This document shows, piece after piece, positions 1-64,000 of a stretch of DNA of 64,000 nucleotides. Position numbers and translations under genes: made by a program. This stretch comes from an uncultured Gammaproteobacteria bacterium. GTDB lineage: Bacteria; Pseudomonadota; Gammaproteobacteria; Steroidobacterales; Steroidobacteraceae. The notes beneath the pieces are model-generated. The model was not told where the DNA came from and did not search any database. It saw nothing but the letters and a program-made list of their open reading frames with translations. Every line of letters begins with the position of its first letter. Positions within the stretch are counted from its first letter, which is position 1. Location: contig CAWJIS010000002.1 in NCBI GenBank assembly GCA_963843035.1, positions 249,243 through 313,242 on the forward strand, given 5' to 3'.

Positions 1-917
1 TGCTTGGCAACTGGAGGGCTGAGCGCGACAGCTCGGCGCTGTACGCCGCGCTGGCGCAACTCGAGGGCGACCCGCGGCTCCGCGGCGTGTACCTCGAGCT
101 CTCGAGAGCCGAGCGACGGCACGCCGACTTCTGGGAGGTGCGGCTGCGCATCCTGGGACGCGCCGTCCCGGCCTTCCGCCCCTCGGCGCGCATCCGCGTT
201 CTGATCTTCCTCGCCCGGCACCTCGGCGTCGGCTTCATTGTTCCGAGCGTGATTGCGCGTGAGATGAAGGAGCGCGATGACTATGTCGGGCAGGAGGATG
301 CGCTCAGCGCGGGATTCCCCTCGGAGGAGCACGGCCACGCGGCGGCGCTGCGCGGCAGAGACCACGCGGCGCTCGGCAACAACCTGCGGGCCGCGGTGCT
401 CGGCGCCAATGATGGCCTGGCTTCCAACTTCTGCCTGATGATGGGTGTGGCCGGAGCGCAGGCGTCCACCTCGATCGTGCTGTTGACCGGAATCGCGGGA
501 CTGCTCGGCGGGGCATGCTCCATGGCGCTCGGGGAATGGCTGTCGGTTACTAACGCGCGCGAGCTCGCCCTGAGCCAGCTCGACCGGGAGATCGGGACGC
601 TCAAGCCCGATCCGGCACATGTCAGCGTGGCCTCGGCCGGGGATGCGCTCAGCGCGGCGGGCCTGTCCTTCCTGCTGTTCGCGCTGGGGGCACTGGTTCC
701 GTTGCTGCCATTCTGCGTTCTCCCGGTAGCGCTGCGAATCGCCGGCACCGTCATGCTGTCGGCGGCCGCTTTGTTCCTGCTGGGCCTGGCAACCTCGCTC
801 TTCAACGGCCGTTCCGCCTGGTACTCGGGTCTGCGGCAGACCGTGTTCGGCGCCGCCGCCGCGCTCGTCACCTGGCTCGCCGGGCGCGCGTTCAGCGCGC
901 TTGCCGGGGGCGGTTGA
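1..917 (+). CDS. VIT1/CCC1-family Fe/Mn transporter with N-terminal ferritin-like domain; 5' end lies outside the window
   Basis: Frame 3 is open from base 3 (LGNWRAERDSSALYAALAQLEGDPRLRGVYLELSRAERRHADFWE, a rubrerythrin/ferritin-like helix). It runs into ORF 87..917, which has the VIT1 signature AAVLGANDGLASNF and hydrophobic C-terminal helices. Confidence 0.8.
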   Translation, partial: LGNWRAERDSSALYAALAQLEGDPRLRGVYLELSRAERRHADFWEVRLRILGRAVPAFRPSARIRVLIFLARHLGVGFIVPSVIAREMKERDDYVGQEDALSAGFPSEEHGHAAALRGRDHAALGNNLRAAVLGANDGLASNFCLMMGVAGAQASTSIVLLTGIAGLLGGACSMALGEWLSVTNARELALSQLDREIGTLKPDPAHVSVASAGDALSAAGLSFLLFALGALVPLLPFCVLPVALRIAGTVMLSAAALFLLGLATSLFNGRSAWYSGLRQTVFGAAAALVTWLAGRAFSALAGGG

Positions 918-1023
918 GTGCGCGACAGACCACGATCGCGCTAAGCACATCCCCGTATACCGCGGCCATCAGGGCAAGCGCGAGCATATTGGGCGACTTG
1001 CGTCGGGCAGCTCGAGGAGTGCA

Positions 1024-1893
1024 ATGATCAAGACCATCCTGGTACCGGCGAGCGGATCGTCCACGGACCGGAGCGTGTTCGCGACCGCGCTTGCGCTTGC
1101 ACGTCCGCTGGCGGCGCATATCGAGTTCCTGCACGTGCACCTCACTCCGGGAGTGGCGGCGCTGCACGCCCCGCACGTCGACCTTCTGCGGGGTGCGGCT
1201 GTCAGCCGCGCGCTGGCGGAACTGGGCCGCGAGGAGGATGAGCTTTCGGCGCACGCGCTCGCGCATTTCAAGGAATTCTGCCAGGAGCACCGCGTGCTCA
1301 TTCGTGATACGCCGAAGGCGGTGGAGCTGGTCAGCGCCCGCTACTCGGAGCAGATCGACCAGCCCCTGGCACGGCTGCTGATGCAGACGCGTCACAGCGA
1401 TCTGGTGGTGCTCGGGCGGCATCGCAGCCGCGACTATCTCCGCGGTGGCCTGATCGAAGAACTGCTGGCGCGCGGCGGTCGCCCGGTGGTCATCGCCAGC
1501 GACAGGCCTCCGCAAAACGTCGCCGGCACCATCGTCGTCGGTTGGAAGGAGACCGCCGAGGCGGCGCGGGCGGTGGCGGCAGCGATGCCGCTGCTCAAGC
1601 AGGCGCGCAGGGTGGTGCTGCTCGCGGTGAAAGAGGGGGGCGGCGCTTCGCGCGAGCAGCTCGAGCACCTCGGCCAACAGCTCGCCTGGCACGGCATAGA
1701 TGCCGAGGTGAGCATGACCGGCGATGCCTCGCGGCCTGCGGCGCAGCAGCTCCTGCTGCGCGCCTCGCAGCTGTACGCCGACCTGCTGGTCGTCGGTGCC
1801 TTCGGGCATGGGGCGCTGCGCGAGCGGATATTCGGCGGCGTCACCCGCACGCTCCTCGAGCACGCCGACGTGCCGGTATTCATGTTGCAGTGA
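1024..1893 (+). CDS. Universal stress protein, tandem Usp domains
   Basis: ORF 901..1893, start moved to ATG 1024 (MIKTILVPASGS...). Two Usp-like alpha/beta repeats; C-terminal ATP-loop-like VVGAFGHGALRERIFGGVTRTLLEHADVPVFM. Confidence 0.8.
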   Translation: MIKTILVPASGSSTDRSVFATALALARPLAAHIEFLHVHLTPGVAALHAPHVDLLRGAAVSRALAELGREEDELSAHALAHFKEFCQEHRVLIRDTPKAVELVSARYSEQIDQPLARLLMQTRHSDLVVLGRHRSRDYLRGGLIEELLARGGRPVVIASDRPPQNVAGTIVVGWKETAEAARAVAAAMPLLKQARRVVLLAVKEGGGASREQLEHLGQQLAWHGIDAEVSMTGDASRPAAQQLLLRASQLYADLLVVGAFGHGALRERIFGGVTRTLLEHADVPVFMLQ

Positions 1894-1973
1894 CACGGCT
1901 GCCCGCGCGCCTGATCGATTGCTGACTTTGCGGGCCGGGGCCGCGAGGTTAAGCTTGGCTCAGCGAGGGAGAG

Positions 1974-2183
1974 GTGCGCTCCAGAAAATACACATCCGCG
2001 GCAGCGCCCGCGCCGTGGCGCGGCATCTTGAGGCGCCACCTGACGGTGCTGCTGGCAGTCAAGCTCGCAGCGCTCGCGCTGCTGTGGGCGCTGTTCTTCT
2101 CGCCCGCGCACCGCACCGCCGTCGACGGCCAGGCCGCCGGGCGGCATCTGGCGGTGGCTGCGAAGGAAGGCACCCATGATTGA
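1974..2183 (+). CDS. Small single-TM protein encoded immediately upstream of cydA and overlapping it; function unknown
   Basis: 69-aa ORF with a basic N-terminus and one hydrophobic helix (LTVLLAVKLAALALLWALFF). Its stop overlaps the cydA start by 8 nt (2176..2183), and it is on the same strand. Confidence 0.45.
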   Translation: MRSRKYTSAAAPAPWRGILRRHLTVLLAVKLAALALLWALFFSPAHRTAVDGQAAGRHLAVAAKEGTHD

Positions 2184-3732
2184 CCTCTCGGTCGTGGCTC
2201 TGTCGCGCCTGCAGTTCGCGCTCACGGCCCTGTATCACTTCCTGTTCGTGCCATTGACGCTCGGCCTGTCCATGCTCCTGGTGATCATGGAGGCGGTGTA
2301 CGTCATGACGGGGCGCGAGATCTGGAAGCGCATGACGCAGTTCTGGGGGATGCTGTTCGGTATCAACTTCGCCATGGGAGTGGCCACCGGCATCACCATG
2401 GAGTTCCAGTTCGGAACCAACTGGGCCTATTACTCGCACTACGTGGGCGACATCTTCGGCGCGCCGCTGGCGCTCGAAGGGCTGATGGCGTTCTTCCTCG
2501 AGTCCACTTTCGTCGGCCTGTTCTTCTTCGGCTGGGAGCGTCTCTCGAAGGTGGGACATCTCCTCGTCACCGCCTTGGTGGCATTCGGCTCGAGCCTCTC
2601 GGCGCTGTGGATCCTGATCGCCAACGCCTGGATGCAGCATCCGGTAGGGGCGCAGTTCAACGAGCAGACCATGCGCATGGAGCTCAGCTCCTTCTCCCAG
2701 GTGCTGCTCAATCCGGTGGCGCAGGCGAAATTCGTCCACACGGTCGCGGCGGGCTACGTGGTGGGGTCGGTGTTCGTGCTCGCGGTGAGCGCCTGGTATC
2801 TGCTGCGCGGGCGGAACGTCGAGGTCGCCCGGCGCTCGCTGGCGGTGGCCGCCAGCTTCGGGCTCGCCTGCTCGCTGTCCGTGGTCGTGCTCGGCGATGA
2901 GTCCGGATATCTGGCGAGCGAGAACCAGAAGATGAAGATCGCGGCCATCGAAGCGGAGTGGCACACCGAGCCGCCGCCCGCGGGCTTCACGGTGTTCGGC
3001 ATCCCGGACGATGTCGCGCATACCACGCATGGCGAGCTCAAGGTGCCGTGGGTGCTCGGTCTCATCGCGACGCGCTCGGCCGACGAGCCCGTGCTCGGCA
3101 TCTTCGATCTGGTCGCCCGCGCCCGCACCCGCATCGCGAGTGGTATCGAGGCGCACGCGGCACTGACAGTCCTGCGCGCCCACCCGCAGGACGCCGCCGC
3201 GCGTGCGCTGTTCGAGGAGCATCGCGCCGACCTCGGCTACGGGCTGCTGCTCCTGCGCTACGTCGACGACCCGGCGCGCGCCACACCCGGACAGATCGAG
3301 GAGGCGGCCTGGTCGACCGTGCCCAACGTCGCGGTGCTTTTCTGGTGCTTCCGCCTCATGGTGGGCATCGGCCTGCTGCTGCTGTTGTTGTTCGCGACCG
3401 CCTTCTACCTCTCGGCGCGCCATCGCTTCGAGCGGCATCGCTGGTTCCTGCGAGCCGCGTTCCTGTGTCTGCCGCTGCCGTGGATCGCCGCCGAGCTCGG
3501 TTGGATCGTGGCCGAGTACGGCCGGCAGCCCTGGGCGATCGACGGGGTGCTGCCCACCTTCCTCGGAGCATCGCCGGTCCCGGCGGGCAATATCGCGCTG
3601 TCGCTCTGCGGCTTCGTGATCTTCTATTCGGCGCTGGCGGCCGTGGACGTGTACCTGCTCACCCGGATGATTCGTCGTGGCCCGGACGGGCTGGGGTATT
3701 GGCCGGAGGGGGACGCGCGTGCCCGATTATGA
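2176..3732 (+). CDS. cydA: Cytochrome bd ubiquinol oxidase subunit I
   Basis: 518 aa. Typical CydA N-terminus ([23 protein letters not shown]), GRQPW motif near the C-terminus ([14 protein letters not shown]), followed by cydB. Confidence 0.95.
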
Positions 3733-4855
3733 GACGCTGCGGCTGATCTGGTGGCTGATTCTGGGGGCACTGCTCATCGGCTTTGCGCTCATGGATGGCT
3801 TCGACCTAGGGGTGGGGGCGACGTTCCGCTTCGTCGGCCGCACCGACGAGGAGCGCCGTGCACTGCTCGAGTCCATCGAGCCGGTGTGGGACGGCAACCA
3901 GGTGTGGTTCATTCTCGCCGGTGGTGCGGTATTCGCGGCCTGGCCACTGCTGTACGCCGCTTTCTTCTCGGGCCTCTATCTGGCGATGTTCGTGCTGCTG
4001 GTCGCGCTGATCCTCAGGCCGGTGGGCTTCATCTTCCGGAACAAGATCCACGACCCTCGCTGGCGAAATGGCTGGGACTGGGCCCTGACAATCGGCGGCG
4101 CAGTCCCCTCCCTGCTGTTCGGCGTGGCCTTCGGCAATCTCTTTCTCGGCCTGCCGTTCCAATTCGACGCGCTGCAGCGCCCGGTGTTCACCGGCGGCTT
4201 CCTCGGCTTGCTGCACCCGTTCGCATTGCTGGTCGGGCTGGTGAGCCTCGCGATGCTGATCATGCACGGCTCGGCGTATGCGGCGCTCAAAGTAGGCGAG
4301 CCGATGTCGCGGCGCGCCGCCGCGGTCGGCGGCTGGGCGGCGGTGGTGTTCGTCGCCGGCTTCCTCATCGCCGGCACCTGGGTGGCGAACGCAATCGACG
4401 GGCACAGGATCTCATCGGTGGTCGACACTCTGGGACCGGCGAATCCGCTGGCCAAGCACGTGACGGTCGCAGCGGGTGGCTGGCTCGGCAACTTCCGCGC
4501 GCACGGCGTGCTGTGGCTCGCGCCCGCGGCGGCCGTGATCGCGGCGGCGCTCGCCGGCTCGCTCCTGCGCGCCGGGCGGGCGGGTCTCGCCCTGGTGTCG
4601 AGCGGCGCTGCTGTCGCGGGTACGATCCTGACCGCGGGAATTGCGCTGTTCCCCTTCCTCATGCCCTCGTCCACGCATCCCGATCAAGGCCTCACCGTGT
4701 GGGATGCCTCGAGCAGCGCACGCACCCTCGGCATCATGCTGATTGCCGTGCTGGTGTTCCTGCCCATCGTGCTCGCTTACACTGCCTGGGTATTTCGTGT
4801 GCTCAGGGGCCGGATCACGCTCGAGTCGGTCCGGCAGCACACGGGCCTCTACTGA
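3719..4855 (+). CDS. cydB: Cytochrome bd ubiquinol oxidase subunit II
   Basis: ORF 3677..4855. In-frame GTG at 3719 gives the CydB-type N-terminus (V)[32 protein letters not shown] and overlaps the cydA stop by 14 nt. Confidence 0.9.
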
Positions 4856-4881
4856 GAGGCAAGGGAACGCGGAGCGCGACC

Positions 4882-5016
4882 ATGTGGTATTTCAGCTGGA
4901 TCCTCGGGCTCGGTCTTGCGCTCACGTTCGGCGTGCTCAACGCCATCTGGTATGAGGTGACGCAGGCGCCGCCGTCACGGTCGCCACCGCCCTCGCGGCC
5001 CGACTCCCGGACCTGA
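4882..5016 (+). CDS. cydX: CydX/CbdX small subunit of cytochrome bd oxidase
   Basis: ATG at 4882 in the frame of shadow ORF 3751..5016. MWYFSWILGLGLALTFGVLNAIWYE is the classic CydX helix. 44 aa with a Pro/Ser-rich tail; 26 nt downstream of cydB. Confidence 0.8.
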   Translation: MWYFSWILGLGLALTFGVLNAIWYEVTQAPPSRSPPPSRPDSRT

Positions 5017-5051
5017 CCCGATCGTCCGGTACCCGGGGAGCCCCGCGCCCT

Positions 5052-5840
5052 TTGACCGCGCGCAGCGAGCATCCGAGCGACTCCGCCGCGGCGGTGGCGC
5101 TGCGCGTGCGCGAGCTGCGCAAGAGCTACGGCGAGGTGCTGGCCGTCGACGGCGTGTCGTTCGAGGTCGCCCCCGGTGAGATCCTCGGCCTCTTGGGTCC
5201 CAACGGCGCCGGCAAGACCACCATCATCAACACCGTTCTCGCCGTGCTGACGCCGAGCTCCGGCGCCATTCGCATCGGTGGTGTCGATGTCTCCCGGCAA
5301 CGCTCGCTCGCTCTGGCTCGTACCAACTTTGCCGCCGTGTACGCCAGCCTCCCCGGCAATCTCACCGTGGCGCAGAACCTGCGCTTCTTCGCTCTCATCT
5401 ACCGCGTCCGGTCCGCACGCCACCGGGTCGAGGAGCTGCTCAGGCAATTCCAGCTCGAGGCGCTGCGCGACACCAAGTGCGGCGTGCTGTCCTCGGGGGA
5501 GCTGACGCGGGTGGCACTGGCGAAGGCCTTGCTCAACCGCCCGCGACTGCTGCTGCTCGACGAGCCGACCGCGTCGCTCGATCCTGCGGCGGCGCGTGAC
5601 ATACGCACCTCCATCCGTGCGTTTGCGCGCGATACCGACTGCGGCGTCCTCTGGACCTCGCACAACATGTACGAAGTCGAGGAAGTCTGCGACCGGGTGC
5701 TGTTCCTGTCGCATGGGCGGATCCTCCTCGCCGGCGACCCGCGCGCGCTCCCGCACGAGCACGGTGCGCGCAATCTCGAGGAGCTGTTCATCCAGCTGGC
5801 GCGCGAGCCGCTTGCCGCTCCGGCGGAGCGGCTCGCATGA
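5052..5840 (+). CDS. ABC transporter ATP-binding protein (ABC-2 type exporter)
   Basis: Walker A GPNGAGKTT, signature LSSGELTR, Walker B LLLLDEPT. The stop overlaps the next gene's start (ATGA). Confidence 0.9.
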   Translation: MTARSEHPSDSAAAVALRVRELRKSYGEVLAVDGVSFEVAPGEILGLLGPNGAGKTTIINTVLAVLTPSSGAIRIGGVDVSRQRSLALARTNFAAVYASLPGNLTVAQNLRFFALIYRVRSARHRVEELLRQFQLEALRDTKCGVLSSGELTRVALAKALLNRPRLLLLDEPTASLDPAAARDIRTSIRAFARDTDCGVLWTSHNMYEVEEVCDRVLFLSHGRILLAGDPRALPHEHGARNLEELFIQLAREPLAAPAERLA

Positions 5841-6640
5841 GGGTTGAGCCGGTCGCGGCCATACTGCTGCGCCAGTGGTATCTGCTGCGCGGCAGCCCGG
5901 TGCGTGCCTTGCCGATGTTCGCGTGGGTGGGGATCGACATCGTTCTGTGGGGGTTCATCTCCCGCTTCCTCAACAGCGTGAGCGCCGCGGGAATCAATTT
6001 CACCGCCGTGTTCCTCGGTGCGGTGCTGCTGTGGGACCTGTGCGGGCGTGTGATGCAGGGATTGACCACCGCCTTCCTCGAGGACGTGTGGTCGCGCAAC
6101 TTTCTCAACCTGTTCGCGAGCCCGCTCAGGATCTCGGAGTATGTCACCGGGCTCGTGATCGCCAGCATCGCGACCAGCATGATCGGACTCGCGGTCATGC
6201 TGGCGCTTGCCGTACCGGTCTTCGGCCTGTCGTTCCTGGCGCTCGGCCTGCACCTGCTGCTGTTCCTGCTGGTGCTGTACGGATTCGGGGTGGCGCTCGG
6301 GATCCTGGCGAGCGCGACGGTCTTGAGGTTCGGCCCGGCATCGGAGTGGCTGGTGTGGCCGATACCCGCGCTGCTGTCGCCGTTCTGCGCGGTCTTTTAC
6401 CCGCTGACGATTCTGCCGGCGTGGATGCGCGGCGTCGCTTACGCCCTGCCGCCGTCCTACGTGTTCGAAGGAATGCGCGCGGTGCTCCAGGGCCGGCCAT
6501 TCGCGCTGCTCCCGGCGCTGTGCGCGCTGACGCTGGCGGCGCTCGAGATCGCCCTCGCCGGCTATTACTTCGTGCGCGTGTACCGCCGGGCGGTGCGCAC
6601 CGGGCTGCTGGCACGCTACAGTGCCGAAACGGTGAGCTGA
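5837..6640 (+). CDS. ABC-2 family transporter permease
   Basis: 267-aa polytopic membrane protein, translationally coupled to the ATPase; ABC-2 type layout. Confidence 0.8.
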   Translation: MRVEPVAAILLRQWYLLRGSPVRALPMFAWVGIDIVLWGFISRFLNSVSAAGINFTAVFLGAVLLWDLCGRVMQGLTTAFLEDVWSRNFLNLFASPLRISEYVTGLVIASIATSMIGLAVMLALAVPVFGLSFLALGLHLLLFLLVLYGFGVALGILASATVLRFGPASEWLVWPIPALLSPFCAVFYPLTILPAWMRGVAYALPPSYVFEGMRAVLQGRPFALLPALCALTLAALEIALAGYYFVRVYRRAVRTGLLARYSAETVS

Positions 6641-6744
6641 CGCGCCGCGCCGCGCGCCTATGCACAAGTACTGATTTCCGACCCGGGACATTCCGGCAAA
6701 GTGCAGCGCATGCGAAGCGAGCGGCTCGTGTGGGTGGAGGCTCC

Positions 6745-7200
6745 ATGATCGTCAGCGAAATCTGCCGGCGTAACCCCGTGACGATTCGCGCGCACCAGGA
6801 GTTGGACGACGCCGCCAAACTGATGCGCGAGCGGCATATCGGCTACCTGATCGTTGTGGAGCCGTACGCGCCCCACGCAGCTCCACGGCCTGTCGGGGTG
6901 CTCACCGACCGCGATATCGTGGTCGGCGTACTCGCCAAGGGCACGGATCCGCGCCTCGTCAAGGTCGGCGACGTGATGACTCGCGAGCCAGTGGTCGTTT
7001 CCGAGGACGCAGCTCTCAACTCGGCTCTGGCCGAGATGCGCCGGATCGGCGTGCGCCGCATTCCGGTCGTCGACGCAGTCGGGCAGCTCGTAGGCGTCCT
7101 GTCGCTCGATGAAGTGCTGGATGCGCTCGCGCAGGAGCTCCTCGGCGTGATCGGCTCGATCCGCACCGAGGTACGGACCGAAGCGATCCGGCGGCCCTGA
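6745..7200 (+). CDS. CBS-domain pair protein
   Basis: ATG 6745 within ORF 5875..7200. MIVSEICRRNPVTIRAHQELDDAAKLMRERHIGYLIVV ... MRRIGVRRIPVVD are two CBS repeats. Confidence 0.8.
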   Translation: MIVSEICRRNPVTIRAHQELDDAAKLMRERHIGYLIVVEPYAPHAAPRPVGVLTDRDIVVGVLAKGTDPRLVKVGDVMTREPVVVSEDAALNSALAEMRRIGVRRIPVVDAVGQLVGVLSLDEVLDALAQELLGVIGSIRTEVRTEAIRRP

Positions 7201-7267
7201 AGCGAAGTTTGCGGCCGTCGCGCGCAGCGGTTGGCGCTGTCGCTGCCAGGGCTGAAGCACAGTCACC

Positions 7268-8959
7268 ATGCTGGATGAGTTCCTGCAGGAAGCGCGGGTC
7301 GCCTACTTCTCCATGGAGATCGCGCTGCGCAGCGAGATCCCCAGCTATGCGGGCGGCCTCGGCGTGCTCGCGGGCGACACGCTGCGCTCGGCGGCCGATC
7401 TGTCGGTGCCGATGGTCGCGGTCACGCTCGTCAGCCGCGCCGGCTATTTTCGCCAGGAGCTCGATGCCGAGGGCCGGCAGATCGAGCATCCCGCCCTGTG
7501 GGATCCGGCCCGCTGGGCGGCGCCGCTCGACGCCAAAGTGGCCGTGTGGATCGAGGACCGGGCGGTGTGGGTGGGCGCATGGCTGTACGTGGTGGAGAGC
7601 GACCTCGGGGGGCGCGCACCCGTCATTCTGCTCGATACGGATTTCGCCGAAAACGCGCCGGCGGATCGCGAGATCACCCATTATCTCTATGGGGGCGACG
7701 ATCGCTACCGGCTTATGCAGGAGATGGTTCTCGGGCTCGGTGGCGTGCGCGTGCTGCGGGCCCTCGGATTCGAGATCAGCGCCTACCATATGAATGAAGG
7801 GCATTCAGCGCTCCTCGGACTGGAGCTGCTGCGCCGTTTCACCTACCCGATGAGCCAGCTGCGCTCCGGCGAATCGCCCTACGACGTGCCGCGCGTCCGC
7901 CAGCTCTGCCGCTTCACTACTCACACGCCGGTCGAGGCGGGACACGACCGCTTCTCCTACGAGCTGGTACAGCGGCTGTTCCGCAGCGGCGAGCTCGCGG
8001 GCTCGAGCGCCATCCGGCTCGATCTCGCGGAATTGCAGCAGCTCGCGGGTCGCGACCAGCTCAACATGACGCAACTGGCGCTGTCGCTGAGCGACTTCGT
8101 GAACGGGGTCGCCAAGCGGCACGCCGAGGTCTCGGCGCGTATGTATCCCGGCTACCAGGTGCGGGCGATCACCAATGGGGTGCATCCCTACACCTGGACG
8201 GCCCCGAGCTTTCGCGCGCTCTACGACCACCACGTGGCCGGCTGGTGCCACGAGCCCGAGCTGCTGGTGCGGGCCGAGCGCATCCCGGATGCCGAAATCC
8301 GCGCCGCGCACCTCAAGGCCAAGCAGGCGCTGATCGAGTGCGTGCGGCAGCTCACCGGCGCCGCATTGAGTGCGGACGCGCCGATCGTCGGGTTTGCGCG
8401 CCGCATGACGGCATACAAGCGGCCGGAGCTGCTGTTCGCGGATCTCGGGCGGCTCGAGGCGATCGCGCGCCAACGGCCCCTCCAGATCGTGCTTGCCGGC
8501 AAGGCGCACCCGCACGATGAGGAAGGCAAGCGCCTGATCGCGCTGCTGCACCAGCAGATGCGATCGCTCGCGGGCAAGATTCCGTGCGCTTATCTGCCCG
8601 ACTACGATCTTGCGCTGGCGCAGCTGCTGGTCTCGGGAAGCGACATCTGGCTCAACACGCCGCTGCCGCCCTTCGAGGCCTCGGGCACCAGCGGGATGAA
8701 GGCGGCATTCAACGGCGTTCCCAGCCTCTCGTCGCTTGACGGCTGGTGGATCGAAGGCTGTATCGAGAATGTCACCGGCTGGTCGATCGACGGGGCGGGC
8801 ACACTCTACGAGAGGCTGGAACACACCGTGCTACCGCTCTTTTACTCCGAGCCCTCCGGCTGGGCACGGCTGATGAAGGGAGCCATCACCACGAATGCCG
8901 CCTACTTCAACAGCCATCGGATGATGCGCCGCTACGCGACCGAGGCATACCTGCACTGA
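7268..8959 (+). CDS. glgP: Alpha-glucan (glycogen/maltodextrin) phosphorylase, short GT35 form
   Basis: 563 aa. AYFSMEIAL...YAGGLGVLAGD N-terminus and the PLP-lysine region EASGTSGMKAAFNGV. Confidence 0.85.
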   Translation: MLDEFLQEARVAYFSMEIALRSEIPSYAGGLGVLAGDTLRSAADLSVPMVAVTLVSRAGYFRQELDAEGRQIEHPALWDPARWAAPLDAKVAVWIEDRAVWVGAWLYVVESDLGGRAPVILLDTDFAENAPADREITHYLYGGDDRYRLMQEMVLGLGGVRVLRALGFEISAYHMNEGHSALLGLELLRRFTYPMSQLRSGESPYDVPRVRQLCRFTTHTPVEAGHDRFSYELVQRLFRSGELAGSSAIRLDLAELQQLAGRDQLNMTQLALSLSDFVNGVAKRHAEVSARMYPGYQVRAITNGVHPYTWTAPSFRALYDHHVAGWCHEPELLVRAERIPDAEIRAAHLKAKQALIECVRQLTGAALSADAPIVGFARRMTAYKRPELLFADLGRLEAIARQRPLQIVLAGKAHPHDEEGKRLIALLHQQMRSLAGKIPCAYLPDYDLALAQLLVSGSDIWLNTPLPPFEASGTSGMKAAFNGVPSLSSLDGWWIEGCIENVTGWSIDGAGTLYERLEHTVLPLFYSEPSGWARLMKGAITTNAAYFNSHRMMRRYATEAYLH

Positions 8960-9040
8960 CGCATACGCGAAGATGCGTAGTGACGGAGCGCCGCAGGAAT
9001 CGCTACCATTTCCCCTGATTTAGCGTTCTTTGAAGCCGCG

Positions 9041-9481
9041 ATGAGCACTGCGAACCCCAAGGCGGAGGCGGGCACACAGCAGGCGTTCGTGGTGCTGCAC
9101 GTCGAGGACGATGAGGAGCTGGCCGCGAGCGTCGCCCGGCTGCTGCGTGCCGAGGGGTTCGAAGCACTGACCGCAACCGACGGCGCGAGCGCGCTCGAAC
9201 GGATCGAGCACGGCCACTGGGAGCCTGACGTGCTAATCATGGACGTCAATCTGCCCGGCGAGATGGATGGCGCCGATGTCGCGCAGGAGATCTGTCATGC
9301 GCTCGGGCACGTGGTGCCGACGATCTTCCTCAGCGGTGAGCTGTCGAACGTGGGCTTGCCCTGGCTGCCGGGTGCGCCGCTGCTTTTCGTGGCGAAGCCG
9401 CTCGACGCCGATGTACTGGTGAAGGTCGTCGAATCGTTCGCCGGACTCGGGCGCTTCATGCGCGCGCACGTGCACCACTGA
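9041..9481 (+). CDS. Stand-alone response-regulator receiver domain protein
   Basis: VVLHVEDDEELA...PDVLIMDVNLPGEMDG...VAKP: acidic pocket, phospho-acceptor Asp and conserved Lys of a CheY-like fold. No output domain. Confidence 0.8.
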   Translation: MSTANPKAEAGTQQAFVVLHVEDDEELAASVARLLRAEGFEALTATDGASALERIEHGHWEPDVLIMDVNLPGEMDGADVAQEICHALGHVVPTIFLSGELSNVGLPWLPGAPLLFVAKPLDADVLVKVVESFAGLGRFMRAHVHH

Positions 9482-9516
9482 GCGGTTCCCGGTCGGCTGC
9501 AGCCGCAGGTCCGGGA

Positions 9517-10647
9517 TCAGGCGAGGGCCTGCGCGAGATCCTCCAGCAGATCCTCGGGCTCCTCGATACCGACCGACAAACGCAGGAGACTCTGCGGCGT
9601 GCGTGAGCCGGGTCCCTCGATGGATGCGCGGTGCTCGATCAGGCTCTCGACCCCGCCGAGGCTGGTGGCGCGCGTGAACAGGCGCGTGCGGCTCGCCGTC
9701 CGCAGAGCCGCGTCCGCGCCTCCTGCGATGCACACCGACAGCACCGCGCCGAAGCCGCCGTGCATCTGAGCCGCGGCGAGGGCGTGCGCGGGGTGTGAAG
9801 CGAGCCCGGGATAGAAGACGTGTTCCACCGCCGGATGTGCGGCGAGGAATTCCGCCACCTTGAGCGCCCCCTGACACTGCGCGCGCACGCGCAGGCCGAG
9901 CGTTGCGATGCTCCGGCGCAGCAGCCAGCTGTCGAAGGGCGCGAGCGGCGCGCCCGCCATTCGTTGCCAGGCGCGCAGGCGCTCGAGCAGTGCCTGATCC
10001 TCGCGCACCGCGACCACACCGCTCAACACGTCACTGTGGCCGCCGAGATACTTGGTGCCGCTGTGGACCACGAGGTCGACGCCGAAGGTGAAGGGGCGCT
10101 GGCACACCGGCGTGGCGAAAGTGTTGTCACACACGACCAGCGCTCCGGCATCGTGCCCAATAGCGGCGGCGAGCCTGAGATCGGTGATGTTGAGCAGCGG
10201 ATTGGTGGGAGTCTCGATCCACAGGAGGCGCGCACGGCCGGCAACCGCCGCCTTGATTGCCGCCGGATCACGGAAGTCGACCAACTCGAGCGAGGCGCCG
10301 CGCTGCAGTGCGACTTCGCTGAATTGCTTCTTTGAGCCGTAGTACGCCTCGAGCGGCGCCACCAGCCGCTCGCCCGCGCCGAGCAGGTCCAGCACCGCCA
10401 TGTTGGCCGCGAGCCCGGAGGCGAAGGCGACTGCGCCGGCTCCCCCCTCGAGCGCCGCCACGCAGGATTCGAGCGCGGTGCGGTTGGGAGTGCCCTCGCG
10501 GCTGTAGCGATAGCCGCGCGGGTAGGCGCCGTCGGCGTCGCGCTCGAAGGTGGTGCTGAGGTAGATGGGCTCGGCGATCGAGCCGACCGCCGTGTCGGGG
10601 GAGTGGGCGGCGTGCACGCACAGGGTATTGAGACCGGGGCGTTTCAT
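9517..10647 (-). CDS. Cys/Met-metabolism PLP-dependent enzyme (cystathionine gamma-synthase / beta- or gamma-lyase family)
   Basis: 376 aa with the PLP-lysine motif HSGTKYLGGHSDVLSGVV and an ETPTNPLL segment. Confidence 0.85.
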   Translation of the reverse strand: MKRPGLNTLCVHAAHSPDTAVGSIAEPIYLSTTFERDADGAYPRGYRYSREGTPNRTALESCVAALEGGAGAVAFASGLAANMAVLDLLGAGERLVAPLEAYYGSKKQFSEVALQRGASLELVDFRDPAAIKAAVAGRARLLWIETPTNPLLNITDLRLAAAIGHDAGALVVCDNTFATPVCQRPFTFGVDLVVHSGTKYLGGHSDVLSGVVAVREDQALLERLRAWQRMAGAPLAPFDSWLLRRSIATLGLRVRAQCQGALKVAEFLAAHPAVEHVFYPGLASHPAHALAAAQMHGGFGAVLSVCIAGGADAALRTASRTRLFTRATSLGGVESLIEHRASIEGPGSRTPQSLLRLSVGIEEPEDLLEDLAQALA

Positions 10648-10717
10648 GGCTGTGAGCGTAACTCACCCGCGCGCCGTCCGGCAGCGCGGTGGGAGCTCCG
10701 GGATGGATCGCGCGAGG

Positions 10718-11035
10718 CTACGCCTGTTTCGGAGTCCAGGAGCTGCACCAGCCAGTGGCCTTGACGGCCTTGCCGGGGAACAGGAGACAGCCGCCCTCGG
10801 CCGAGCCGGCCGCGCCCTGGTAGAGGGTGCAGTTGCCGCACTTACTGCCGGGCTTGGCGCCGCTCGCCTTGCTCGCGTCCGTGGTGTACTTGAGCGCTTT
10901 GGCGGTGGGGTCGTCCGTCGAGACCAGGGGCAAGTCAGCCGCGCTCGCCGTCCTCACGGCGATCGGAATCAGCACCGTGCCGAGAGCGACCTTCTTCAGC
11001 AGCTGACGGCGGGACTCATCGAACACCTGCTTCAT
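10718..11035 (-). CDS. High-potential iron-sulfur protein (HiPIP), Tat-exported
   Basis: Start moved to ATG 11035, which has GAGGAG 6 nt upstream. Twin-arginine signal SRRQLLKK. HiPIP Cys pattern CGNC...C...WC (KCGNCTLY...GGCLLF...GWCSSW). Confidence 0.85.
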   Translation of the reverse strand: MKQVFDESRRQLLKKVALGTVLIPIAVRTASAADLPLVSTDDPTAKALKYTTDASKASGAKPGSKCGNCTLYQGAAGSAEGGCLLFPGKAVKATGWCSSWTPKQA

Positions 11036-11113
11036 GCGATTCTCCTCGACGGCCGTAAACACGCCGCGAAAGATTACGCAAAGCGAGGGCTGCTGGGAAG
11101 TAGTCACAACTAC

Positions 11114-11752
11114 TCATGTGTCCGGCCAGGCGGCGTGCCGTGCCTGGAAGCGGCGCGCCTTCACGCGGTTGCCGCAGACCTTCATGTCGCACCAGCGGCG
11201 CGAGTGATTGCGGCTGGTATCGAGAAACAGCCACCGGCAGGTGTCGGCAGCGCACGCGCGCACCCGCTCCATCGTCGCCGACATCAAGAGCTCGCCGGCA
11301 CTCCGGGCCAGGAGCCACACGGGCAGCTCTGCCCGGGCTTCAAAGCGGCCCCAGTCCCAGGAGAGCGCGCTGCCCCGGGCTCTGCGCTCCCAGCGCAACT
11401 CCCGGTGCTGGCCGGCGCGGCGGAGCTGGCGCTCGAGCGTGCGCAGCGCCGCCGGCGGAGCGGGGCGGCCGTCCACCCTCGCATAGAGCGCCGCGGCCAG
11501 CGCTTCGCGCAGCTGCCGTGCCGAGCGCACCGCGCGTTCCGCGGCGCCGGGCGCCACCTGCGCCAGGCGGCGGGCGCGCCGCGCATCGAGCAGCCGCGTC
11601 TGCTGCGCGAAGCGGAGCAGGGCCGCGTAATCCGTCAATCGCTCGACCGGCCTGCCGGTGCCGAAGCGGTCATCGAGTGAATTGACTAAATCGAGCGCGG
11701 CATGCCCGCCGCACAGGTTGAAGAGCGGGTGGGGCTGATTCGTAGCGGTCAT
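11114..11752 (-). CDS. CGNR zinc-finger (ABATE-domain) putative regulator
   Basis: C-terminal RWLFLDTSRNHSRRWCDMKVCGNRVKARRFQ is the CGNR zinc-finger signature. Divergent from the EamA gene. Confidence 0.8.
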   Translation of the reverse strand: MTATNQPHPLFNLCGGHAALDLVNSLDDRFGTGRPVERLTDYAALLRFAQQTRLLDARRARRLAQVAPGAAERAVRSARQLREALAAALYARVDGRPAPPAALRTLERQLRRAGQHRELRWERRARGSALSWDWGRFEARAELPVWLLARSAGELLMSATMERVRACAADTCRWLFLDTSRNHSRRWCDMKVCGNRVKARRFQARHAAWPDT

Positions 11753-11830
11753 AACCTAACCATTAAAAGTAATTTTACAGGTTATAGAAGCATTGTCTAC
11801 CATAACCACCTATGGAGGTTTCACAGGTTA
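11751..11830. promoter_or_regulatory. AT-rich divergent control region with repeated TAACCT/AGGTTA hexamers
   Basis: Perfect 7-bp inverted repeat ATAACCT (11751..11757) / AGGTTAT (11779..11785) with a 21-bp spacer. Further copies: ATAACC at 11802..11807 and AGGTTA at 11825..11830. CCATA-N6-TATGG spans the EamA start codon. This is the only AT-rich stretch for kilobases. Confidence 0.35.
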
Positions 11831-12774
11831 GAGAGACGGAAGCGGCCGCCGCTGCCCCGCGCCTCGATCCGCGCGAGCTGCTGGCCTTCGCGGCGATCTA
11901 CCTGCTGTGGGGTGCGACCTTCCTCGCGATCCGCGTCGCGGTGGTGGAGATTCCGCCGTTCTTCACGGCCGGGACGCGCTTCCTCACGGCCGGGACGCTG
12001 CTCTACACCTGCATGCGCCTGCGCGGCCAGCCTGCCCCGAGCGGCGCCGAGTGGCGCGGCATCGCGCTCACGGCGCTGTTGCTGTTCGTCGTCACCTACG
12101 GTGCGCTCTTCTGGGCGGAGCAGTACGTGCCCTCGGGACTCACGTCGGTGATCGAGGCGTCACTGCCGCTCATTACGATCGCGCTCGAGGTGTTCGTGTT
12201 CCGCCAGCAGCCCTTTCGCCGGCGGATGCTGGCCGCGGTGGCGCTCGGCTTCGGCGGGATCGCGTGGCTGCTCCTCGGGCGTGATGCGGAGTCGTTCGCG
12301 GTGCTTCCCTGCCTGGTGATCCTGGCCGGGGGCATCGCCTGGTCGCTCGGGGCGGTACTGACCCGCTCGATGCCGCGGCCCGCGTCTCTGCCGCTCACGG
12401 CCGGCGCGCAGATGATGCTCGGCGGTGTGGTGCTGCTGGCGCTCTCTCTCGGCAGCGGCGAGCTGCACTCCACGCCGCACGTCTCGCTGCGCGCGGGGGT
12501 CGCGCTCCTTTATCTCATCGTCGGCGGCTCGTGGCTCGGCTTCACCGCGTACGTATGGCTGCTGGCGCGGATGCCGGTGACGCGCGTGGCGAGCCACGCC
12601 TATGTGAATCCGCTGGTGGCCCTCGCGCTCGGCTACCTCGTGGCCGGGGAGGAGCTGACGCCGCGGATGCTGCTCGCTTCCTCCCTGGTGGTGGCGAGCG
12701 TGTTCCTCATCCTCAGGGACCCGGTGCCGCAGCCGGCACGGCGACCAGGGTACCAGGGGCGCACCGCCAGATAA
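11812..12774 (+). CDS. EamA/DMT-superfamily transporter
   Basis: 320 aa, about ten hydrophobic helices arranged as two EamA repeats (AAIYLLWGATFLAIRVAV...). Confidence 0.8.
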   Translation: MEVSQVRETEAAAAAPRLDPRELLAFAAIYLLWGATFLAIRVAVVEIPPFFTAGTRFLTAGTLLYTCMRLRGQPAPSGAEWRGIALTALLLFVVTYGALFWAEQYVPSGLTSVIEASLPLITIALEVFVFRQQPFRRRMLAAVALGFGGIAWLLLGRDAESFAVLPCLVILAGGIAWSLGAVLTRSMPRPASLPLTAGAQMMLGGVVLLALSLGSGELHSTPHVSLRAGVALLYLIVGGSWLGFTAYVWLLARMPVTRVASHAYVNPLVALALGYLVAGEELTPRMLLASSLVVASVFLILRDPVPQPARRPGYQGRTAR

Positions 12775-12788
12775 GCGCACTCGCGCTT
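12773..12788 (+). terminator. Short stem-loop overlapping the EamA stop codon
   Basis: AAGCGC-ACTC-GCGCTT, a 6-bp GC-rich stem with a 4-nt loop followed by CTT. There is no real U-tract, so it is weak. Confidence 0.25.
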
Positions 12789-12829
12789 CTTAACGCGCGG
12801 CTCACAGCGGGCGGGGTAGCCTCGTTGCG

Positions 12830-12964
12830 ATGAGCAACGTCGATATCGCCTTCTATGTAGTGGGCGCCCTGTTCGTCGTCTACGTGGTGGCGGCTACGTG
12901 GCGTTCGAAGGATCAGGATCCGCACGCGCGCAATCACGACCGAGGACGCCTTCCGGGCCGATAG
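12830..12964 (+). CDS. Possible small single-TM protein (44 aa), below the ORF-track length cutoff
   Basis: ATG 12830 gives MSNVDIAFYVVGALFVVYVVAATWRSKDQDPHARNHDRGRLPGR, then TAG. G/C-biased third positions like real genes here. It lies in an otherwise unassigned gap of about 290 bp. No clear SD. Confidence 0.25.
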   Translation: MSNVDIAFYVVGALFVVYVVAATWRSKDQDPHARNHDRGRLPGR

Positions 12965-13068
12965 TCGGGTCCACGTCCTGGTGAGGCTCCGGAACACCCG
13001 CTGCGCATAACTACGGATGGCGGGCGCAGCGTCCCGAGGCAGACTCCGCTGGCAAGAAGGAGTTTGCG

Positions 13069-13644
13069 ATGTCAGTGTCAGGGCCCAGGCCGCGCAGGTG
13101 GTCAACGTTAGTGCTCGCGGGAGTACTGTCCGCTCTTGCGCTGGCGGCGTGCGAGACGATTCACGTCTCGAGCGACTTTGATCGCACGGCGAGCTTCACC
13201 GGCTACCACTCCTTCGCCTGGCTACCGCGCGAGCACCATGGCACGGCCAACCCGCTGGTGGTACAGCGGGCTCACGATGCCATCCAGTCCGAGCTGACAG
13301 CCCGGGGCTTCACCTACAGCGAAAATGCCGCGGCTGCCGATTTCGTCGTCGACTTTACTATCGGCTCGCGCGAACGCATCGACGTGCAGTCCTACCCGTC
13401 GGCCTACGTGGGCCCTGGCTGGTGGGGCCCTGGCTGGTGGGGTTATCCCTACTGGGGCACGGATGTGGATGTACGCCAGTATCGCGAGGGGACACTTTCA
13501 ATAGACGTCTTCGACGCGCACAGCCACCGGGCCGTGTGGCACGGCTGGGTCAAGAAGGAGCTGACGCGCTCGGACATCGAGAATTCCGCAGCGCCTATTC
13601 GGGCCGCGGTAGCCGCGGTGCTGGCCAGGTTCCCGCCGTCGTGA
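13069..13644 (+). CDS. DUF4136-family lipoprotein
   Basis: AAGGAG 7 nt upstream of the ATG. Lipobox LAAC. ...SSDFDRTASFTGYHSFAW... and ...GTLSIDVFDA...VWHGW are typical of DUF4136. Confidence 0.75.
   Translation: MSVSGPRPRRWSTLVLAGVLSALALAACETIHVSSDFDRTASFTGYHSFAWLPREHHGTANPLVVQRAHDAIQSELTARGFTYSENAAAADFVVDFTIGSRERIDVQSYPSAYVGPGWWGPGWWGYPYWGTDVDVRQYREGTLSIDVFDAHSHRAVWHGWVKKELTRSDIENSAAPIRAAVAAVLARFPPS
13411..13440 (+). repeat. Perfect 2 x 15-bp tandem duplication inside the DUF4136 gene
   Basis: GGCCCTGGCTGGTGG occurs twice back to back, encoding GPGWW-GPGWW. Confidence 0.9.
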
Positions 13645-13702
13645 TGTGACGCGCCGAGCGGGGCGGGGCGGCGACTAGCGCAAATCCGCGGCAGGAACCG
13701 GG

Positions 13703-13906
13703 TCAGGAGCGCGTGGTGCGACGTGTTGGGCTCTTTTCCGGCGGATTCCACGGCCGGCCGGTGCGCTCCTCGATGTAGCGTCTGATCAGCCGCCGCACGA
13801 CCTGCGAAGGGGTCGCGTCTTCCTCGGCACACAGGCGCTCGAACAGCGTCTTCTTGCGCGGGTCGATGAGGATGGTCAGGCGTGCGGTGCGAATTTCGAC
13901 AGGCAA
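13703..13906 (-). CDS. Ribbon-helix-helix (CopG/Arc-like) protein
   Basis: ORF 13703..13975 with ARLTILIDPRKKTLFERLCAEEDATPSQVVRRLIRRYIEE, an RHH fold pattern. I prefer the internal TTG at 13906, because GTG 13975 would sit 6 bp from the divergent GTG of the next gene. Start uncertain. Confidence 0.55.
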   Translation of the reverse strand: MPVEIRTARLTILIDPRKKTLFERLCAEEDATPSQVVRRLIRRYIEERTGRPWNPPEKSPTRRTTRS

Positions 13907-13947
13907 TGCGCTACTCCGACGATGGGACGCGCGGCGTCTAATACTAT

Positions 13948-13953
13948 TATAAT
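13948..13953 (+). promoter_or_regulatory. Candidate -10 element for the hydrogenase-like operon
   Basis: Perfect TATAAT within the local AT-rich patch CTAATACTATTATAATCC, 28 nt upstream of GTG 13981. No convincing -35 element. Confidence 0.3.
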
Positions 13954-13980
13954 CCAGCGCGTACTTCAGTAGCACCGTCT

Positions 13981-15990
13981 GTGACGCCCGCGCCGCCGTA
14001 CTCGCCCCTCAACGCCTGCCTGGTGCTCCTGCTTGTCTGGGGAGTCATCGGTCTGGCGGGGCTGTTGCGCCCTACCAGCCTCAAGTTTGTCGGCCGCACC
14101 CTCTTTCCGATCAGCGCGCTATGCGGCGTCGCGCTGGCCGCGGTCGCCGCATGGGGCCTGGGAGTCGCGCCCGAGCGGACGATTCTCGCCATCGGACTGC
14201 CCGACCTTCCGGTACACCTGCGGCGCGACGGGCTGAGCAGCGTGTTTCTGTTCCTGCTCGGGGCGGCCTCGGCGGGCATCTCGATATTTGCCGCGGGCTA
14301 TTTCCGCCGGGGGCACGGCACGTCGGCGGGCCTCTTGTGCCTGCAGTACCACCTGTTCCTGGCGAGCATGGGCGTGGTGATGCTGGCCGACGACGCCTAC
14401 GCGTTCATGGTCTCGTGGGAGACGATGGCGCTGTCGTCCTACTTTCTCGTGACCACGCAGCACGGCTTGCCCGAGATCCGGCGCGCAGGGTTCCTGTATC
14501 TCCTGATCGCCCACGTCGGTGCAACCGCCATCCTGCTCGCCTTTGGCGTGATGCAGGGCGGCAGCTGGCAATTCACCTTCGAGGCGATGCGCGGTGCGCG
14601 GCTGCCAGCGCCCTGGGCCGCCGCCGCGTTCCTGCTCGCACTGTTCGGCTTCGGCGCGAAGGCGGGACTCGTGCCGCTGCACGTCTGGCTGCCCGAAGCA
14701 CATCCCGCCGCGCCCTCGCCGGTCTCGGCTCTTATGAGCGGCGTGATGCTCAAGACCGCCGTATACGGAGTGCTGCGGGTCACCTTCGATCTTCTCGGAC
14801 AGCCGGTGTGGTGGTGGGGCGTCGTGGCGCTCGCCGTCGGGCTGTTCACGGCGCTGTACGGCGTGGTGTTCGCCGCGGCGCAGAGCGACATGAAGCGGCT
14901 GCTGGCGTACTCCTCGATCGAGAACATCGGAATTATTTTCACGGCGTTCGGGCTGGCGATCGTCTTTCGTGGGGTCGGCATGCCGATGCTGGCGGCGCTC
15001 GCCCTGATCGCACTCCTTTACCACTGCCTCAACCACGCCTTCATGAAGAGCCTGCTGTTCCTTGGCACCGGGGCGGTGTTGCATTCGACCGGCGAGCGCA
15101 ATCTCGGTCGCCTCGGCGGCCTCATTCATCGCATGCCGTGGGTGGCATGGCTCACGCTGGTCGGTGCACTCGCGCTCGCGGGCCTGCCGCCGCTCAACGG
15201 CTTCGTGTCGGAGTGGCTGCTGCTGCAGGCCTTCCTGTTCGCCCACGAGGTGCCTCATACCTTCGTCAACATGCTGCTGCCGCTGGGGGCGGCGGTGGTG
15301 GTGCTCGCGGCGGCGCTGGCGGCCTACGTGATGGTCAAGTTCTTCGGCGTGATCTTCCTCGGACAGCCACGGGAAGCTACGCTCGCCCGCGCACACGACG
15401 CGGGAGTCCTGCAACGTCTCGGCCTGGCGTGGCTCGCGGCGGGGTGCATTGCGCTCGCCCTGTTCCCCACTCAGATCATCAACCTTCTGCGCGGCGTCGT
15501 AAGAGAGCTGAGCGGCGCCGATTTGCCGGGACAGGCCGCTCCCTGGTGGCTGCTCGAGCCGATACCCGGCCGCCAGGCCTCCTACTCGGCCCTCGGGTTC
15601 CTCCTCGCCCTGACGGCGGTCGTGCTGCTCACCATCCTCGGCGTACGCCTCTTCTATCACCGGCGGGTACGGCGCGCGGATCCCTGGGATTGCGGCTTTG
15701 CCAGGCTCGATGCCCGCATGCAGGACACGGCCGAGGGCTTCGGTCAGCCGATCCGGCACATTTTCGCGCAGTTCTTCCTGCTGCGGCGTGAGCTGCCTTC
15801 GCCGTTCGATCGGGCTCCGCGCTACCGCGTCGTGATCGGCGACCGCATCTGGCTGCGCCTCTACGAGCCGCTCGGCGGGCTGGTGCAGCGCATTGCGGAT
15901 GGCTTCGCCTGGGTGCAGCAGGGACGCATCGCCACCTATCTCCTCTACAGCTTCATCACGCTGGTGGCGCTGCTCGCGCTGGTGCTATGA
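13981..15990 (+). CDS. HyfB/HycC-like antiporter-type membrane subunit (NuoL/M/N family) of a group-4-hydrogenase-like complex
   Basis: 669-aa polytopic protein with Mrp/NuoL-like segments (WETMALSSYFLV, GAKAGLVPLHVWLPEAHPAAPSPVSALMSGVMLK). First gene of a tightly packed six-gene set. Confidence 0.85.
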   Translation: MTPAPPYSPLNACLVLLLVWGVIGLAGLLRPTSLKFVGRTLFPISALCGVALAAVAAWGLGVAPERTILAIGLPDLPVHLRRDGLSSVFLFLLGAASAGISIFAAGYFRRGHGTSAGLLCLQYHLFLASMGVVMLADDAYAFMVSWETMALSSYFLVTTQHGLPEIRRAGFLYLLIAHVGATAILLAFGVMQGGSWQFTFEAMRGARLPAPWAAAAFLLALFGFGAKAGLVPLHVWLPEAHPAAPSPVSALMSGVMLKTAVYGVLRVTFDLLGQPVWWWGVVALAVGLFTALYGVVFAAAQSDMKRLLAYSSIENIGIIFTAFGLAIVFRGVGMPMLAALALIALLYHCLNHAFMKSLLFLGTGAVLHSTGERNLGRLGGLIHRMPWVAWLTLVGALALAGLPPLNGFVSEWLLLQAFLFAHEVPHTFVNMLLPLGAAVVVLAAALAAYVMVKFFGVIFLGQPREATLARAHDAGVLQRLGLAWLAAGCIALALFPTQIINLLRGVVRELSGADLPGQAAPWWLLEPIPGRQASYSALGFLLALTAVVLLTILGVRLFYHRRVRRADPWDCGFARLDARMQDTAEGFGQPIRHIFAQFFLLRRELPSPFDRAPRYRVVIGDRIWLRLYEPLGGLVQRIADGFAWVQQGRIATYLLYSFITLVALLALVL

Positions 15991-16937
15991 GACCGATCGA
16001 GCTTCTCACCCAGTTGCTGGAGCTCGCGGCCGCGCTCGCCGCGGCGCCGCTGTTCCTCGGCTGGATCAATCAGTGCCGTGCGTGGCTGCAGAACCGCACT
16101 GCCCCCAGCATCTGGCTCCCGTACCGCGGCATTCGCAAGCTCTTCCACAAGGACGCCGTGATTGCAGGGAACGCCTCGCAGCTCTTTCGCCTCGCTCCCT
16201 ACATCACCTTCGGCGCGATGGTGGTTGCCGCCGGCATTATTCCCTCGATGGGCACCCGGCTGCCGTTCACGCGCATCGCCGACGCGATCGCGCTGGTCGG
16301 GCTGCTCGCCACGGCCCGGGTATTCATATCGCTCGCGGCCATGGACATCGGCACCGCCTTCGGCACTCTCGGCGCGCGGCGCGAGATGATGGTCGGGTTC
16401 CTCGCCGAGCCGGCGCTGCTCATGATCATCTTCGTCGCCTCGCTCATCTCCTCGACCACCGCGCTGCCGGCGATCACCGAGCACCTGGCGACCCAGACGC
16501 TCGGCCTCTACCCGAGCCTGGCCTTCACGGCAGTCGCCTTCACCATGGTGCTGCTCGCCGAGAATGCGCGCATCCCGATCGACAACCCTGCCACCCATCT
16601 CGAGCTCACCATGATCCATGAGGCGCCGCTGCTCGAGTACTCGGCGCGTCATCTGGCGCTCATGGAATGGGCGGCCGCGCTCAAGCTCTTCAACTACGCC
16701 TGCATCGGCTTTGCGCTCTTCATTCCCTGGGGAGTGTCGACCGGCCAGGGCGGTCCGCTGGCCCTGTTCGGCTCGATTCCGGTGCTCGCTGCCAAGCTCA
16801 TCGCCGCAGGCGGCGTGCTCGCCCTGATTGAAACCGTGTCCGCCAAGCTGCGGGTGTTCCGGGCGCCGGAGTTCCTCGCCACGGCATTTCTCTTTGCGGT
16901 GCTCGGTCTGCTGGTGCACCTGCTGCTGGGAGCTTAG
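15987..16937 (+). CDS. HycD/HyfC-like membrane subunit (NuoH family)
   Basis: 316 aa, overlaps the previous stop by 4 nt. NuoH/HycD-like helices and the conserved AENARIPIDNPATHLELTMIHEA loop. Confidence 0.85.
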   Translation: MRPIELLTQLLELAAALAAAPLFLGWINQCRAWLQNRTAPSIWLPYRGIRKLFHKDAVIAGNASQLFRLAPYITFGAMVVAAGIIPSMGTRLPFTRIADAIALVGLLATARVFISLAAMDIGTAFGTLGARREMMVGFLAEPALLMIIFVASLISSTTALPAITEHLATQTLGLYPSLAFTAVAFTMVLLAENARIPIDNPATHLELTMIHEAPLLEYSARHLALMEWAAALKLFNYACIGFALFIPWGVSTGQGGPLALFGSIPVLAAKLIAAGGVLALIETVSAKLRVFRAPEFLATAFLFAVLGLLVHLLLGA

Positions 16938-16942
16938 AAGCC

Positions 16943-17629
16943 GTGAGTGGTGTCCCCCTGATCCTGCAGCTGCTGAACTTCTGCGCCGCGCTGTTGCTGC
17001 TGCTGTCGTTCGCGATGCTGTCACAGCGCCGCATCGTGAATCTGGTCAATCTGCTCGCCCTGCAGGGAAGCGTGCTGCTGCTCGCAACGCTGCTGCTGGC
17101 CGCGCGCACCGGACAGCATCACCTGTACCTCTCTGCGGCGCTCACGCTCGGCCTCAAGGTAATCCTGCTGCCGTGGCTGCTGCATCGCCTGATCCGCCGG
17201 CTCGGTGTCTACTGGGACGCCGAGCCGCTGCTCAACATCTCCGGGACGATGCTGGCCGGCGTGCTGATCGTGGTATTCGCGTTCGGCCTCGCCCAGCCGA
17301 TCTCGCAGCTCGCCAGCACCGCGACCCGTAACGCGATCGGCATCGCCGTCGCGGTCGTGCTGCTTTCCTTTCTCATGATGATCACGCGCCGCAAGGCCAT
17401 GTCCCAGGTGGTGGGCTTCCTGTCGATGGAGAACGGCCTGTTCTTCGGCGCCATGAGCGCGACCTACGGCATGCCGATGGTCGTCGAATTCGGCGTCGCG
17501 CTCGATGTGCTGGTGGCGGTGCTGGTGCTCGGCATCTTCTTCTTCCAGATCCGCGAGCAGTTCGACAGCCTCGACCTGCACCACCTGGAGGCGCTCAAGG
17601 AGGAAGCCGCCGGGAGGAGGGGGGGTTAA
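16943..17629 (+). CDS. HyfE-like small membrane subunit
   Basis: 228 aa. FLSMENGLFFGAM matches the hydrogenase-4 component E family motif. Confidence 0.8.
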   Translation: MSGVPLILQLLNFCAALLLLLSFAMLSQRRIVNLVNLLALQGSVLLLATLLLAARTGQHHLYLSAALTLGLKVILLPWLLHRLIRRLGVYWDAEPLLNISGTMLAGVLIVVFAFGLAQPISQLASTATRNAIGIAVAVVLLSFLMMITRRKAMSQVVGFLSMENGLFFGAMSATYGMPMVVEFGVALDVLVAVLVLGIFFFQIREQFDSLDLHHLEALKEEAAGRRGG

Positions 17630-17631
17630 GC

Positions 17632-19089
17632 ATGGAGCTCCTGATCCTCCTGGCAGCCCCACTGACCGGTGCGCTTACGCTCGGGGTCCTCGGAGCGCGG
17701 CGCTTCGCGCCCGAGCTCAACATCGGGTTCAGCCTGCTCACCTTCCTCGCCGCGTGTGCACTTGCAGCGCGCGTCGTCGCCCAGGGCCACCTCGTCCTGG
17801 GCCGCGAGCAGTTCTTCATCGACGCCTTCAACGTGTTCCTCGTGGCACTCACCGCGTTCGTCGGGCTCACGACCTCGATCTTCTCGCGACCCTATATGCG
17901 CGTGGAGTTGCAGCACGGCCGGGTGAGCGCGGGGCGGCTGCGCCTCTACCACAGCATGTATCAGCTCTTCATGTCGACGATGCTGGTCGCGCTGACGACC
18001 AACAACATGGGACTGCTGTGGGTGGCCATGGAAGCCGCAACGCTCTCGACGGTGCTGCTGGTGACACTCTATCGGACCGCCGCAAGTCTCGAGGCCGGGT
18101 GGAAATACTTCATCCTGTGCGGCGTGGGCATCGCCCAGGCGCTCTTCGGCACCATCCTGCTGTACTTCGCGGCGGAGCGCGCCATCGGCGCCGAGGGCGT
18201 GAGCGCCCTGCTGTGGACGCACTTGAACGGCGTCAAAGGGCAGCTCGAGCCGGCGGTGCTGAGCCTCGCATTCGTATTCCTGCTGGTCGGTTACGGGACC
18301 AAGGTCGGACTTGCGCCCCTGCACAACTGGCTGCCGGACGCGCACGCCGAGGGCCCGACGCCGATCTCCGCCGTGCTCTCGGGCCTGCTGTTGAATGTCG
18401 CGATCTACGCGGTCGTGCGCTGCAAGATACTGGTCGAGGGGTCGCTCCACTCCGCGCTCCCCTCACGGATGCTGATGGGCTTCGGACTCCTGTCGGTGGT
18501 GCTCGCGGTGTTCCTGCTCTGGCGCCAGCGTGACATCAAACGCCTGTTCGCCTACTCCTCGATCGAGCACATGGGCATCATCACCTTCGCTTTCGGCATG
18601 GGCGGCGCGGTGGCGAACTTCGCCGCCCTGCTGCACATGACGGTGCACTCCCTCACCAAATCCGCCATCTTCTTTGCCGCCGGGCACGCCTCGCAAAAAG
18701 CCGGCTCGCAGCTCATGGATCAGATCCGCGGCCTCATCACCCTCAGTCCGACCATCGGCTGGGGCCTCATGATGGGGTCGCTCGCCATTCTCGGGCTGCC
18801 GCCCTTTGGCGTCTTCGCGAGCGAGTTCCTGATCCTCACCACCGCGATGCGCGAGCAGCCGTGGGCGACGCCGATACTGCTGGCCGCGCTCGCGGTGGCG
18901 TTCGCCGCCATCTTCGGTCGGGTGCAGCCGATGGTGTTCGGCGAGACGACCGCGAAGCGCCTGCCGCACCCACCGGCGCTGCTGCCGGTGTTCGTGCATC
19001 TCGGCCTGGTGCTCGGGCTCGGACTCTACATCCCGCCTTACCTTGCTGATTGGTATCGGGCGGCGGCGCGTCTGATCGGGGGCGGCTGA
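17632..19089 (+). CDS. HyfF/HycQ-like antiporter-type membrane subunit (NuoM/N family)
   Basis: 485 aa. GTKVGLAPLHNWLPDAHAEGPTPISAVLSGLLLN is the NuoM/N-type motif. 2-nt gap to the preceding gene. Confidence 0.85.
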   Translation: MELLILLAAPLTGALTLGVLGARRFAPELNIGFSLLTFLAACALAARVVAQGHLVLGREQFFIDAFNVFLVALTAFVGLTTSIFSRPYMRVELQHGRVSAGRLRLYHSMYQLFMSTMLVALTTNNMGLLWVAMEAATLSTVLLVTLYRTAASLEAGWKYFILCGVGIAQALFGTILLYFAAERAIGAEGVSALLWTHLNGVKGQLEPAVLSLAFVFLLVGYGTKVGLAPLHNWLPDAHAEGPTPISAVLSGLLLNVAIYAVVRCKILVEGSLHSALPSRMLMGFGLLSVVLAVFLLWRQRDIKRLFAYSSIEHMGIITFAFGMGGAVANFAALLHMTVHSLTKSAIFFAAGHASQKAGSQLMDQIRGLITLSPTIGWGLMMGSLAILGLPPFGVFASEFLILTTAMREQPWATPILLAALAVAFAAIFGRVQPMVFGETTAKRLPHPPALLPVFVHLGLVLGLGLYIPPYLADWYRAAARLIGGG

Positions 19090-19090
19090 A

Positions 19091-20623
19091 ATGACGCAGC
19101 GGGACTCGAATGCGGAGAGCCACGCGCTTCCTGGAGCGCCGCGCTGGCGCACGCGTAACGTCTCGCCGGAGGAATGGGTCCACGCGGCGCAGGAGCTGGC
19201 GGGGGGCGGTGCGCGGCTCGCGGCGCTCTGGACGAACGGCGGCGAGCGCGGCGCGCCGACCGTGCGTGCGGCCTTCTTCACCGGCACGGGCCCGCTCCTC
19301 CTCAACCTGCCCCTCGACGAGACGGATGCGCTTTACCCCGGGCTCGAGGAGCTCTTCCCGTGCGCCGCCCGCATGCAGCGCGCTGCGGCGGATCTCTCCG
19401 GAGTGCGCGCGTCGGATCCCGATACCCGCCCCTGGTTGCGGCACAATGCATGGCCGCCCGGATACCGGCCGCTCGTCGACCCGCCCCCGGCCGAGCACGA
19501 GTCCGGGATCGACGCGTACGAGTTCGTGCGGGTCGAGGGCGAGGGAGTACACGAGATAGCCGTCGGCCCGGTGCACGCCGGCATCATCGAGCCGGGACAT
19601 TTCCGCTTCTCGGTGGTCGGGGAAAAGGTGCTGCGGCTCGAGGAGCGGCTCGGGTACGTTCACAAGGGCATCGAGCGCCGCTTCACCGAGCTGCCCGTCC
19701 TCGAGGCACATCGGCTCGCGGCGCGCGTCTCGGGAGACTCGGCGGTGGCGTTCTCCTGGGCCTATTGCCAGGCACTCGAAAGTCTGGCCGGCGTCACGAT
19801 CCCTGCGCGCGCCGCCTGGCTGCGTGCGCTGTGCCTCGAGCTCGAGCGTGTGGCCAACCACCTGGGAGACCTCGGCGCGCTGGGAAACGACGCCGGCTTC
19901 GCCTTCGGTCTTGCGCAGTTCTCGCGCCTGAAGGAGCGGCTGCTGCGCAGCTGTGCCGAGGCGCTCGGTGAGCGTTATCTCATGAGCGCCATCGTGCCGG
20001 GTGGCAGCGGGGTCGACCTGACGGTCGCCGGTGCGGAGTTGCTGCGCTCGTGTTCTGGTGAGATCGCCCGCGAAGTGCTCCTGCTGCGCACGATCTATGA
20101 TGAGCACGAAGGGGTGCGCGATCGCTTCACCGGCGCCGGCACGATCGCGCCGCTGCTCGCCGCACAGCTTGGCCTGACCGGGCTCGCGGGGCGCGCCAGC
20201 GGGCAGGCATTCGATCTGCGAGTCGACCTGCCCTGCGCGCCGTACAGTGAGCTTGGCGTTACCCGGATCGGCCATCGTGCCGGGGATGTTGCGGCGCGGG
20301 TCGCGATGCGCTTCGATGAGTTGAGTGAATCGTTGCGCCTGATCGAGCACATCATCATCGGGTTACCGCCCGGGCCTCGCGCGCAAGCCGTGCACAACCC
20401 GTCGCCCGGGTTACTCGGCATCGGCGCGATCGAGGGCTGGCGCGGGCCGGTGCTGGTCGCGCTCGAGACCGGGCCCGAGGGCGCCATCAGCCGCTGTCAC
20501 CCGCACGATCCTTCGTGGCAGAACTGGCCGGCCCTCGAGCACGCGATCATCGACAACATCGTGCCGGATTTTCCGCTCATCAATAAGTCCTTCAACCTGT
20601 CCTACAGCGGACACGATCTCTAG
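19091..20623 (+). CDS. HycE/NuoCD-like 'large subunit' lacking the [NiFe]-binding cysteines (Ehr-type)
   Basis: 510 aa: NuoC-like N-terminus plus a hydrogenase large-subunit/NuoD fold (VGPVHAGIIEPGHFRF, ELERVANHL). The L1 position reads RVSGDS (19730..19741) instead of R-x-C-G-x-C. The C-terminus reads SFNLSYSGHDL instead of D-P-C-x-x-C-x-x-R/H. Confidence 0.85.
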   Translation: MTQRDSNAESHALPGAPRWRTRNVSPEEWVHAAQELAGGGARLAALWTNGGERGAPTVRAAFFTGTGPLLLNLPLDETDALYPGLEELFPCAARMQRAAADLSGVRASDPDTRPWLRHNAWPPGYRPLVDPPPAEHESGIDAYEFVRVEGEGVHEIAVGPVHAGIIEPGHFRFSVVGEKVLRLEERLGYVHKGIERRFTELPVLEAHRLAARVSGDSAVAFSWAYCQALESLAGVTIPARAAWLRALCLELERVANHLGDLGALGNDAGFAFGLAQFSRLKERLLRSCAEALGERYLMSAIVPGGSGVDLTVAGAELLRSCSGEIAREVLLLRTIYDEHEGVRDRFTGAGTIAPLLAAQLGLTGLAGRASGQAFDLRVDLPCAPYSELGVTRIGHRAGDVAARVAMRFDELSESLRLIEHIIIGLPPGPRAQAVHNPSPGLLGIGAIEGWRGPVLVALETGPEGAISRCHPHDPSWQNWPALEHAIIDNIVPDFPLINKSFNLSYSGHDL

Positions 20624-20632
20624 GACGCGCGC

Positions 20633-21154
20633 ATGCTCAAGACCCTGCGACAAATTGCCTCAGTCGGAATCGTGACCGAGCCCGCGCCCCGGGCGGACGC
20701 AGCGCTGCGGCTGCGCGCGGCGCTGCAGGCACGCATCCTGGCGGTCCTCGGACGCGCCTTGTGCGTGCGTGCGGTCGATGCCGGTTCCTGCAACGGCTGC
20801 GAGCTCGAGATCCACGCGCTCAACAACCCCTGGTACAACATCGAGGGCCTCGGTATCCGCTTCGTCGCGAGTCCCCGGCACGCGGATCTGTTGCTGGTGA
20901 CCGGTCCGGTCTCGAGGCACATGGAAATCGCCTTACGCCGCACCTACGAGGCCACACCAGACCCTAAGCTGGTGGTGGCAGTCGGGGATTGCGCCTGCAC
21001 CGGCGGGATTTTCGGCGAAGGCTACGCGAGCCGCGGCCGCATCTCCAACGTCATCCCCGTGGATGTGGCCGTGCCGGGGTGTCCGCCCGATCCGACGCGG
21101 ATCCTGACGGGCATCCTCACGGTGCTCGAGGGGCGCTCAATGGCTCCTGGCTAG
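20633..21154 (+). CDS. HycG/NuoB-like small subunit with intact [4Fe-4S] ligands
   Basis: 173 aa. GSCNGCELE, SPRHADLLLVTG, GDCACTGG and PGCPP are the four-Cys NuoB/HycG cluster motif. Confidence 0.9.
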   Translation: MLKTLRQIASVGIVTEPAPRADAALRLRAALQARILAVLGRALCVRAVDAGSCNGCELEIHALNNPWYNIEGLGIRFVASPRHADLLLVTGPVSRHMEIALRRTYEATPDPKLVVAVGDCACTGGIFGEGYASRGRISNVIPVDVAVPGCPPDPTRILTGILTVLEGRSMAPG

Positions 21155-22270
21155 CACTGCTTCGATGGGCGGCGCCGCCTGCGGCACCGCCTGGCGGTAA
21201 TCCTTCCCAAGCAGCGCCGCGACCGTGGCGGCGATCTGCGCCTGCTGCACCTCGCCGGTGTGGCTGCGCTCGCCGAGCGGCGCGGTGTCGGGCCCCATCA
21301 CGGCGATCCAGATGTTCTCCGAGCCTTTTTCCTTGACCCCGTGGTCCTTCCATTCGACCGGTCCGCTGCCGCGCCCGTGATCGGCCGTGAGGATGAAGGT
21401 CGTCTGGTCGCGGTACGCGGGCAGGCTCTGGAGCTTGTTCCACAGCTGCTCGACGTAGCGATCGAAGGAGTGCGCGGCATGCAGCAGCAGGTCGTAGCGG
21501 CCCATGTGGCCCCAGTCGTCCGTCTCGCCATAGCCGACGAACAGCACGCGCGGCTGCGCCCTGGTAAACGAGTCCATCAGCGGGATCTGCAGGAACGAGT
21601 CGTAGACAACCGGGTCCTCGAGTGTCGTAGTGGTCCCGTAGAGCTCGTTCATCAGCGCCTCGCGCGGGCCCACCTCACCTTTATATGGCAGGTCGCGGCC
21701 GGCCTGCAGTGGCAGGTGGCTGCGGCCGACGTTGAAGATGTCCTTGAACGTGGCCCAGGAGGCAAACGCCGCGACCTGGCCCTTGAGGTCCGGCAGGCCG
21801 TTCAGCCACTCGAACACCGTGACGTTGGGGTTCGGTCCGAACTCGTTGGAGTTGACGCGCGGATCGGCATGGCCCGAGAGCATCTCGTTGTAGCCGGGAT
21901 ACGAGAACCAGAAGGTGTTGGTGACGCGCGCCACGCTGCCCTTCGTCTGGTTGCCGAAGATCTGGCCGTGCGCGGCGACCGTGGTCCAGATGAACGGGAA
22001 CAACGCTTTGCGACGCTCGTTGACGTCGTCGCGCCAGTACCTGGCTCTCAGGTCCGCCTCCTTGTCCCAGATGCCGCCGTTCTTCGCGTTGAGGAGCTCG
22101 GGGTCGGCCCCGGTGAACATCTCCTGCCAGCGCAGCCCGTCGCTCACGATGAGCACGACGTTGCGGGTCTTGAGCGGGGCGGACGTGTCGGCGAGCGCGA
22201 GCGGCGCGCCGGCGCACAGCGCCAGCACCATGACGCTGAGCGCCGACCTGACAACGATACGGTTCGACAT
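21137..22270 (-). CDS. Secreted alkaline-phosphatase-superfamily enzyme (type I phosphodiesterase/nucleotide pyrophosphatase-like)
   Basis: Start moved to ATG 22270 (MSNRIVVRSALSVMVLALCAGAPLALA signal peptide). VVLIVSDGLRWQ metal/nucleophile region and TADHGRG near the C-terminus. Confidence 0.7.
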   Translation of the reverse strand: MSNRIVVRSALSVMVLALCAGAPLALADTSAPLKTRNVVLIVSDGLRWQEMFTGADPELLNAKNGGIWDKEADLRARYWRDDVNERRKALFPFIWTTVAAHGQIFGNQTKGSVARVTNTFWFSYPGYNEMLSGHADPRVNSNEFGPNPNVTVFEWLNGLPDLKGQVAAFASWATFKDIFNVGRSHLPLQAGRDLPYKGEVGPREALMNELYGTTTTLEDPVVYDSFLQIPLMDSFTRAQPRVLFVGYGETDDWGHMGRYDLLLHAAHSFDRYVEQLWNKLQSLPAYRDQTTFILTADHGRGSGPVEWKDHGVKEKGSENIWIAVMGPDTAPLGERSHTGEVQQAQIAATVAALLGKDYRQAVPQAAPPIEAVLARSH

Positions 22271-22357
22271 CAGACTCTCCACGGGCGGCTCGGGACGCAT
22301 GACGCGTCCCGCACATCGCTACAATAGCAGGCAGCGCCCTTGAGCTGCGTGGAGCTT

Positions 22358-25171
22358 ATGCAAGGCAAGTGGCTCGCTCCGTTGATCCTCCTGGCCGTTG
22401 CCTCCGGCTCCCTGCAGGCGCAGTCGGCACAATCAGTCGCTCCCGACACCGCGGAGTCCGGCTCGATGGAGGAGATCGCGCGCGCCACGACCGAGGCGCG
22501 CTTCCTCTCGCCCTGGGTCGCGTATCTTCCGGCCTCGGCGACCGTCGTCTCGCCGCGCAGCTTCCTCAAGCGGATTCCCGGGGCGCCGGGCGAGCTCGTG
22601 GATTCCGCCCAAGGCTACGGCTATTGCCGGGCGCTGGCCGCCTCCTCGCCGCGCGTGCGCCTCTTCACCATCGGGCGCTCGGAGGAGGGGCGTGACATCG
22701 TGCTGCTCGCCATCGCGGACGAGGAAGGCATCCGTGATCTCGAGCGGCTGAGGGCCGCCACCGCGGCGCTGGCCGATCCCCGCCGCACCGATGCCGCCGC
22801 CGCCGCGCAGCTCGTGGCGACCGGCCGCCCGATCTATTACTTCAACGCCGGACTGCATTCCGACGAGACTGGCTCGACCGAGGCGGTGCTCGAGCTCGCC
22901 TATCGGCTCGCGGTGTCGGAGCAGCCGACGATACGGCGCATCCGCGCGAATCTCGTGGTGCTCATCAACCCGGTCTCCAATCCCGACGGTCGCGACAAGC
23001 AGGTCGAGTGGTTCTACCGTTACCTGAAGGGTAAGACAGACCTCGGGAGCCTGCCGCGTCAGGCACCGCCTTACTGGTCGAAGTACGCCTTCGTCGACAT
23101 CAATCGCGACGCGCACCAGCAGGTGCACGAGACCACCAGGGCCGTGTTCCGCATGTTCTACGCCTGGCACCCGCAGGTGATCCACGACTTGCACGAGAGC
23201 GTGGCGCTGCTCGTCTCCTGGAACGGCACCGGGCCCACCAACGAGCTCGTCGACCCGCTCTCCTACGATGAGCGGCTCGAGCTCTCGTTTCACGAGGTGC
23301 AGGCGCTCACGGCGCTCGGGATGCCGGGCGTGTGGAGCTGGAACTTCGGCGACGATTTCGCGCACCTGTATCTCGATTCGATCGCGACCAACCACAACTC
23401 CGACGGCCGCGGTTACGAGACCTTCGGCAACGGCACCGCCGAGACGCTCCTCCGGGAGGCGCCCGCCGACGAGAGCACCCGCGACTGGTATCGCCCGCTG
23501 CCGCCGCCTGCGGGGAAGTTCCGCTGGTCGGCGCGCGACAACCTCAACTACACCGAGACCGCGGCGCTCGCAGCGCTCGATGATGCCGCACAGCAGCCGC
23601 AAGAGCTGCTGCGCAACTTCTATCTCAAGGGCTTGCACTCCTGGCGCAAGGGAGTCGAGCAGCCGCCCTATGCATTCATCATTCCGGACGGCCAGGGGGA
23701 TCCCAGGCGCGTGGCGCAGCTCGTCGAGCGGCTCCTGGCCCAGGGGATCGAGGTGCAGCGTGCGGCAGCGGAGCTGCGGGTCAAGGAAGGCGCTTTCCCC
23801 ACCGGCACGTACGTCGTGAGGCTCGATCAGCCCTACCGTAACTACGCGGTCGATCTCCTCACGCGTCAGACCTATCCGAAGGATGCCGGCGAGCCCTACG
23901 ACGACGTGTCGTGGGAGCTGCCGGCGCACTACCACCTGGCGGTGATCGCGAGCGCCGACCCCGAGTTGCGCGCGGCGAGTCTCACCTCGCTCACCGAGGC
24001 GCCGCGCCTCAAGGGCCGGGTATCGGGCGCGGGCCCCGTGTACCTCCTCAACGACACCGGACAGGAGGGACTGCTCGAGGCACGCTACCGCCTCGCGGAC
24101 TTCAGGCTCCTGATCGCCGAGCGGCCGTTCACGGCCGATGGTGTCGCGTACCGGGCCGGATCGTGGATCCTCGGCCCGCAGCCGGGACTCGCCGCGGCGC
24201 TGCGCGCTGCGGCCGCGGACCTCGGCCTCGATTTCGCGAGTGCCGCAGCGCTGCCTGCCGTGGCACGCCACGATGCACCGGCGCCGCGCCTCGGGCTCTG
24301 GGTGCCGTGGGCGGATACCGACACCATCGGCTGGGCGCGCTACGCGCTCGATCAGCGCCACATCCCCTACGCATACGTACGTGACGAAGACATCCGCCGC
24401 GGCAAGCTCCGCGAGCGCTACGACGTGCTGCTCTACGGCCACGTGGATCTCGAGCTCGCCGAGCAGATCCAGGGGATCCCCAAGGCCTGGGGGCCCATGC
24501 CGTTCCGCAAGACCGCGGCAACTCCCGCCCTCGGTACGCCCGCCGCCTCGGACGACATCACCGGCGGCATTGGCTGGAGCGGGCTCGCGGACCTGCAGCG
24601 CTTCGTCGAGTCGGGCGGCCTCCTCGTCACGCTTGGCAGCGGCTCGATGCTGCCGCTCGAGGGTGGCATGGTGCGTGGCGTGCGCCGCGAGTCGGGCGGC
24701 GTACCGCGCAGTACGCAAGGGGGCGGCGCCGCGGCCGCGGCCGCCGCGCAGTCCGCGGTGACCCGCACGCCCGGCGCCCATGTGCGCGTGACCTTCGCGC
24801 GCCCGGATCATCCGATCGCCTACGGCTACGACGCGCGCACCTGGGTATTCCGCCAGAACTTTCCGATCTATTCGACACCGCGCCGCTGGCTGCGCATGGC
24901 GTACTGCACCGCATGCCTCGACGGACCGGTCGATGCCCGCGGTGTGGTGCTCGAGTGGGGCGATCGCGAAGGAATGCCGTTCGTCGTGAGCGGACAGGCG
25001 TGGGGAGAGGAGAATCTCATCGGCCACCCCGCGATCCTCGACCTGCGCTCGGGAGCGGGCCACGTCGTGGCGTTCAACTTCAACCCGCTGCATCGCGATC
25101 TGAACCGCGGCGACCAACGCATGTTGTGGAACGCCATCCTCAACTGGCGGGCGATCCTCGCGGAGCAGTGA
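22358..25171 (+). CDS. Large secreted M14-family zinc carboxypeptidase-like protein
   Basis: ORF 22340..25171; ATG 22358 gives the signal peptide MQGKWLAPLILLAVASGSLQA. Zn motif HSDE in YFNAGLHSDETGS, NPVSNPDGRD, and a later VIHDLHES histidine. About 600 aa C-terminal to the M14 domain are unassigned. Confidence 0.75.
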   Translation: MQGKWLAPLILLAVASGSLQAQSAQSVAPDTAESGSMEEIARATTEARFLSPWVAYLPASATVVSPRSFLKRIPGAPGELVDSAQGYGYCRALAASSPRVRLFTIGRSEEGRDIVLLAIADEEGIRDLERLRAATAALADPRRTDAAAAAQLVATGRPIYYFNAGLHSDETGSTEAVLELAYRLAVSEQPTIRRIRANLVVLINPVSNPDGRDKQVEWFYRYLKGKTDLGSLPRQAPPYWSKYAFVDINRDAHQQVHETTRAVFRMFYAWHPQVIHDLHESVALLVSWNGTGPTNELVDPLSYDERLELSFHEVQALTALGMPGVWSWNFGDDFAHLYLDSIATNHNSDGRGYETFGNGTAETLLREAPADESTRDWYRPLPPPAGKFRWSARDNLNYTETAALAALDDAAQQPQELLRNFYLKGLHSWRKGVEQPPYAFIIPDGQGDPRRVAQLVERLLAQGIEVQRAAAELRVKEGAFPTGTYVVRLDQPYRNYAVDLLTRQTYPKDAGEPYDDVSWELPAHYHLAVIASADPELRAASLTSLTEAPRLKGRVSGAGPVYLLNDTGQEGLLEARYRLADFRLLIAERPFTADGVAYRAGSWILGPQPGLAAALRAAAADLGLDFASAAALPAVARHDAPAPRLGLWVPWADTDTIGWARYALDQRHIPYAYVRDEDIRRGKLRERYDVLLYGHVDLELAEQIQGIPKAWGPMPFRKTAATPALGTPAASDDITGGIGWSGLADLQRFVESGGLLVTLGSGSMLPLEGGMVRGVRRESGGVPRSTQGGGAAAAAAAQSAVTRTPGAHVRVTFARPDHPIAYGYDARTWVFRQNFPIYSTPRRWLRMAYCTACLDGPVDARGVVLEWGDREGMPFVVSGQAWGEENLIGHPAILDLRSGAGHVVAFNFNPLHRDLNRGDQRMLWNAILNWRAILAEQ

Positions 25172-25204
25172 GCGGCGACGCGGACTTGGAAGACCGTGCC
25201 GCCG

Positions 25205-26401
25205 TCATTTCGCCAGCCGGTTGTACTTCGCGAGCACGGCGCGCAGCTCCGCGTGCGGGAGCGAGCGCACGTGATGCCCGTCGATGCCCGTCATGTCGGT
25301 CGCGGCGACCATGGCATTGACGATCGCCTCCTCGGTGGCCTGCACGGTCGCGGCGAACAGCGGGTCCATGGAATCGTTCGGCACCATCCTGAGATCCACC
25401 GGCCCGTGATCGATTTCGCTCGCGCCCGGGTTGGCGGTCGAGAACGCGATGAAGATGTCGCCCGAGCCGTTGCCGGCGATGCTGCCGGTGCGGCCGAGGC
25501 CGAGCGATACGCGCCGGGCGATGCGCTTCAGCTGGTGCGGCAGGAGCGGCGCGTTGGTGGCGACGACCACGATGATCGAGCCGCGCTCGGCGAGCTCTGA
25601 CGGCACGAAGGCGTAGGGGTCCTCGCTCTCGATCTCGCGCCCGACGGGGACGCCTGCGATGCGCAGGTTGTGCCGGACCCCGTAGTTGCACTGAACCAGC
25701 ACTCCGAGCGTGTAGCCGCCGTCCTTGCCGGTGAGCTTGCGCGACGCGGTGCCGATGCCGCCCTTGAAGCCGTTGCAGACCATGCCGGTGCCACCGCCGA
25801 CCGCGCCTTCCTCCACCGCTCCCGAACGCGCGCTGTCGAGCGCGTGAAACACGTGCTCAGGCTTCACGTGAAAACCGTTGATGTCATTGAGCCACCCGTC
25901 CCAGGTCTCGGCGACCACCGGCAGCGACCACCACGAGTCCGTGGCATCGGGAGGCCCGTGCGCCACGCGCCAGGCGATGACCGCATCGCGCACCACGCCC
26001 ACGCTGTGGGTGTTGGTGATGAGCACCGGGCCCTCGAGAAACCCGGATTCCTCCACCCAGGTCGTGCCGGTCATCTCGCCGTTGCCGTTCTGCGAGTACC
26101 AGCCCGCGAAGGAGAAGCGCTGCATGGAGGCGGCGCCCCGCGGCAGCACCGCCGTGACACCGGTGCGGACCGGCCCCTGGCCGACCACGAGCTTGCCGCT
26201 GCCCGAGATGAGGGTGGTCTGTCCCACCAGCACGCCCTCGATGTCGGTGATCGCATTAAGCGGTCCCGGTGTGCCGTCGAAGGGCACGCCGAGGTCGCGC
26301 GCGCGCGGCCTCTGCGCCGGCGGGTCGGTGGCGCCGGCCGCGCCGGCAACCGCACAGACCAGTACTACGAATGCGAGCAGAGAGACGGCCCGGCGCAGCA
26401 T
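25205..26401 (-). CDS. Peptidase S58 (DmpA/BapA-type aminopeptidase, Ntn hydrolase)
   Basis: 398 aa with a signal peptide. GVLVGQTTL, VRTGVTAVLP, NGNGEMTG and GGTGM segments are typical of the P1/DmpA family. Confidence 0.75.
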   Translation of the reverse strand: MLRRAVSLLAFVVLVCAVAGAAGATDPPAQRPRARDLGVPFDGTPGPLNAITDIEGVLVGQTTLISGSGKLVVGQGPVRTGVTAVLPRGAASMQRFSFAGWYSQNGNGEMTGTTWVEESGFLEGPVLITNTHSVGVVRDAVIAWRVAHGPPDATDSWWSLPVVAETWDGWLNDINGFHVKPEHVFHALDSARSGAVEEGAVGGGTGMVCNGFKGGIGTASRKLTGKDGGYTLGVLVQCNYGVRHNLRIAGVPVGREIESEDPYAFVPSELAERGSIIVVVATNAPLLPHQLKRIARRVSLGLGRTGSIAGNGSGDIFIAFSTANPGASEIDHGPVDLRMVPNDSMDPLFAATVQATEEAIVNAMVAATDMTGIDGHHVRSLPHAELRAVLAKYNRLAK

Positions 26402-26437
26402 GTGGCTATCCTCGACTATGGGAGAGGCGGGAGGTCT

Positions 26438-27775
26438 TCAGGTCGCCAGCGCCGGCCGCCGCAGAACCGCGTACCACAAGTACACCGGCACGCCGACCGC
26501 GCACAGCGCCAACGCCCAGAGGAGCGACTTGCCGCCGATGCCGATCGAGACCCAGACGCAGTAGATGGTCGCCAGTACCGCGGCCGCGAGCCAACGCGAC
26601 TCGCGCGACCCGAGCCGGGGGAGCTCGCCGCGGCGCCACAGGATCAGCACCGCGACGGCACAGCCGAAATACACCGGCAGGTTGGAGGCGGTGACGACGA
26701 CACTGAGGAACGTGAAAGCGCCCGCGGTCGAATCGCTGTAGCTCGTGAGCATCATGAGGCTGGCGAGCACGGCGGTGAACACGAAGGCGCGGGTGGGCGC
26801 GCCGTGTGCGTTCAGCTTTCCGAGGGCCGGCGGAAAGCCGCCGTGCCGGGCGAAGCTCACGGTCAGCTCGCCGAGGATCAGCGTCCAGCCGTTGAGGCAG
26901 CCGAGGCCGCTCACGATCACGAACGCCGCAAGCAGCTTCCCCGATGCGGGGCCGAGGAAGCGCGCGAACAGGTCCGCGAACGGGGCGCTGGAGGCCGCCA
27001 GCTCGCCTTGCGGGATCAGCAGCATCGGGATCAGCGAGACGCAGATATAGACGAGCGCGACCGTGAGCGTGCCGATGAACGTAGCGCGCGGAATGGTGCG
27101 TCCCGGATCGCACACCCGGCCGGCGGGCATCGCGGCGCTCTCCACCCCCAGCATCGCGTAGAGGGCCAGCGTCGATGCCGCGACCACGCCGCTCAGCGAC
27201 GTGGGCGTCGTCGGCACCTGCACCGGTGAGGTCGCATGGGGCGCAAGAAATGCCCACACACCGAGGGCCACGATCCCGACCTGCGGCACGAGCTTCAGCA
27301 CGCTGCTCCACACCTGTACCCAGCCGGCGGTGCGCACGCCGCGCACGTTGATCAGCACGAACAGCCACAGCAGCGCCACCGCCGTCACCGCGGCGAGCAG
27401 GTGGTTGGTGGCCAGCACGGGAAAGAACGACGACAGGTAGCCGACCACGCCGGTCGCGAGCACGGCGTTGGTCACCACGGTGGAGATCCAGTAGCACCAC
27501 ATGATGACGAAGGCGACGCCGCTGCCCAAAGCGCGGCTCGAGTAGGCGTACGGTCCATCGTCCTGCGGGAAGGCGCGCGCGAGTCCGGCAAACACCCAGG
27601 CGACGAACACGCAGCCGATGGTCGTAATCAGCCAGCCAGGCACGGCGTTGAGCCCATAAGGGGCGAGCGAGGCCGGCAGCATGAAGATGCCCACGCCGAT
27701 CGTGTTGCCCACGACCAGCGCGGTGCACATGATGAGCCCTAAGGCGCGCGGCTGCGCGGGTGTGACGGGCAACAT
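26438..27775 (-). CDS. APC-superfamily amino acid permease/antiporter
   Basis: ORF 26438..27808; start moved to ATG 27775, which has GGAG 8 nt upstream and lies 10 nt after the upstream stop. LIMCTALVVGNTIGVGIFMLPASLAPYG is an AdiC/PotE-like N-terminus. Confidence 0.85.
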   Translation of the reverse strand: MLPVTPAQPRALGLIMCTALVVGNTIGVGIFMLPASLAPYGLNAVPGWLITTIGCVFVAWVFAGLARAFPQDDGPYAYSSRALGSGVAFVIMWCYWISTVVTNAVLATGVVGYLSSFFPVLATNHLLAAVTAVALLWLFVLINVRGVRTAGWVQVWSSVLKLVPQVGIVALGVWAFLAPHATSPVQVPTTPTSLSGVVAASTLALYAMLGVESAAMPAGRVCDPGRTIPRATFIGTLTVALVYICVSLIPMLLIPQGELAASSAPFADLFARFLGPASGKLLAAFVIVSGLGCLNGWTLILGELTVSFARHGGFPPALGKLNAHGAPTRAFVFTAVLASLMMLTSYSDSTAGAFTFLSVVVTASNLPVYFGCAVAVLILWRRGELPRLGSRESRWLAAAVLATIYCVWVSIGIGGKSLLWALALCAVGVPVYLWYAVLRRPALAT

Positions 27776-27785
27776 GCGCGGCTCC

Positions 27786-29108
27786 TCAGACCGACGCCAG
27801 CGCTTCATTGAGCGCGGGCTCGAGCAGTGACAGCGCCTCGTCCACGTGTCCGCGGTTGATCATGAGCGGCGGAATGAAGCGCACGGTGCTCGCGCCGCAG
27901 GAGAGCAGCAGCAGCCCGTGGTGGAAGGCGCGCGTCAGCACCGCCTCGCAGAGCTTCTTCGCGGGCGCACGGCTCGCACGGTCGGTGACGAGCTCCATGC
28001 CGATCATGAGCCCCTTGCCGCGCACGTCGCCGATGCAGGGGAAGCGCTGCTGCAGCTCGCGCAGACGTGCGATGAAGTACTCGCCGACCGCCGCTGCGTT
28101 GGCCGCGTACTCGCGCTCCACGAGCTCGAGCGTCGCGAGCGCCGCCGCGCAGCACAACGGATTGCCGCCGAAGGTGTTGCCATGCGCACCGCGTTGCCAT
28201 TTTTCCATGTGGGTGCGGCGCGCGACGACGAGTCCCATCGGCAGCCCCGAGGCGAGACCCTTGGCGAGCGTCATGATGTCCGGGGAAACGCCCCAATGCT
28301 GGCTGGCGAACATCTTGCCGCTGCGCCCGATACCGCACTGCACCTCATCGAAGATGAGGAGAATGCCGTGGCGGTCGCACAGCGCCCGCAGGCCGGGGAG
28401 GAAGCTGTCGGGCGGCACGAGATAGCCACCCTCGCCCTGGATCGGCTCGACCACGATTGCGGCGACCTCGGCCGGCGGAACGTTGCTCTGGAAGAGCATC
28501 TCGATGTAGTCGAGGACCGCGCGGCCCTGGTCGCTACCTACGAACAGCGGCCGGTAGGGGTTGGGGTAGGGCACGTGCGTCACGCCCGGCATGGTCGGGA
28601 AGAACCCCGCCTGCTGCGTCACCTTGCTCGAGGTGAAGGCGAGCGAGCCCATGGTGCGGCCGTGAAAGCCGCCCAGGAAACCGATGAAGCGCGGCCGGCC
28701 GGTCACATAGCGCGCGAGCTTGAGCGCGCCCTCGACCGATTCCGTGCCGCTCTGGCACACCAGCACCTGCACCGGTTCGCGCATCGGGTCGAGCTCGTTG
28801 ATGCGCTCGGCGACGCGCGTCATGCGCTCGTGCCAGTAATCCGAGGAGATGTGCAGGAAATCGTCGGCCGCCTCCTTGATGGCCTGCACGACCTTGGGGT
28901 GCGCATGTCCGGTGCTGGCGACGCCGATGCCGCTCATGAAATCGAGGAAGCGATTGCCGTCGACATCCCAGGCCTCGGCGCCGCGCCCGCGTGCCATGAC
29001 GAAGGGGTAATCGCGCGGGTAGGAGGGCGTCGTCACCGGCCGGTCGCGCGCGATCAGTGCCCGCGCCCTGGGGCCGGGAAGCGGCGTTTGGATATGGGGT
29101 GAGGGCAT
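27786..29108 (-). CDS. Class-III (omega) PLP aminotransferase
   Basis: 440 aa. SGTESVEGALKLAR, LIFDEVQCGIGRSGKMFA and TLAKGLASGLPMG (PLP Lys) are class-III motifs (GabT/ornithine-AT-like). Confidence 0.85.
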   Translation of the reverse strand: MPSPHIQTPLPGPRARALIARDRPVTTPSYPRDYPFVMARGRGAEAWDVDGNRFLDFMSGIGVASTGHAHPKVVQAIKEAADDFLHISSDYWHERMTRVAERINELDPMREPVQVLVCQSGTESVEGALKLARYVTGRPRFIGFLGGFHGRTMGSLAFTSSKVTQQAGFFPTMPGVTHVPYPNPYRPLFVGSDQGRAVLDYIEMLFQSNVPPAEVAAIVVEPIQGEGGYLVPPDSFLPGLRALCDRHGILLIFDEVQCGIGRSGKMFASQHWGVSPDIMTLAKGLASGLPMGLVVARRTHMEKWQRGAHGNTFGGNPLCCAAALATLELVEREYAANAAAVGEYFIARLRELQQRFPCIGDVRGKGLMIGMELVTDRASRAPAKKLCEAVLTRAFHHGLLLLSCGASTVRFIPPLMINRGHVDEALSLLEPALNEALASV

Positions 29109-29109
29109 A

Positions 29110-29874
29110 TCAGTTCCTCAGGGTGATGCGCAGCGGACGGGCATGCGCTTCGCGTGTGCGCGCCTCGAGCTCGCGCAGCGCGGCGAGCTCGGCAGGCTCC
29201 GGGGCGGGGAGCGTCTCGATGTGCCCGGCCACTTTGAGCGGCCAGCCGGTGGCGGCCCGGGCCGCATCGGCGCTGATGCCGGGATAGAGCGCGGCGAGCT
29301 CGAGCTCCTGGGTTTCGGGGTGTGGCCGGAGCACGCCGAAGTCCGTAATGACCGCGCGCGGGCCCGCGCCCGGACTGCCGCTCGCGGCGCGCGCACCCTG
29401 GCCCTCGAGGTAGCCGCAGGAGGTGCGAAAGTCGAGCCTTGGTGCGAAGCTGCGCGGCGTCTGCTTCATGATGACGAGCACCTCGCGCGCGTAGGTGGCG
29501 ATCTCGGGTGCGCCGCCGGCGCCCGGCAGCCGCACGGTCGGATGCGCATAGTCGCCGATGACCGTGCTGTTCAGATTTGCGTAGGCGTCGATCTGCGCCG
29601 CTCCGAGGAAGCCGACGTCGACGCGGCCGCGCTGCAGATAGTGCGCGAAGATCTCCGGCAACGGCACGACGCAGGTCGCGGTCTCGGCGAGCTCGCCGTC
29701 ACCGATCGAGAGCGGCAGCACCTTGGGCCGGGTACCCACCGTGCCCGACTCGTAGATCAGCACCAGATCCGGAGCATGCGTCATGCGCGCCAGGTTGCAC
29801 GCGGCGCTCGGGAGCCCGATGCCGACAAAACACACCGCACCGTCGGCTAAGTGCCGCGCGGCGGTCACCGTCAT
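29110..29874 (-). CDS. CoA-transferase subunit B (family I, glutaconate-CoA-transferase-like)
   Basis: 254 aa, 1-nt gap to the aminotransferase. LIYESGTVG contains the Glu-bearing ESG motif region of beta subunits. Confidence 0.75.
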   Translation of the reverse strand: MTVTAARHLADGAVCFVGIGLPSAACNLARMTHAPDLVLIYESGTVGTRPKVLPLSIGDGELAETATCVVPLPEIFAHYLQRGRVDVGFLGAAQIDAYANLNSTVIGDYAHPTVRLPGAGGAPEIATYAREVLVIMKQTPRSFAPRLDFRTSCGYLEGQGARAASGSPGAGPRAVITDFGVLRPHPETQELELAALYPGISADAARAATGWPLKVAGHIETLPAPEPAELAALRELEARTREAHARPLRITLRN

Positions 29875-29903
29875 GATCTCATCCGGGGTGTAGCCGGGCG
29901 CGC

Positions 29904-30758
29904 TCAGGCGGCGACTCCGAGCACGCGCAGCAGCGCCGCGTGATCGCGTACGCCGAGCACGTGGCGCTCGATCCAGGCCGTGAACGCCTTACGGTCGCGG
30001 GCGATCTCATCCCAGGCGAGATAGAAGCGGTTGTCGCGCGGGTAGTAGCCCTGCGCGTAGGACGGATAGGCGCCGCCCGGCACGACGCTGGCGGCGGTGA
30101 TCAGCCACGACGGCAGCACCACGGCGTTCAGGTCGGCGCGCAGCCGCTCGACCCGCTCCTCGACGGTAACGAGCACGCGCCGCGCGGCCAGCGCGGCCTC
30201 TTTGGCGGCGCCGATGATGCCGCGGATGAGGACATTGCCCTCGGCATCGATCTGTTGCGCGTGCAGAATGGTGACGTCCGGGTTGATGGCGGGGACGGCG
30301 GTCAGCAGCCGGCCGGTGAAGGGACAGCGCACGGTGCGCAGATTCGCCCCCGGCAGGCGCGCGAGATCCGTGTCGGTGTGATGGGGCATGAGGCCGCAGC
30401 TCATGCCGCTGGCGCCCGCCTGATAAGCCAGCGCGAGCTCCGCGTGGCTGAATTCGCTGAGGGCGAGCGGCTGCGGCCATTGCCGCTCCACCGCGTCGCG
30501 CAGCCGATGGAGCGACCCCACGCCCGGATTGCCGCCCCAGGAGAAGGTCAGCCGCGCAGCGCAACCCATGCCGATCAGCTGGTCATAGATGAGATCCGGC
30601 GTCATGCGGATCAGGTGCAGGTTGCGGCGCTTCTGGCGGATGACCTCGTGGCCGGCGGCAAAAGGGATGAGGTGCGTGAAGCCTTCGAGCGCCACGCTGT
30701 CGCCGTCGCGCACGTGCGTCCCGATCGCCTCGTTGAGCGGCAGCAGCAGCATGCGCAT
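29904..30758 (-). CDS. CoA-transferase subunit A
   Basis: 284 aa. AIGTHVRDGDSVALEGF... layout is GctA-like. The start abuts the ALDH stop with a 0-nt gap. Confidence 0.75.
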   Translation of the reverse strand: MRMLLLPLNEAIGTHVRDGDSVALEGFTHLIPFAAGHEVIRQKRRNLHLIRMTPDLIYDQLIGMGCAARLTFSWGGNPGVGSLHRLRDAVERQWPQPLALSEFSHAELALAYQAGASGMSCGLMPHHTDTDLARLPGANLRTVRCPFTGRLLTAVPAINPDVTILHAQQIDAEGNVLIRGIIGAAKEAALAARRVLVTVEERVERLRADLNAVVLPSWLITAASVVPGGAYPSYAQGYYPRDNRFYLAWDEIARDRKAFTAWIERHVLGVRDHAALLRVLGVAA

Positions 30759-32327
30759 TTACTCGACCACGGTCTGCGACTGCTCGCGCAGGTACTGCGG
30801 CAGGTAGTAGAAGGACGCGATGGCCTTGCCCGTGGTGCCCGAGCCTTTCCAGCCACCGAAGGGCTGATAGCCCGGCCAGGCACCGGTGGTCGCGCCCTGC
30901 GGGCGGTTCGCGTAAGTGACGCCGGCCTCGATGCGCTCCTGGAACCAGCCGATCTCGTCCGCAGCGCCGTAGAAGCCCGCCGTGAGGCCGAGCGGGGAGG
31001 CGTTGGCGAGCTCCATCGCTTCGTCGTTCGATGCCACCCGGTGCAGCATCAGGATCGGCAGAAACATCTCCTTGTCCCACAGCGGGTGGCCCACCGGCGC
31101 TTCGGCGAGCGTCGGGCGCACGAAGAAGCCACGGGCGAGGGCCCCGTCCGTGAGCTGCTCGCCGCCGGCGAGGATGCGCGCGCCGTCCGTGCGCAGCAGC
31201 GCCGCGTAGCGCGCGTAGTCGTCGTAGCCCGAGCTCGTCGCGACCGGCCCCAGCCAGTTCTCGCGCCGCGCCGGATCACCGATGGAGAGTGCCGCAAGCT
31301 GCCCGAGCAGCGCCTCGGTGAGGGGCTCGGCCACCTCCCGGGCGACATACAGCCGTGAGAGCGCCGAGCACTTTTGTCCCCCCATGCCGAACGCGGAGCG
31401 CAGGATGCCGGCGGCGGCACGCTTCAGGTCCGCGCGCGCGGTGACGATGCAGGCATTCTTGCCACCCATCTCGGCGATGCAGGGCCTGGGATACGCGCCG
31501 CCCTGGAGCTTCACGGCGATCTGCCGGCCGACTTCGTAGGAGCCGGTGAAGGTGACGCCCGCCGTGAGCGGATGCTCGATGAGCGCGGCGCCGATCGCGG
31601 TGCTCGAGCCGCTCAGGTAATTGAAGACTCCCGGCGGCAGCCCCGCATCGCGCATGCAAGCGGTAAGCAGCCGCCCCGCCCACGGCGTCACCGTCGCGCC
31701 CTTCAGGACCACGGTGTTGCCGGTGATGAGCGCGGCCGCCACCGGGCCCGCGGCGAGAGCCACGGGGAAGTTGAAGGGCGTGATGACGACCCAGGCGCCG
31801 TAGGGTTTCAGGACACTGCGGTTGTGGGACACGTGACCGCTGAGCGGATCGTCGGGGAGCGCGCGCGCGAAGCCGCCCGCGCGCTCGAAGTCGTCGCAGT
31901 AGGTCGCGAAGAAATCCGCCGCCTCCTGCGCCTCACCCAGGGCTTCCATGCGGTTCTTGCCCACCTCGAGGGTGAGCGCTGCGGCGATGTCGTAGACGCG
32001 CTCCTCGATCAGCTGGCCGACCCGCCGCAGGAGCTGCGCACGCAGTTGCGTCGGGGTCTGCTTCCACGCGGGCCAGGCGCCGTGCGCGGCGCGCAGCGCG
32101 CGGTCCGCGTCCGCCGCGCTCGCGGCCGCAAACGTGCCGATGAGCTCGCCACGGTCGGCGGGGTTGCGCTTTTCCGCGGCGTGCTCGGCCGGCCGGTCGG
32201 CGCCGGCGATGTAGAGCGGGTGCGAGCCGCCGAGCGTGCCGCGCACACGCTGCATGGCCGCATCGAAGCGCGTGTGCAGCTCCTCGGGCGGATCGAACAT
32301 GGTCGCGTAGGTGAGCTTGAAGGTCAT
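30759..32327 (-). CDS. Aldehyde dehydrogenase, P5C/glutamate-semialdehyde-dehydrogenase-like
   Basis: ORF 30759..32453; start placed at codon 43 (MTFKLTYATMFDPPEELHTRF...), computed from the ORF frame. EVGKNRMEALGEAQEAADFF, catalytic-Cys region FGMGGQKCSA, and EMGGKN. Confidence 0.8.
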   Translation of the reverse strand: MTFKLTYATMFDPPEELHTRFDAAMQRVRGTLGGSHPLYIAGADRPAEHAAEKRNPADRGELIGTFAAASAADADRALRAAHGAWPAWKQTPTQLRAQLLRRVGQLIEERVYDIAAALTLEVGKNRMEALGEAQEAADFFATYCDDFERAGGFARALPDDPLSGHVSHNRSVLKPYGAWVVITPFNFPVALAAGPVAAALITGNTVVLKGATVTPWAGRLLTACMRDAGLPPGVFNYLSGSSTAIGAALIEHPLTAGVTFTGSYEVGRQIAVKLQGGAYPRPCIAEMGGKNACIVTARADLKRAAAGILRSAFGMGGQKCSALSRLYVAREVAEPLTEALLGQLAALSIGDPARRENWLGPVATSSGYDDYARYAALLRTDGARILAGGEQLTDGALARGFFVRPTLAEAPVGHPLWDKEMFLPILMLHRVASNDEAMELANASPLGLTAGFYGAADEIGWFQERIEAGVTYANRPQGATTGAWPGYQPFGGWKGSGTTGKAIASFYYLPQYLREQSQTVVE

Positions 32328-32429
32328 GAGTTCCGCCCCCCGGGGATCGCCGCGACCATGTGCTATTATCCCACGGCTATTCGCACGGCGAATCACATTA
32401 GACGCGCGTCGTTCACTCGTCAACGCGAC

Positions 32430-34967
32430 ATGCGCGCGAACTTCAGCTCTCACTTCGTCGCATTGTTGGTCGGCTGGGCGCCTTACCAGTTATGTGCCGC
32501 GCCGCCGGCGGCGCCGTTGCCCGCGCTCGATCTGCCGCACTCGTACTACTACCGCGAGATGTACCTGCCGCAGCTCACCAGCGGGCCGGGCAGCCTCGCG
32601 TGGGCGCCGGATTCGCGCACGCTCGTCTACTCGATGGCGGGATCGCTGTGGCGGCAGAGTAGCGACTCGAGGAGCGCGCAGCAGCTGACCGATGGCCCGG
32701 GCTACGACTATCAGCCCGACTGGTCGCCGGACGGACGCTACATCGTGTACGCCTCGAGTCGTGGCGAGGCGATCGAGCTCATGCTGCTCGATCTCGAGTC
32801 CGGGCGCGCGACGCAGCTGACGCATGGGGGCGCGGTCAACGTCGAGCCGCGCTTCTCGCCCGACGGGCATCGCATCGTGTTCGTCTCGAGTGCCTATCAC
32901 CGGCACCCGCACTTGTTTCTCGCCGAGCTGCACGGCACGCAGATCGCCGCGCCGGTGCGTCTCAGCGGGGAGAGCAAGAGCACGCTGCCCCGCTACTACT
33001 ACAGCGCTTACGACCACGAGATCAATCCGGTGTGGACGCGCGATGGCAGCGCGATCGTCTTCGTCTCGAATCGGGGACATATCTACGGGACCGGCGGGAT
33101 CTGGCGGATGGCCGCCATTCCTGGCGCGCAGGCGAGTGAGCTGCACTACGAGGAGACCAGCTGGCAGGCGCGGCCGGACTTCTCGCCCGACGGACAACGG
33201 ATGGTCTACAGCTCCTATCTCGGGCGTAACCGCTTGCAGCTGTGGCTGCTGCCGGCCGCCGCGGGCGGCGACCCGTTTCCGATCAGCTACGGCGACTGGG
33301 ACGAGACCGGCGCCCGCTGGTCTCCCGACGGGCGGCAGATTGCCTATATCTCCAATCGCGGCGGCGGCCTCGAGCTGCGCCTCATGACGCTGCCGGGTGG
33401 CGCCTCGCGGCCGCTCGAGATCACGGAGCGCCGGCGCCTGCGTCCGAGCGGCACGTTGCGCCTCGCGGTGCGCGACGAGCGCGGAGTCGCGACGCCGGCG
33501 CGTGTGGTGGTGACCGATGCGGGCGGGCGGTTCTATGCGCCGGCGCGCGCCTGGATGCACCACGCCGAGTTCGACCGCAACGAGTATCCGTTCGAGGCGC
33601 GCTACTTCCATACCACGGGCGATGAGTCGATCGAGGTACCGGCGGGGCCGATCAGCGTCGCGGTCATGAAGGGCCTCGCGCGCACCCCTGAGCGCCGCAC
33701 GGTCGAGGTGCGCGCCGGCACCGTGAGCGACTTGAGCGTCGCGCTGCCTGCGAATCCCTGGCCCGACGCCACGGGCAGGCGCTGGGTCAGCGCCGACGTG
33801 CACGTGCACATGAATTACGGGGGCCATTACCGCAACACGCCGGCGCATCTCGTGCTGCAGGCGCAGGCCGAGGATCTCGACATCGTCGAGGACCTCATCG
33901 TGAACAAGGAGCAACGCGTCCCCGACATCGCCTACAGCGGCCTGGGAGTCGATTCCGCCTCGACGCCGCAGACACTGGTGGTGCACGGGCAGGAATTCCA
34001 CACCAGCTACTGGGGGCACCTGGGACTGCTCGGCATGCGCGCCAACACCCTGCTGCCGGGCTACGCGGGCTACCCCAACACGGCCGCGGCGAGCCTGTTT
34101 CCGACCAACGCCGACGTCGCCGACCTCGCGCATGCGCAGGGCGCCCTGGTCGGCTATGTGCATCCCTTCGAAGAGGAGCCGCGGCCGCTCACTCACCCCG
34201 TCCATACCGACGCCGACGAGCTGCCGGTCGATGTGGCGCTTGGCAAGGTCGACTACATGGAGATCGTCTCGTTTGCCGACCACCAGGCAACGGCGTCGGT
34301 CTGGTATCGGCTGCTGAACCTCGGATTCAGGATTCCGGCCGCGGGCGGCACCGATGCGATGGCCGACTACGCGACGCTCCGCGGGCCCGTGGGTCTCAAC
34401 CGCGTCTACGCTTCCGTCCCCGACGGCCCCGTCTCGAGTGACGCCTGGCTCGCGGCGCTGAAGGAGGGCAGAAGCTTCGCCACCAACGCGCCGCTCCTCG
34501 ACTTCGGGCTGGCCGGGCAGATGATTGGCGCGAGCGTCAGCATCGAGGGCGCAGGCGCGGTGCCCTTTCGCGCGCGCGTGCGCTCCATCGTTGCGCTCGA
34601 CCATGCCCAGATCGTGTGCAACGGCCGGATCATCCGCGAGCTCGACCTGGGATCAGCGCACGACCGGCTGGACACGAGCGGCACGATCGAGCTCGCGCGC
34701 AGTGGCTGGTGCGTACTGCGAGCCTTCAGCGCCCGGGCCGAATACCCGATACTCGACAACTTCGTCTACGCAACCACGAGTCCCATCTACGTGACCGTCC
34801 GGGGGGAGAAGCCGCGCTCGCCGGAGGATGCGCGCTTCTTCGAGGCGTGGATCGATCATCTCGCCGAGACGACCAGCGCCTACCCCGACTGGAATTCGCC
34901 GGCCGAGAGAGCCGCCGTGCTGACGAAGCTCAAGGAAGCCCGCGCGGTGTACCAGCGCCTCGAGTGA
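32430..34967 (+). CDS. Secreted TolB-like beta-propeller fused to a PHP/CehA-McbA-type metallohydrolase domain
   Basis: ATG 32430 within ORF 31374..34967; the upstream part of that ORF is antisense to the ALDH gene. Repeated PD40-type blades (WSPDGRYIVYAS, FSPDGHRIVFVS, FSPDGQRMVYSS, WSPDGRQIAYIS), then WVSADVHVHMNYGG... a metal-binding His cluster. Confidence 0.7.
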   Translation: MRANFSSHFVALLVGWAPYQLCAAPPAAPLPALDLPHSYYYREMYLPQLTSGPGSLAWAPDSRTLVYSMAGSLWRQSSDSRSAQQLTDGPGYDYQPDWSPDGRYIVYASSRGEAIELMLLDLESGRATQLTHGGAVNVEPRFSPDGHRIVFVSSAYHRHPHLFLAELHGTQIAAPVRLSGESKSTLPRYYYSAYDHEINPVWTRDGSAIVFVSNRGHIYGTGGIWRMAAIPGAQASELHYEETSWQARPDFSPDGQRMVYSSYLGRNRLQLWLLPAAAGGDPFPISYGDWDETGARWSPDGRQIAYISNRGGGLELRLMTLPGGASRPLEITERRRLRPSGTLRLAVRDERGVATPARVVVTDAGGRFYAPARAWMHHAEFDRNEYPFEARYFHTTGDESIEVPAGPISVAVMKGLARTPERRTVEVRAGTVSDLSVALPANPWPDATGRRWVSADVHVHMNYGGHYRNTPAHLVLQAQAEDLDIVEDLIVNKEQRVPDIAYSGLGVDSASTPQTLVVHGQEFHTSYWGHLGLLGMRANTLLPGYAGYPNTAAASLFPTNADVADLAHAQGALVGYVHPFEEEPRPLTHPVHTDADELPVDVALGKVDYMEIVSFADHQATASVWYRLLNLGFRIPAAGGTDAMADYATLRGPVGLNRVYASVPDGPVSSDAWLAALKEGRSFATNAPLLDFGLAGQMIGASVSIEGAGAVPFRARVRSIVALDHAQIVCNGRIIRELDLGSAHDRLDTSGTIELARSGWCVLRAFSARAEYPILDNFVYATTSPIYVTVRGEKPRSPEDARFFEAWIDHLAETTSAYPDWNSPAERAAVLTKLKEARAVYQRLE

Positions 34968-34980
34968 CGGGGGGTAGCAC

Positions 34981-37449
34981 GTGAACGCCAATTCGCCCGC
35001 CGCGATTCCCTCCCACGCCCATGTGGTGGTCGTCGGCGGCGGCATCATCGGCACCTCGGTTGCCTATCATCTGGCGGCGATGGGCTGCAAGGACGTCGTG
35101 CTGCTCGAGCGCGACCGCCTCACCTCGGGCACCACCTGGCACGCCGCGGGCCTCATGGTGACCTTCGGCTCGACCTCCGAGACCTCGACCGAGATGCGCA
35201 AGTACTCGCGCGATCTCTACCGGCGTCTCGAGGCCGAGACCGGCCAGTCGACGGGACTTGCGCAGATCGGCTTCATCGAGGTCGCTTCCGACAAGGACCG
35301 GCTCGAGGAATACCGGCGCGTCGCGGCCTTCAACCGCTATTGCGGCGTCAACGTCGAGGAGATCTCGCCGCGCGAGGTGCTCGAGCTCTTTCCGCTCGCA
35401 CGGGTCGACGACATCGAAGCCGGCTTCTATGTAAAGGAGGACGGGCGCGTCAATCCCGTCGACGTCACCATGGCGCTCGCGAAGGGCGCACGCCTCAAGG
35501 GTGTCAGGATCATCGAGGGCGTGCCCGCCACCGGCGTGTTGCGCTCGCGCGGGCGCGTGACCGGCGTAGCCACCGCGCTCGGCGACATCCGGACCGAGAT
35601 CGTCGTCAACTGCGCCGGGATGTGGGCGCGGCAGTTCGGCGCGGCGAGCGGCGTCACCATCGCCAACCAGGCCGCGGAGCATTACTACCTGATCACCGAG
35701 CCCATCCGGAATCTGCCGCCGAACATGCCGGTGCTCGAGGATCCGGGGGCTTACGGCTATTACCGCGAGGAGGGCGGCGGTCTCATGGTGGGCCTCTTCG
35801 AGCCGGTGTGTGCGCCCTGGAAAGTCGAGGGAATCCCTGGTGACTTCTCCTTCGGCGAGCTGCCGCCCGACTGGGAGCGCATGACGCCGTTTCTCGAGCG
35901 CGCCATGTCGCGCGTGCCGATCACGCAGCAAGTCGGCATGAAGCGCTTCTTCTGCGGGCCGGAGAGCTTCACCCCGGATCTGCGGCCCATCGTGGGTGAG
36001 GCGCCGGAGCTTCGGGGCTACTTCGTGGCGGCGGGGCTCAACTCCATCGGAGTCCTGACCGCCGGGGGACTCGGCAGGTTGCTCGCCCACTGGATCGTAA
36101 CGGGGCATCCCGATGTCGATGTCACCGGTTTCAACATCGATCGGCTGCACGCGACGCAGACCAATCCCGAGTACCGGCGCGAGCGCACGGTTGAGTCGCT
36201 CGGTCTGGTCTACAAATGCCACTACCCGTTCATGTCGCTCACGACCGCGCGTGGCGTCCGCAAGTCACCCTTCCACGAGCGGCTCGCGGCGGCGGGCGCG
36301 TACTTCAAAGAGGTGAGCGGCTGGGAGAGCCCGGACTGGTACGGCGATCCCGGCGCGACGCCCGACCCGGGACCGCTGACCTGGGGGCGCCCGAGCTGGT
36401 TTGCGCGTTGGCGCGAGGAGCATCGCGCCGCGCGCGAGAACGTGATCCTGATGGACATGTCGTTCATGGGGAAATTCCTGGTGCAGGGCCGCGATGTCGG
36501 GCGCTGCCTCAATCGCATCTCCGGGAATCAGGTCGACGGCCCCGCCGGAGTCATCACCTACACGCAATGGCTGAACGAGGCCGGCCGTCTCGAAGCCGAT
36601 CTCACGGTTACTAAGCTCAGTGAAGAGCGCTATCTCGTGGTCGTGACCGACACCATGGTGCGCCACGCAGAGACCTGGATGCGGCGCCACATCGGCGACG
36701 ACGCGCATGCCTTCATCACCGACGCAACTTCCGCCTACGGGCAGCTCAACGTGCAGGGGCCGGGCTCACGCGCGCTGCTCGAGAAGCTGACCGGCGCCGA
36801 TCTCTCGAACGCGGCCTTCCCGTTCCGCTGCGCACGCGAGATCGACATCGGTTTCGCGCGCGTGCTCTGCATCCGCATCACCTACCTCGGCGAGCTCGGC
36901 TACGAGCTGTACGTACCGGCCGAGCAGGCGACCCATGTGTACGATCGCCTCGTCACGGCGGGACGCGGGCTCGGACTCAGGCACGCCGGGCTCAAGGCGC
37001 TCGGGAGCCTGCGCATGGAGAAGGGCTACCGCGACTACGGCCACGACATCGACAACACCGACGTCCCTTACGAGGTCGGTCTCGGCTTTGCGCTGGATCT
37101 CAGCAAGCCGGACGGCTTCATCGGCAAGGAGGCGGTGCTCGCGCAAAAAGCCGCCGGCCCCCTCAAGCGCCGCCTGGTGCAGGTGCTGGTGAAGGATCCC
37201 GAGCCCCTCATGTTCCACGCCGAAGTCGTGCGCCGGGACGGGATAGCGGTCGGCTACGTGCGCGCCGCATCCTACGGCCACACGCTGGGCGGCGCCGTCG
37301 GGCTCGCGATGATCGAGCCGAGGGTGACGGTCGATGAGGCGTATCTCTCGAGTGGGGAGTGGCAGGTCGACATTGCCGGCAAGCTGTATCCAGCCGTGGT
37401 CTCCGCCCGCCCGCTCTATGATCCGGCGATGAAGCGCATCCATGCCTGA
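34981..37449 (+). CDS. FAD-dependent oxidoreductase fused to a GcvT (aminomethyltransferase) domain: dimethylglycine/sarcosine-dehydrogenase-like
   Basis: 822 aa. N-terminal dinucleotide fold VVVVGGGIIGTSVAYHL. C-terminal GcvT-like LRMEKGYRDYGHDI and folate-binding region. Confidence 0.85.
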   Translation: MNANSPAAIPSHAHVVVVGGGIIGTSVAYHLAAMGCKDVVLLERDRLTSGTTWHAAGLMVTFGSTSETSTEMRKYSRDLYRRLEAETGQSTGLAQIGFIEVASDKDRLEEYRRVAAFNRYCGVNVEEISPREVLELFPLARVDDIEAGFYVKEDGRVNPVDVTMALAKGARLKGVRIIEGVPATGVLRSRGRVTGVATALGDIRTEIVVNCAGMWARQFGAASGVTIANQAAEHYYLITEPIRNLPPNMPVLEDPGAYGYYREEGGGLMVGLFEPVCAPWKVEGIPGDFSFGELPPDWERMTPFLERAMSRVPITQQVGMKRFFCGPESFTPDLRPIVGEAPELRGYFVAAGLNSIGVLTAGGLGRLLAHWIVTGHPDVDVTGFNIDRLHATQTNPEYRRERTVESLGLVYKCHYPFMSLTTARGVRKSPFHERLAAAGAYFKEVSGWESPDWYGDPGATPDPGPLTWGRPSWFARWREEHRAARENVILMDMSFMGKFLVQGRDVGRCLNRISGNQVDGPAGVITYTQWLNEAGRLEADLTVTKLSEERYLVVVTDTMVRHAETWMRRHIGDDAHAFITDATSAYGQLNVQGPGSRALLEKLTGADLSNAAFPFRCAREIDIGFARVLCIRITYLGELGYELYVPAEQATHVYDRLVTAGRGLGLRHAGLKALGSLRMEKGYRDYGHDIDNTDVPYEVGLGFALDLSKPDGFIGKEAVLAQKAAGPLKRRLVQVLVKDPEPLMFHAEVVRRDGIAVGYVRAASYGHTLGGAVGLAMIEPRVTVDEAYLSSGEWQVDIAGKLYPAVVSARPLYDPAMKRIHA

Positions 37450-37639
37450 GGAGCCGCGGGAGCCAGGCGAGCCGCCGTCGCGCCGCGGGGCGGTGATCGG
37501 GCTCCTCGTGGCACTCGCTCTGATCGTGCTCGGTCTGGTGCTCGTGAAGCTGCTCGGGCACTCGACGCGGCTCGAGGACTGCGCGCTTTCCGGCCGCACC
37601 AACTGTGCTCCCATCGATACCAACGGAGGATCGCAATGA
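37442..37639 (+). CDS. Small single-TM protein, unknown function
   Basis: 65 aa: Pro/Glu-rich N-terminus, helix AVIGLLVALALIVLGLVLVKLL, two Cys in the tail. Overlaps the upstream stop by 8 nt and the downstream start by 4 nt (ATGA). Confidence 0.45.
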   Translation: MPEEPREPGEPPSRRGAVIGLLVALALIVLGLVLVKLLGHSTRLEDCALSGRTNCAPIDTNGGSQ

Positions 37640-38016
37640 TCACGGGTTATAGCGACCACGCGGCGAATGAACGCACATTTCTCGCCTGGGTGCGCACCGG
37701 CATCGCGATGATTGCCTTCGGCTTCGTGATCGAGAAGTTCAATCTGTTCCTGCTGGCGATCGCGACCGAGGCGCTGAGCGAGCGCTCCGCGCAGCTGGTG
37801 AAGTTCTCCGGCCGGGGTGGGCGCTACGACGGGCTGGCGCTCATCTTCGGCGGCATCGGGCTCGTGGTGCTGTCGACGGTGCGCTTCGTGCGCACGACAC
37901 GCCTGCTGGATGACGGCGCGGCCCATTCGGCCTCGAGCGTGCGCACCGAGCTCATGCTCTGCGCCTTTCTCGTGCTGGTGGTGGCCAGCTACGGGATTTA
38001 CCTCGCCTTCGGCTGA
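37636..38016 (+). CDS. YidH/DUF202-family membrane protein
   Basis: DHAANERTFLAWVRTGIAMIAFGFVIEKF is the DUF202 signature. 126 aa, three helices. Confidence 0.8.
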   Translation: MITGYSDHAANERTFLAWVRTGIAMIAFGFVIEKFNLFLLAIATEALSERSAQLVKFSGRGGRYDGLALIFGGIGLVVLSTVRFVRTTRLLDDGAAHSASSVRTELMLCAFLVLVVASYGIYLAFG

Positions 38017-38032
38017 GGCGCCGCGGCGCTGC

Positions 38033-38437
38033 CTAGGCTTGCGCGGCGCGCTCGATGAGTGGCACGGCGGCGGCCAGGTTGGCCGCGAGTGCCGCCGGCA
38101 GGGCGTGACGGCGCACGATGTATTGCGGGTCGTTCCACGCGACCCAGGTCTTGCCGCCGGCATCCTCGAAGACGAGTGCCTTCAGCGGCAGATCGAGGCC
38201 GACCGCCGGCTCGGTCTGCATGAGGGGTGTGCCAGCCTTGGGATTTCCGAAGATGAGCATCTGCTCCGGCCGCATCGCAAGTCCTGCGCGGCCGGCATCG
38301 CCGCTGAAGTCGATGCGCGCGAAGATCAGGACGCCGCGCTCCTTGAGAAGGCCTTCGAGGCGCGCCACGGTGTCTGCGACCGAGTGCGACGAGGCGATGC
38401 GCACTACGCCGGATTCGCTCGCGGCTGAAGTGTTCAT
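38033..38437 (-). CDS. DUF302-domain protein
   Basis: ORF 38033..38479; start moved to ATG 38437, which has GGAG 7 nt upstream. VADTVARLEGLLKERGVLIFARIDFSGDA...GLDLPLKALVFED is typical of DUF302. Confidence 0.75.
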   Translation of the reverse strand: MNTSAASESGVVRIASSHSVADTVARLEGLLKERGVLIFARIDFSGDAGRAGLAMRPEQMLIFGNPKAGTPLMQTEPAVGLDLPLKALVFEDAGGKTWVAWNDPQYIVRRHALPAALAANLAAAVPLIERAAQA

Positions 38438-38475
38438 GGTGGATCTCCGAAGAGCGCAGGACCGCGGGTATTTGA

Positions 38476-38841
38476 TCACGGAAGACGCTCGCCGTCCCAG
38501 CCACCGCGCCCGCCGGCAGCGGCGCTCGCGAGATCGAATGAGGGGTCGATCGGGATCACGTCCGCTCTCGAGACGCCGAAGAGCCCCGAGTTCAGCCGGA
38601 AGGTGAGCGTCGCAAAGTCCTGGCCGTGATTGGGCAGCCGGATCCCCGCATTCGACCAGTGGCGAAGCGTCAGCTCACCCGTCACGCGGTCGCCCGGCAG
38701 CCGCAAGCGCACCCCGAGCTGCGAGGCGAAATCGAGCCGCGTCGCGCTCAACTGGTCGGACTCGGTCTTGGCCGCGAGCCCGAAGCCGACGAAACCGCTC
38801 AGCGGGCCGCGCTCGATGAAATGCCAGCGTCGCGACAGGCA
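38476..38841 (-). pseudogene. 5'-truncated acyloxyacyl-hydrolase (PagL-like lipid A deacylase) remnant
   Basis: The frame is open from just after a TAG at 38842..38844: CLSRRWHFIERGPLSGFVGFGLAAKTESDQLSATRLDFASQLGVRLRL...TLRHWSNAGIRLPNHGQDFATLTFRLNSG. This resembles the C-terminal two-thirds of the PagL beta-barrel, including the HxSN(A/G) motif. There is no signal peptide or N-terminal strands, and the upstream space is taken by the opposing MBL gene. Confidence 0.45.
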
Positions 38842-38909
38842 CTAACGGTGCGCCCTCGAACGTCTCTCTCTGGAGAGCCGCATCCGATCCTGATGGCGGT
38901 CCGGGTATC

Positions 38910-40040
38910 ATGGAGCTAATGAGATCCCTGGGACGAGGACCCGAAGGCACGCGCCTCGAGCGCATCAAGGCCTCGGCGCGCTGGGCGGGCGAGCGCTTCC
39001 GCAACCTGCATCCGATTCTGCCGGGCCTGCGCGATGCGAATGCGGCGATGCCCACGCTGCGCGAGTTTCTCTGCGGCGGCGAGCGGCGGGTGCCGCCCGG
39101 GCCGCTGCCTGCGGTGAGCCCATTGGACGCGTGGCTCAAGCCGGCGGGGAGCGGGTTGCGCGTCACCTGGCTGGGTCATTCGACCGTGCTCATCGAGATC
39201 GACGGGCTACGCGTGCTCACCGACCCGGTGTGGGGTCCGCGCGCCTCGCCCTCGCGGCTAATCGGGCCGAAGCGCTTCCAGCCGGTGCCGGTCCCGCTGC
39301 GCTCGCTCCCGCCCATCGACCTGGTCGTCGTCTCGCACGATCACTACGACCATCTCGACTATCCGACCATCCGGCAGTTGAGAAAGCGCGCGGTGCCATT
39401 CGTGACCTCCCTCGGCGTCGGGGCGCACCTCGAGGCCTGGGGGGTGGCACCCGAGCGAATCTTCGAGCTCGACTGGTGGGAGTCCTATTCGCTGCCGAAC
39501 GCCGACCTCACGGTCACCGCCGCGCCTTCGCAGCACTTCTCCGGGCGCACGATCAAGACGCGCAGCACGACGCTGTGGTCCTCGCTCGTGATTCGCTCGC
39601 AGCACCACGCGGTGTTCTTCAGCGGCGATACCGGACTCACCACGGAGTACGAGCTGATCCGCGAGCGGCTGGGACCGTTCGATCTCACCATGCTCGAAGT
39701 CGGCGCATGGCATCCCGCGTGGGGTGACATGCACTTAGGCCCCGAGAACGCGCTCAAGGCGCATGCGCTTCTCGGGGGCGGGCCGTTCCTGCCGATTCAT
39801 TGGGGAACGTTTGCGCTCGCCATGCACCCCTGGGATCAGCCCGCCGAAACCCTGCTGAGCCTCGGGCCCGGCGCGGGCGCGCAGCTCCTCATGCCGCGCC
39901 TCGGCGAGCCGGTCGAGCCCTCACACGGCAAGGACGTCGAGCCCTGGTGGCGCACGAAGCGGCCGGAACGGGCGCGGCCGCTGCGCGAGACGCTGACCGC
40001 CGCGGCGCTGCCGAAGTCGATTGCGGTCCCCATGGACTAG
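38910..40040 (+). CDS. MBL-fold metallo-hydrolase (NAPE-PLD-like subgroup)
   Basis: 376 aa. VTWLGHSTVLIEIDG and the metal motif VVSHDHYDHLD. Confidence 0.8.
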   Translation: MELMRSLGRGPEGTRLERIKASARWAGERFRNLHPILPGLRDANAAMPTLREFLCGGERRVPPGPLPAVSPLDAWLKPAGSGLRVTWLGHSTVLIEIDGLRVLTDPVWGPRASPSRLIGPKRFQPVPVPLRSLPPIDLVVVSHDHYDHLDYPTIRQLRKRAVPFVTSLGVGAHLEAWGVAPERIFELDWWESYSLPNADLTVTAAPSQHFSGRTIKTRSTTLWSSLVIRSQHHAVFFSGDTGLTTEYELIRERLGPFDLTMLEVGAWHPAWGDMHLGPENALKAHALLGGGPFLPIHWGTFALAMHPWDQPAETLLSLGPGAGAQLLMPRLGEPVEPSHGKDVEPWWRTKRPERARPLRETLTAAALPKSIAVPMD

Positions 40041-40050
40041 CTGTTCCGCG

Positions 40051-40599
40051 TCATCGTCGTAGCGCCGCACCCACGGCGTCGAACAGCCGCTCGAGGCCGA
40101 ACGATACGTCCTGAATCCGGCCGTTGACGAAGAAGCCGGGCGTGCCGCGCACGTGGCTGCGCCGCCCGCTGTCCTGGTGCTCGCGGATCCGCTGCAGGTA
40201 GACGTGATCGTCCATCTCCGCGGTGAAGCGCGCCATGTCGAGCCCCAGTCGCTCGGCATAGGAGTGCAGGTGTTTGGCCGCGAGATGATCCTGGTTGGCG
40301 AACAGTAGGTCGTGCATCACCCAGAACTTGCCCTGCTCGCCGGCGCTCTCGGCGGCCTCGGCCGCCGCCAGCGCGTGGGGGTGAGCCTCCTCGAGCGGAA
40401 AGTGGCGGAAGGCGAGAGTTACGCGGCTCGCGAAGCGCTCGAGCAGCAGCCGCACGGTCGGCGCGGCCTGCTTGCAGGTCGGGCACTCGAAGTCGCCGTA
40501 TTCGACTACGACGACCGGCGCGTGCTCGGGCCCGAGCGTGTGATCGGTGGTGCCGATGGGTACGGCCAGATCTGTGCCTCGAAAGGGATGCTCGGGCAT
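40051..40599 (-). CDS. DsbA-family thioredoxin-fold protein
   Basis: VVVEYGDFECPTCKQAAP carries the CPTC active site. DsbA-like helical insert. Confidence 0.8.
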   Translation of the reverse strand: MPEHPFRGTDLAVPIGTTDHTLGPEHAPVVVVEYGDFECPTCKQAAPTVRLLLERFASRVTLAFRHFPLEEAHPHALAAAEAAESAGEQGKFWVMHDLLFANQDHLAAKHLHSYAERLGLDMARFTAEMDDHVYLQRIREHQDSGRRSHVRGTPGFFVNGRIQDVSFGLERLFDAVGAALRR

Positions 40600-40677
40600 G
40601 CGCTACACCTCGTCATCGCATTCTAGCGCGTCGCCTGCCAGACTTGAGACGGCTGCTGGGACGGAAGGAGAGCGGGC

Positions 40678-41070
40678 ATGGCGCGTGCGACGGCGGACAT
40701 CGGCACCATCAACTACACGACTGCGCTCATGGCGGGCCATCATCCGCTCACCTCCGACGAAGGCCCGGCGCTCGGGGGCAAGGACACCGGTGCCGCTCCG
40801 CATGAGTTGCTGTGCGCGGCGCTGGCGGCCTGCACCGCGATCACGCTGCGCATGTACGCCGAGCGCAAGACCTGGTCGCTGCGGGCGGCCCACGTCGACG
40901 TGCTGTTCCAGCACGACGGGGAAAAACGCACGATGACGCGCCGGCTGCGGCTCGAGGGAGAGCTCGATGAGGCGCAGCGGGCGCGCCTCGCTGACATCGC
41001 CGAGCGCACCCCGGTCACGCTGACACTGAAGCAGGGCGTTGCCATCACGACGATCCTCGAGCCACGCTGA
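40678..41070 (+). CDS. OsmC/Ohr-family protein
   Basis: 130 aa. GAAPHELLCAALAACTAITLRMYA and a C-terminal ...RTPVTLTL are the OsmC family pattern. Confidence 0.8.
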   Translation: MARATADIGTINYTTALMAGHHPLTSDEGPALGGKDTGAAPHELLCAALAACTAITLRMYAERKTWSLRAAHVDVLFQHDGEKRTMTRRLRLEGELDEAQRARLADIAERTPVTLTLKQGVAITTILEPR

Positions 41071-41076
41071 GCCGCC

Positions 41077-42633
41077 TCAAGCGAAGGGTACGGGTGGCGC
41101 ACCTTCACGGCGTGCGCCCCGCGGCAGCGTGCCGACCACGCTCAACACACCCGCGAGTGCCAGGGCGGCCGCGATCCACTGCGTCATCCGCACCGTGTCG
41201 TCGATCGATGTGGCGATGATCGCGTGGGCACGCCGACGCTCCTCATCCGAAAGGGTCTGCGGGAGCGGCGGGATGACGAATCCACCGCGCGCGGCTTCGA
41301 CGGCCTGCCGTACTCCGGTCGTGGCCGGCGGATTCTCGAGGCGCCGCTCCAGGGAATGCGACATGGCCCCGACTGCAACACTGCCGAGCACCGCGATCAC
41401 GAGCAGGCTGCCGACGGAGGCGACCGCATTGTTGATCCCGGAGGCGACGCCGGTGCGATGCGTCGGGACGGCGTTGAGGACCGCCGTGGTGAGCGGTGCC
41501 ACCGTGATGGCCATCCCCAAGCCGAGCACGACCATCGGCACGAGGACGGTCCAATAGGCCTCACGGCTGATTGCCAGTAGCGCAAAGCCGCCCGCCGCGA
41601 TCGTGGGTCCGATGATGAGCGGCCCGCGCGCGCCGAAGCGGTCGATCAGTCCGCCCGACCAGCGCGACAGCAGGCTGAGGATCACCGTGAAGGGGAGATA
41701 TGCCGCCCCGGCGGCCGTCGCCGAAAATCCGCGCGCCTGAATCAACAGGAAGGGCAGAAAGAAAAACCCGCCGCCGAGCCCGCCGTACAGAAGCAGCGTC
41801 AACAGGTTGATCCCACTGAAGGTCGGCGAGTGGAACAGCTCGAGCGGCATCATCGGGGAGGCGCTGCGCCGCTCGGCGATCACGAACAGCACGAGCAATC
41901 CCGCCCCCAGAGCCAGTGAGGCCATCACCGCCGGATGAGTCCAGCCGAGCTCCGAGGACGCAATCAGTCCGTAAACGAGAGTCCCGAGTCCGGCGAACGC
42001 CAGCAAGCTACCCAGCCAATCGACGCCGGGCGGCGCGTCCGGATCGCGGCTCTCGGGCACGCGGCGCAAGGCAATCCAGAGCGTCGGGATTGCGAGCAGC
42101 GGGTTGACGAGGAAGATCACCCGCCATGAGAAGTGGTCGATCAGCCCGCCACCGAGGAGCGGGGCTGCCCCGCCGGCGATGGCCGCCGCGCCCGACCAGA
42201 TGCCGATCGCGGCTCCACGTTCCTTCTCCTCGAAACTGGCGCTGATGAGCGCGAGCGAGCAGGGGACGAGCAGGGCCGCGCCGACGCCGGAGACGACGCG
42301 GGCGGTGAGCAGCATCGCGACACTTGCTGCCAGGCCGCAGCCGAGCGAGCCAACGGCAAATACGCTGGTCCCGATGACGAACATGCGCCGCCGGCCGAAA
42401 CGATCCGCCGCGGCACCGCCGATCAGGAGTAACGCCGACATGCACAGCGTGTAGGCGTTGATCACCCATTGCATCGCCGGCAGCGTGGTGTGCAGCGCGG
42501 CCTCGATGGCGGGCAGGGCCACGTTGACCACCGACTCATCGACGTACGCCAGGGTGGATCCGAGGACCGCGACCGCGAGGACCCAGTACCTGTGCGCGGC
42601 GCAGGCCGGCACGCTCGGATGCGAGCGAATCAC
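41077..42633 (-). CDS. MFS transporter, DHA2 (14-TMS EmrB/QacA-like) family
   Basis: ORF 41077..42771. The N-terminal 46 codons overlap the upstream gene's end, so I prefer GTG 42633 (alternatives: TTG 42651 or 42669). YVDESVVNVALPAI, GGAAADRFGRRRMF and LGLGMA are DHA2 motifs. Confidence 0.8.
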   Translation of the reverse strand: MIRSHPSVPACAAHRYWVLAVAVLGSTLAYVDESVVNVALPAIEAALHTTLPAMQWVINAYTLCMSALLLIGGAAADRFGRRRMFVIGTSVFAVGSLGCGLAASVAMLLTARVVSGVGAALLVPCSLALISASFEEKERGAAIGIWSGAAAIAGGAAPLLGGGLIDHFSWRVIFLVNPLLAIPTLWIALRRVPESRDPDAPPGVDWLGSLLAFAGLGTLVYGLIASSELGWTHPAVMASLALGAGLLVLFVIAERRSASPMMPLELFHSPTFSGINLLTLLLYGGLGGGFFFLPFLLIQARGFSATAAGAAYLPFTVILSLLSRWSGGLIDRFGARGPLIIGPTIAAGGFALLAISREAYWTVLVPMVVLGLGMAITVAPLTTAVLNAVPTHRTGVASGINNAVASVGSLLVIAVLGSVAVGAMSHSLERRLENPPATTGVRQAVEAARGGFVIPPLPQTLSDEERRRAHAIIATSIDDTVRMTQWIAAALALAGVLSVVGTLPRGARREGAPPVPFA

Positions 42634-42698
42634 CAGCTCATCGCAAGGCAATGCTTTGGGGTTCGCCAAGCGGACCTTCGCGCGGGCCTCGCGCAGCT

Positions 42699-44510
42699 TC
42701 AGTGCGCCGACTCGTCGGCCTTGAGCCGGACCTCGGGAAAGTATAGTCCCAGCAAGCGCCGCTCCCACCATTGTCCGCGGGCCTTCGCGCCGGCGTCGCT
42801 ATAGGTGTAGTCGTAGAACCTGGCGCGGATGTAGAGCGGTGGGCTGTCCGGAAAGGGATTCCTGGCGAGGAGCGACGTGACCGCCGGCTCGTTGTGCAGC
42901 AGCCTCTCGAGGAACAGCCAGAACCATCGCAGCCGCTGCGGATCCTCGAGCGCCGCGAACCACATCTGCCAGTCGAGGCGTGGCTGGTGGGGAATGTTCC
43001 AGGGCGGGCGCCGCGACAGATCACCCGGCTTGTAGCGGAATTCGTATTCGCGCCATTCAACCCCGTCGCTCGAGCCCTCGATGACGATCTCGTCGCGTTG
43101 CGTCGTCATGACTGCGAACAGGCCATAGGAGCTCACCAGGTGCAGCGGCTCGATGAGCGCATCGACCGCGCGCGCGGCCGCGGGCGGGCTGCCGCCGAAG
43201 CGCAGGTCCATCTCGATGAGGCTGCAGAACACGAGCAGGCTCGCCACAGCGCCGACCGCGATCCGCCTCACGGCGCGCGGCAGCAGCGCTCGTCCCGGCC
43301 GCGGCATCCAGGCGCGCAGGCGCTGCGGCACGATCCTCGCGACGGCCGCGTCATCGAACAGCGGCAGGCACAACAACATGGTCTGCAGGTTGAACCAGTT
43401 GTAGTTGCCGGTGAGCAGGATGCCACTCTGCAGCAGCAGGAGACCTGCGGCGGCGCAGAAGCGCAGGCGCCGCGGGGTGAAGATGAGGAACGGCAGGCCG
43501 AGCTCGATGGCGAAGGTGCTGCCGGTGGCGAAGGTCAGCACGGCGTGTGGCAGGCGCGCGGCATACCAGGCGAGCGGTGTCGGCAGCGGCTGAGTGAGAA
43601 AGTGGTACGACAGCGCCGACAGGTTCCACCAGTTCGGATCGCCGCTCAGGAGCTTCACCACGCCCGACATGAACATGAAGCGGAACAGCAGCCAGCGCAG
43701 CAGCCAGATTCCCGGGGTGGGAGCGCAGCTCGCGAGCAGCGCGAGGAACCCGGCCTCGAGCAGGAACGTGTCCCACTGGTAGGTCATGAAGGCCTGGCCG
43801 GCGTACAGGAGCGAGAGGTACAAGATATAAAGGAGTAGCAGGCACAGCCGGGGCACGAGATTCAGCGTGAGCAGCACCGCCAGCCCGGCGCCGCCCCAGC
43901 ACACCGTCTGGATGGCGGCATCGCCGGCATTCCACCAGAAGACCATCGGCATGAGGTAGAAACGCTCCCATCCTGCGGCGTGGCGGACCGCATCGAGGAG
44001 CTCGGCGAGCGGCAGGATGCCGTGGCTGCCGATGAGGCCCTGCGCCTGCACGGCGAAGGAGGCGAAGGCCGCGAGGTAGATCAGCCCGAAGAGCCTTACG
44101 AACAGGAAGGAGACGAGCTCGTATCGCGGCGGCCCGTAGTCCCTGCCCCAGAGAAGGAGGCTGATGCGATGAAAGGCCGGTCGGTGCCGGGCGATGAAGG
44201 CGTAAGTCCATTCCGAGAGGGCGGCGAATCCGGGCAGACGGCGGTAGAGCGCCAGCCACAGTCGTTTTCCAGGTGCGTGGCTCAGGGTGAGGAAGCTCGC
44301 CTCGGCCGCGCTCGCACGCCGTCCATCGGGAGCGAGGTACTGAACCGCGCGCTGGAAGTCGGCGAGCGGGATCGCCGGAAACTGCGCCGCGACTTCTTGG
44401 TAAGGCTGGTAGCGGACGCGGTCTCCCGTGAGTTTCTGCCAGTAGCGAGCCCAGTAGCTGCAAAACCCACAGTCGCCGTCGTAGATCAGGAGTGGCGTGC
44501 GAGCGTCCAT
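42699..44510 (-). CDS. Fusion of a DCC-family (DUF393) thiol-disulfide oxidoreductase domain with a lipase-maturation-factor (LMF1-like) polytopic membrane domain
   Basis: ORF 42699..44780; start moved to ATG 44510 (MDARTPLLIYDGDCGFCSYWARYW is the DCC CxxC motif). Then a long hydrophobic domain with LMF-like segments (LIGSHGILPL, FYLMPMVFWWN, YQWDTFLLEAGFLALL, FRYKPGDLSRRPPWNIPHQPRLDWQMWFAAL). Confidence 0.7.
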   Translation of the reverse strand: MDARTPLLIYDGDCGFCSYWARYWQKLTGDRVRYQPYQEVAAQFPAIPLADFQRAVQYLAPDGRRASAAEASFLTLSHAPGKRLWLALYRRLPGFAALSEWTYAFIARHRPAFHRISLLLWGRDYGPPRYELVSFLFVRLFGLIYLAAFASFAVQAQGLIGSHGILPLAELLDAVRHAAGWERFYLMPMVFWWNAGDAAIQTVCWGGAGLAVLLTLNLVPRLCLLLLYILYLSLLYAGQAFMTYQWDTFLLEAGFLALLASCAPTPGIWLLRWLLFRFMFMSGVVKLLSGDPNWWNLSALSYHFLTQPLPTPLAWYAARLPHAVLTFATGSTFAIELGLPFLIFTPRRLRFCAAAGLLLLQSGILLTGNYNWFNLQTMLLCLPLFDDAAVARIVPQRLRAWMPRPGRALLPRAVRRIAVGAVASLLVFCSLIEMDLRFGGSPPAAARAVDALIEPLHLVSSYGLFAVMTTQRDEIVIEGSSDGVEWREYEFRYKPGDLSRRPPWNIPHQPRLDWQMWFAALEDPQRLRWFWLFLERLLHNEPAVTSLLARNPFPDSPPLYIRARFYDYTYSDAGAKARGQWWERRLLGLYFPEVRLKADESAH

Positions 44511-44562
44511 TTGCTTCAGCGCCGCAGGCGGCGTTACTGCGGCCTGCGGTTGGGGCAGCTCC

Positions 44563-45540
44563 TCAGGCGAAGCGGTGACCGAGAATCGCCAGACAGAGCG
44601 TGATGCTGCCGAGCGCGTGAACGCCCAAGGTGAGCTCGATGCTCTTCCTGAGCCGCGGCCGGGCGGCCGATTCCACGCTGATGCCGCGGGCCGCCATGGT
44701 GCCGGCGAGCGCAAGCGCCGCGGCGGGCAGGAGGTACCAGAGCGGCAGCGCGGCGATCGCCACCGCCCCGAGGCTCGCAACGAGCGCGAGCGCGGTCAGG
44801 CCCAGGTAGATGACGCGCGTGCCGACCGGGCCGAGCCGCACGACGAGCGTACGCTTGCCGGCGCGCGCATCCGCGTCACGGTCCGGAACCTCGTTGATCA
44901 GCAGAATGGCCGCCACCCAGGCACCCACCGGGAGCGACACCAGCACTGCCCCGAGATTCACCGGGGCGCCCTGCAGCCACGCCGCACCGAGAACCGGCAG
45001 CGGCCCGAAGCCCACGGCCACCGCCAGCTCGCCGACTCCGCGTGCGGAGAGCTGCACGCCCGGCATCGAGTAAAGGATTCCGAGCGCGAGTCCGGCGAGC
45101 CCGAGCAGCACCACACCTGGGCCGCGCAACAGGGTCAGCACGAAACCGACGACGAGTGCCGCCACCGCCAGCCCGAGCGCAAGACGCGCCATCTCGGCGC
45201 GCGTGAGCAGCCCCGTCTGGATGAAGCGCGATCCGCCCGTGTAAGGGTAGATGCGCTCGCTGTTGCCTTCGTCGGCGCCGATGACGTCATCGCCGACGTC
45301 GTTGTAGACGTTGGTCGCGCCGTGCGCGAGCACCGTGGCTGCGAGGGCGAGCACGAGCAGCAGCCAGTCGACATGCCCGACGGCCGCGGCTGCCCAGGCC
45401 GTGCCGACGAAGACCGGCAGCACCGAGGCGGTATAAAAGGCGGGCCGCGTCGAGAGGAACAGGCGCTTCGCGGCCGCACCGGGCCCGGGTGCGGCGAGTG
45501 CCGGCGAGGGACGGTCGGGGGGATTTGAGGTCGCAGTCAC
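44563..45540 (-). CDS. UbiA-superfamily prenyltransferase, MenA-like
   Basis: ORF 44563..46164; GTG 45540 overlaps the stop of the upstream gene (GTGA). Asp-rich motifs NVYNDVGDD and NEVPDRDADARAGKRTLVV (MenA-type N-x3-D-x3-D...GK-x-TL). Confidence 0.75.
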   Translation of the reverse strand: MTATSNPPDRPSPALAAPGPGAAAKRLFLSTRPAFYTASVLPVFVGTAWAAAAVGHVDWLLLVLALAATVLAHGATNVYNDVGDDVIGADEGNSERIYPYTGGSRFIQTGLLTRAEMARLALGLAVAALVVGFVLTLLRGPGVVLLGLAGLALGILYSMPGVQLSARGVGELAVAVGFGPLPVLGAAWLQGAPVNLGAVLVSLPVGAWVAAILLINEVPDRDADARAGKRTLVVRLGPVGTRVIYLGLTALALVASLGAVAIAALPLWYLLPAAALALAGTMAARGISVESAARPRLRKSIELTLGVHALGSITLCLAILGHRFA

Positions 45541-46265
45541 GGGGTTGGTGAGGTCCGCTCGGGGCTCAGCCCAGCATAGCGCAGTTGGTCGGAGCCGCGC
45601 TTTCCGGGCGCACACCGCTGGGCGACCACGACCTGATAGAGCCCGAGGAACAGCCGCTGCTCCGTCCAGTGGAACAGGTCGGCCCGCTCGGCAAAGCTTG
45701 CGATGGTGCCGCGCCACAGACTCGCCGCATATGGCTCGAGCCAGCGGTTCACGAGCCACATCAGGCCGCGCAGCGGGTGGAACCAGCGCGGACGGGCATA
45801 GTCGACGAACACCGCGCGCCCGCCGGGCTTCAACCGTGCCAGCAGCGCATTGACGGCGCGGCGCTTGTAGGTGTCCGGCATCTCGTGGAGAAGAAAGAAG
45901 CAGCACACGCCGTCGTAGGACTCGCGGCCCGGCGCCGTGGCATCCGCCAGCCTGACGCTGCTGTTCGCGCGCGTGGCGAGCTTCGCGCGCAGGTGCTCGA
46001 CCTGCAGCCGCGAGACGTCGATGACCGTGAGCCGGCCGGCCGGGCCGAGGTGGTCGGCGAGCCTGAGCGGCTGGCTCCCGTAGACGCTGGCAGCCTGTAG
46101 CACGTGCTCGCCCGGGCGGAATTGCGCGCAGGCGGCGCGCACCAGCCGCCCATAGTTGCCCCACAGAATCGCGTTGACGACGAGCTCACGATCGAGCAGG
46201 TGCAGTGATCGCGGGTGCAGGTAGGCCCAGGCGTAGGTCTGCGCGAGGTAGTCGGGTAGAGCCAC
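45537..46265 (-). CDS. rquA: RquA-like class-I methyltransferase-fold protein (candidate rhodoquinone biosynthesis enzyme)
   Basis: 242 aa. N-terminal PDYLAQTYAWAYLHP...VVNAILWGNYGRL. Degenerate SAM motif I VLQAASVYG (46077..46103) in place of VLDxGxGxG. FFLLHEMP and VFVDY segments. From memory this pattern matches RquA rather than UbiE/UbiG. Confidence 0.55.
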   Translation of the reverse strand: MALPDYLAQTYAWAYLHPRSLHLLDRELVVNAILWGNYGRLVRAACAQFRPGEHVLQAASVYGSQPLRLADHLGPAGRLTVIDVSRLQVEHLRAKLATRANSSVRLADATAPGRESYDGVCCFFLLHEMPDTYKRRAVNALLARLKPGGRAVFVDYARPRWFHPLRGLMWLVNRWLEPYAASLWRGTIASFAERADLFHWTEQRLFLGLYQVVVAQRCAPGKRGSDQLRYAGLSPERTSPTP

Positions 46266-46367
46266 CTCCGGATCGACGGCGGCCTCGGCCTGGCGTGGCG
46301 GCCTCCCGGGCTGGGTTGGAGCCGCGAGGCTGTTGGAAGCGTCGATGGCAGGCGACCGGATGGCGCG

Positions 46368-48506
46368 TCAGGGCGGCGGCGGGTTGCCGGCCGCACCGAA
46401 CTGGTAGCGGAAGGTGAGCGCCACCAGGTTCACGTTGTCGGCCCACGGCTGCACGCCGAGCGCCAGCAGGTTCGGGATCGTGCCGGGCCCGACATCGCCC
46501 AGGGCCCAGTCGCTCGAATCGTACTTCTCGTGGATGAAGCGCAGGTGTAGCTGTGCGGCCCGGGTCCACTGGTAGCGCAGGTCGAGCCGGACGCTGTCGA
46601 GGCGGCTCCAGTTCTGCGGGAAGGGCTCGGCAACCCCGCCTGCCTGGGTGTTGAAATCGCCGTACGAGGGCGCGTGGAGGTAGTCGAGGGCGAGCGTCCA
46701 GCGCGTCGCCATCACCCACTGGCCGCCGGCGCCGACGTTCCAGAAATGCTCGGAGTCGCCGACCTGCCAGGGCGCCGTCAGCGCTGCGGTGAACCCGTTC
46801 TGAAGCATGTCCAGCCGCTGATAGCCCCCGTCGATGTAGGCGCTGAAAGTCTCGCGCGGCGTCCAGGTGAGCGTGCTGGAAGCGCGCCGCTCATGCACGC
46901 TCTGCAGGCCGAGCTGCGACAGACGATAGTCATCGTTGGCGAAGAATCCTTCGACCGACCACGCGAGCGTCGCGGTCGCCTGCCACGACCCGGTGAGGGT
47001 AAAGAACTCGCGGTCGCGCGGCGCATAATCGAAGGCCCAGACGAGCGGGTTCTCGGCAGGCGGCAGTGCCGAGACAATGAAACCCGAGGTCTTGCGCGAG
47101 GCGTTGCCGCCCTTGAGCGTGAAGGCCAGTCCGTCGAGCGGCTCGAGCGTCGCGCGCACCCAGTTCTCGGTGTCGCGCGTGTCGCTGACGAGCTCGTCGG
47201 GCCCGAAGTGCGTGTTGAGGTATCTGCCGCCGACGCCGACGCGCAGCCAGCGCTCGAGCGCGTAATCGGCGCTCCCCTCGAGGCGCGTCCGGTCCTCGCT
47301 GTAGCGGGGTGTGGTGAACGCGCCCGCGCTCGGGAAGGTGTCGGTGGCCACATAGGCGAGGGTCAGGGGCGTCGTGTGGTCGTCGCGTCCGTCGTAGGTG
47401 GCATCGCCGCGCAGCGCGAGCTTCGGCAGCGGGTGCGCGGCGAGCCCGAGCGCGTAGTGCGACAGATGCACATCGCCGTCGAGCGCGGACGGCGTCGGGA
47501 CGGTGGCACCCGGCAGGGTGCTGAAGGGCAGAAAGCCCTCATCCTGCTTGAGGCTGCCCACGGATGCGGCGTAGGTGAGGGACGCCCCGAGCCAGTTGAA
47601 CGGCATATTGCCCGCCAGGGCGAACTGCTGCAGGTTGTTGTCCGGCGGCAGCGCGAGCCGCCCCTGGGTCGAGCCGGCGACGAAGGGCAGGTAGGGATTG
47701 GCGAACGTCAGGGAATCGATGTCGTTCTTGAACCAGGAGCCCGTGTAGGTGAGGCGCAGGCTGGCGCGGTGATCGGCCCAGGCCGCCCCGGCCTCGACGG
47801 TATCGGTGACGTAGTCGATCGGCTGCGGTAGCTGCGCGGCCTCGGTGAGGAAGCTGCCGCTGAAGAGACCCGTGCCGTCCTTCTCCTCGTGGCGGAACGC
47901 GGCGTGCAGCGTCCACGCGGAGCTCGCGATGTAGGATCCGAGGAGCGAGGCGGTGCGCCGGTCGTATTCGATGTTCACCGGCGCGAGCGTCGCGCCGAGC
48001 GCGCTCATGCCGGCGGTGCTGCCGGCCGGCACCCAGCTGCCGGGCAGGCTGAGATTACCGCTCCCCGCACCCAGGAAGGGCGTGACGCCGGTATCGTAGA
48101 GCCGTGTTGGTATGTCGTCGTAATCGACCTTGACCTCGAAGCGGCCTTCCCTGCCGACCGAGGCGGTTCCCTGGCGCGAAGCGAGCCCCAGATCCTCGAG
48201 ATCGAAGCTCGCGTTGGTGCCGTCGGCGCCGCGGTACTGCCCGGCGGCCGCGAGATCGGCGTACACGGTGCTGTGGTCGATGCCGGTATAGCGGCCGTAG
48301 CTGAAGTTCGCGCCGTGGGCATCCAGGGCGCCGACCTCGACATCCCCGGTGTAGCCCTCGAAGAAAGGACACTGCTCGCACTTCCACGCGCTGGTATCGG
48401 GTGCGGGGCCATCGGCCCAGGCGGCGCCGGCGGCCGCGAGCAGCGCGACCGCACCCGCGAGGCTCGATCGACGGTGGTGGCCCGAGGCAGGCTTCACGAC
48501 AGGCAT
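46368..48506 (-). CDS. mtrB: MtrB/PioB-family outer-membrane beta-barrel porin of a porin-cytochrome complex
   Basis: 712 aa with a signal peptide. N-terminal CxxC motif WKCEQCPFFEGYTG typical of MtrB. Long alternating beta-strand sequence ending in an aromatic-rich C-terminus. 7 nt downstream of the decahaem gene. Confidence 0.85.
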   Translation of the reverse strand: MPVVKPASGHHRRSSLAGAVALLAAAGAAWADGPAPDTSAWKCEQCPFFEGYTGDVEVGALDAHGANFSYGRYTGIDHSTVYADLAAAGQYRGADGTNASFDLEDLGLASRQGTASVGREGRFEVKVDYDDIPTRLYDTGVTPFLGAGSGNLSLPGSWVPAGSTAGMSALGATLAPVNIEYDRRTASLLGSYIASSAWTLHAAFRHEEKDGTGLFSGSFLTEAAQLPQPIDYVTDTVEAGAAWADHRASLRLTYTGSWFKNDIDSLTFANPYLPFVAGSTQGRLALPPDNNLQQFALAGNMPFNWLGASLTYAASVGSLKQDEGFLPFSTLPGATVPTPSALDGDVHLSHYALGLAAHPLPKLALRGDATYDGRDDHTTPLTLAYVATDTFPSAGAFTTPRYSEDRTRLEGSADYALERWLRVGVGGRYLNTHFGPDELVSDTRDTENWVRATLEPLDGLAFTLKGGNASRKTSGFIVSALPPAENPLVWAFDYAPRDREFFTLTGSWQATATLAWSVEGFFANDDYRLSQLGLQSVHERRASSTLTWTPRETFSAYIDGGYQRLDMLQNGFTAALTAPWQVGDSEHFWNVGAGGQWVMATRWTLALDYLHAPSYGDFNTQAGGVAEPFPQNWSRLDSVRLDLRYQWTRAAQLHLRFIHEKYDSSDWALGDVGPGTIPNLLALGVQPWADNVNLVALTFRYQFGAAGNPPPP

Positions 48507-48513
48507 CCCTTTC

Positions 48514-49443
48514 CTAGCGCATCAGCGCGCGGCCCGACGGATGGTTGGAGCCGTGCACCTGGGTGTGGCAGTTGACGCAGCCGCCGGCGAGCAGATAGGC
48601 GCTCGGCGCCCCGCCGGGCAGGCCTTGCGGGCTGTTGAGGATCGACGGATGCCCGGCGCCTTCGTGGCATTGCTGGCACAGGAACGGCGGCCGCGTCTTG
48701 AGCAGTGCCGGCTGAGCCGAGCCGTGTGCGTCGTGGCAGTTCGAGCAGTCTTCGGCGACCGGCTGATGCTCCCAGAGGAACGGTCCGCGGTATTCGGCAT
48801 GACAGCTGGTGCAGGTCTCGGTCACCGTGTTGGCGACCAGCTGGAACGGTCCCGGCGAGCCGTGCGGCGCATGGCAGGACGCGCAGGCCATCTTCCCCTC
48901 GCGCAGCGGATGATGCGAGGGCTTGAAGAGGTCGGTGTGCTCGGCCTGGTGGCAGCTCGTGCACACCTCGATCTGCGTCGCCGCGGTGAGCACCGGGTCG
49001 TGGGCCGCGTGCAGGGTGTGACAGGCCGCGCACGGCACCTCGCTCGCGGCATGCTGGCTCGTGGCCCACTCGTGTGCGGCGTTGGACTGATGACAGCCGA
49101 GGCACTGCGCATTCTGCCGCGCGGCCGGGGCGAGCGCGTGCGCGCCGAAATCCACGATGCCCGCCGGCTGCTTGCCGCGCGCCCGTACGTGCGCGCCGCC
49201 AGGTCCGTGGCAGGCCTCGCACTGCAGCCCCCCATGGCCGAAGGGGCCGCGGTCGTCCCTGGGACGGGCGTGCTTGGTCTTGAAGAGGCCGAGGAGCGCG
49301 GGATCGTCATGACAGCCGAGGCAGCTGTCGGCGCCTTTGGCGCTGTAGGCGGGAGCACTGTCCTCATTGGCGGCGAGCGCCTGGGTCATCGCGCCCGAGA
49401 GCAGCGCGATGACCAGGGCGGCCCTGGCCGCGGACAGCCGCAT
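48514..49443 (-). CDS. mtrA: MtrA/DmsE/PioA-family periplasmic decahaem c-type cytochrome
   Basis: 309 aa with a signal peptide. Ten CxxCH motifs: CLGCH, CEACH, CLGCH, CAACH, CTSCH, CASCH, CTSCH, CSNCH, CQQCH, CVNCH. Confidence 0.9.
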   Translation of the reverse strand: MRLSAARAALVIALLSGAMTQALAANEDSAPAYSAKGADSCLGCHDDPALLGLFKTKHARPRDDRGPFGHGGLQCEACHGPGGAHVRARGKQPAGIVDFGAHALAPAARQNAQCLGCHQSNAAHEWATSQHAASEVPCAACHTLHAAHDPVLTAATQIEVCTSCHQAEHTDLFKPSHHPLREGKMACASCHAPHGSPGPFQLVANTVTETCTSCHAEYRGPFLWEHQPVAEDCSNCHDAHGSAQPALLKTRPPFLCQQCHEGAGHPSILNSPQGLPGGAPSAYLLAGGCVNCHTQVHGSNHPSGRALMR

Positions 49444-49446
49444 CGC

Positions 49447-51924
49447 TCAGCGATCCGCGACCGGGATGTTGTGCACCACGGCCACGTCCGCGAGAGCCCC
49501 CGGTCCGTGGCACAGCGCGCAGGTCTCGACAGCCGTGCCCGGTATGGTGCGCCCTTCCGCGTCCTTCAGGACCGTGGTCGAGCCGCCCATCTGCATCATG
49601 TGCGACTGGGTCAGGCTGTCGAAGTGGCAGGCCGAGCACACCGCCATGTTGGCCGACGTCGCGATCGGATTGCCGGCCGTGGTCGGATCAGCCGGATTCT
49701 TCGACAGGCCGGTGTCGAAGGTCGTCGCCTGCACCGCGGTGTCATCCACCGGGTAGTAGGTGGCAGAGTTGTGACACATCGCGCAGTCGTTGAGCTGGCC
49801 CGGGAAGACCACGTTGCTGAAGTCACTCACCGATCCACCGAAGCCGTAGATCGCGGTGGGCGCTCCGGCCGCGGCGCGCACGCTGCCCGCGTGGATCATG
49901 TGGAACAGGAAGCGGCCATTGATGGACTGCTCCCACAGGCCGTCGACGCCGACCGCGGTCAGACCCTGGCGCTGACTGACGTCGGTCGAGGCCGGGTTGT
50001 GGCAGGCGACGCAGGCCTGTATGTCGTCGTTGCGATTACTGCCGTGCAGCTCGAGGCGGAAATGGCAGACGTCGCATTTGGCGATATTCACCACCGTGCG
50101 CCGCGGTACTACAGTTCCGCCCGAGACGTTGCCGTACCCCACCGTGGTCGTCACCGGAATGCGGTCCGCGCCGGGTCCGGTCGTGACGACGCCTGGGTGA
50201 CCCTCGAGCACGACGCCGAGGTTGGCGACGGCCGGGCAGGCCGTGGTGCTCGCCGGCGGACAGTTGGCGGCCGGTGCCGCCGGCAGTGCGGTCGTGGAGG
50301 TCAGCGTGAACGACCCGTTCGCCTGTTGCACCGGCGTGATCGCCCCGCCCGCACAGCCGGTACCGGCGAGTGGATTGAGCGAGACCGGCTGGCCCCAGCT
50401 CGCCGCCGCCGGCGCCGCGGCGCTGCCCCAGTTGGTGTAGTCGCTCGTCTCCCAGGCAATGTCGAGCGCCAGCCGTGCCGCGCCACCGCCGGCGCACACC
50501 GGCTTGCCCGTGCCCGGATCGGTGCCCGCAAAGGCCGGGTCCGTCAGGATGTTGTACGGGGCGTTGCTGTTGGTCGGATCGACCACCGAGAAGTTCACGA
50601 CCGGGAAGATGCTGGGAGCGGTCCCCGTGAAGCTGACGCTGTTGACGATGAACTTGAACTTGGTCGCCGCGACCTCGTCCGGAATCGTGTGGGCCGCGAC
50701 CACCTGGATCATTCCGTTATCGATGGTCGAGCTCGGACCATGACAGGTGGTGCACTGGCTGTCGTTGGCCGGCAGGTTCGCAGGACTGTGACCCGCGCCG
50801 GTGGTGAAATTGATGGTGTCGTGGCAGGCGCCGCACGCCTCGATGGTCGGCACCGCGGCATAGTTGCCCGCTTCGGTCGCCGCCGGCAGGTTCTGCTTGT
50901 GGCAGGTGGTGCAGTTGCGGGTGTCCTGCGGGAAGAGCACCGTGTTGAAGTTGTCGAGCGACTTTCCGTGGCCGACTATCCAGTAGCCCTGCGCGAGAGT
51001 TGGCGTGGTGTTGGAACCGGCGTGAAAGTCAGCGCTGCCCGTGAGGGCCAGACCGGGCGGCGTCTGGATGCTCGCCAGCGAGTTGCCCTGGTGGATCTTG
51101 TGGATCATCTGCTTGAAGTCGAGCGGATTGCCACTGTACGGGTCGGTGGTGCTCGGGTTGTGGCACATGACGCAGTACTGCGTCTCGACGCGGGCGCCGC
51201 CGTGCAGCATCAGCTGCGTGTGGCAGCCGTTGCAGGTCTGAAGCTCGATGATCTCGCGGCTGAAGATGCCGGTGGTCGCGCCGGTCGAGGGCTGGAACGT
51301 GTAGGAGCCGTTGTTGGCCTGCGCGAGCCCGCGGATCTCGAAGGCGACGCGATGCGTGAGAGTCGCGTCGTAGGTCACGATCGGATCGGTCTTGACGTCC
51401 TTCAGGAACGTGTACTGGTACGTGCCATCGCCGTTATCGACGAGCGTGCCCGAGGCGCCGTTCTCGGTCGTCGCCTGAGTGGCCGCTGCGGACAGACAAC
51501 TGGTCGCCCCGGTCGGACAACCCGAGGGCGTGACCGTCTGGTAGATGTAGGACTGCCAGGTGCTCGCCGCGCCGTTCTGACCCGGGGTGAGCTTGGCGAT
51601 CACCCAGCCGATGTCAGCGGCGGGCAGGCCCTTGAGCGGCACGCCGTTCTGGTCGGCGAGGGAGAACTTCACGACCGGCGGCGAATTGATGGTGACGCTG
51701 CTGATCGTCCCGACGATCTGCGTCGCCGTGCCGACATCGAGCGCTGCGACTCCGGCGCCGGGGCCCTGCGGGCCCGTGGGTCCGGCCGGCCCGGGCGGGC
51801 CGGCCTGGCCCTGTGGCCCGGTACTGCCGCTGCAGGCGGCGAGGAGCGCGGCGAGAGCGAGAACGGGCAGGCAAGCCCGGGCCGTTTGCTTCGTCAAGCG
51901 TGAGCCGAGGGATTCCCGATGCAT
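49447..51924 (-). CDS. mtrC: MtrC/OmcA-family outer-surface decahaem lipoprotein
   Basis: ORF 49447..52041; start placed at ATG 51924 (MHRESLGSRLTKQTARACLPVLALAALLAAC, lipobox LAAC). Ten CxxCH arranged 5 + 5 around a Cys-poor beta-type domain: CNGCH, CVMCH, CTTCH, CGACH, CTTCH / CDVCH, CVACH, CAMCH, CSACH, CALCH. Confidence 0.8.
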   Translation of the reverse strand: MHRESLGSRLTKQTARACLPVLALAALLAACSGSTGPQGQAGPPGPAGPTGPQGPGAGVAALDVGTATQIVGTISSVTINSPPVVKFSLADQNGVPLKGLPAADIGWVIAKLTPGQNGAASTWQSYIYQTVTPSGCPTGATSCLSAAATQATTENGASGTLVDNGDGTYQYTFLKDVKTDPIVTYDATLTHRVAFEIRGLAQANNGSYTFQPSTGATTGIFSREIIELQTCNGCHTQLMLHGGARVETQYCVMCHNPSTTDPYSGNPLDFKQMIHKIHQGNSLASIQTPPGLALTGSADFHAGSNTTPTLAQGYWIVGHGKSLDNFNTVLFPQDTRNCTTCHKQNLPAATEAGNYAAVPTIEACGACHDTINFTTGAGHSPANLPANDSQCTTCHGPSSTIDNGMIQVVAAHTIPDEVAATKFKFIVNSVSFTGTAPSIFPVVNFSVVDPTNSNAPYNILTDPAFAGTDPGTGKPVCAGGGAARLALDIAWETSDYTNWGSAAAPAAASWGQPVSLNPLAGTGCAGGAITPVQQANGSFTLTSTTALPAAPAANCPPASTTACPAVANLGVVLEGHPGVVTTGPGADRIPVTTTVGYGNVSGGTVVPRRTVVNIAKCDVCHFRLELHGSNRNDDIQACVACHNPASTDVSQRQGLTAVGVDGLWEQSINGRFLFHMIHAGSVRAAAGAPTAIYGFGGSVSDFSNVVFPGQLNDCAMCHNSATYYPVDDTAVQATTFDTGLSKNPADPTTAGNPIATSANMAVCSACHFDSLTQSHMMQMGGSTTVLKDAEGRTIPGTAVETCALCHGPGALADVAVVHNIPVADR
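51757..51819 (-). repeat. Collagen-like G-X-Y repeat just after the lipidated Cys of the MtrC-like protein
   Basis: GPQ-GQA-GPP-GPA-GPT-GPQ-GPG (residues 36-56 counted from ATG 51924). Confidence 0.85.
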
Positions 51925-51971
51925 AAACCACTCCCAAGCGCCGTCTTCGCGGCATTCACCCAATTTCATTC

Positions 51972-51989
51972 TCGCTTTTTTGAAAGCGA
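51972..51989. promoter_or_regulatory. Palindrome upstream of mtrC
   Basis: TCGCTTT-TTTG-AAAGCGA (7-bp arms), 48-65 nt upstream of the proposed mtrC start, in a locally AT-rich 235-bp divergent intergenic region. Confidence 0.3.
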
Positions 51990-52106
51990 AAACAAGATAG
52001 GCACTTACCCTTACGCTTTCATTACGTGGCGGTGCCTGCACGGCTGAGCGCCCCGAATTGACTTGGCCTGCCCCTTGTGGCTACCGTAGAAATTGAGAGG
52101 CATCAC

Positions 52107-52129
52107 AGTCCCCCGACGGTGCGGGGACT
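52107..52129 (+). promoter_or_regulatory. GC-rich stem-loop in the leader of the cytochrome c gene
   Basis: AGTCCCC-CGACGGTGC-GGGGACT (7-bp stem), 30 nt upstream of ATG 52160. There is no upstream same-strand gene for it to terminate. Confidence 0.25.
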
Positions 52130-52159
52130 CCACAATTGCATGCAAAGGGGACATCAGCG

Positions 52160-52765
52160 ATGAGAGCTGCATTACTCGCTGCAACGGCAGCGCTCGGGCT
52201 TCTTCCGGCGGTTGTGCTGGCCGCGCCCGATCCGAAGCTCCTCGAGAGCTGCCAGGACTGCCACGGCGCGAACGGAATCACGGGCGCGCAGGACGTTCCG
52301 ACGATCGCCGGCGTGTCCGCAACTGTGCAGAGCGATGCACTCAAGGCCTACAAGGCAAAGGCGCGGCCCTGCTCGAAGGTCCACTACAAGCGTGGTGACA
52401 CCAAGCGCGAGGGCGATATGTGCACCGTCGCCAAGGATCTGACGGATGCTCAGATCACTGATCTCACGGCGTATTTTGCCGCCAAGCCCTTCAGTGCGCT
52501 TAAGCAGCCCGCCGATGCCGCCAAGGCCGCGGCCGGCAAGCAGATTCACGACCGCGATTGTAAGAAATGTCATTCGTCCGGCGGCAAGGACCCGGCCGAT
52601 GATGCGGGAATCCTGGCCGGCCAGCCCGTTGCCTGGCTGAAGAGCTCCCTCGATTCCTACAAGAAGGGCGCGCTCGAGCAGCCGAAGAACATGAAGAGCG
52701 TCGTCACCAAGCTCTCGGATGCCGACGTCGAGGCGCTCGCCCAGTATTACGCCAGCGAGCAGTAG
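52160..52765 (+). CDS. Periplasmic dihaem class-I c-type cytochrome (c4-like)
   Basis: ORF 52136..52765; ATG 52160 is preceded by AAGGGG. Signal peptide MRAALLAATAALGLLPAVVLA. Two CxxCH motifs (CQDCH, CKKCH) in two repeated halves. Confidence 0.8.
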   Translation: MRAALLAATAALGLLPAVVLAAPDPKLLESCQDCHGANGITGAQDVPTIAGVSATVQSDALKAYKAKARPCSKVHYKRGDTKREGDMCTVAKDLTDAQITDLTAYFAAKPFSALKQPADAAKAAAGKQIHDRDCKKCHSSGGKDPADDAGILAGQPVAWLKSSLDSYKKGALEQPKNMKSVVTKLSDADVEALAQYYASEQ

Positions 52766-52781
52766 CGGGCCGCTCCGCCTC

Positions 52782-53183
52782 ATGAGCGGCACGGCCGCGC
52801 CAACCCGGTCCTTCGAGCCCGATCAGGCGTGGTGGCTGAGGCTGCTTGCCGTGATCGATGCCCGCGATGCGGACGGCTTCGTGTCCTTCCTCGCGCCGGA
52901 TGCCGAGTTCCGCTTCGGCAATGCGCCCGCGGTGCGCGGGCGCGAAGCGATCCGCGCGGCGGTGGCGGGTTTCTTCTCCCTGATCGCCGGCTGCCGTCAT
53001 CGACTGCTCGGCGCGTGGAACGGCCCCGGCACGACGGTCTGCGAGGGTGAGGTGACTTACACGCGCCAGGACGGCTCGACCGTGACGATACCCTTCGTCA
53101 ACGTGTTCGAGCTGCGTGGCGAGCGCGTCGCTTCCTACCGCATCTACATCGACAACGCGCCGCTTTTCGCAGAGGGCTCGTAA
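52782..53183 (+). CDS. SnoaL-like / NTF2-fold protein
   Basis: ORF 52719..53183; start at ATG 52782. WWLRLLAVIDARDADGFVSFLAPDAEFRFGNAPAVRGREAI...FELRGERVASYRIY is the SnoaL/DUF4440 pattern. Confidence 0.65.
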   Translation: MSGTAAPTRSFEPDQAWWLRLLAVIDARDADGFVSFLAPDAEFRFGNAPAVRGREAIRAAVAGFFSLIAGCRHRLLGAWNGPGTTVCEGEVTYTRQDGSTVTIPFVNVFELRGERVASYRIYIDNAPLFAEGS

Positions 53184-53196
53184 GGGTCCGGGATCC

Positions 53197-54204
53197 TCAA
53201 CAGATCCTCGGCAGGGGATCATCTTCGAGCTCATCGAGCACCCGCTGGCCGCCGAAGGTGGTGTCGAGCACTACCTGCCCGGGTCCCGCACGCAGCTCGC
53301 CGATCACTACAGCGCTCGGCGCCACGGCGCGCAGCTCTCCGAGCGCCGCCGCACTCGCTTCGGGGGCGACCACCGCGACCACACGACCCTCGCAGGCGAG
53401 ATAGAGCGGATCGAAGCCGAGCAGCTCGCAAACCGACTGCACGGCGTCGTTGACCGGAATGCGTGCCTCATCGAGCTGCACGCGCAGCCCTGTCGCCCGC
53501 GCCAGCTCGTGCGCCACGGTGGCGAGACCACCGCGGGTCGGATCGCGCATGAAGCGTAAGCCCGGCACCTTGAGCAGGGCCTGCGCTTCGGGCAGCACGC
53601 TGGCGGCATCCGACTTCAGATCCCCCCGCAGGCCGAATTCCTGCCGTGCGAGCAGCACTGCGGCGCCATGGTCCCCTACCGGCCCGCTCACCAGGACGCG
53701 GTCGCCGGCGCGCACCTCCCCGAAGCCGAGCCGCGTGCCGCGCGGCCGAAAACCCACTCCCGTCGCCGCGAGGTAGATGCCGTCGCAGTCGCCGCGCCCG
53801 AGCACCTTGGTGTCTCCGGCCACCACCGCAACCCCGCAGTCGCGCGCCGCCTGCGCGAGAGCGGTGATCACGCGGTGTAACAGCGCGATCTCCAGGCCCT
53901 CCTCGAGAAAGGTACTGAGTGTCATGAAGCGCGGCAGCGCGCCGCTCACGGCGAGATCGTTGACCGTACCGTGCACGGCGAGGGAGCCGATATTGCCGCC
54001 GGGGAACTCGAGCGGCTGCACGGTGAAGCCGTCGGTCGTGACGACCAGCTCGAGGTCGTCCGGGGTCGGCAGGCCGACCGCGTCGGCGCGCGTGTCGAGC
54101 AGCGGATTGCCGAGCGCCGGCACGAAGAGATCCTCGATGAGCTCGCGCATCAGCCGGCCACCGTTGCCATGCGCGAGGCTCACGTGCTGGTCGCGGCGCG
54201 GCAT
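53197..54204 (-). CDS. hypE: [NiFe]-hydrogenase maturation protein HypE
   Basis: 335 aa, AIR-synthase-like fold. LAHGNGG N-terminus and the diagnostic C-terminal PRIC. Confidence 0.95.
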   Translation of the reverse strand: MPRRDQHVSLAHGNGGRLMRELIEDLFVPALGNPLLDTRADAVGLPTPDDLELVVTTDGFTVQPLEFPGGNIGSLAVHGTVNDLAVSGALPRFMTLSTFLEEGLEIALLHRVITALAQAARDCGVAVVAGDTKVLGRGDCDGIYLAATGVGFRPRGTRLGFGEVRAGDRVLVSGPVGDHGAAVLLARQEFGLRGDLKSDAASVLPEAQALLKVPGLRFMRDPTRGGLATVAHELARATGLRVQLDEARIPVNDAVQSVCELLGFDPLYLACEGRVVAVVAPEASAAALGELRAVAPSAVVIGELRAGPGQVVLDTTFGGQRVLDELEDDPLPRIC

Positions 54205-54218
54205 CGGAGCTGCCCGTC

Positions 54219-56516
54219 TCAGCCGTCCGCCTGGACGGCGGCCGCCTCGACGAGCTGGCCGAAGCTGATCGCCGCATCGTTGACCGGGAGCTGCTGCGGG
54301 ATCAGCACCTCGAACCCGAGGCTGGTCAGTCCGGCATGGACACGCTCGGTCAGCACGCGATTCTGGAACACGCCGCCCGCGAGCCCGACGCGCGCGACTC
54401 CCGAGCGCTCACGCACCGCGCAGGCCTGGTCGCAGAGCGCTTGCGCGAGACTCGCATGCAGGAGCGCCGCACGCTCGGCCGGTGTGCGCGTCGGCTCGAG
54501 GAGCGAGCGCACGAGCGGTGCCCAGTCGGAGCGCCATACTCCGGCCCCATCCGGCGCGAGCGGCAGCGCGAGCGGCGCGCCGTCGCTCCCGCACAGGGCT
54601 TCGAGGCACATGGGCGCTTCGGCCTCGTAGCTGGTGTCGAGGCGCACGCCGACGAGTGCCGCCGCCGCGTCGAACAGCCGGCCGACCGCCGTGGTCGCGG
54701 GCGCATTCACTCCCGCATCGAACGCCTGCCGCAGCAGCGGCTCGGCGCGGGCCTCCCCGGCAGGCCAGGAGCAGCCGGATTCCCAGCAGAGTGCCAGCGC
54801 TGTGCGCCACGGCTCGCGCGCCGCCCGCTCGCCCCCCGGGAGACGAAACGGCCGAAAGCTCGCGACGCGCTGCCAGCGGCCCGGGCTGCCGAGGAATGCC
54901 TCTCCGCCCCAGAGCGTGCCGTCGGCACCGAGTCCGACTCCATCCCAGGTGAAGCACAGCGTGGGCGCCGCGCCCGGGTACTCCGCGGCGAGCGCGGCGG
55001 CATGGGCATGGTGGTGCCATACCGCGAGCGTCGGCAGCCCTGATGCGCGCGCCCAGCGGGAGTTGGGGAAGTCCGGGTGCGCATCGTGCGCGATGCGCTC
55101 GGCGCGCACGCCGTAGAGCCGCTGCAGATCGTCGATGACCTGGGTGAAGATGTGACGCGCGCGCGGGCTCGCAAGCTCGCCGATGTGCGGCGACACGACG
55201 GCGCGGTGGCCCCAGGCGAGCGCCACCGTGTTCTTGAGATAGGCACCGACTGCGAGCGTCGGCACCGCGACGCTCGCGGGCAGCTCGAGCTCGAGGGGCG
55301 CCGTGCCGCGACCGAGGCGCAGCGGACGCGCCGCGCCTGCGACCACCCGCACGAGCGGATCGTCGGCCGGCCGCACGATAGGACGGTCGTGGTGCAGGAA
55401 ACCGTCGGCCACGTGCTTAAGGCGCTGCTCCGCTTCCTCGGGCTCGGTGAGCACGGGCTCGCCGCTCGAATTTCCCGAGGTCGCGACCAGCGGTGCCCCG
55501 AAGTCCTGAAGCAGCAGGTGGTGCAGCGGGCTGTAGGGCAGCATCAGCCCAAGCTGCTCGAGTCCCGGCGCGACGCCCGCGGCGAGGGCGGCGTGCGGGA
55601 GTCTGCGCGACAGCACGATCGGCCGTATCGGGTCGACGAGTGCCGCTGCCTCCGCGGCCGAGAGGCGGGCGAGCGCGCGCGCACTGTCGAGACCATCCGC
55701 GCCGCGCCAGGGCACCATGAGGGCCAGCGGCTTCGCCGGCCGGCGTTTGCGCTCGCGCAGGCGAGCGACGGCCGCCTCATCGGCGGCGTCACAGCAGAGG
55801 TGATATCCGCCGATGCCACGCACGGCGACGATCCGCCCGGCGCGCAGCGCGGCCAGCGCCGCGGCGAGGGAGGCGGAATTGCCGCGGATCGCTTCCGTGC
55901 CTGCACGCCAGCGCAGCCCCGGACCGCAGGCGGCGCACGCGAGCGGCTCGGCGTGAAAGCGCCGATCGAGCGGGTCGGCGTACTCGGCGGCGCAGTCGGC
56001 GCAGAGCGGAAAGCCGGCGAGCGAGGTATTCGAGCGATCGTAGGGCAGGGCGCGAATCACCGTGTAGCGCGGGCCGCACTGGGTGCAGTTGATGAAGGGA
56101 TAGGCGAAGCGGCGCGCCGCCGGGTCGCGCAGCTCCGCGAGGCACTCGTCGCAGGCGAAGAGATCGGGCGGCACGTGCACATGGGGCTGTGCCGTTTGGG
56201 CGCTCGGGAGAACGTGGAAGTCCTCGAGAGACTCGCGCTCGGCCGCACGTTGCTCGAGCAGCCGCGGGCGTGCCGCGGGAGGCGCGCGGGCGAGGAGTGC
56301 CGCGCCGAAGGCCTCGAGCGAGGCGGCATCGCCCTCAGCGTGCACCTCGACTTCCCCGCCGCTGTTGCGCACCCAGCCACGGAGGCCGTGCTCAGCGGCA
56401 AGGCGATAGACGAACGGCCGAAACCCGACCCCCTGGACGCGGCCGGCGATCCGCCAGTGCCGTGCGGCTGCTGCCGCTGCCTCGGGCCTCGTGGCCTCCA
56501 GGGCCAGGCGGCTCAT
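54219..56516 (-). CDS. hypF: Carbamoyltransferase HypF
   Basis: 765 aa. Acylphosphatase domain (GRVQGVGFRPFV), two Zn-finger CxxC pairs (CDECLAE...CTQCGPRY; CADCAAE...CAACGP), YrdC and Kae1-like domains. Confidence 0.95.
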   Translation of the reverse strand: MSRLALEATRPEAAAAAARHWRIAGRVQGVGFRPFVYRLAAEHGLRGWVRNSGGEVEVHAEGDAASLEAFGAALLARAPPAARPRLLEQRAAERESLEDFHVLPSAQTAQPHVHVPPDLFACDECLAELRDPAARRFAYPFINCTQCGPRYTVIRALPYDRSNTSLAGFPLCADCAAEYADPLDRRFHAEPLACAACGPGLRWRAGTEAIRGNSASLAAALAALRAGRIVAVRGIGGYHLCCDAADEAAVARLRERKRRPAKPLALMVPWRGADGLDSARALARLSAAEAAALVDPIRPIVLSRRLPHAALAAGVAPGLEQLGLMLPYSPLHHLLLQDFGAPLVATSGNSSGEPVLTEPEEAEQRLKHVADGFLHHDRPIVRPADDPLVRVVAGAARPLRLGRGTAPLELELPASVAVPTLAVGAYLKNTVALAWGHRAVVSPHIGELASPRARHIFTQVIDDLQRLYGVRAERIAHDAHPDFPNSRWARASGLPTLAVWHHHAHAAALAAEYPGAAPTLCFTWDGVGLGADGTLWGGEAFLGSPGRWQRVASFRPFRLPGGERAAREPWRTALALCWESGCSWPAGEARAEPLLRQAFDAGVNAPATTAVGRLFDAAAALVGVRLDTSYEAEAPMCLEALCGSDGAPLALPLAPDGAGVWRSDWAPLVRSLLEPTRTPAERAALLHASLAQALCDQACAVRERSGVARVGLAGGVFQNRVLTERVHAGLTSLGFEVLIPQQLPVNDAAISFGQLVEAAAVQADG

Positions 56517-58234
56517 GCGCCGGCTGCTTCCTGCCGGGCGGCGAAGCCGATGCGCCGATGCGCCGCGAGATGCAGTGGCGTCCAGGCGTGCGGCGTGCGG
56601 TAGACGAAGCGGTGGCGCGCGATGTGATAGCTCGGGTCGAAGCCGTAGAAGTTGAGCCGCATGTGCTCGAGCTCCTCGGCCCGATAGGCCGACAGGGCAC
56701 GGCGGCTCTCGTCGCGGGCGCGCCCGGCACGCTTCTCCTCGAGGAGGGGCGCGAAACGCGCCGGCGCCGCGAGCTCTGCGGCGCGGGCTTCAACCAGCGC
56801 ACGAAACTCCTCGCCGTCCGGGCCGGCGTGCTCATCGATCAATCCGAGCGCCTGGGCTTCGTGCACTCCGAGCGGCAGGCGGCGCGCCATGAGGGCGCTC
56901 GCCTGCTCGGCGCCGACGCGTCGCGGCAGCAGGTACGTCCAGTACTCCGAGCCGTAGAGGTTGCCCATGTTGCGGTAGTGGGGATTCAGCACGATGCCGC
57001 TGCGTGCCAGGACCCGGTCGGCGGCGAGGGCGAGAAACACCCCGCCCGCGGCGGCATTGCCCTGCATCGCGGCCACGGTGAGATGCGTCCCAGTGGTGAG
57101 AATGTCGTGCGCCAGGTCGTCGATGGCGTTGATGTTCGCCCACGACTCGTCGGCAGCGCTCGAGGCGGCCTCGATACAGTGCAGGTGCATGCCGTTGCAC
57201 CAGAAGTCCGCTCCCCCCATCAGCACGATGACGCGGGTAGGGCGTGCGCGGGCTTCCCCGTAAGCCGCCCGCAGCCGCTCGCACTGCACGGTGCTGAGCG
57301 CGCCGTTGTAGAAGGCGAAGTGCAGATAGCCGACCGCGCCGCGTTCCTCGTAGCGGATCTCGAGATCGTGCGCGCCGCCACCGTCCTCCGTGACGGGCGT
57401 GCCTTCGGGCAGCGTGGCCGCATCGGACCCAAGCGCAAGCGCGGCGGGGCGCTTCAGGCCGTGCTGCGAGCCCTCGAGGGGCTTGAGCTGTCCGATCCAC
57501 ACCGCTCCATCGCGCGTCGCGCGGCAGATGGCTTCGTGATGTCGGGCGATGAGGGTGCCCGGCCGGCCCGCGAGACGCAGCTCCGGATGGGCATCGAACA
57601 GGCGGAAGCGCCGCTCGAGCAGCAGATCCTCGACTCCGGGAGCGCCGTCGGCGCTGCGGATCTTGCGCAGCACGACCGCTGTGGTGTCCCGGGCCCAGTC
57701 GATCGAGCGCTGCGCTTGAGACACCGGGGGCTGCCAGCCCTGCGCATCGCTGCGGTTGCCCATCGCGACAGGCCCCGCCCCCTTGGTGAGGCGCTCGAGC
57801 GCCGCGCGCACCGCGACGACCGCGCTCTCGGTCACTTCGTTTCGATACAGACTGCTCTTGGTGGCGAGGCGCATGGGGAAAGGCACACTCGCCCACACCG
57901 GCCCTGCGTCCCAGTCCGCGGCGGCCTCGAGCACCGTGACACCCCAGGTGGGCACGGCCTTGAGGATCGCCCAGTCGAGTGCCGCCGGCCCGCGGTCTCC
58001 CTGCGGGCCCGGATGCACGATGAGGCACGGTAGCCGCTGCCACACCGACTGCGGGATGGCGCGCTTCAGGAACGGCGCGAGAATCACTTCCGGCCGGAAC
58101 AGCTCGATCGTCTCGAGGGTCACGCGGTCGTGAATGTCGAGCTCGACCGAGAGCTCGTGGCCGTCGCGGATGAGCTCGACGTAGAGCCGCTGCGAGAGGC
58201 TGTTGAAGGCCTGCGTGAGCAGCAGTATGCGCAT
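56513..58234 (-). CDS. hypX: HypX/HoxX hydrogenase maturation factor (formyltransferase-like N-domain plus crotonase-like C-domain)
   Basis: Part of ORF 56513..59179; ATG 58234 shares one base with the hypD stop. MRILLLTQAFNSLSQRLYVEL...CLIVHPGPQGDRGPAALDWAI is Fmt-like. The C-terminal half (VIVLMGGADFWCNGMHL...AAMQGNAAAGGVFLALAADRV) is enoyl-CoA-hydratase-like. Stop overlaps the hypF start (ATGA). Confidence 0.85.
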   Translation of the reverse strand: MRILLLTQAFNSLSQRLYVELIRDGHELSVELDIHDRVTLETIELFRPEVILAPFLKRAIPQSVWQRLPCLIVHPGPQGDRGPAALDWAILKAVPTWGVTVLEAAADWDAGPVWASVPFPMRLATKSSLYRNEVTESAVVAVRAALERLTKGAGPVAMGNRSDAQGWQPPVSQAQRSIDWARDTTAVVLRKIRSADGAPGVEDLLLERRFRLFDAHPELRLAGRPGTLIARHHEAICRATRDGAVWIGQLKPLEGSQHGLKRPAALALGSDAATLPEGTPVTEDGGGAHDLEIRYEERGAVGYLHFAFYNGALSTVQCERLRAAYGEARARPTRVIVLMGGADFWCNGMHLHCIEAASSAADESWANINAIDDLAHDILTTGTHLTVAAMQGNAAAGGVFLALAADRVLARSGIVLNPHYRNMGNLYGSEYWTYLLPRRVGAEQASALMARRLPLGVHEAQALGLIDEHAGPDGEEFRALVEARAAELAAPARFAPLLEEKRAGRARDESRRALSAYRAEELEHMRLNFYGFDPSYHIARHRFVYRTPHAWTPLHLAAHRRIGFAARQEAAGA

Positions 58235-59367
58235 CAGCCCGCGGCCCGCACGGCGCCGCGGCGATACTTGTAGTAGGCGGCGCACGCGCCTTCCGCCGAT
58301 ACCATGCACGAGCCGATCGGATTGTGCGGCGTGCAGACGGTCGCAAAGATGGCGCAGTCGGTGGGCTTCTTGACGCCGCGGATGATCGCCGGGCACTGAC
58401 AGGCCTTGTTTTCCGCGACCGGCGGCGCCTTCAAGTCGAAGCGCCGCTCCGCGTCGAGATGCGCGTATGCGGCCTTCAGCCGCAGCCCGCTGTAGGGGAG
58501 CTCGCCTAAGCCCCGCCACTCGAAGCTCGGCCGCAGCTCGAAGACCTCCGCGACCAGGCGCTGCGCCTTGCGGTTGCCCGCGCGCGTGACTCCACGGGTG
58601 AATTCGTTCTCTACGTGTGCCTCGCCGGCGTTGAGCTGCCGCACCAGCATGCGGATCGCCTCGAGGACATCGAGCGGCTCGAAGCCGGCGATCACCACCG
58701 GCCGCTGGTACTCCTCGGCGAAGAACTCGTATGGCCGGCTGCCGATCACGGCGCTCACGTGCGAGGGACCGATGAAGCCATCGACGCGCACTCGTCCCCA
58801 TTCGCGCACTTCGGGCGAGTCGAGGATGCTCTGGATCGCCGCGGGCGTCAGCACGTGATTGCAGTAGACGCTGAAATTCCTGAGTCCGCGGCGTTCGGCC
58901 TCGAGCACGATGTGCGCGGTCGCCGGGGTCGTGGTCTCGAAGCCGACCGCGAAGAAAACTACCTCGCGCCCGCTCTCGCTGGCGGCGATGTCGAGCGCAT
59001 CGTGGGCGGAGTACACCATGCGAACGTCGGCCCCCTGGGCGCGGGCCTTGAGCAGGCTCCGCCGGCGCGAGGCCGGCACGCGCAGCATGTCGCCGTAGCT
59101 GACGAGCGTCACACCCGGCTGCTGTGCGAGCTCGATGGCGGCATCCAGCCGCGGTATCGCCAGCACGCAGACCGGACACCCCGGTCCATGAACGAGGTGG
59201 ATGTTGGCCGGCAGCAGGTCCTCGACCCCGTAGCGGAAGATCGCGTGCGTGTGACCGCCGCAGAACTCCATCAGGTGATAGTCGCGCTCGCGGTCGACTT
59301 CCGCGGCGAGCTGCCGCGCGAGGGCGGCAGCGGCGGTGCCCTCACGGAAGGCGCGGATGTACCGCAT
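58234..59367 (-). CDS. hypD: [NiFe]-hydrogenase maturation protein HypD
   Basis: ORF 58234..59496; start at ATG 59367 (MRYIRAFREG...). MEFCGGHTH, GPGCPVCV and the C-terminal Cys-rich region. Confidence 0.95.
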   Translation of the reverse strand: MRYIRAFREGTAAAALARQLAAEVDRERDYHLMEFCGGHTHAIFRYGVEDLLPANIHLVHGPGCPVCVLAIPRLDAAIELAQQPGVTLVSYGDMLRVPASRRRSLLKARAQGADVRMVYSAHDALDIAASESGREVVFFAVGFETTTPATAHIVLEAERRGLRNFSVYCNHVLTPAAIQSILDSPEVREWGRVRVDGFIGPSHVSAVIGSRPYEFFAEEYQRPVVIAGFEPLDVLEAIRMLVRQLNAGEAHVENEFTRGVTRAGNRKAQRLVAEVFELRPSFEWRGLGELPYSGLRLKAAYAHLDAERRFDLKAPPVAENKACQCPAIIRGVKKPTDCAIFATVCTPHNPIGSCMVSAEGACAAYYKYRRGAVRAAG

Positions 59368-59599
59368 CGGCGCTCTCCCCGAGTCGGGCGGCGAGCTCCT
59401 CGAACAACGCCAGGGTCTTCTCCGCCTCCGCGACGTCGAGGCGGGCAATGGCGAAGCCGGCGTGCACGATGACGTAGTCGCCGACCGCGACCTCATCGAT
59501 CAGCGAGGCCGATACCCGCGTGCGAACCCCGCCAACCTCGGTCTCGATCCACGACTCATCGAGACGCGCTGTCACCAGTACCGGAATAGCGAGGCACAT
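59342..59599 (-). CDS. hypC: HypC/HupF-family chaperone
   Basis: ATG 59599 within ORF 59342..59845 gives the invariant MCLAIP N-terminus. 85 aa; overlaps the hypD start by 26 nt. Confidence 0.9.
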   Translation of the reverse strand: MCLAIPVLVTARLDESWIETEVGGVRTRVSASLIDEVAVGDYVIVHAGFAIARLDVAEAEKTLALFEELAARLGESADAVHPRLP

Positions 59600-59603
59600 G
59601 AGC

Positions 59604-60392
59604 TCACACCCCCGCGGTGAGGCCGCCCTGCAGCGGACGCAGCGGAGCGATGGCGCGCGGCGCGGACAGCTGCTCCTCGAGCCATGCGAGCCAGGTGTCG
59701 AGCGAGGGCGCGCGGCGGGCGGCCGTGCGGATGACCGGGGTGCCGCGGCCGAGCGCGCGCAGCGCGGCCTCGGCGCGCGCCGGATCGAAATCCTCCAGCA
59801 CTCCGAGCAGATCCGCCTTGCTGAGGACGACGAGGTCGGCCGCACGGAACATCACCGGATACTTCGCCGGCTTGTCATCGCCCTCAGTCGCGCACAGCAA
59901 CACCACGTTGCGGTGCTGGCCGAGGTCGAAGCTGGCCGGACACACGAGGTTGCCGACGTTCTCGATGAACAACAGATCGAGCCCCGCGAGCGGCAGATCG
60001 TGCAGCGCCCGATGCACCAGATGCGCATCGAGGTGACAGGCGGTTCCCGTCGTGATCTGCACCGCGGGCACACCCTGCGCGCGGATGCGGGCCGCGTCGT
60101 TATCGGTCTCGAGGTCGCCCTCGATGACCGCGATGCGGTAGCGGTCGCGCAGGGCGCGGATGGTGGCTTCGAGCAAGGTCGTCTTGCCCGCGCCCGGCGA
60201 GGACATCAGGTTGATCGCGAGCACGCCGTGCTCGTCGAAGTGCGCGCGATTGTGCAGCGCGACCCGATCATTGGCCGCGAGCAGATCCTTAAGGACCTCG
60301 ACGGTTGTATTGGCACCCGGCGGTGCACTGTGCTCGTGGGCCGCGAGGTGCGCATTACCGGCCGTGACGGTGCAACCACAGGTCTGGCACAT
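59604..60392 (-). CDS. hypB: Nickel-inserting GTPase HypB
   Basis: N-terminal MCQTCGC high-affinity metal site, P-loop SSPGAGKTTLL, ENVGNLVCP. No His-rich tract. Confidence 0.95.
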   Translation of the reverse strand: MCQTCGCTVTAGNAHLAAHEHSAPPGANTTVEVLKDLLAANDRVALHNRAHFDEHGVLAINLMSSPGAGKTTLLEATIRALRDRYRIAVIEGDLETDNDAARIRAQGVPAVQITTGTACHLDAHLVHRALHDLPLAGLDLLFIENVGNLVCPASFDLGQHRNVVLLCATEGDDKPAKYPVMFRAADLVVLSKADLLGVLEDFDPARAEAALRALGRGTPVIRTAARRAPSLDTWLAWLEEQLSAPRAIAPLRPLQGGLTAGV

Positions 60393-60414
60393 CGGTCTCT
60401 CTCCGCTTCAGGAC

Positions 60415-60786
60415 TCAGTGAACCGGGACAGGGTGCTCTTCCGGCACGTCGAGCTCAACACCCCGCAGCCGCAGCTCGTCGCCCTCGAGCACGCGTGTGT
60501 GGTAGCCCCCGCAGCTCGCGCACAGCAGGCGGTTGGGCTGCGCGCGCGAGCTCGCGCCACACTCGCTGCAGCGCACCATGATCTCAGGCACCGTAATCGA
60601 GAGCTCAGCTTGGGCGGCGCAGGTCCCCACGCGCGCGATCTCGAAGGCTCGCGCAAGCAGCTCGGGCTCGACGCCGGAGAGCGGTCCGATCTCGAGCGTG
60701 ATGCGCCCAACCGCACGTGCCTCGCGGCTGGCGGCGATCTTCGCCACCTCATCGATCAGAGCCTGGCATATCGACAGCTCGTGCAC
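60415..60786 (-). CDS. hypA: Nickel insertion protein HypA
   Basis: MHELSICQ N-terminus (Ni site) and Zn site CSECG...CASCGG. 123 aa. Confidence 0.95.
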   Translation of the reverse strand: MHELSICQALIDEVAKIAASREARAVGRITLEIGPLSGVEPELLARAFEIARVGTCAAQAELSITVPEIMVRCSECGASSRAQPNRLLCASCGGYHTRVLEGDELRLRGVELDVPEEHPVPVH

Positions 60787-60932
60787 CCTGACCCCCCGGA
60801 GACACGCTGGATTTGGTCTCAGACAAAGACCATGCTACGCGCTGGTGCCGGCGCTCGGGTAGTGGAATGCACGTATTGTCGTCCGCGCGCGCGCGTTTCG
60901 ATAATCGGCCACTTTTGCCAGGGGGGATGCAG

Positions 60933-62066
60933 ATGGCGCACACGAGACTGATGCGGGAGCTGGAGCGTCAGGGCGTATCGCGACGCGATTTCCTCACCTT
61001 CTGCGCGAGCATGGCGGCCGTGCTGGGGCTGCCGAAGGGAGCGGCGGGCGCGATCGCCAAGGCGGTGGAGAGCGAGAAGCGCCCGATCCTCGTCTGGCTC
61101 GAATTCCAGGACTGCGCCGGTAATACCGAATCGTTCCTGCGCGCCAGCCACCCGACGGTGGCGGACCTGGTCCTCGATACCATCTCGCTGAACTATCACG
61201 AGACGCTGATGGCGGCCGCCGGCGCTCAGGCCGAGGGTGTCCTCGGCGAGACCGTGAAGCAGAACAAGGGCAGCTACATCGCCCTCGTCGAGGGCTCGAT
61301 CCCCGGCGACCGGGACAGCGGCTTCTGCACCATCGGTGGCAAGGCGGCGCTCGACATCGCGCGCGAGGTGTGCGGCAACGCGATGGCGACCATCGCCGTC
61401 GGCACCTGTGCGACTTTCGGCGGCATTCCGGCGGCGCGTCCCAATCCGACCCACGCACTCTCGGTGGCCGATGCCGTCCCGGGACTTAAGAATCTCATCC
61501 ACATGTCGGCGTGCCCGGCCAACGCCGAGAACATCACCGCGCTCCTCGTCTATTACCTCACGATGAAGCAGTGGCCGCCGCTCGATCGCTACCGCCGGCC
61601 GCTGTTCGCCTACGGCAAGTCGATCCACGACGGCTGCGAGCGGCGCGGGCACTTCGATGCCGGGCAGTACGTGGAGGCCTGGGGCGATGAGGCCCACCGT
61701 CACGGTCATTGCCTCTACAAGATGGGGTGCAAGGGCCCCGCGACCTCGCAGAACTGTCCGAACGTGGGCTGGAACGAGCACACCAACTGGCCGATCGGCT
61801 GCGGCCATCCCTGCATCGGCTGCGCCGAGCCGAACTTCTGGGACACCATGACGCCGTTCTATCAGCGGCTGCCGGACGTGGCCGGCTTCAATACCGACCG
61901 CTGGCTCGACACCGTCGGTGTGGGAGCGACCGGGGTCGTTGCTGCCGGCGTGGTCGCCCACGGGATCGGCGAGGTGATGCGCAATCGCCAGCGCGGCCGG
62001 CTGGTGGTCGAGAAGCCGGCAGCGCCCGCTAAGGCCGCCGGCGAGCAACCGGGAGCCAAGAAATGA
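60933..62066 (+). CDS. Membrane-bound uptake [NiFe]-hydrogenase small subunit (Tat-exported, group 1-like)
   Basis: ORF 60813..62066; ATG 60933 lies 6 nt after a G6 run (ATG 60927 also possible). Tat motif SRRDFL, GTCATFGG, SACPANA, distal/medial ligands HDGCERRGHF, HCLYKMGCKGP, GHPCIGCAEPNFWD, and a C-terminal TM anchor. The proximal motif reads DCAGNTES. Confidence 0.9.
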   Translation: MAHTRLMRELERQGVSRRDFLTFCASMAAVLGLPKGAAGAIAKAVESEKRPILVWLEFQDCAGNTESFLRASHPTVADLVLDTISLNYHETLMAAAGAQAEGVLGETVKQNKGSYIALVEGSIPGDRDSGFCTIGGKAALDIAREVCGNAMATIAVGTCATFGGIPAARPNPTHALSVADAVPGLKNLIHMSACPANAENITALLVYYLTMKQWPPLDRYRRPLFAYGKSIHDGCERRGHFDAGQYVEAWGDEAHRHGHCLYKMGCKGPATSQNCPNVGWNEHTNWPIGCGHPCIGCAEPNFWDTMTPFYQRLPDVAGFNTDRWLDTVGVGATGVVAAGVVAHGIGEVMRNRQRGRLVVEKPAAPAKAAGEQPGAKK

Positions 62067-63772
62067 CTCATGTCGTCGTTGATCCGGTGACGCGGATCGA
62101 GGGGCACCTGCGCATCGAAGCGGAGGTGGATGGCGGCGCGGTCAAGGAAGCCTGGTCGTCCTGCACCATGTTCCGCGGCATCGAGCTGATCCTTGAGGGA
62201 CGCGATCCGCGCGACGCCTGGGCTTTCGCACAGCGCATCTGCGGCGTGTGCACCACCGTGCACGCCATCGCTTCGATCCGCGCGGTCGAGCACGCCATCG
62301 GTGCCAGCCCGCCGCCGAACGCGCGGATCCTGCGCAATCTGATCATCGCCGCGCAGAACGTGCAGGACCATGTCGTTCATTTCTATCATCTGCAGGCGCT
62401 CGACTGGGTCGATATCGTGAGCGCGCTCAGCGCCGATCCCGCCAAGACCTCGAGCCTGGCGCAGTCGATCTCCGACTGGCCGCTCTCCAGCGCCAAGTAT
62501 TTCGCTGGCGTGCGCGACCGCGTGAAGGCCTTCGTCGAGCGCGGCCAGCTCGGCATCTTCGCCAACGCCTACTGGGGTCATTCCGCCTACCGGCTGCCGC
62601 CGGAGGCGAACCTCATGGCCGTGGCGCATTACCTCGAGGCGCTCGACTGGCAGCGGCGCTTCATCAAGATCCACGCCATCCTCGGCGGCAAGAATCCGCA
62701 TCTGCAGAGCTTCCTGGTCGGGGGCATGGCGACCCCGGTCGACCCGGATGCGCAGGCCTCGCTCAACTTCGGCACGATCGGCGCCCTGCGCAAGCTGGTC
62801 GCGGAGGGAGTGGACTTCGTGACGCGCGTCTACATTCCCGACGTGCTCGCCATCGCTTCCTTCTACAAGGACTGGTTCGCGATCGGCGCGGGAGTCACGA
62901 ACTTCCTGAGCTACGGCGACTTTCCCATGGACGACAACGCTCAGCCGGAGCTCTACATCCCCTCGGGCGTCATCCACGGCGCGGATCTCGCGCATATCGA
63001 GCCCGTGGACCAGGCGAAGATCGACGAGTACGTCACTCATTCCTGGTACGACTATTCCGTCGGCGATGACAAAGGCCTCAATCCCTACAAGGGCGAGACG
63101 CAGCCTCATTACACGGGGCCAAAGCCCCCGTATGAGCGCCTCAACACCGTTGAGAAGTACTCGTGGCTCAAGTCGCCGCGCTATGAGGACGCGCCGATGC
63201 AGGTGGGACCTCTCTCGCGCATGCTGATGGCGTACGCAACCGGGCGTCCGGCCCGCGCCAAGGAGCTGATCGACAAGGCACTCACCGCACTCGGCGCGCC
63301 GCCCACGGCGCTCGTCTCCACGCTCGGGCGCATCGCCGCCCGCGCCATCGAGGCACAGGTGCTGGTCGAATCGATGGGCATGTGGGTCGATGCGCTGGCC
63401 GACGGCATGGCCCGGCGCGACTACCGCATCCAGGACACTTCCAAATGGGATCCGAGCACCTGGCCCGCGGACTGCTTCGGTGCCGGCTTCCACGAGGCGC
63501 CGCGGGGCTCGCTCGGCCATTGGGTGCACATCAAGGACGGAAAGATCGCCAAGTACCAGTGCGTCGTGCCGAGCACCTGGAACGCGGGTCCCCGCGATGC
63601 CAAGGGTCAGGCGGGCCCCTATGAGGCCGCGCTGGTCGGGACACCGGTGGCGAAACCCGAGCAGCCGCTCGAGATCCTGCGTACGGTGCATTCCTTCGAT
63701 CCCTGTATGGCCTGCGGCGTACACGTGGTCGATGCCACGCGGCGCGAGCTGGCGCGCGTGAGGGTGTCGTGA
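62063..63772 (+). CDS. [NiFe]-hydrogenase large subunit (group 1-like)
   Basis: 569 aa. VVDPVTRIEGH, L1 QRICGVCTTVH, L2 SFDPCMACGVH followed by a 15-aa tail (VVDATRRELARVRVS) of the type removed by the maturation endopeptidase. Confidence 0.95.
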   Translation: MTHVVVDPVTRIEGHLRIEAEVDGGAVKEAWSSCTMFRGIELILEGRDPRDAWAFAQRICGVCTTVHAIASIRAVEHAIGASPPPNARILRNLIIAAQNVQDHVVHFYHLQALDWVDIVSALSADPAKTSSLAQSISDWPLSSAKYFAGVRDRVKAFVERGQLGIFANAYWGHSAYRLPPEANLMAVAHYLEALDWQRRFIKIHAILGGKNPHLQSFLVGGMATPVDPDAQASLNFGTIGALRKLVAEGVDFVTRVYIPDVLAIASFYKDWFAIGAGVTNFLSYGDFPMDDNAQPELYIPSGVIHGADLAHIEPVDQAKIDEYVTHSWYDYSVGDDKGLNPYKGETQPHYTGPKPPYERLNTVEKYSWLKSPRYEDAPMQVGPLSRMLMAYATGRPARAKELIDKALTALGAPPTALVSTLGRIAARAIEAQVLVESMGMWVDALADGMARRDYRIQDTSKWDPSTWPADCFGAGFHEAPRGSLGHWVHIKDGKIAKYQCVVPSTWNAGPRDAKGQAGPYEAALVGTPVAKPEQPLEILRTVHSFDPCMACGVHVVDATRRELARVRVS

Positions 63773-64000
63773 GCGCGGTGCCGGCGGGAGCCGGACCGCG
63801 CGTCGGCCTCGAACGGGTCTACATCTGGGAGCTGCCGGTGCGGCTCGCGCACTGGCTGCTGTTCTTCTCGATCCTCATTCTCGCCGCCACCGGCTATTAC
63901 ATCGGCCACCCCTTCATCAGCGCGCCGGGCCCGGCGAGCGCGCATTTCATCATGGGCTCGATGCGCAGCGTGCACCTGTACGCATCGGTGGTGTTCACAC
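63769..64000 (+). CDS. Ni/Fe-hydrogenase b-type cytochrome subunit (HyaC/HoxZ/HupC family); 3' end lies outside the window
   Basis: GTG 63769 overlaps the large-subunit stop (GTGA). Own translation: VSAVPAGAGPRVGLERVYIWELPVRLAHWLLFFSILILAATGYYIGHPFISAP...FIMGSMRSVHLY. This matches the family N-terminus (VY-x-x-E-x-P-VR-x-x-HW). Not in the ORF track because it runs off the end. Confidence 0.8.
   Translation, partial: MSAVPAGAGPRVGLERVYIWELPVRLAHWLLFFSILILAATGYYIGHPFISAPGPASAHFIMGSMRSVHLYASVVFT

What the first reader, a model, noticed from the sequence alone, without database searches (positions are those of the whole stretch)
46368..51924. Complete mtrC-mtrA-mtrB-type porin-cytochrome conduit for extracellular electron transfer
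Three adjacent same-strand genes with 3-nt and 7-nt gaps encode a 10-haem outer-surface lipoprotein with the 5+5 haem layout of MtrC/OmcA, a 10-haem periplasmic MtrA/DmsE-type cytochrome, and a 712-aa beta-barrel with the MtrB N-terminal CxxC motif (CEQC). Together these are the architecture of the trans-outer-membrane conduit known from Shewanella. An MtrC-type partner is absent from the Fe(II)-oxidising MtoAB/PioAB variants, so its presence points to outward electron transfer to minerals or electrodes, though direction cannot be read from sequence. No CymA/NapC-type quinol dehydrogenase is in the window.
Basis: partly seen in the sequence, partly recalled or inferred. Interest (0 to 1): 0.7.

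Follow-up and report, generated by a model that had tools for sequence, protein, structure and literature searches.

The report
MtrCAB electron conduit with rhodoquinone gene
This is a genuine but ordinary MtrCAB-type outer-membrane "electron wire" in an uncultured soil Steroidobacteraceae bacterium. The one unusual feature is that a rhodoquinone-synthesis gene (rquA) lies directly after it, which suggests which membrane quinone may feed the wire.

Summary
On the minus strand, mtrC (49447-51924, 825 aa, lipobox, 10 CxxCH as 5+5), mtrA (48514-49443, 309 aa, 10 CxxCH) and mtrB (46368-48506, 712 aa, N-terminal CEQC) are separated by 3 and 7 nt. All three pass the curated OmcA/MtrC, DmsE and MtrB/PioB models and match the Shewanella baltica MtrCAB structure 6R2Q.

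The source is a Steroidobacteraceae MAG. Dozens of related soil and peat MAGs carry the same cluster, already auto-annotated, so the conduit is a new member of a known kind.

- A PdsA-like dihaem periplasmic cytochrome lies divergently upstream (52160-52765).
- RquA, the enzyme that turns ubiquinone into low-potential rhodoquinone, lies 102 nt after mtrB (45537-46265), followed by a MenA-like prenyltransferase.

mtrB-rquA adjacency recurs in 12 Steroidobacteraceae-type contigs and, independently, in Burkholderiales. No paper in the searched library links rhodoquinone to Mtr.

No CymA/NapC gene is in the window, although 20 of 26 sister loci have one beside mtrC. Outward electron transfer is the likelier direction but is not proven.

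The parts
49447..51924 (-). mtrC: outer-membrane decahaem lipoprotein of the OmcA/MtrC family, 825 aa. It has a conserved (Gly-X-Y)7-8 linker after the lipobox Cys31, beta-barrel domains I and III, and pentahaem domains II and IV.
   Evidence: TIGR03507 484.6 bits (cutoff 209.3), PF22113 and PF22112. Ten CxxCH in a 5+5 layout, all invariant in 50 homologues. The best PDB sequence hits are OmcA 4LMH and MtrF 3PMQ. The only significant Foldseek hits are OmcA, MtrC and UndA, on a low-confidence model.
48514..49443 (-). mtrA: periplasmic decahaem cytochrome of the MtrA/DmsE family, 309 aa, which would be inserted into the MtrB barrel.
   Evidence: TIGR03508 282.3 bits (cutoff 192.2). Matches 6R2Q chain A at E 1.9e-79 over residues 29-309, 49% identity. 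Ten CxxCH and a Sec signal.
46368..48506 (-). mtrB: outer-membrane beta-barrel sheath of the MtrB/PioB family, 712 aa, with an N-terminal CEQC motif.
   Evidence: PF11854 383.9 bits; TIGR03509 335.2 bits (cutoff 240). Matches 6R2Q chain B at E 2.9e-58, residues 26-701 against 25-693, with CEQC aligned to CKGC. An N-terminal CxxC was found in nearly all Steroidobacteraceae-type MtrB sequences checked.
52160..52765 (+). pdsA-like periplasmic dihaem cytochrome c, 201 aa, transcribed divergently from mtrC. It is a candidate shuttle between an inner-membrane quinol oxidase and MtrA.
   Evidence: NF049874 PdsA at E 1.8e-55, 187.9 bits, full-length, but below the 330-bit cutoff. Two CxxCH and a signal peptide. 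The exact 201-aa model is on record. Orthologues sit beside mtrCAB in L002, L004, L027, L081, L087, L089 and L093.
51925..52159 (.). Divergent mtrC / pdsA-like intergenic region of 235 nt, relatively A+T-rich. Presumed promoter region.
   Evidence: Sequence read directly. No sigma-70 consensus site was found in the intergenic region and no FNR-box consensus in the window, so regulation is unknown.
45537..46265 (-). rquA: rhodoquinone biosynthesis enzyme (methyltransferase-like; converts ubiquinone to rhodoquinone). It lies 102 nt downstream of mtrB on the same strand.
   Evidence: NF038261 RquA equivalog 283.4 bits (cutoff 175). The canonical SAM motif I reads VLQAASVYG; disrupted SAM motifs are described for RquA. 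No terminator-like site was found between mtrB and rquA. The same mtrB-rquA junction, with a 69-116 nt gap, occurs in 12 Steroidobacteraceae-type contigs and in Piscinibacter L060.
44563..45540 (-). MenA-like UbiA-family prenyltransferase, 325 aa, overlapping rquA by 4 nt. Its head-group specificity is unknown and its link to the conduit is inferred from synteny only.
   Evidence: PF01040 128.5 bits. TIGR00751 menA 105.7 bits against a cutoff of 102.15; all other MenA models fall below their cutoffs. A 62-71% identical orthologue lies just after mtrB in 13 of 26 Steroidobacteraceae-type loci.

Best explanation
The region encodes a complete, intact MtrCAB-type porin-cytochrome conduit in an uncultured Steroidobacteraceae gammaproteobacterium. 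In the model from the homologous structure, MtrA (10 haems) threads the MtrB barrel and hands electrons to the surface lipoprotein MtrC (10 haems). I infer that the conduit most likely carries electrons outward to Fe(III)/Mn(IV) minerals, humic substances or electrodes.

The inferred chain has four steps:
1. Electron donors, including H2 through the neighbouring [NiFe] hydrogenases, reduce the membrane quinone pool.
2. An inner-membrane quinol oxidase that is not in this window oxidises the quinol. Most sister lineages have a CymA/NapC-type tetrahaem cytochrome beside mtrC.
3. The PdsA-like dihaem cytochrome ferries electrons across the periplasm to MtrA.
4. MtrA passes them to MtrC.

Because rquA is probably co-transcribed with mtrCAB, I propose that the quinol used is rhodoquinol. 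Its potential is about -63 mV. It would play the role that menaquinol plays in Shewanella.

Shown here: the gene content, family memberships, conservation and synteny. Inferred: direction of flow, surface exposure of MtrC, the shuttle role of the PdsA-like protein, and the use of rhodoquinol. My sub-confidences are: identity as MtrCAB about 0.95, outward direction about 0.65, rhodoquinol as donor about 0.35-0.4.
For: **Identity.**
- Curated HMMs are passed over the full model length for all three proteins.
- All three match the 6R2Q chains or the OmcA/MtrF structures.
- There are 10+10 CxxCH motifs, a lipobox and signal peptides.
- All haem motifs are invariant in 50 homologues.
- Foldseek finds only OmcA, MtrC and UndA.

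**Conservation.**
- The mtrC-mtrA-mtrB order holds in Steroidobacteraceae MAGs from many soil and peat studies.

**Direction and upstream chain.**
- Of 26 Steroidobacteraceae-type loci, 20 have a NapC/NirT-type tetrahaem gene beside mtrC and 17 have a [NiFe] uptake-type hydrogenase.
- L081 carries cymA-like, pdsA-like, mtrCAB and rquA in a single cluster.
- pdsA next to mtrCAB is the published Group 2/3 architecture (PMC8805035).
- The MtrB CxxC motif is conserved.

**Rhodoquinone.**
- RquA passes the equivalog cutoff.
- rquA follows mtrB on the same strand in 12 contigs whose MtrB is 65-100% identical to the window's.
- It does so again in Burkholderiales (L057, L060), where MtrC is only about 30% and RquA about 41-43% identical, so these are independent arrangements.
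- Other Steroidobacteraceae-type contigs place rquA at the head of ccmABC..., next to multihaem cytochromes or an MtrAB-like pair.
- RQ is a low-potential quinone at -63 mV (PMC11707229).
- From my own knowledge, the Shewanella Mtr pathway needs menaquinone.
Against: - No inner-membrane quinol dehydrogenase is in the 64 kb, so the chain is incomplete as seen.
- The PdsA-like protein scores below the curated PdsA cutoff (188 against 330 bits).
- Direction cannot be read from sequence. MtrC homologues also accompany mtrAB in MAGs labelled Gallionellaceae and Thiobacillaceae, and L063 also has an N-terminal CxxC in its MtrB.
- Only 3 of the 26 genome loci have rquA within 10 kb.
- In Burkholderiales rquA is followed by frdAB, and L086 has frdAB-rquA without mtr. 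The classical role of RQ in fumarate reduction could therefore explain rquA, with the adjacency reflecting a shared anaerobic island.
- Whether this organism also makes menaquinone is unknown.
- The AlphaFold model of MtrC is poor (mean pLDDT 52, TM 0.23-0.34 to the PDB hits).
- There are no expression or physiological data.
Confidence: 0.7

Rival explanations
1. The same conduit runs inward. It would take electrons from Fe(II), reduced humics or cathodes to the periplasm and on to oxidases or nitrate reductases, as proposed for MtoAB/PioAB.
For: - From my own knowledge, Mtr conduits are reversible in Shewanella.
- MtrC-bearing clusters occur in MAGs labelled Gallionellaceae (L063) and Thiobacillaceae (L069).
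- A cytochrome bd oxidase is in the window, and a cbb3 oxidase is near the L081 cluster.
- No CymA is in the window.
Against: - Sister loci pair the cluster with NapC/CymA-type quinol dehydrogenases and uptake-type hydrogenases.
- The PdsA family name comes from the Aeromonas/Vibrio MtrCAB pathway.
- A low-potential quinone gene in the operon makes quinone reduction from Fe(II) more uphill, not less (inference from potentials).
- No mtoC/mtoD-like or Cyc2-like gene is present: the window holds only three CxxCH ORFs.
Confidence: 0.15
2. MtrCAB is real, but the rquA adjacency is not mechanistic. Rhodoquinone would serve only fumarate reductase or other reductases, and Mtr would be fed from another quinol pool. 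The genes would sit together because they belong to one anaerobically regulated or co-transferred island.
For: - rquA is followed by frdAB in L057, L060 and L071, and in L086 without any mtr genes.
- Baker et al. already reported frdABCD and ccm as frequent neighbours of Group 4 mtrCAB.
- Most Steroidobacteraceae mtr loci lack rquA within 10 kb.
- Some rquA contexts show no cytochrome genes at all (L085; L096, L099 and L101).
Against: - In the window lineage no frd gene is within 10 kb.
- rquA lies 69-116 nt after mtrB on the same strand in 12 contigs, and no terminator-like site was found in the window between mtrB and rquA.
- A second, unrelated arrangement, rquA-ccm next to multihaem or porin-cytochrome genes, again ties rquA to c-type cytochrome systems.
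Confidence: 0.4
3. Electrons bypass the quinone pool. The periplasmic [NiFe] hydrogenase would reduce the PdsA-like cytochrome directly, and this would reduce MtrA.
For: - Hydrogenase structural or maturation genes flank the cluster here (hypE, hypF, hypD, hypB and small and large subunits across 53197-63772).
- A [NiFe] hydrogenase is present in 17 of 26 sister loci.
- No quinol oxidase is in the window.
Against: - Such a path keeps both protons and electrons outside the inner membrane, so it conserves no energy (inference).
- Sister loci keep a CymA-type quinol dehydrogenase between the hydrogenase and mtrC.
- rquA and the menA-like gene in the operon point to quinone involvement.
Confidence: 0.08
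4. The cluster is a decaying or silent horizontally acquired remnant.
For: Mtr clusters are mobile (PMC8805035). MtrC is swapped in L089, at 46% identity while MtrA and MtrB are 83-90% identical.
Against: - All ORFs are intact, with every haem motif, signal peptide and lipobox present.
- GC3 values of 0.86-0.89 match the neighbouring genes.
- The arrangement is conserved in many independent metagenomes.
Confidence: 0.03

Closest known systems
Shewanella MtrCAB (S. baltica structure PDB 6R2Q; S. oneidensis MR-1 pathway with CymA and menaquinone)
   Same: Same three-component architecture and the same mtrC-mtrA-mtrB gene order. There are 10+10 haems. MtrA is 49% identical, and MtrB aligns end to end with the N-terminal CxxC in register. 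MtrC has the same four-domain layout and lipoprotein signal.
   Different: - MtrC is about 150 aa longer (825 aa). It is closer to OmcA and MtrF than to MtrC itself in sequence searches.
- There are no OmcA or MtrDEF paralogues.
- No CymA is in the window.
- A PdsA-like dihaem protein takes the place that, to my knowledge, FccA/CctA hold in Shewanella.
- rquA (rhodoquinone) is in the operon, where Shewanella relies on a menaquinone pathway.
Aeromonas/Vibrio-type and 'Group 3' gammaproteobacterial mtrCAB-pdsA-cymA/netBCD clusters (Baker et al. 2022, PMC8805035)
   Same: A pdsA-like gene lies directly beside mtrCAB in a gammaproteobacterium. Sister contigs L081 and L027 have cymA-like plus pdsA-like plus mtrCAB, which is exactly that published module.
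   Different: - Here the quinol dehydrogenase gene is missing from the neighbourhood, with no NetB- or CymA-type cytochrome in 64 kb.
- The PdsA-like protein is below the curated PdsA cutoff.
- Steroidobacteraceae are not named in the main text of that survey.
- rquA, the menA-like gene and hydrogenase neighbours are not mentioned there.
Burkholderiales 'Group 4' mtrCAB clusters flanked by frdABCD and ccmA-I (Baker et al. 2022)
   Same: The mtr cluster is joined to other anaerobic-respiration genes. In L057 (Ramlibacter) and L060 (Piscinibacter) an rquA that passes the RquA cutoff sits between mtrB and frdA.
   Different: The proteins are only distantly related: MtrC about 30%, MtrB about 24%, RquA 41-43% identical. 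Those loci carry frdAB and several mtrC paralogues. The window has neither.
MtoAB / PioAB Fe(II)-oxidising porin-cytochrome pairs
   Same: Homologous MtrA/DmsE-family decahaem protein and MtrB/PioB-family barrel.
   Different: The window adds an MtrC-family surface cytochrome, a PdsA-like shuttle and rquA. No MtoC/MtoD-type genes are present. Placement of MtrA on an Mtr versus Mto/Pio tree could not be done here.
RquA-dependent rhodoquinone / fumarate reductase system (Rhodospirillum rubrum and other Pseudomonadota)
   Same: The RquA equivalog model is passed at 283 bits against a cutoff of 175. RquA alone converts UQ to RQ (PMC9814641).
   Different: Here rquA follows an extracellular electron-transfer operon, with no fumarate reductase nearby. 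The RquA literature read here states that no genes genetically linked to rquA had been identified.

Membership tests
OmcA/MtrC decahaem outer-membrane cytochromes | Passes the curated family model over its full length | tested here: met
   TIGR03507 484.6 bits against a cutoff of 209.3, model positions 2-672 of 672. PF22113 178 bits in two stretches; PF22112 62 bits.
OmcA/MtrC decahaem outer-membrane cytochromes | Ten CxxCH motifs arranged 5+5 in domains II and IV, separated by beta-barrel domains I and III | tested here: met
   Motifs start at 231, 251, 338, 364, 391 and 617, 638, 714, 763, 802 and are invariant in 50 homologues. AlphaFold gives confident beta-rich segments at about 60-210 and 420-600.
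OmcA/MtrC decahaem outer-membrane cytochromes | Overall fold superposes on solved MtrC/OmcA structures | tested here: inconclusive
   The only Foldseek hits with E<1e-3 are OmcA 4LMH (3.5e-23), MtrC 6QYC and 8QC9, and UndA 3UCP. However, TM is 0.23-0.34 and the model's mean pLDDT is 52, because the haem domains fold poorly without haem.
OmcA/MtrC decahaem outer-membrane cytochromes | Lipoprotein exported to the outer face of the outer membrane | not testable with these tools
   The lipobox LAAC31 with Ser at +2 is present. Surface exposure needs experiment.
MtrA/DmsE periplasmic decahaem cytochromes | Passes the curated model, has ten CxxCH and a Sec signal, and is about 300-350 aa | tested here: met
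   TIGR03508 282.3 bits against 192.2. 6R2Q_A at E 1.9e-79, 49% identity. Ten motifs and a signal ending ALA|AN.
MtrB/PioB decahaem-associated outer-membrane barrel | Passes the curated models and aligns full-length to a solved MtrB | tested here: met
   PF11854 383.9 bits (cutoff 23). TIGR03509 335.2 bits (cutoff 240). 6R2Q_B at E 2.9e-58 over residues 26-701.
MtrB/PioB decahaem-associated outer-membrane barrel | N-terminal CxxC motif, which from my own knowledge is associated with metal-reducing gammaproteobacterial MtrB | tested here: met
   C43-E-Q-C46 aligns with CKGC of S. baltica MtrB. The motif is conserved in Steroidobacteraceae-type MtrB and absent from most Burkholderiales MtrB in the set, but it is also present in a Gallionellaceae MAG, so it does not mark direction.
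MtrB/PioB decahaem-associated outer-membrane barrel | 26-strand barrel enclosing MtrA | not tested
   No structure prediction was run for MtrB. The feature is inferred from the full-length homology to 6R2Q_B.
MtrCAB conduit (as an operon) | Adjacent, co-oriented mtrC, mtrA and mtrB | tested here: met
   Gaps of 3 and 7 nt. The same order holds in most of the 79 related genome loci.
Mtr (reducing) clade as opposed to the Mto/Pio (oxidising) clade | MtrA and MtrB branch with experimentally reducing systems | not tested
   No MtoA or PioA reference sequences could be obtained. The only available figure is 49% identity to S. baltica MtrA.
PdsA periplasmic dihaem shuttle | Passes the curated PdsA model | tested here: not met
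   NF049874 is by far the best hit (E 1.8e-55, model positions 18-198 of 198), but 187.9 bits is below the 330-bit cutoff. It is therefore called PdsA-like.
CymA/NapC/NirT or NetBCD quinol dehydrogenase in the locus | A tetra- or pentahaem membrane cytochrome gene near mtrCAB | tested here: not met
   Only three CxxCH-bearing ORFs exist in 64 kb. A NapC/NirT-type gene is present in 20 of 26 sister loci (TIGR02161 188-189 bits, below the 310 cutoff).
RquA rhodoquinone biosynthesis enzyme | Passes the equivalog model and has a divergent SAM motif I | tested here: met
   NF038261 283.4 bits against 175, model positions 1-218 of 218. Motif I reads VLQAASVYG. Close relatives are named RquA by PGAP.
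RquA rhodoquinone biosynthesis enzyme | Converts ubiquinone to rhodoquinone in vivo | not testable with these tools
   Needs quinone analysis or expression in E. coli.
MenA (1,4-dihydroxy-2-naphthoate prenyltransferase) | Passes curated MenA models | tested here: inconclusive
   TIGR00751 scores 105.7 bits against a cutoff of 102.15. Eight other MenA models score far below their cutoffs. The orthologue in L010 scores 86.8 bits, below the cutoff.

The most novel reading that the evidence does not exclude
mtrCAB-rquA is a functional unit. In ubiquinone-based Pseudomonadota (Steroidobacteraceae and some Burkholderiales), rhodoquinol made by RquA would be the low-potential quinol that drives Mtr-type extracellular electron transfer. 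It would replace the menaquinol of Shewanella. As far as I could find in the searched library, this would be a new bacterial role for rhodoquinone beyond fumarate reduction. It would also explain how bacteria without menaquinone can run a horizontally acquired Mtr pathway.
Probability: 0.35. Interest if true: 0.7.

Novelty: new member of a known kind. Interest (0 to 1): 0.4.

Why it matters
The conduit itself adds little. MtrCAB homologues are already known to be widespread and horizontally mobile, and close relatives of these genes are auto-annotated in public MAGs.

It does show that an abundant, uncultured soil and peat family, the Steroidobacteraceae, carries a conserved Mtr cluster embedded among hydrogenase genes. 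That is relevant to H2-driven iron, manganese and humic reduction in soils.

The more useful outcome is a testable idea. The survey of Mtr distribution (PMC8805035) assumes the recipient of a transferred cluster needs menaquinone. Here and in several Burkholderiales the cluster travels with rquA, which makes a low-potential quinone from ubiquinone in one step. If rhodoquinol feeds Mtr, it would:
- change how extracellular electron-transfer potential is predicted from genomes;
- give a one-gene way to make ubiquinone-only chassis strains competent for Mtr-based bioelectrochemistry.

Tried and rejected
1. **Menaquinone (futalosine) cluster next to mtr in sister loci.** I asked whether the genes after the MenA-like prenyltransferase form such a cluster. 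They do not. In L007 they encode a group 3b-type [NiFe] hydrogenase and its protease.
2. **Fumarate reductase beside the window's rquA.** None was found in the window or in L002 and L004.
3. **NetBCD or any further cytochrome in the window.** A CxxCH scan of all six frames found only MtrC, MtrA and the dihaem protein.
4. **FNR/CRP-type box.** TTGAT-N4-ATCAA with up to 1 mismatch gave no match anywhere in the window. The sigma-70 and terminator scans were uninformative.
5. **Walking along the 363-kb source contig to find a quinol oxidase.**
   - The MtrB look-up returned only a 5-kb Logan contig.
   - The hydrogenase large-subunit look-up found no record.
6. **Global structural superposition of MtrC.** The AlphaFold model is too poor in the haem domains (pLDDT 52). 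Only the identity of the hits is used, not the TM-scores.
8. **Literature.** No paper in the library holds both 'rhodoquinone' and 'MtrCAB'. None of the top hits joins rhodoquinone with multihaem cytochromes or iron reduction. The only two papers with both 'Steroidobacteraceae' and 'MtrC' mention each term only once or twice, with neither in the title or abstract.


Full report
**Observation**

- mtrC is 49447-51924 (825 aa), mtrA is 48514-49443 (309 aa), and mtrB is 46368-48506 (712 aa). The gaps are 3 and 7 nt.
- MtrC begins with a signal peptide ending in the lipobox L-A-A-C31, with Ser at +2. It carries ten CxxCH motifs in two groups of five, at 231, 251, 338, 364, 391 and 617, 638, 714, 763, 802.
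- MtrA has a Sec signal and ten CxxCH motifs.
- MtrB has a signal peptide, and its only two cysteines form C43-E-Q-C46.
- A six-frame scan of the whole window finds only one further CxxCH-bearing ORF, a dihaem protein.
- The same protein sequences are already called genes in public collections, on a 363-kb contig.

**Family assignment**

- MtrC scores 484.6 bits on TIGR03507, the OmcA/MtrC family (cutoff 209), across the whole model. It also hits the OmcA-like N-terminal domain and, twice, the MtrC/MtrF domain II/IV model.
- MtrA scores 282.3 bits on TIGR03508, the DmsE family (cutoff 192).
- MtrB scores 383.9 bits on PF11854 and 335.2 bits on TIGR03509 (cutoff 240).
- Against solved structures, MtrA matches chain A of the S. 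baltica MtrCAB complex 6R2Q at E 2e-79, with 49% identity over 276 aligned positions.
- MtrB matches chain B end to end at E 3e-58, with CEQC in register with the Shewanella CKGC.
- MtrC matches OmcA, MtrF, UndA and MtrC.
- In an alignment of 50 homologues of 64-87% identity, all ten haem motifs are invariant. Cys136, Cys524 and the pair 555/563 are also invariant, and Cys143 and Cys477 nearly so. A Gly-X-Y repeat linker after the lipobox is likewise conserved.
- An AlphaFold model built on that alignment is poor overall (mean pLDDT 52). It is confident only in the two beta-rich domains (about 60-210 and 420-600), as expected for a haem-free prediction.
- Foldseek nevertheless returns only OmcA, MtrC and UndA as significant hits (E 3.5e-23 to 2.4e-13). 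TM-scores of 0.23-0.34 are too low to claim global superposition.

Whether MtrC is surface-exposed rather than periplasmic cannot be tested here.

**Source and spread**

- The closest proteins and loci come from Steroidobacteraceae MAGs (Gammaproteobacteria) assembled from soil and peat. Relatives are named by PGAP or JGI as OmcA/MtrC, DmsE and MtrB/PioB family proteins.
- 1845 MtrC homologues passed E 1e-10 among the scored candidates.
- The survey by Baker et al. (PMC8805035) established that MtrCAB is widespread and mobile. It reported pdsA beside mtrCAB in all of its Group 2 and most gammaproteobacterial Group 3 clusters. Steroidobacteraceae are not named in its main text.
- The conduit is thus a new member of a known kind.

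1. Divergently upstream of mtrC, across a 235-nt A+T-richer spacer, lies a 201-aa dihaem cytochrome (52160-52765). Its best family match by far is the periplasmic shuttle PdsA (E 1.8e-55, full-length), though it falls below the curated cutoff.
2. The next gene, 102 nt after mtrB on the same strand, is RquA (45537-46265). It scores 283.4 bits on the equivalog model NF038261 (cutoff 175) and has a degenerate SAM motif I. RquA alone converts ubiquinone to rhodoquinone (PMC9814641).
3. A MenA-like UbiA-family prenyltransferase (44563-45540) overlaps rquA by 4 nt. It passes only one MenA model, and that marginally.

No terminator-like site was found between mtrC and this gene.

**Comparative context**

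Among 26 Steroidobacteraceae-type genome loci that hold both mtrC and mtrB, the neighbours within 10 kb are as follows:

| Neighbour | Loci out of 26 |
|---|---|
| NapC/NirT (CymA-like) tetrahaem gene, usually divergent from mtrC | 20 |
| [NiFe] hydrogenase | 17 |
| SnoaL-like gene | 15 |
| B12-radical-SAM gene of family TIGR04190 | 14 |
| MenA-like prenyltransferase just after mtrB | 13 |
| PdsA-like gene | 4 |
| rquA | 3 |

- In those sister loci the hydrogenase small and large subunit genes are separated by a DsrK-like gene.
- The window belongs to a minority lineage (window, L002, L004, and metagenome contigs L087-L093). In it, the CymA-like and radical-SAM genes are absent, pdsA-like plus SnoaL occupy that position, and rquA is inserted between mtrB and the prenyltransferase.
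- Contig L081 shows what I take to be the complete module: cymA-like, pdsA-like, mtrC, mtrA, mtrB, rquA.

**The rquA link**

- mtrB-rquA junctions on the same strand, with estimated gaps of 69-116 nt, occur in 12 Steroidobacteraceae-type contigs whose MtrB is 65-100% identical to the window's.
- Independently, in Burkholderiales whose MtrC is only about 30% and RquA 41-43% identical, an rquA that passes the cutoff again follows mtrB. This is seen in L060 (Piscinibacter), and in L057 (Ramlibacter) after a monohaem gene. It is then followed by frdAB. In L071 it lies 7 kb upstream with frdAB.
- Other Steroidobacteraceae-type contigs place rquA at the head of ccmABC...:
  - L082 and L083 lie opposite a cytochrome cluster that includes a multihaem c fused to a b-type cytochrome domain.
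  - L097 lies next to small c-type cytochrome genes.
  - L098 lies opposite an MtrA-like decahaem gene followed by a 721-aa ORF that I did not annotate (possibly the barrel).
- Some rquA contexts are the classical frdAB-rquA (L086) or unrelated (L085).
- Baker et al. noted frdABCD and ccmA-I beside Group 4 mtrCAB but never mention rquA, a methyltransferase or hydrogenases.
- No paper in the library contains both 'rhodoquinone' and 'MtrCAB'.
- The RquA biochemistry paper states that no genes genetically linked to rquA had been found.
- A quinone-evolution paper calls rquA very sparse and mostly betaproteobacterial.

**Mechanism**

Shown: an intact, conserved MtrCAB with a PdsA-like partner and a probably co-transcribed rquA.

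Inferred: quinol oxidation by an inner-membrane enzyme encoded outside this window (CymA-like in sister lineages), then PdsA-like, then MtrA inside MtrB, then MtrC, then external acceptors.

- The low potential of rhodoquinone (-63 mV) makes it a plausible replacement for the menaquinol that, to my knowledge, the Shewanella pathway requires. Cultured Steroidobacter species are reported with Q-8 as the major quinone (my own knowledge, not checked here).
- The flanking hyp genes, a group-1-type [NiFe] hydrogenase (60813-63772) and a group-4-like hydrogenase module (13981-21154) suggest H2 as one electron donor.
- Direction remains unproven. MtrC homologues accompany mtrAB in MAGs labelled Gallionellaceae and Thiobacillaceae, and the MtrB CxxC also occurs in the Gallionellaceae locus.

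**Verdict**

- As an MtrCAB conduit it is a routine new member of a well-known family, of low interest on its own.
- The recurrent mtrB-rquA adjacency is, as far as the searchable literature shows, unreported. It gives a concrete, cheaply testable hypothesis about which quinone feeds Mtr in bacteria that rely on ubiquinone. That raises the overall interest to moderate.

Noticed in passing
window 45537-46265 (-); also L002, L004, L081, L084, L087-L090, L092, L093, L057, L060, L071: rquA (rhodoquinone biosynthesis) lies directly after mtrB on the same strand in many contigs of two proteobacterial classes. No paper in the searched library links rhodoquinone with Mtr.
   Followed up: yes
window 44563-45540 (-); L006, L007, L009, L010, L013, L021, L023-L025, L028: An orphan MenA-like UbiA prenyltransferase is conserved immediately downstream of mtrB in 13 of 26 Steroidobacteraceae-type loci, with or without rquA. 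Its substrate is unknown. It is not part of a menaquinone gene cluster.
   Followed up: partly
window 42699-44780 (-): A fusion protein with a DCC1-like thiol-disulfide oxidoreductase domain and lipase-maturation-factor (LMF1) membrane domains follows the prenyltransferase. It is conserved in that position in the window lineage (L002, L004, L087-L090, L093).
   Followed up: no
window 52719-53183 (+); sister loci between mtrB and the UbiA gene: A SnoaL/NTF2-like gene is present near mtrCAB in 15 of 26 loci. Here it follows the pdsA-like gene. Elsewhere it sits between mtrB and the prenyltransferase, and in L003 it lies in the run UbiA, SnoaL, B12-rSAM, rquA.
   Followed up: partly
window 53197-63772; L005-L011, L015, L021, L022, L024, L025, L028: Hydrogenase genes flank the conduit. 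Here they are hypE, hypF, a HoxX/HypX-like formyltransferase-crotonase fusion, hypD, hypB and a group-1-type [NiFe] small and large subunit. In 17 of 26 sister loci a different [NiFe] hydrogenase, with a DsrK-like gene between its subunit genes, lies just upstream of cymA/mtrC. L007 also has a group-3b-type hydrogenase downstream.
   Followed up: partly
L003 2886-4679; L010 7493-9253 and 12 other loci: A B12-binding radical-SAM protein of the uncharacterised family TIGR04190 (598-611 bits, cutoff 500) sits between the hydrogenase and cymA-like genes in 14 of 26 loci, and next to rquA in L003. A role in modifying a quinone or cofactor is conceivable but untested.
   Followed up: no
window 13981-21154 (+): A complex-I-like, group-4 [NiFe]-hydrogenase-like module: antiporter-like subunit, NuoH-like subunit, fused 30/49-kDa-type large subunit and 20-kDa small subunit.
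   Followed up: no
window 2176-4855 (+): Cytochrome bd oxidase subunits I and II, preceded by a universal stress protein gene. Together with the hydrogenases, this suggests the window holds a concentration of low-oxygen respiration genes.
   Followed up: no
window MtrC residues 33-56 (DNA about 51757-51828): A collagen-like (Gly-X-Y)7-8 linker follows the lipidated Cys, with Gly conserved at every third position in 50 homologues. Gly-X-Y runs are also visible in the N-termini of Shewanella OmcA and MtrF in the PDB alignments, so it may be a family-wide tether.
   Followed up: partly
L089 (Ga0187781_10000304): MtrA, MtrB, RquA and UbiA are 83-90% identical to the window's, but MtrC is only 46% identical. 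The surface cytochrome has been exchanged or evolves much faster than the rest of the operon. L003 shows the converse: MtrC 86%, MtrB 61%.
   Followed up: partly
L082 7169-9112; L083 7149-9047; L098 893-4007; L003 5577-9114: Other candidate electron-transfer modules lie next to rquA in related bacteria. L082 and L083 have a 632-647 aa multihaem c-type cytochrome fused to a Ni_hydr_CYTB b-type domain (CbcL-like, my reading). L098 has an MtrA-like decahaem gene with an adjacent 721-aa ORF (not annotated; possibly the barrel) and no MtrC. L003 has an 11-haem protein plus an NrfH-like 5-haem protein.
   Followed up: no
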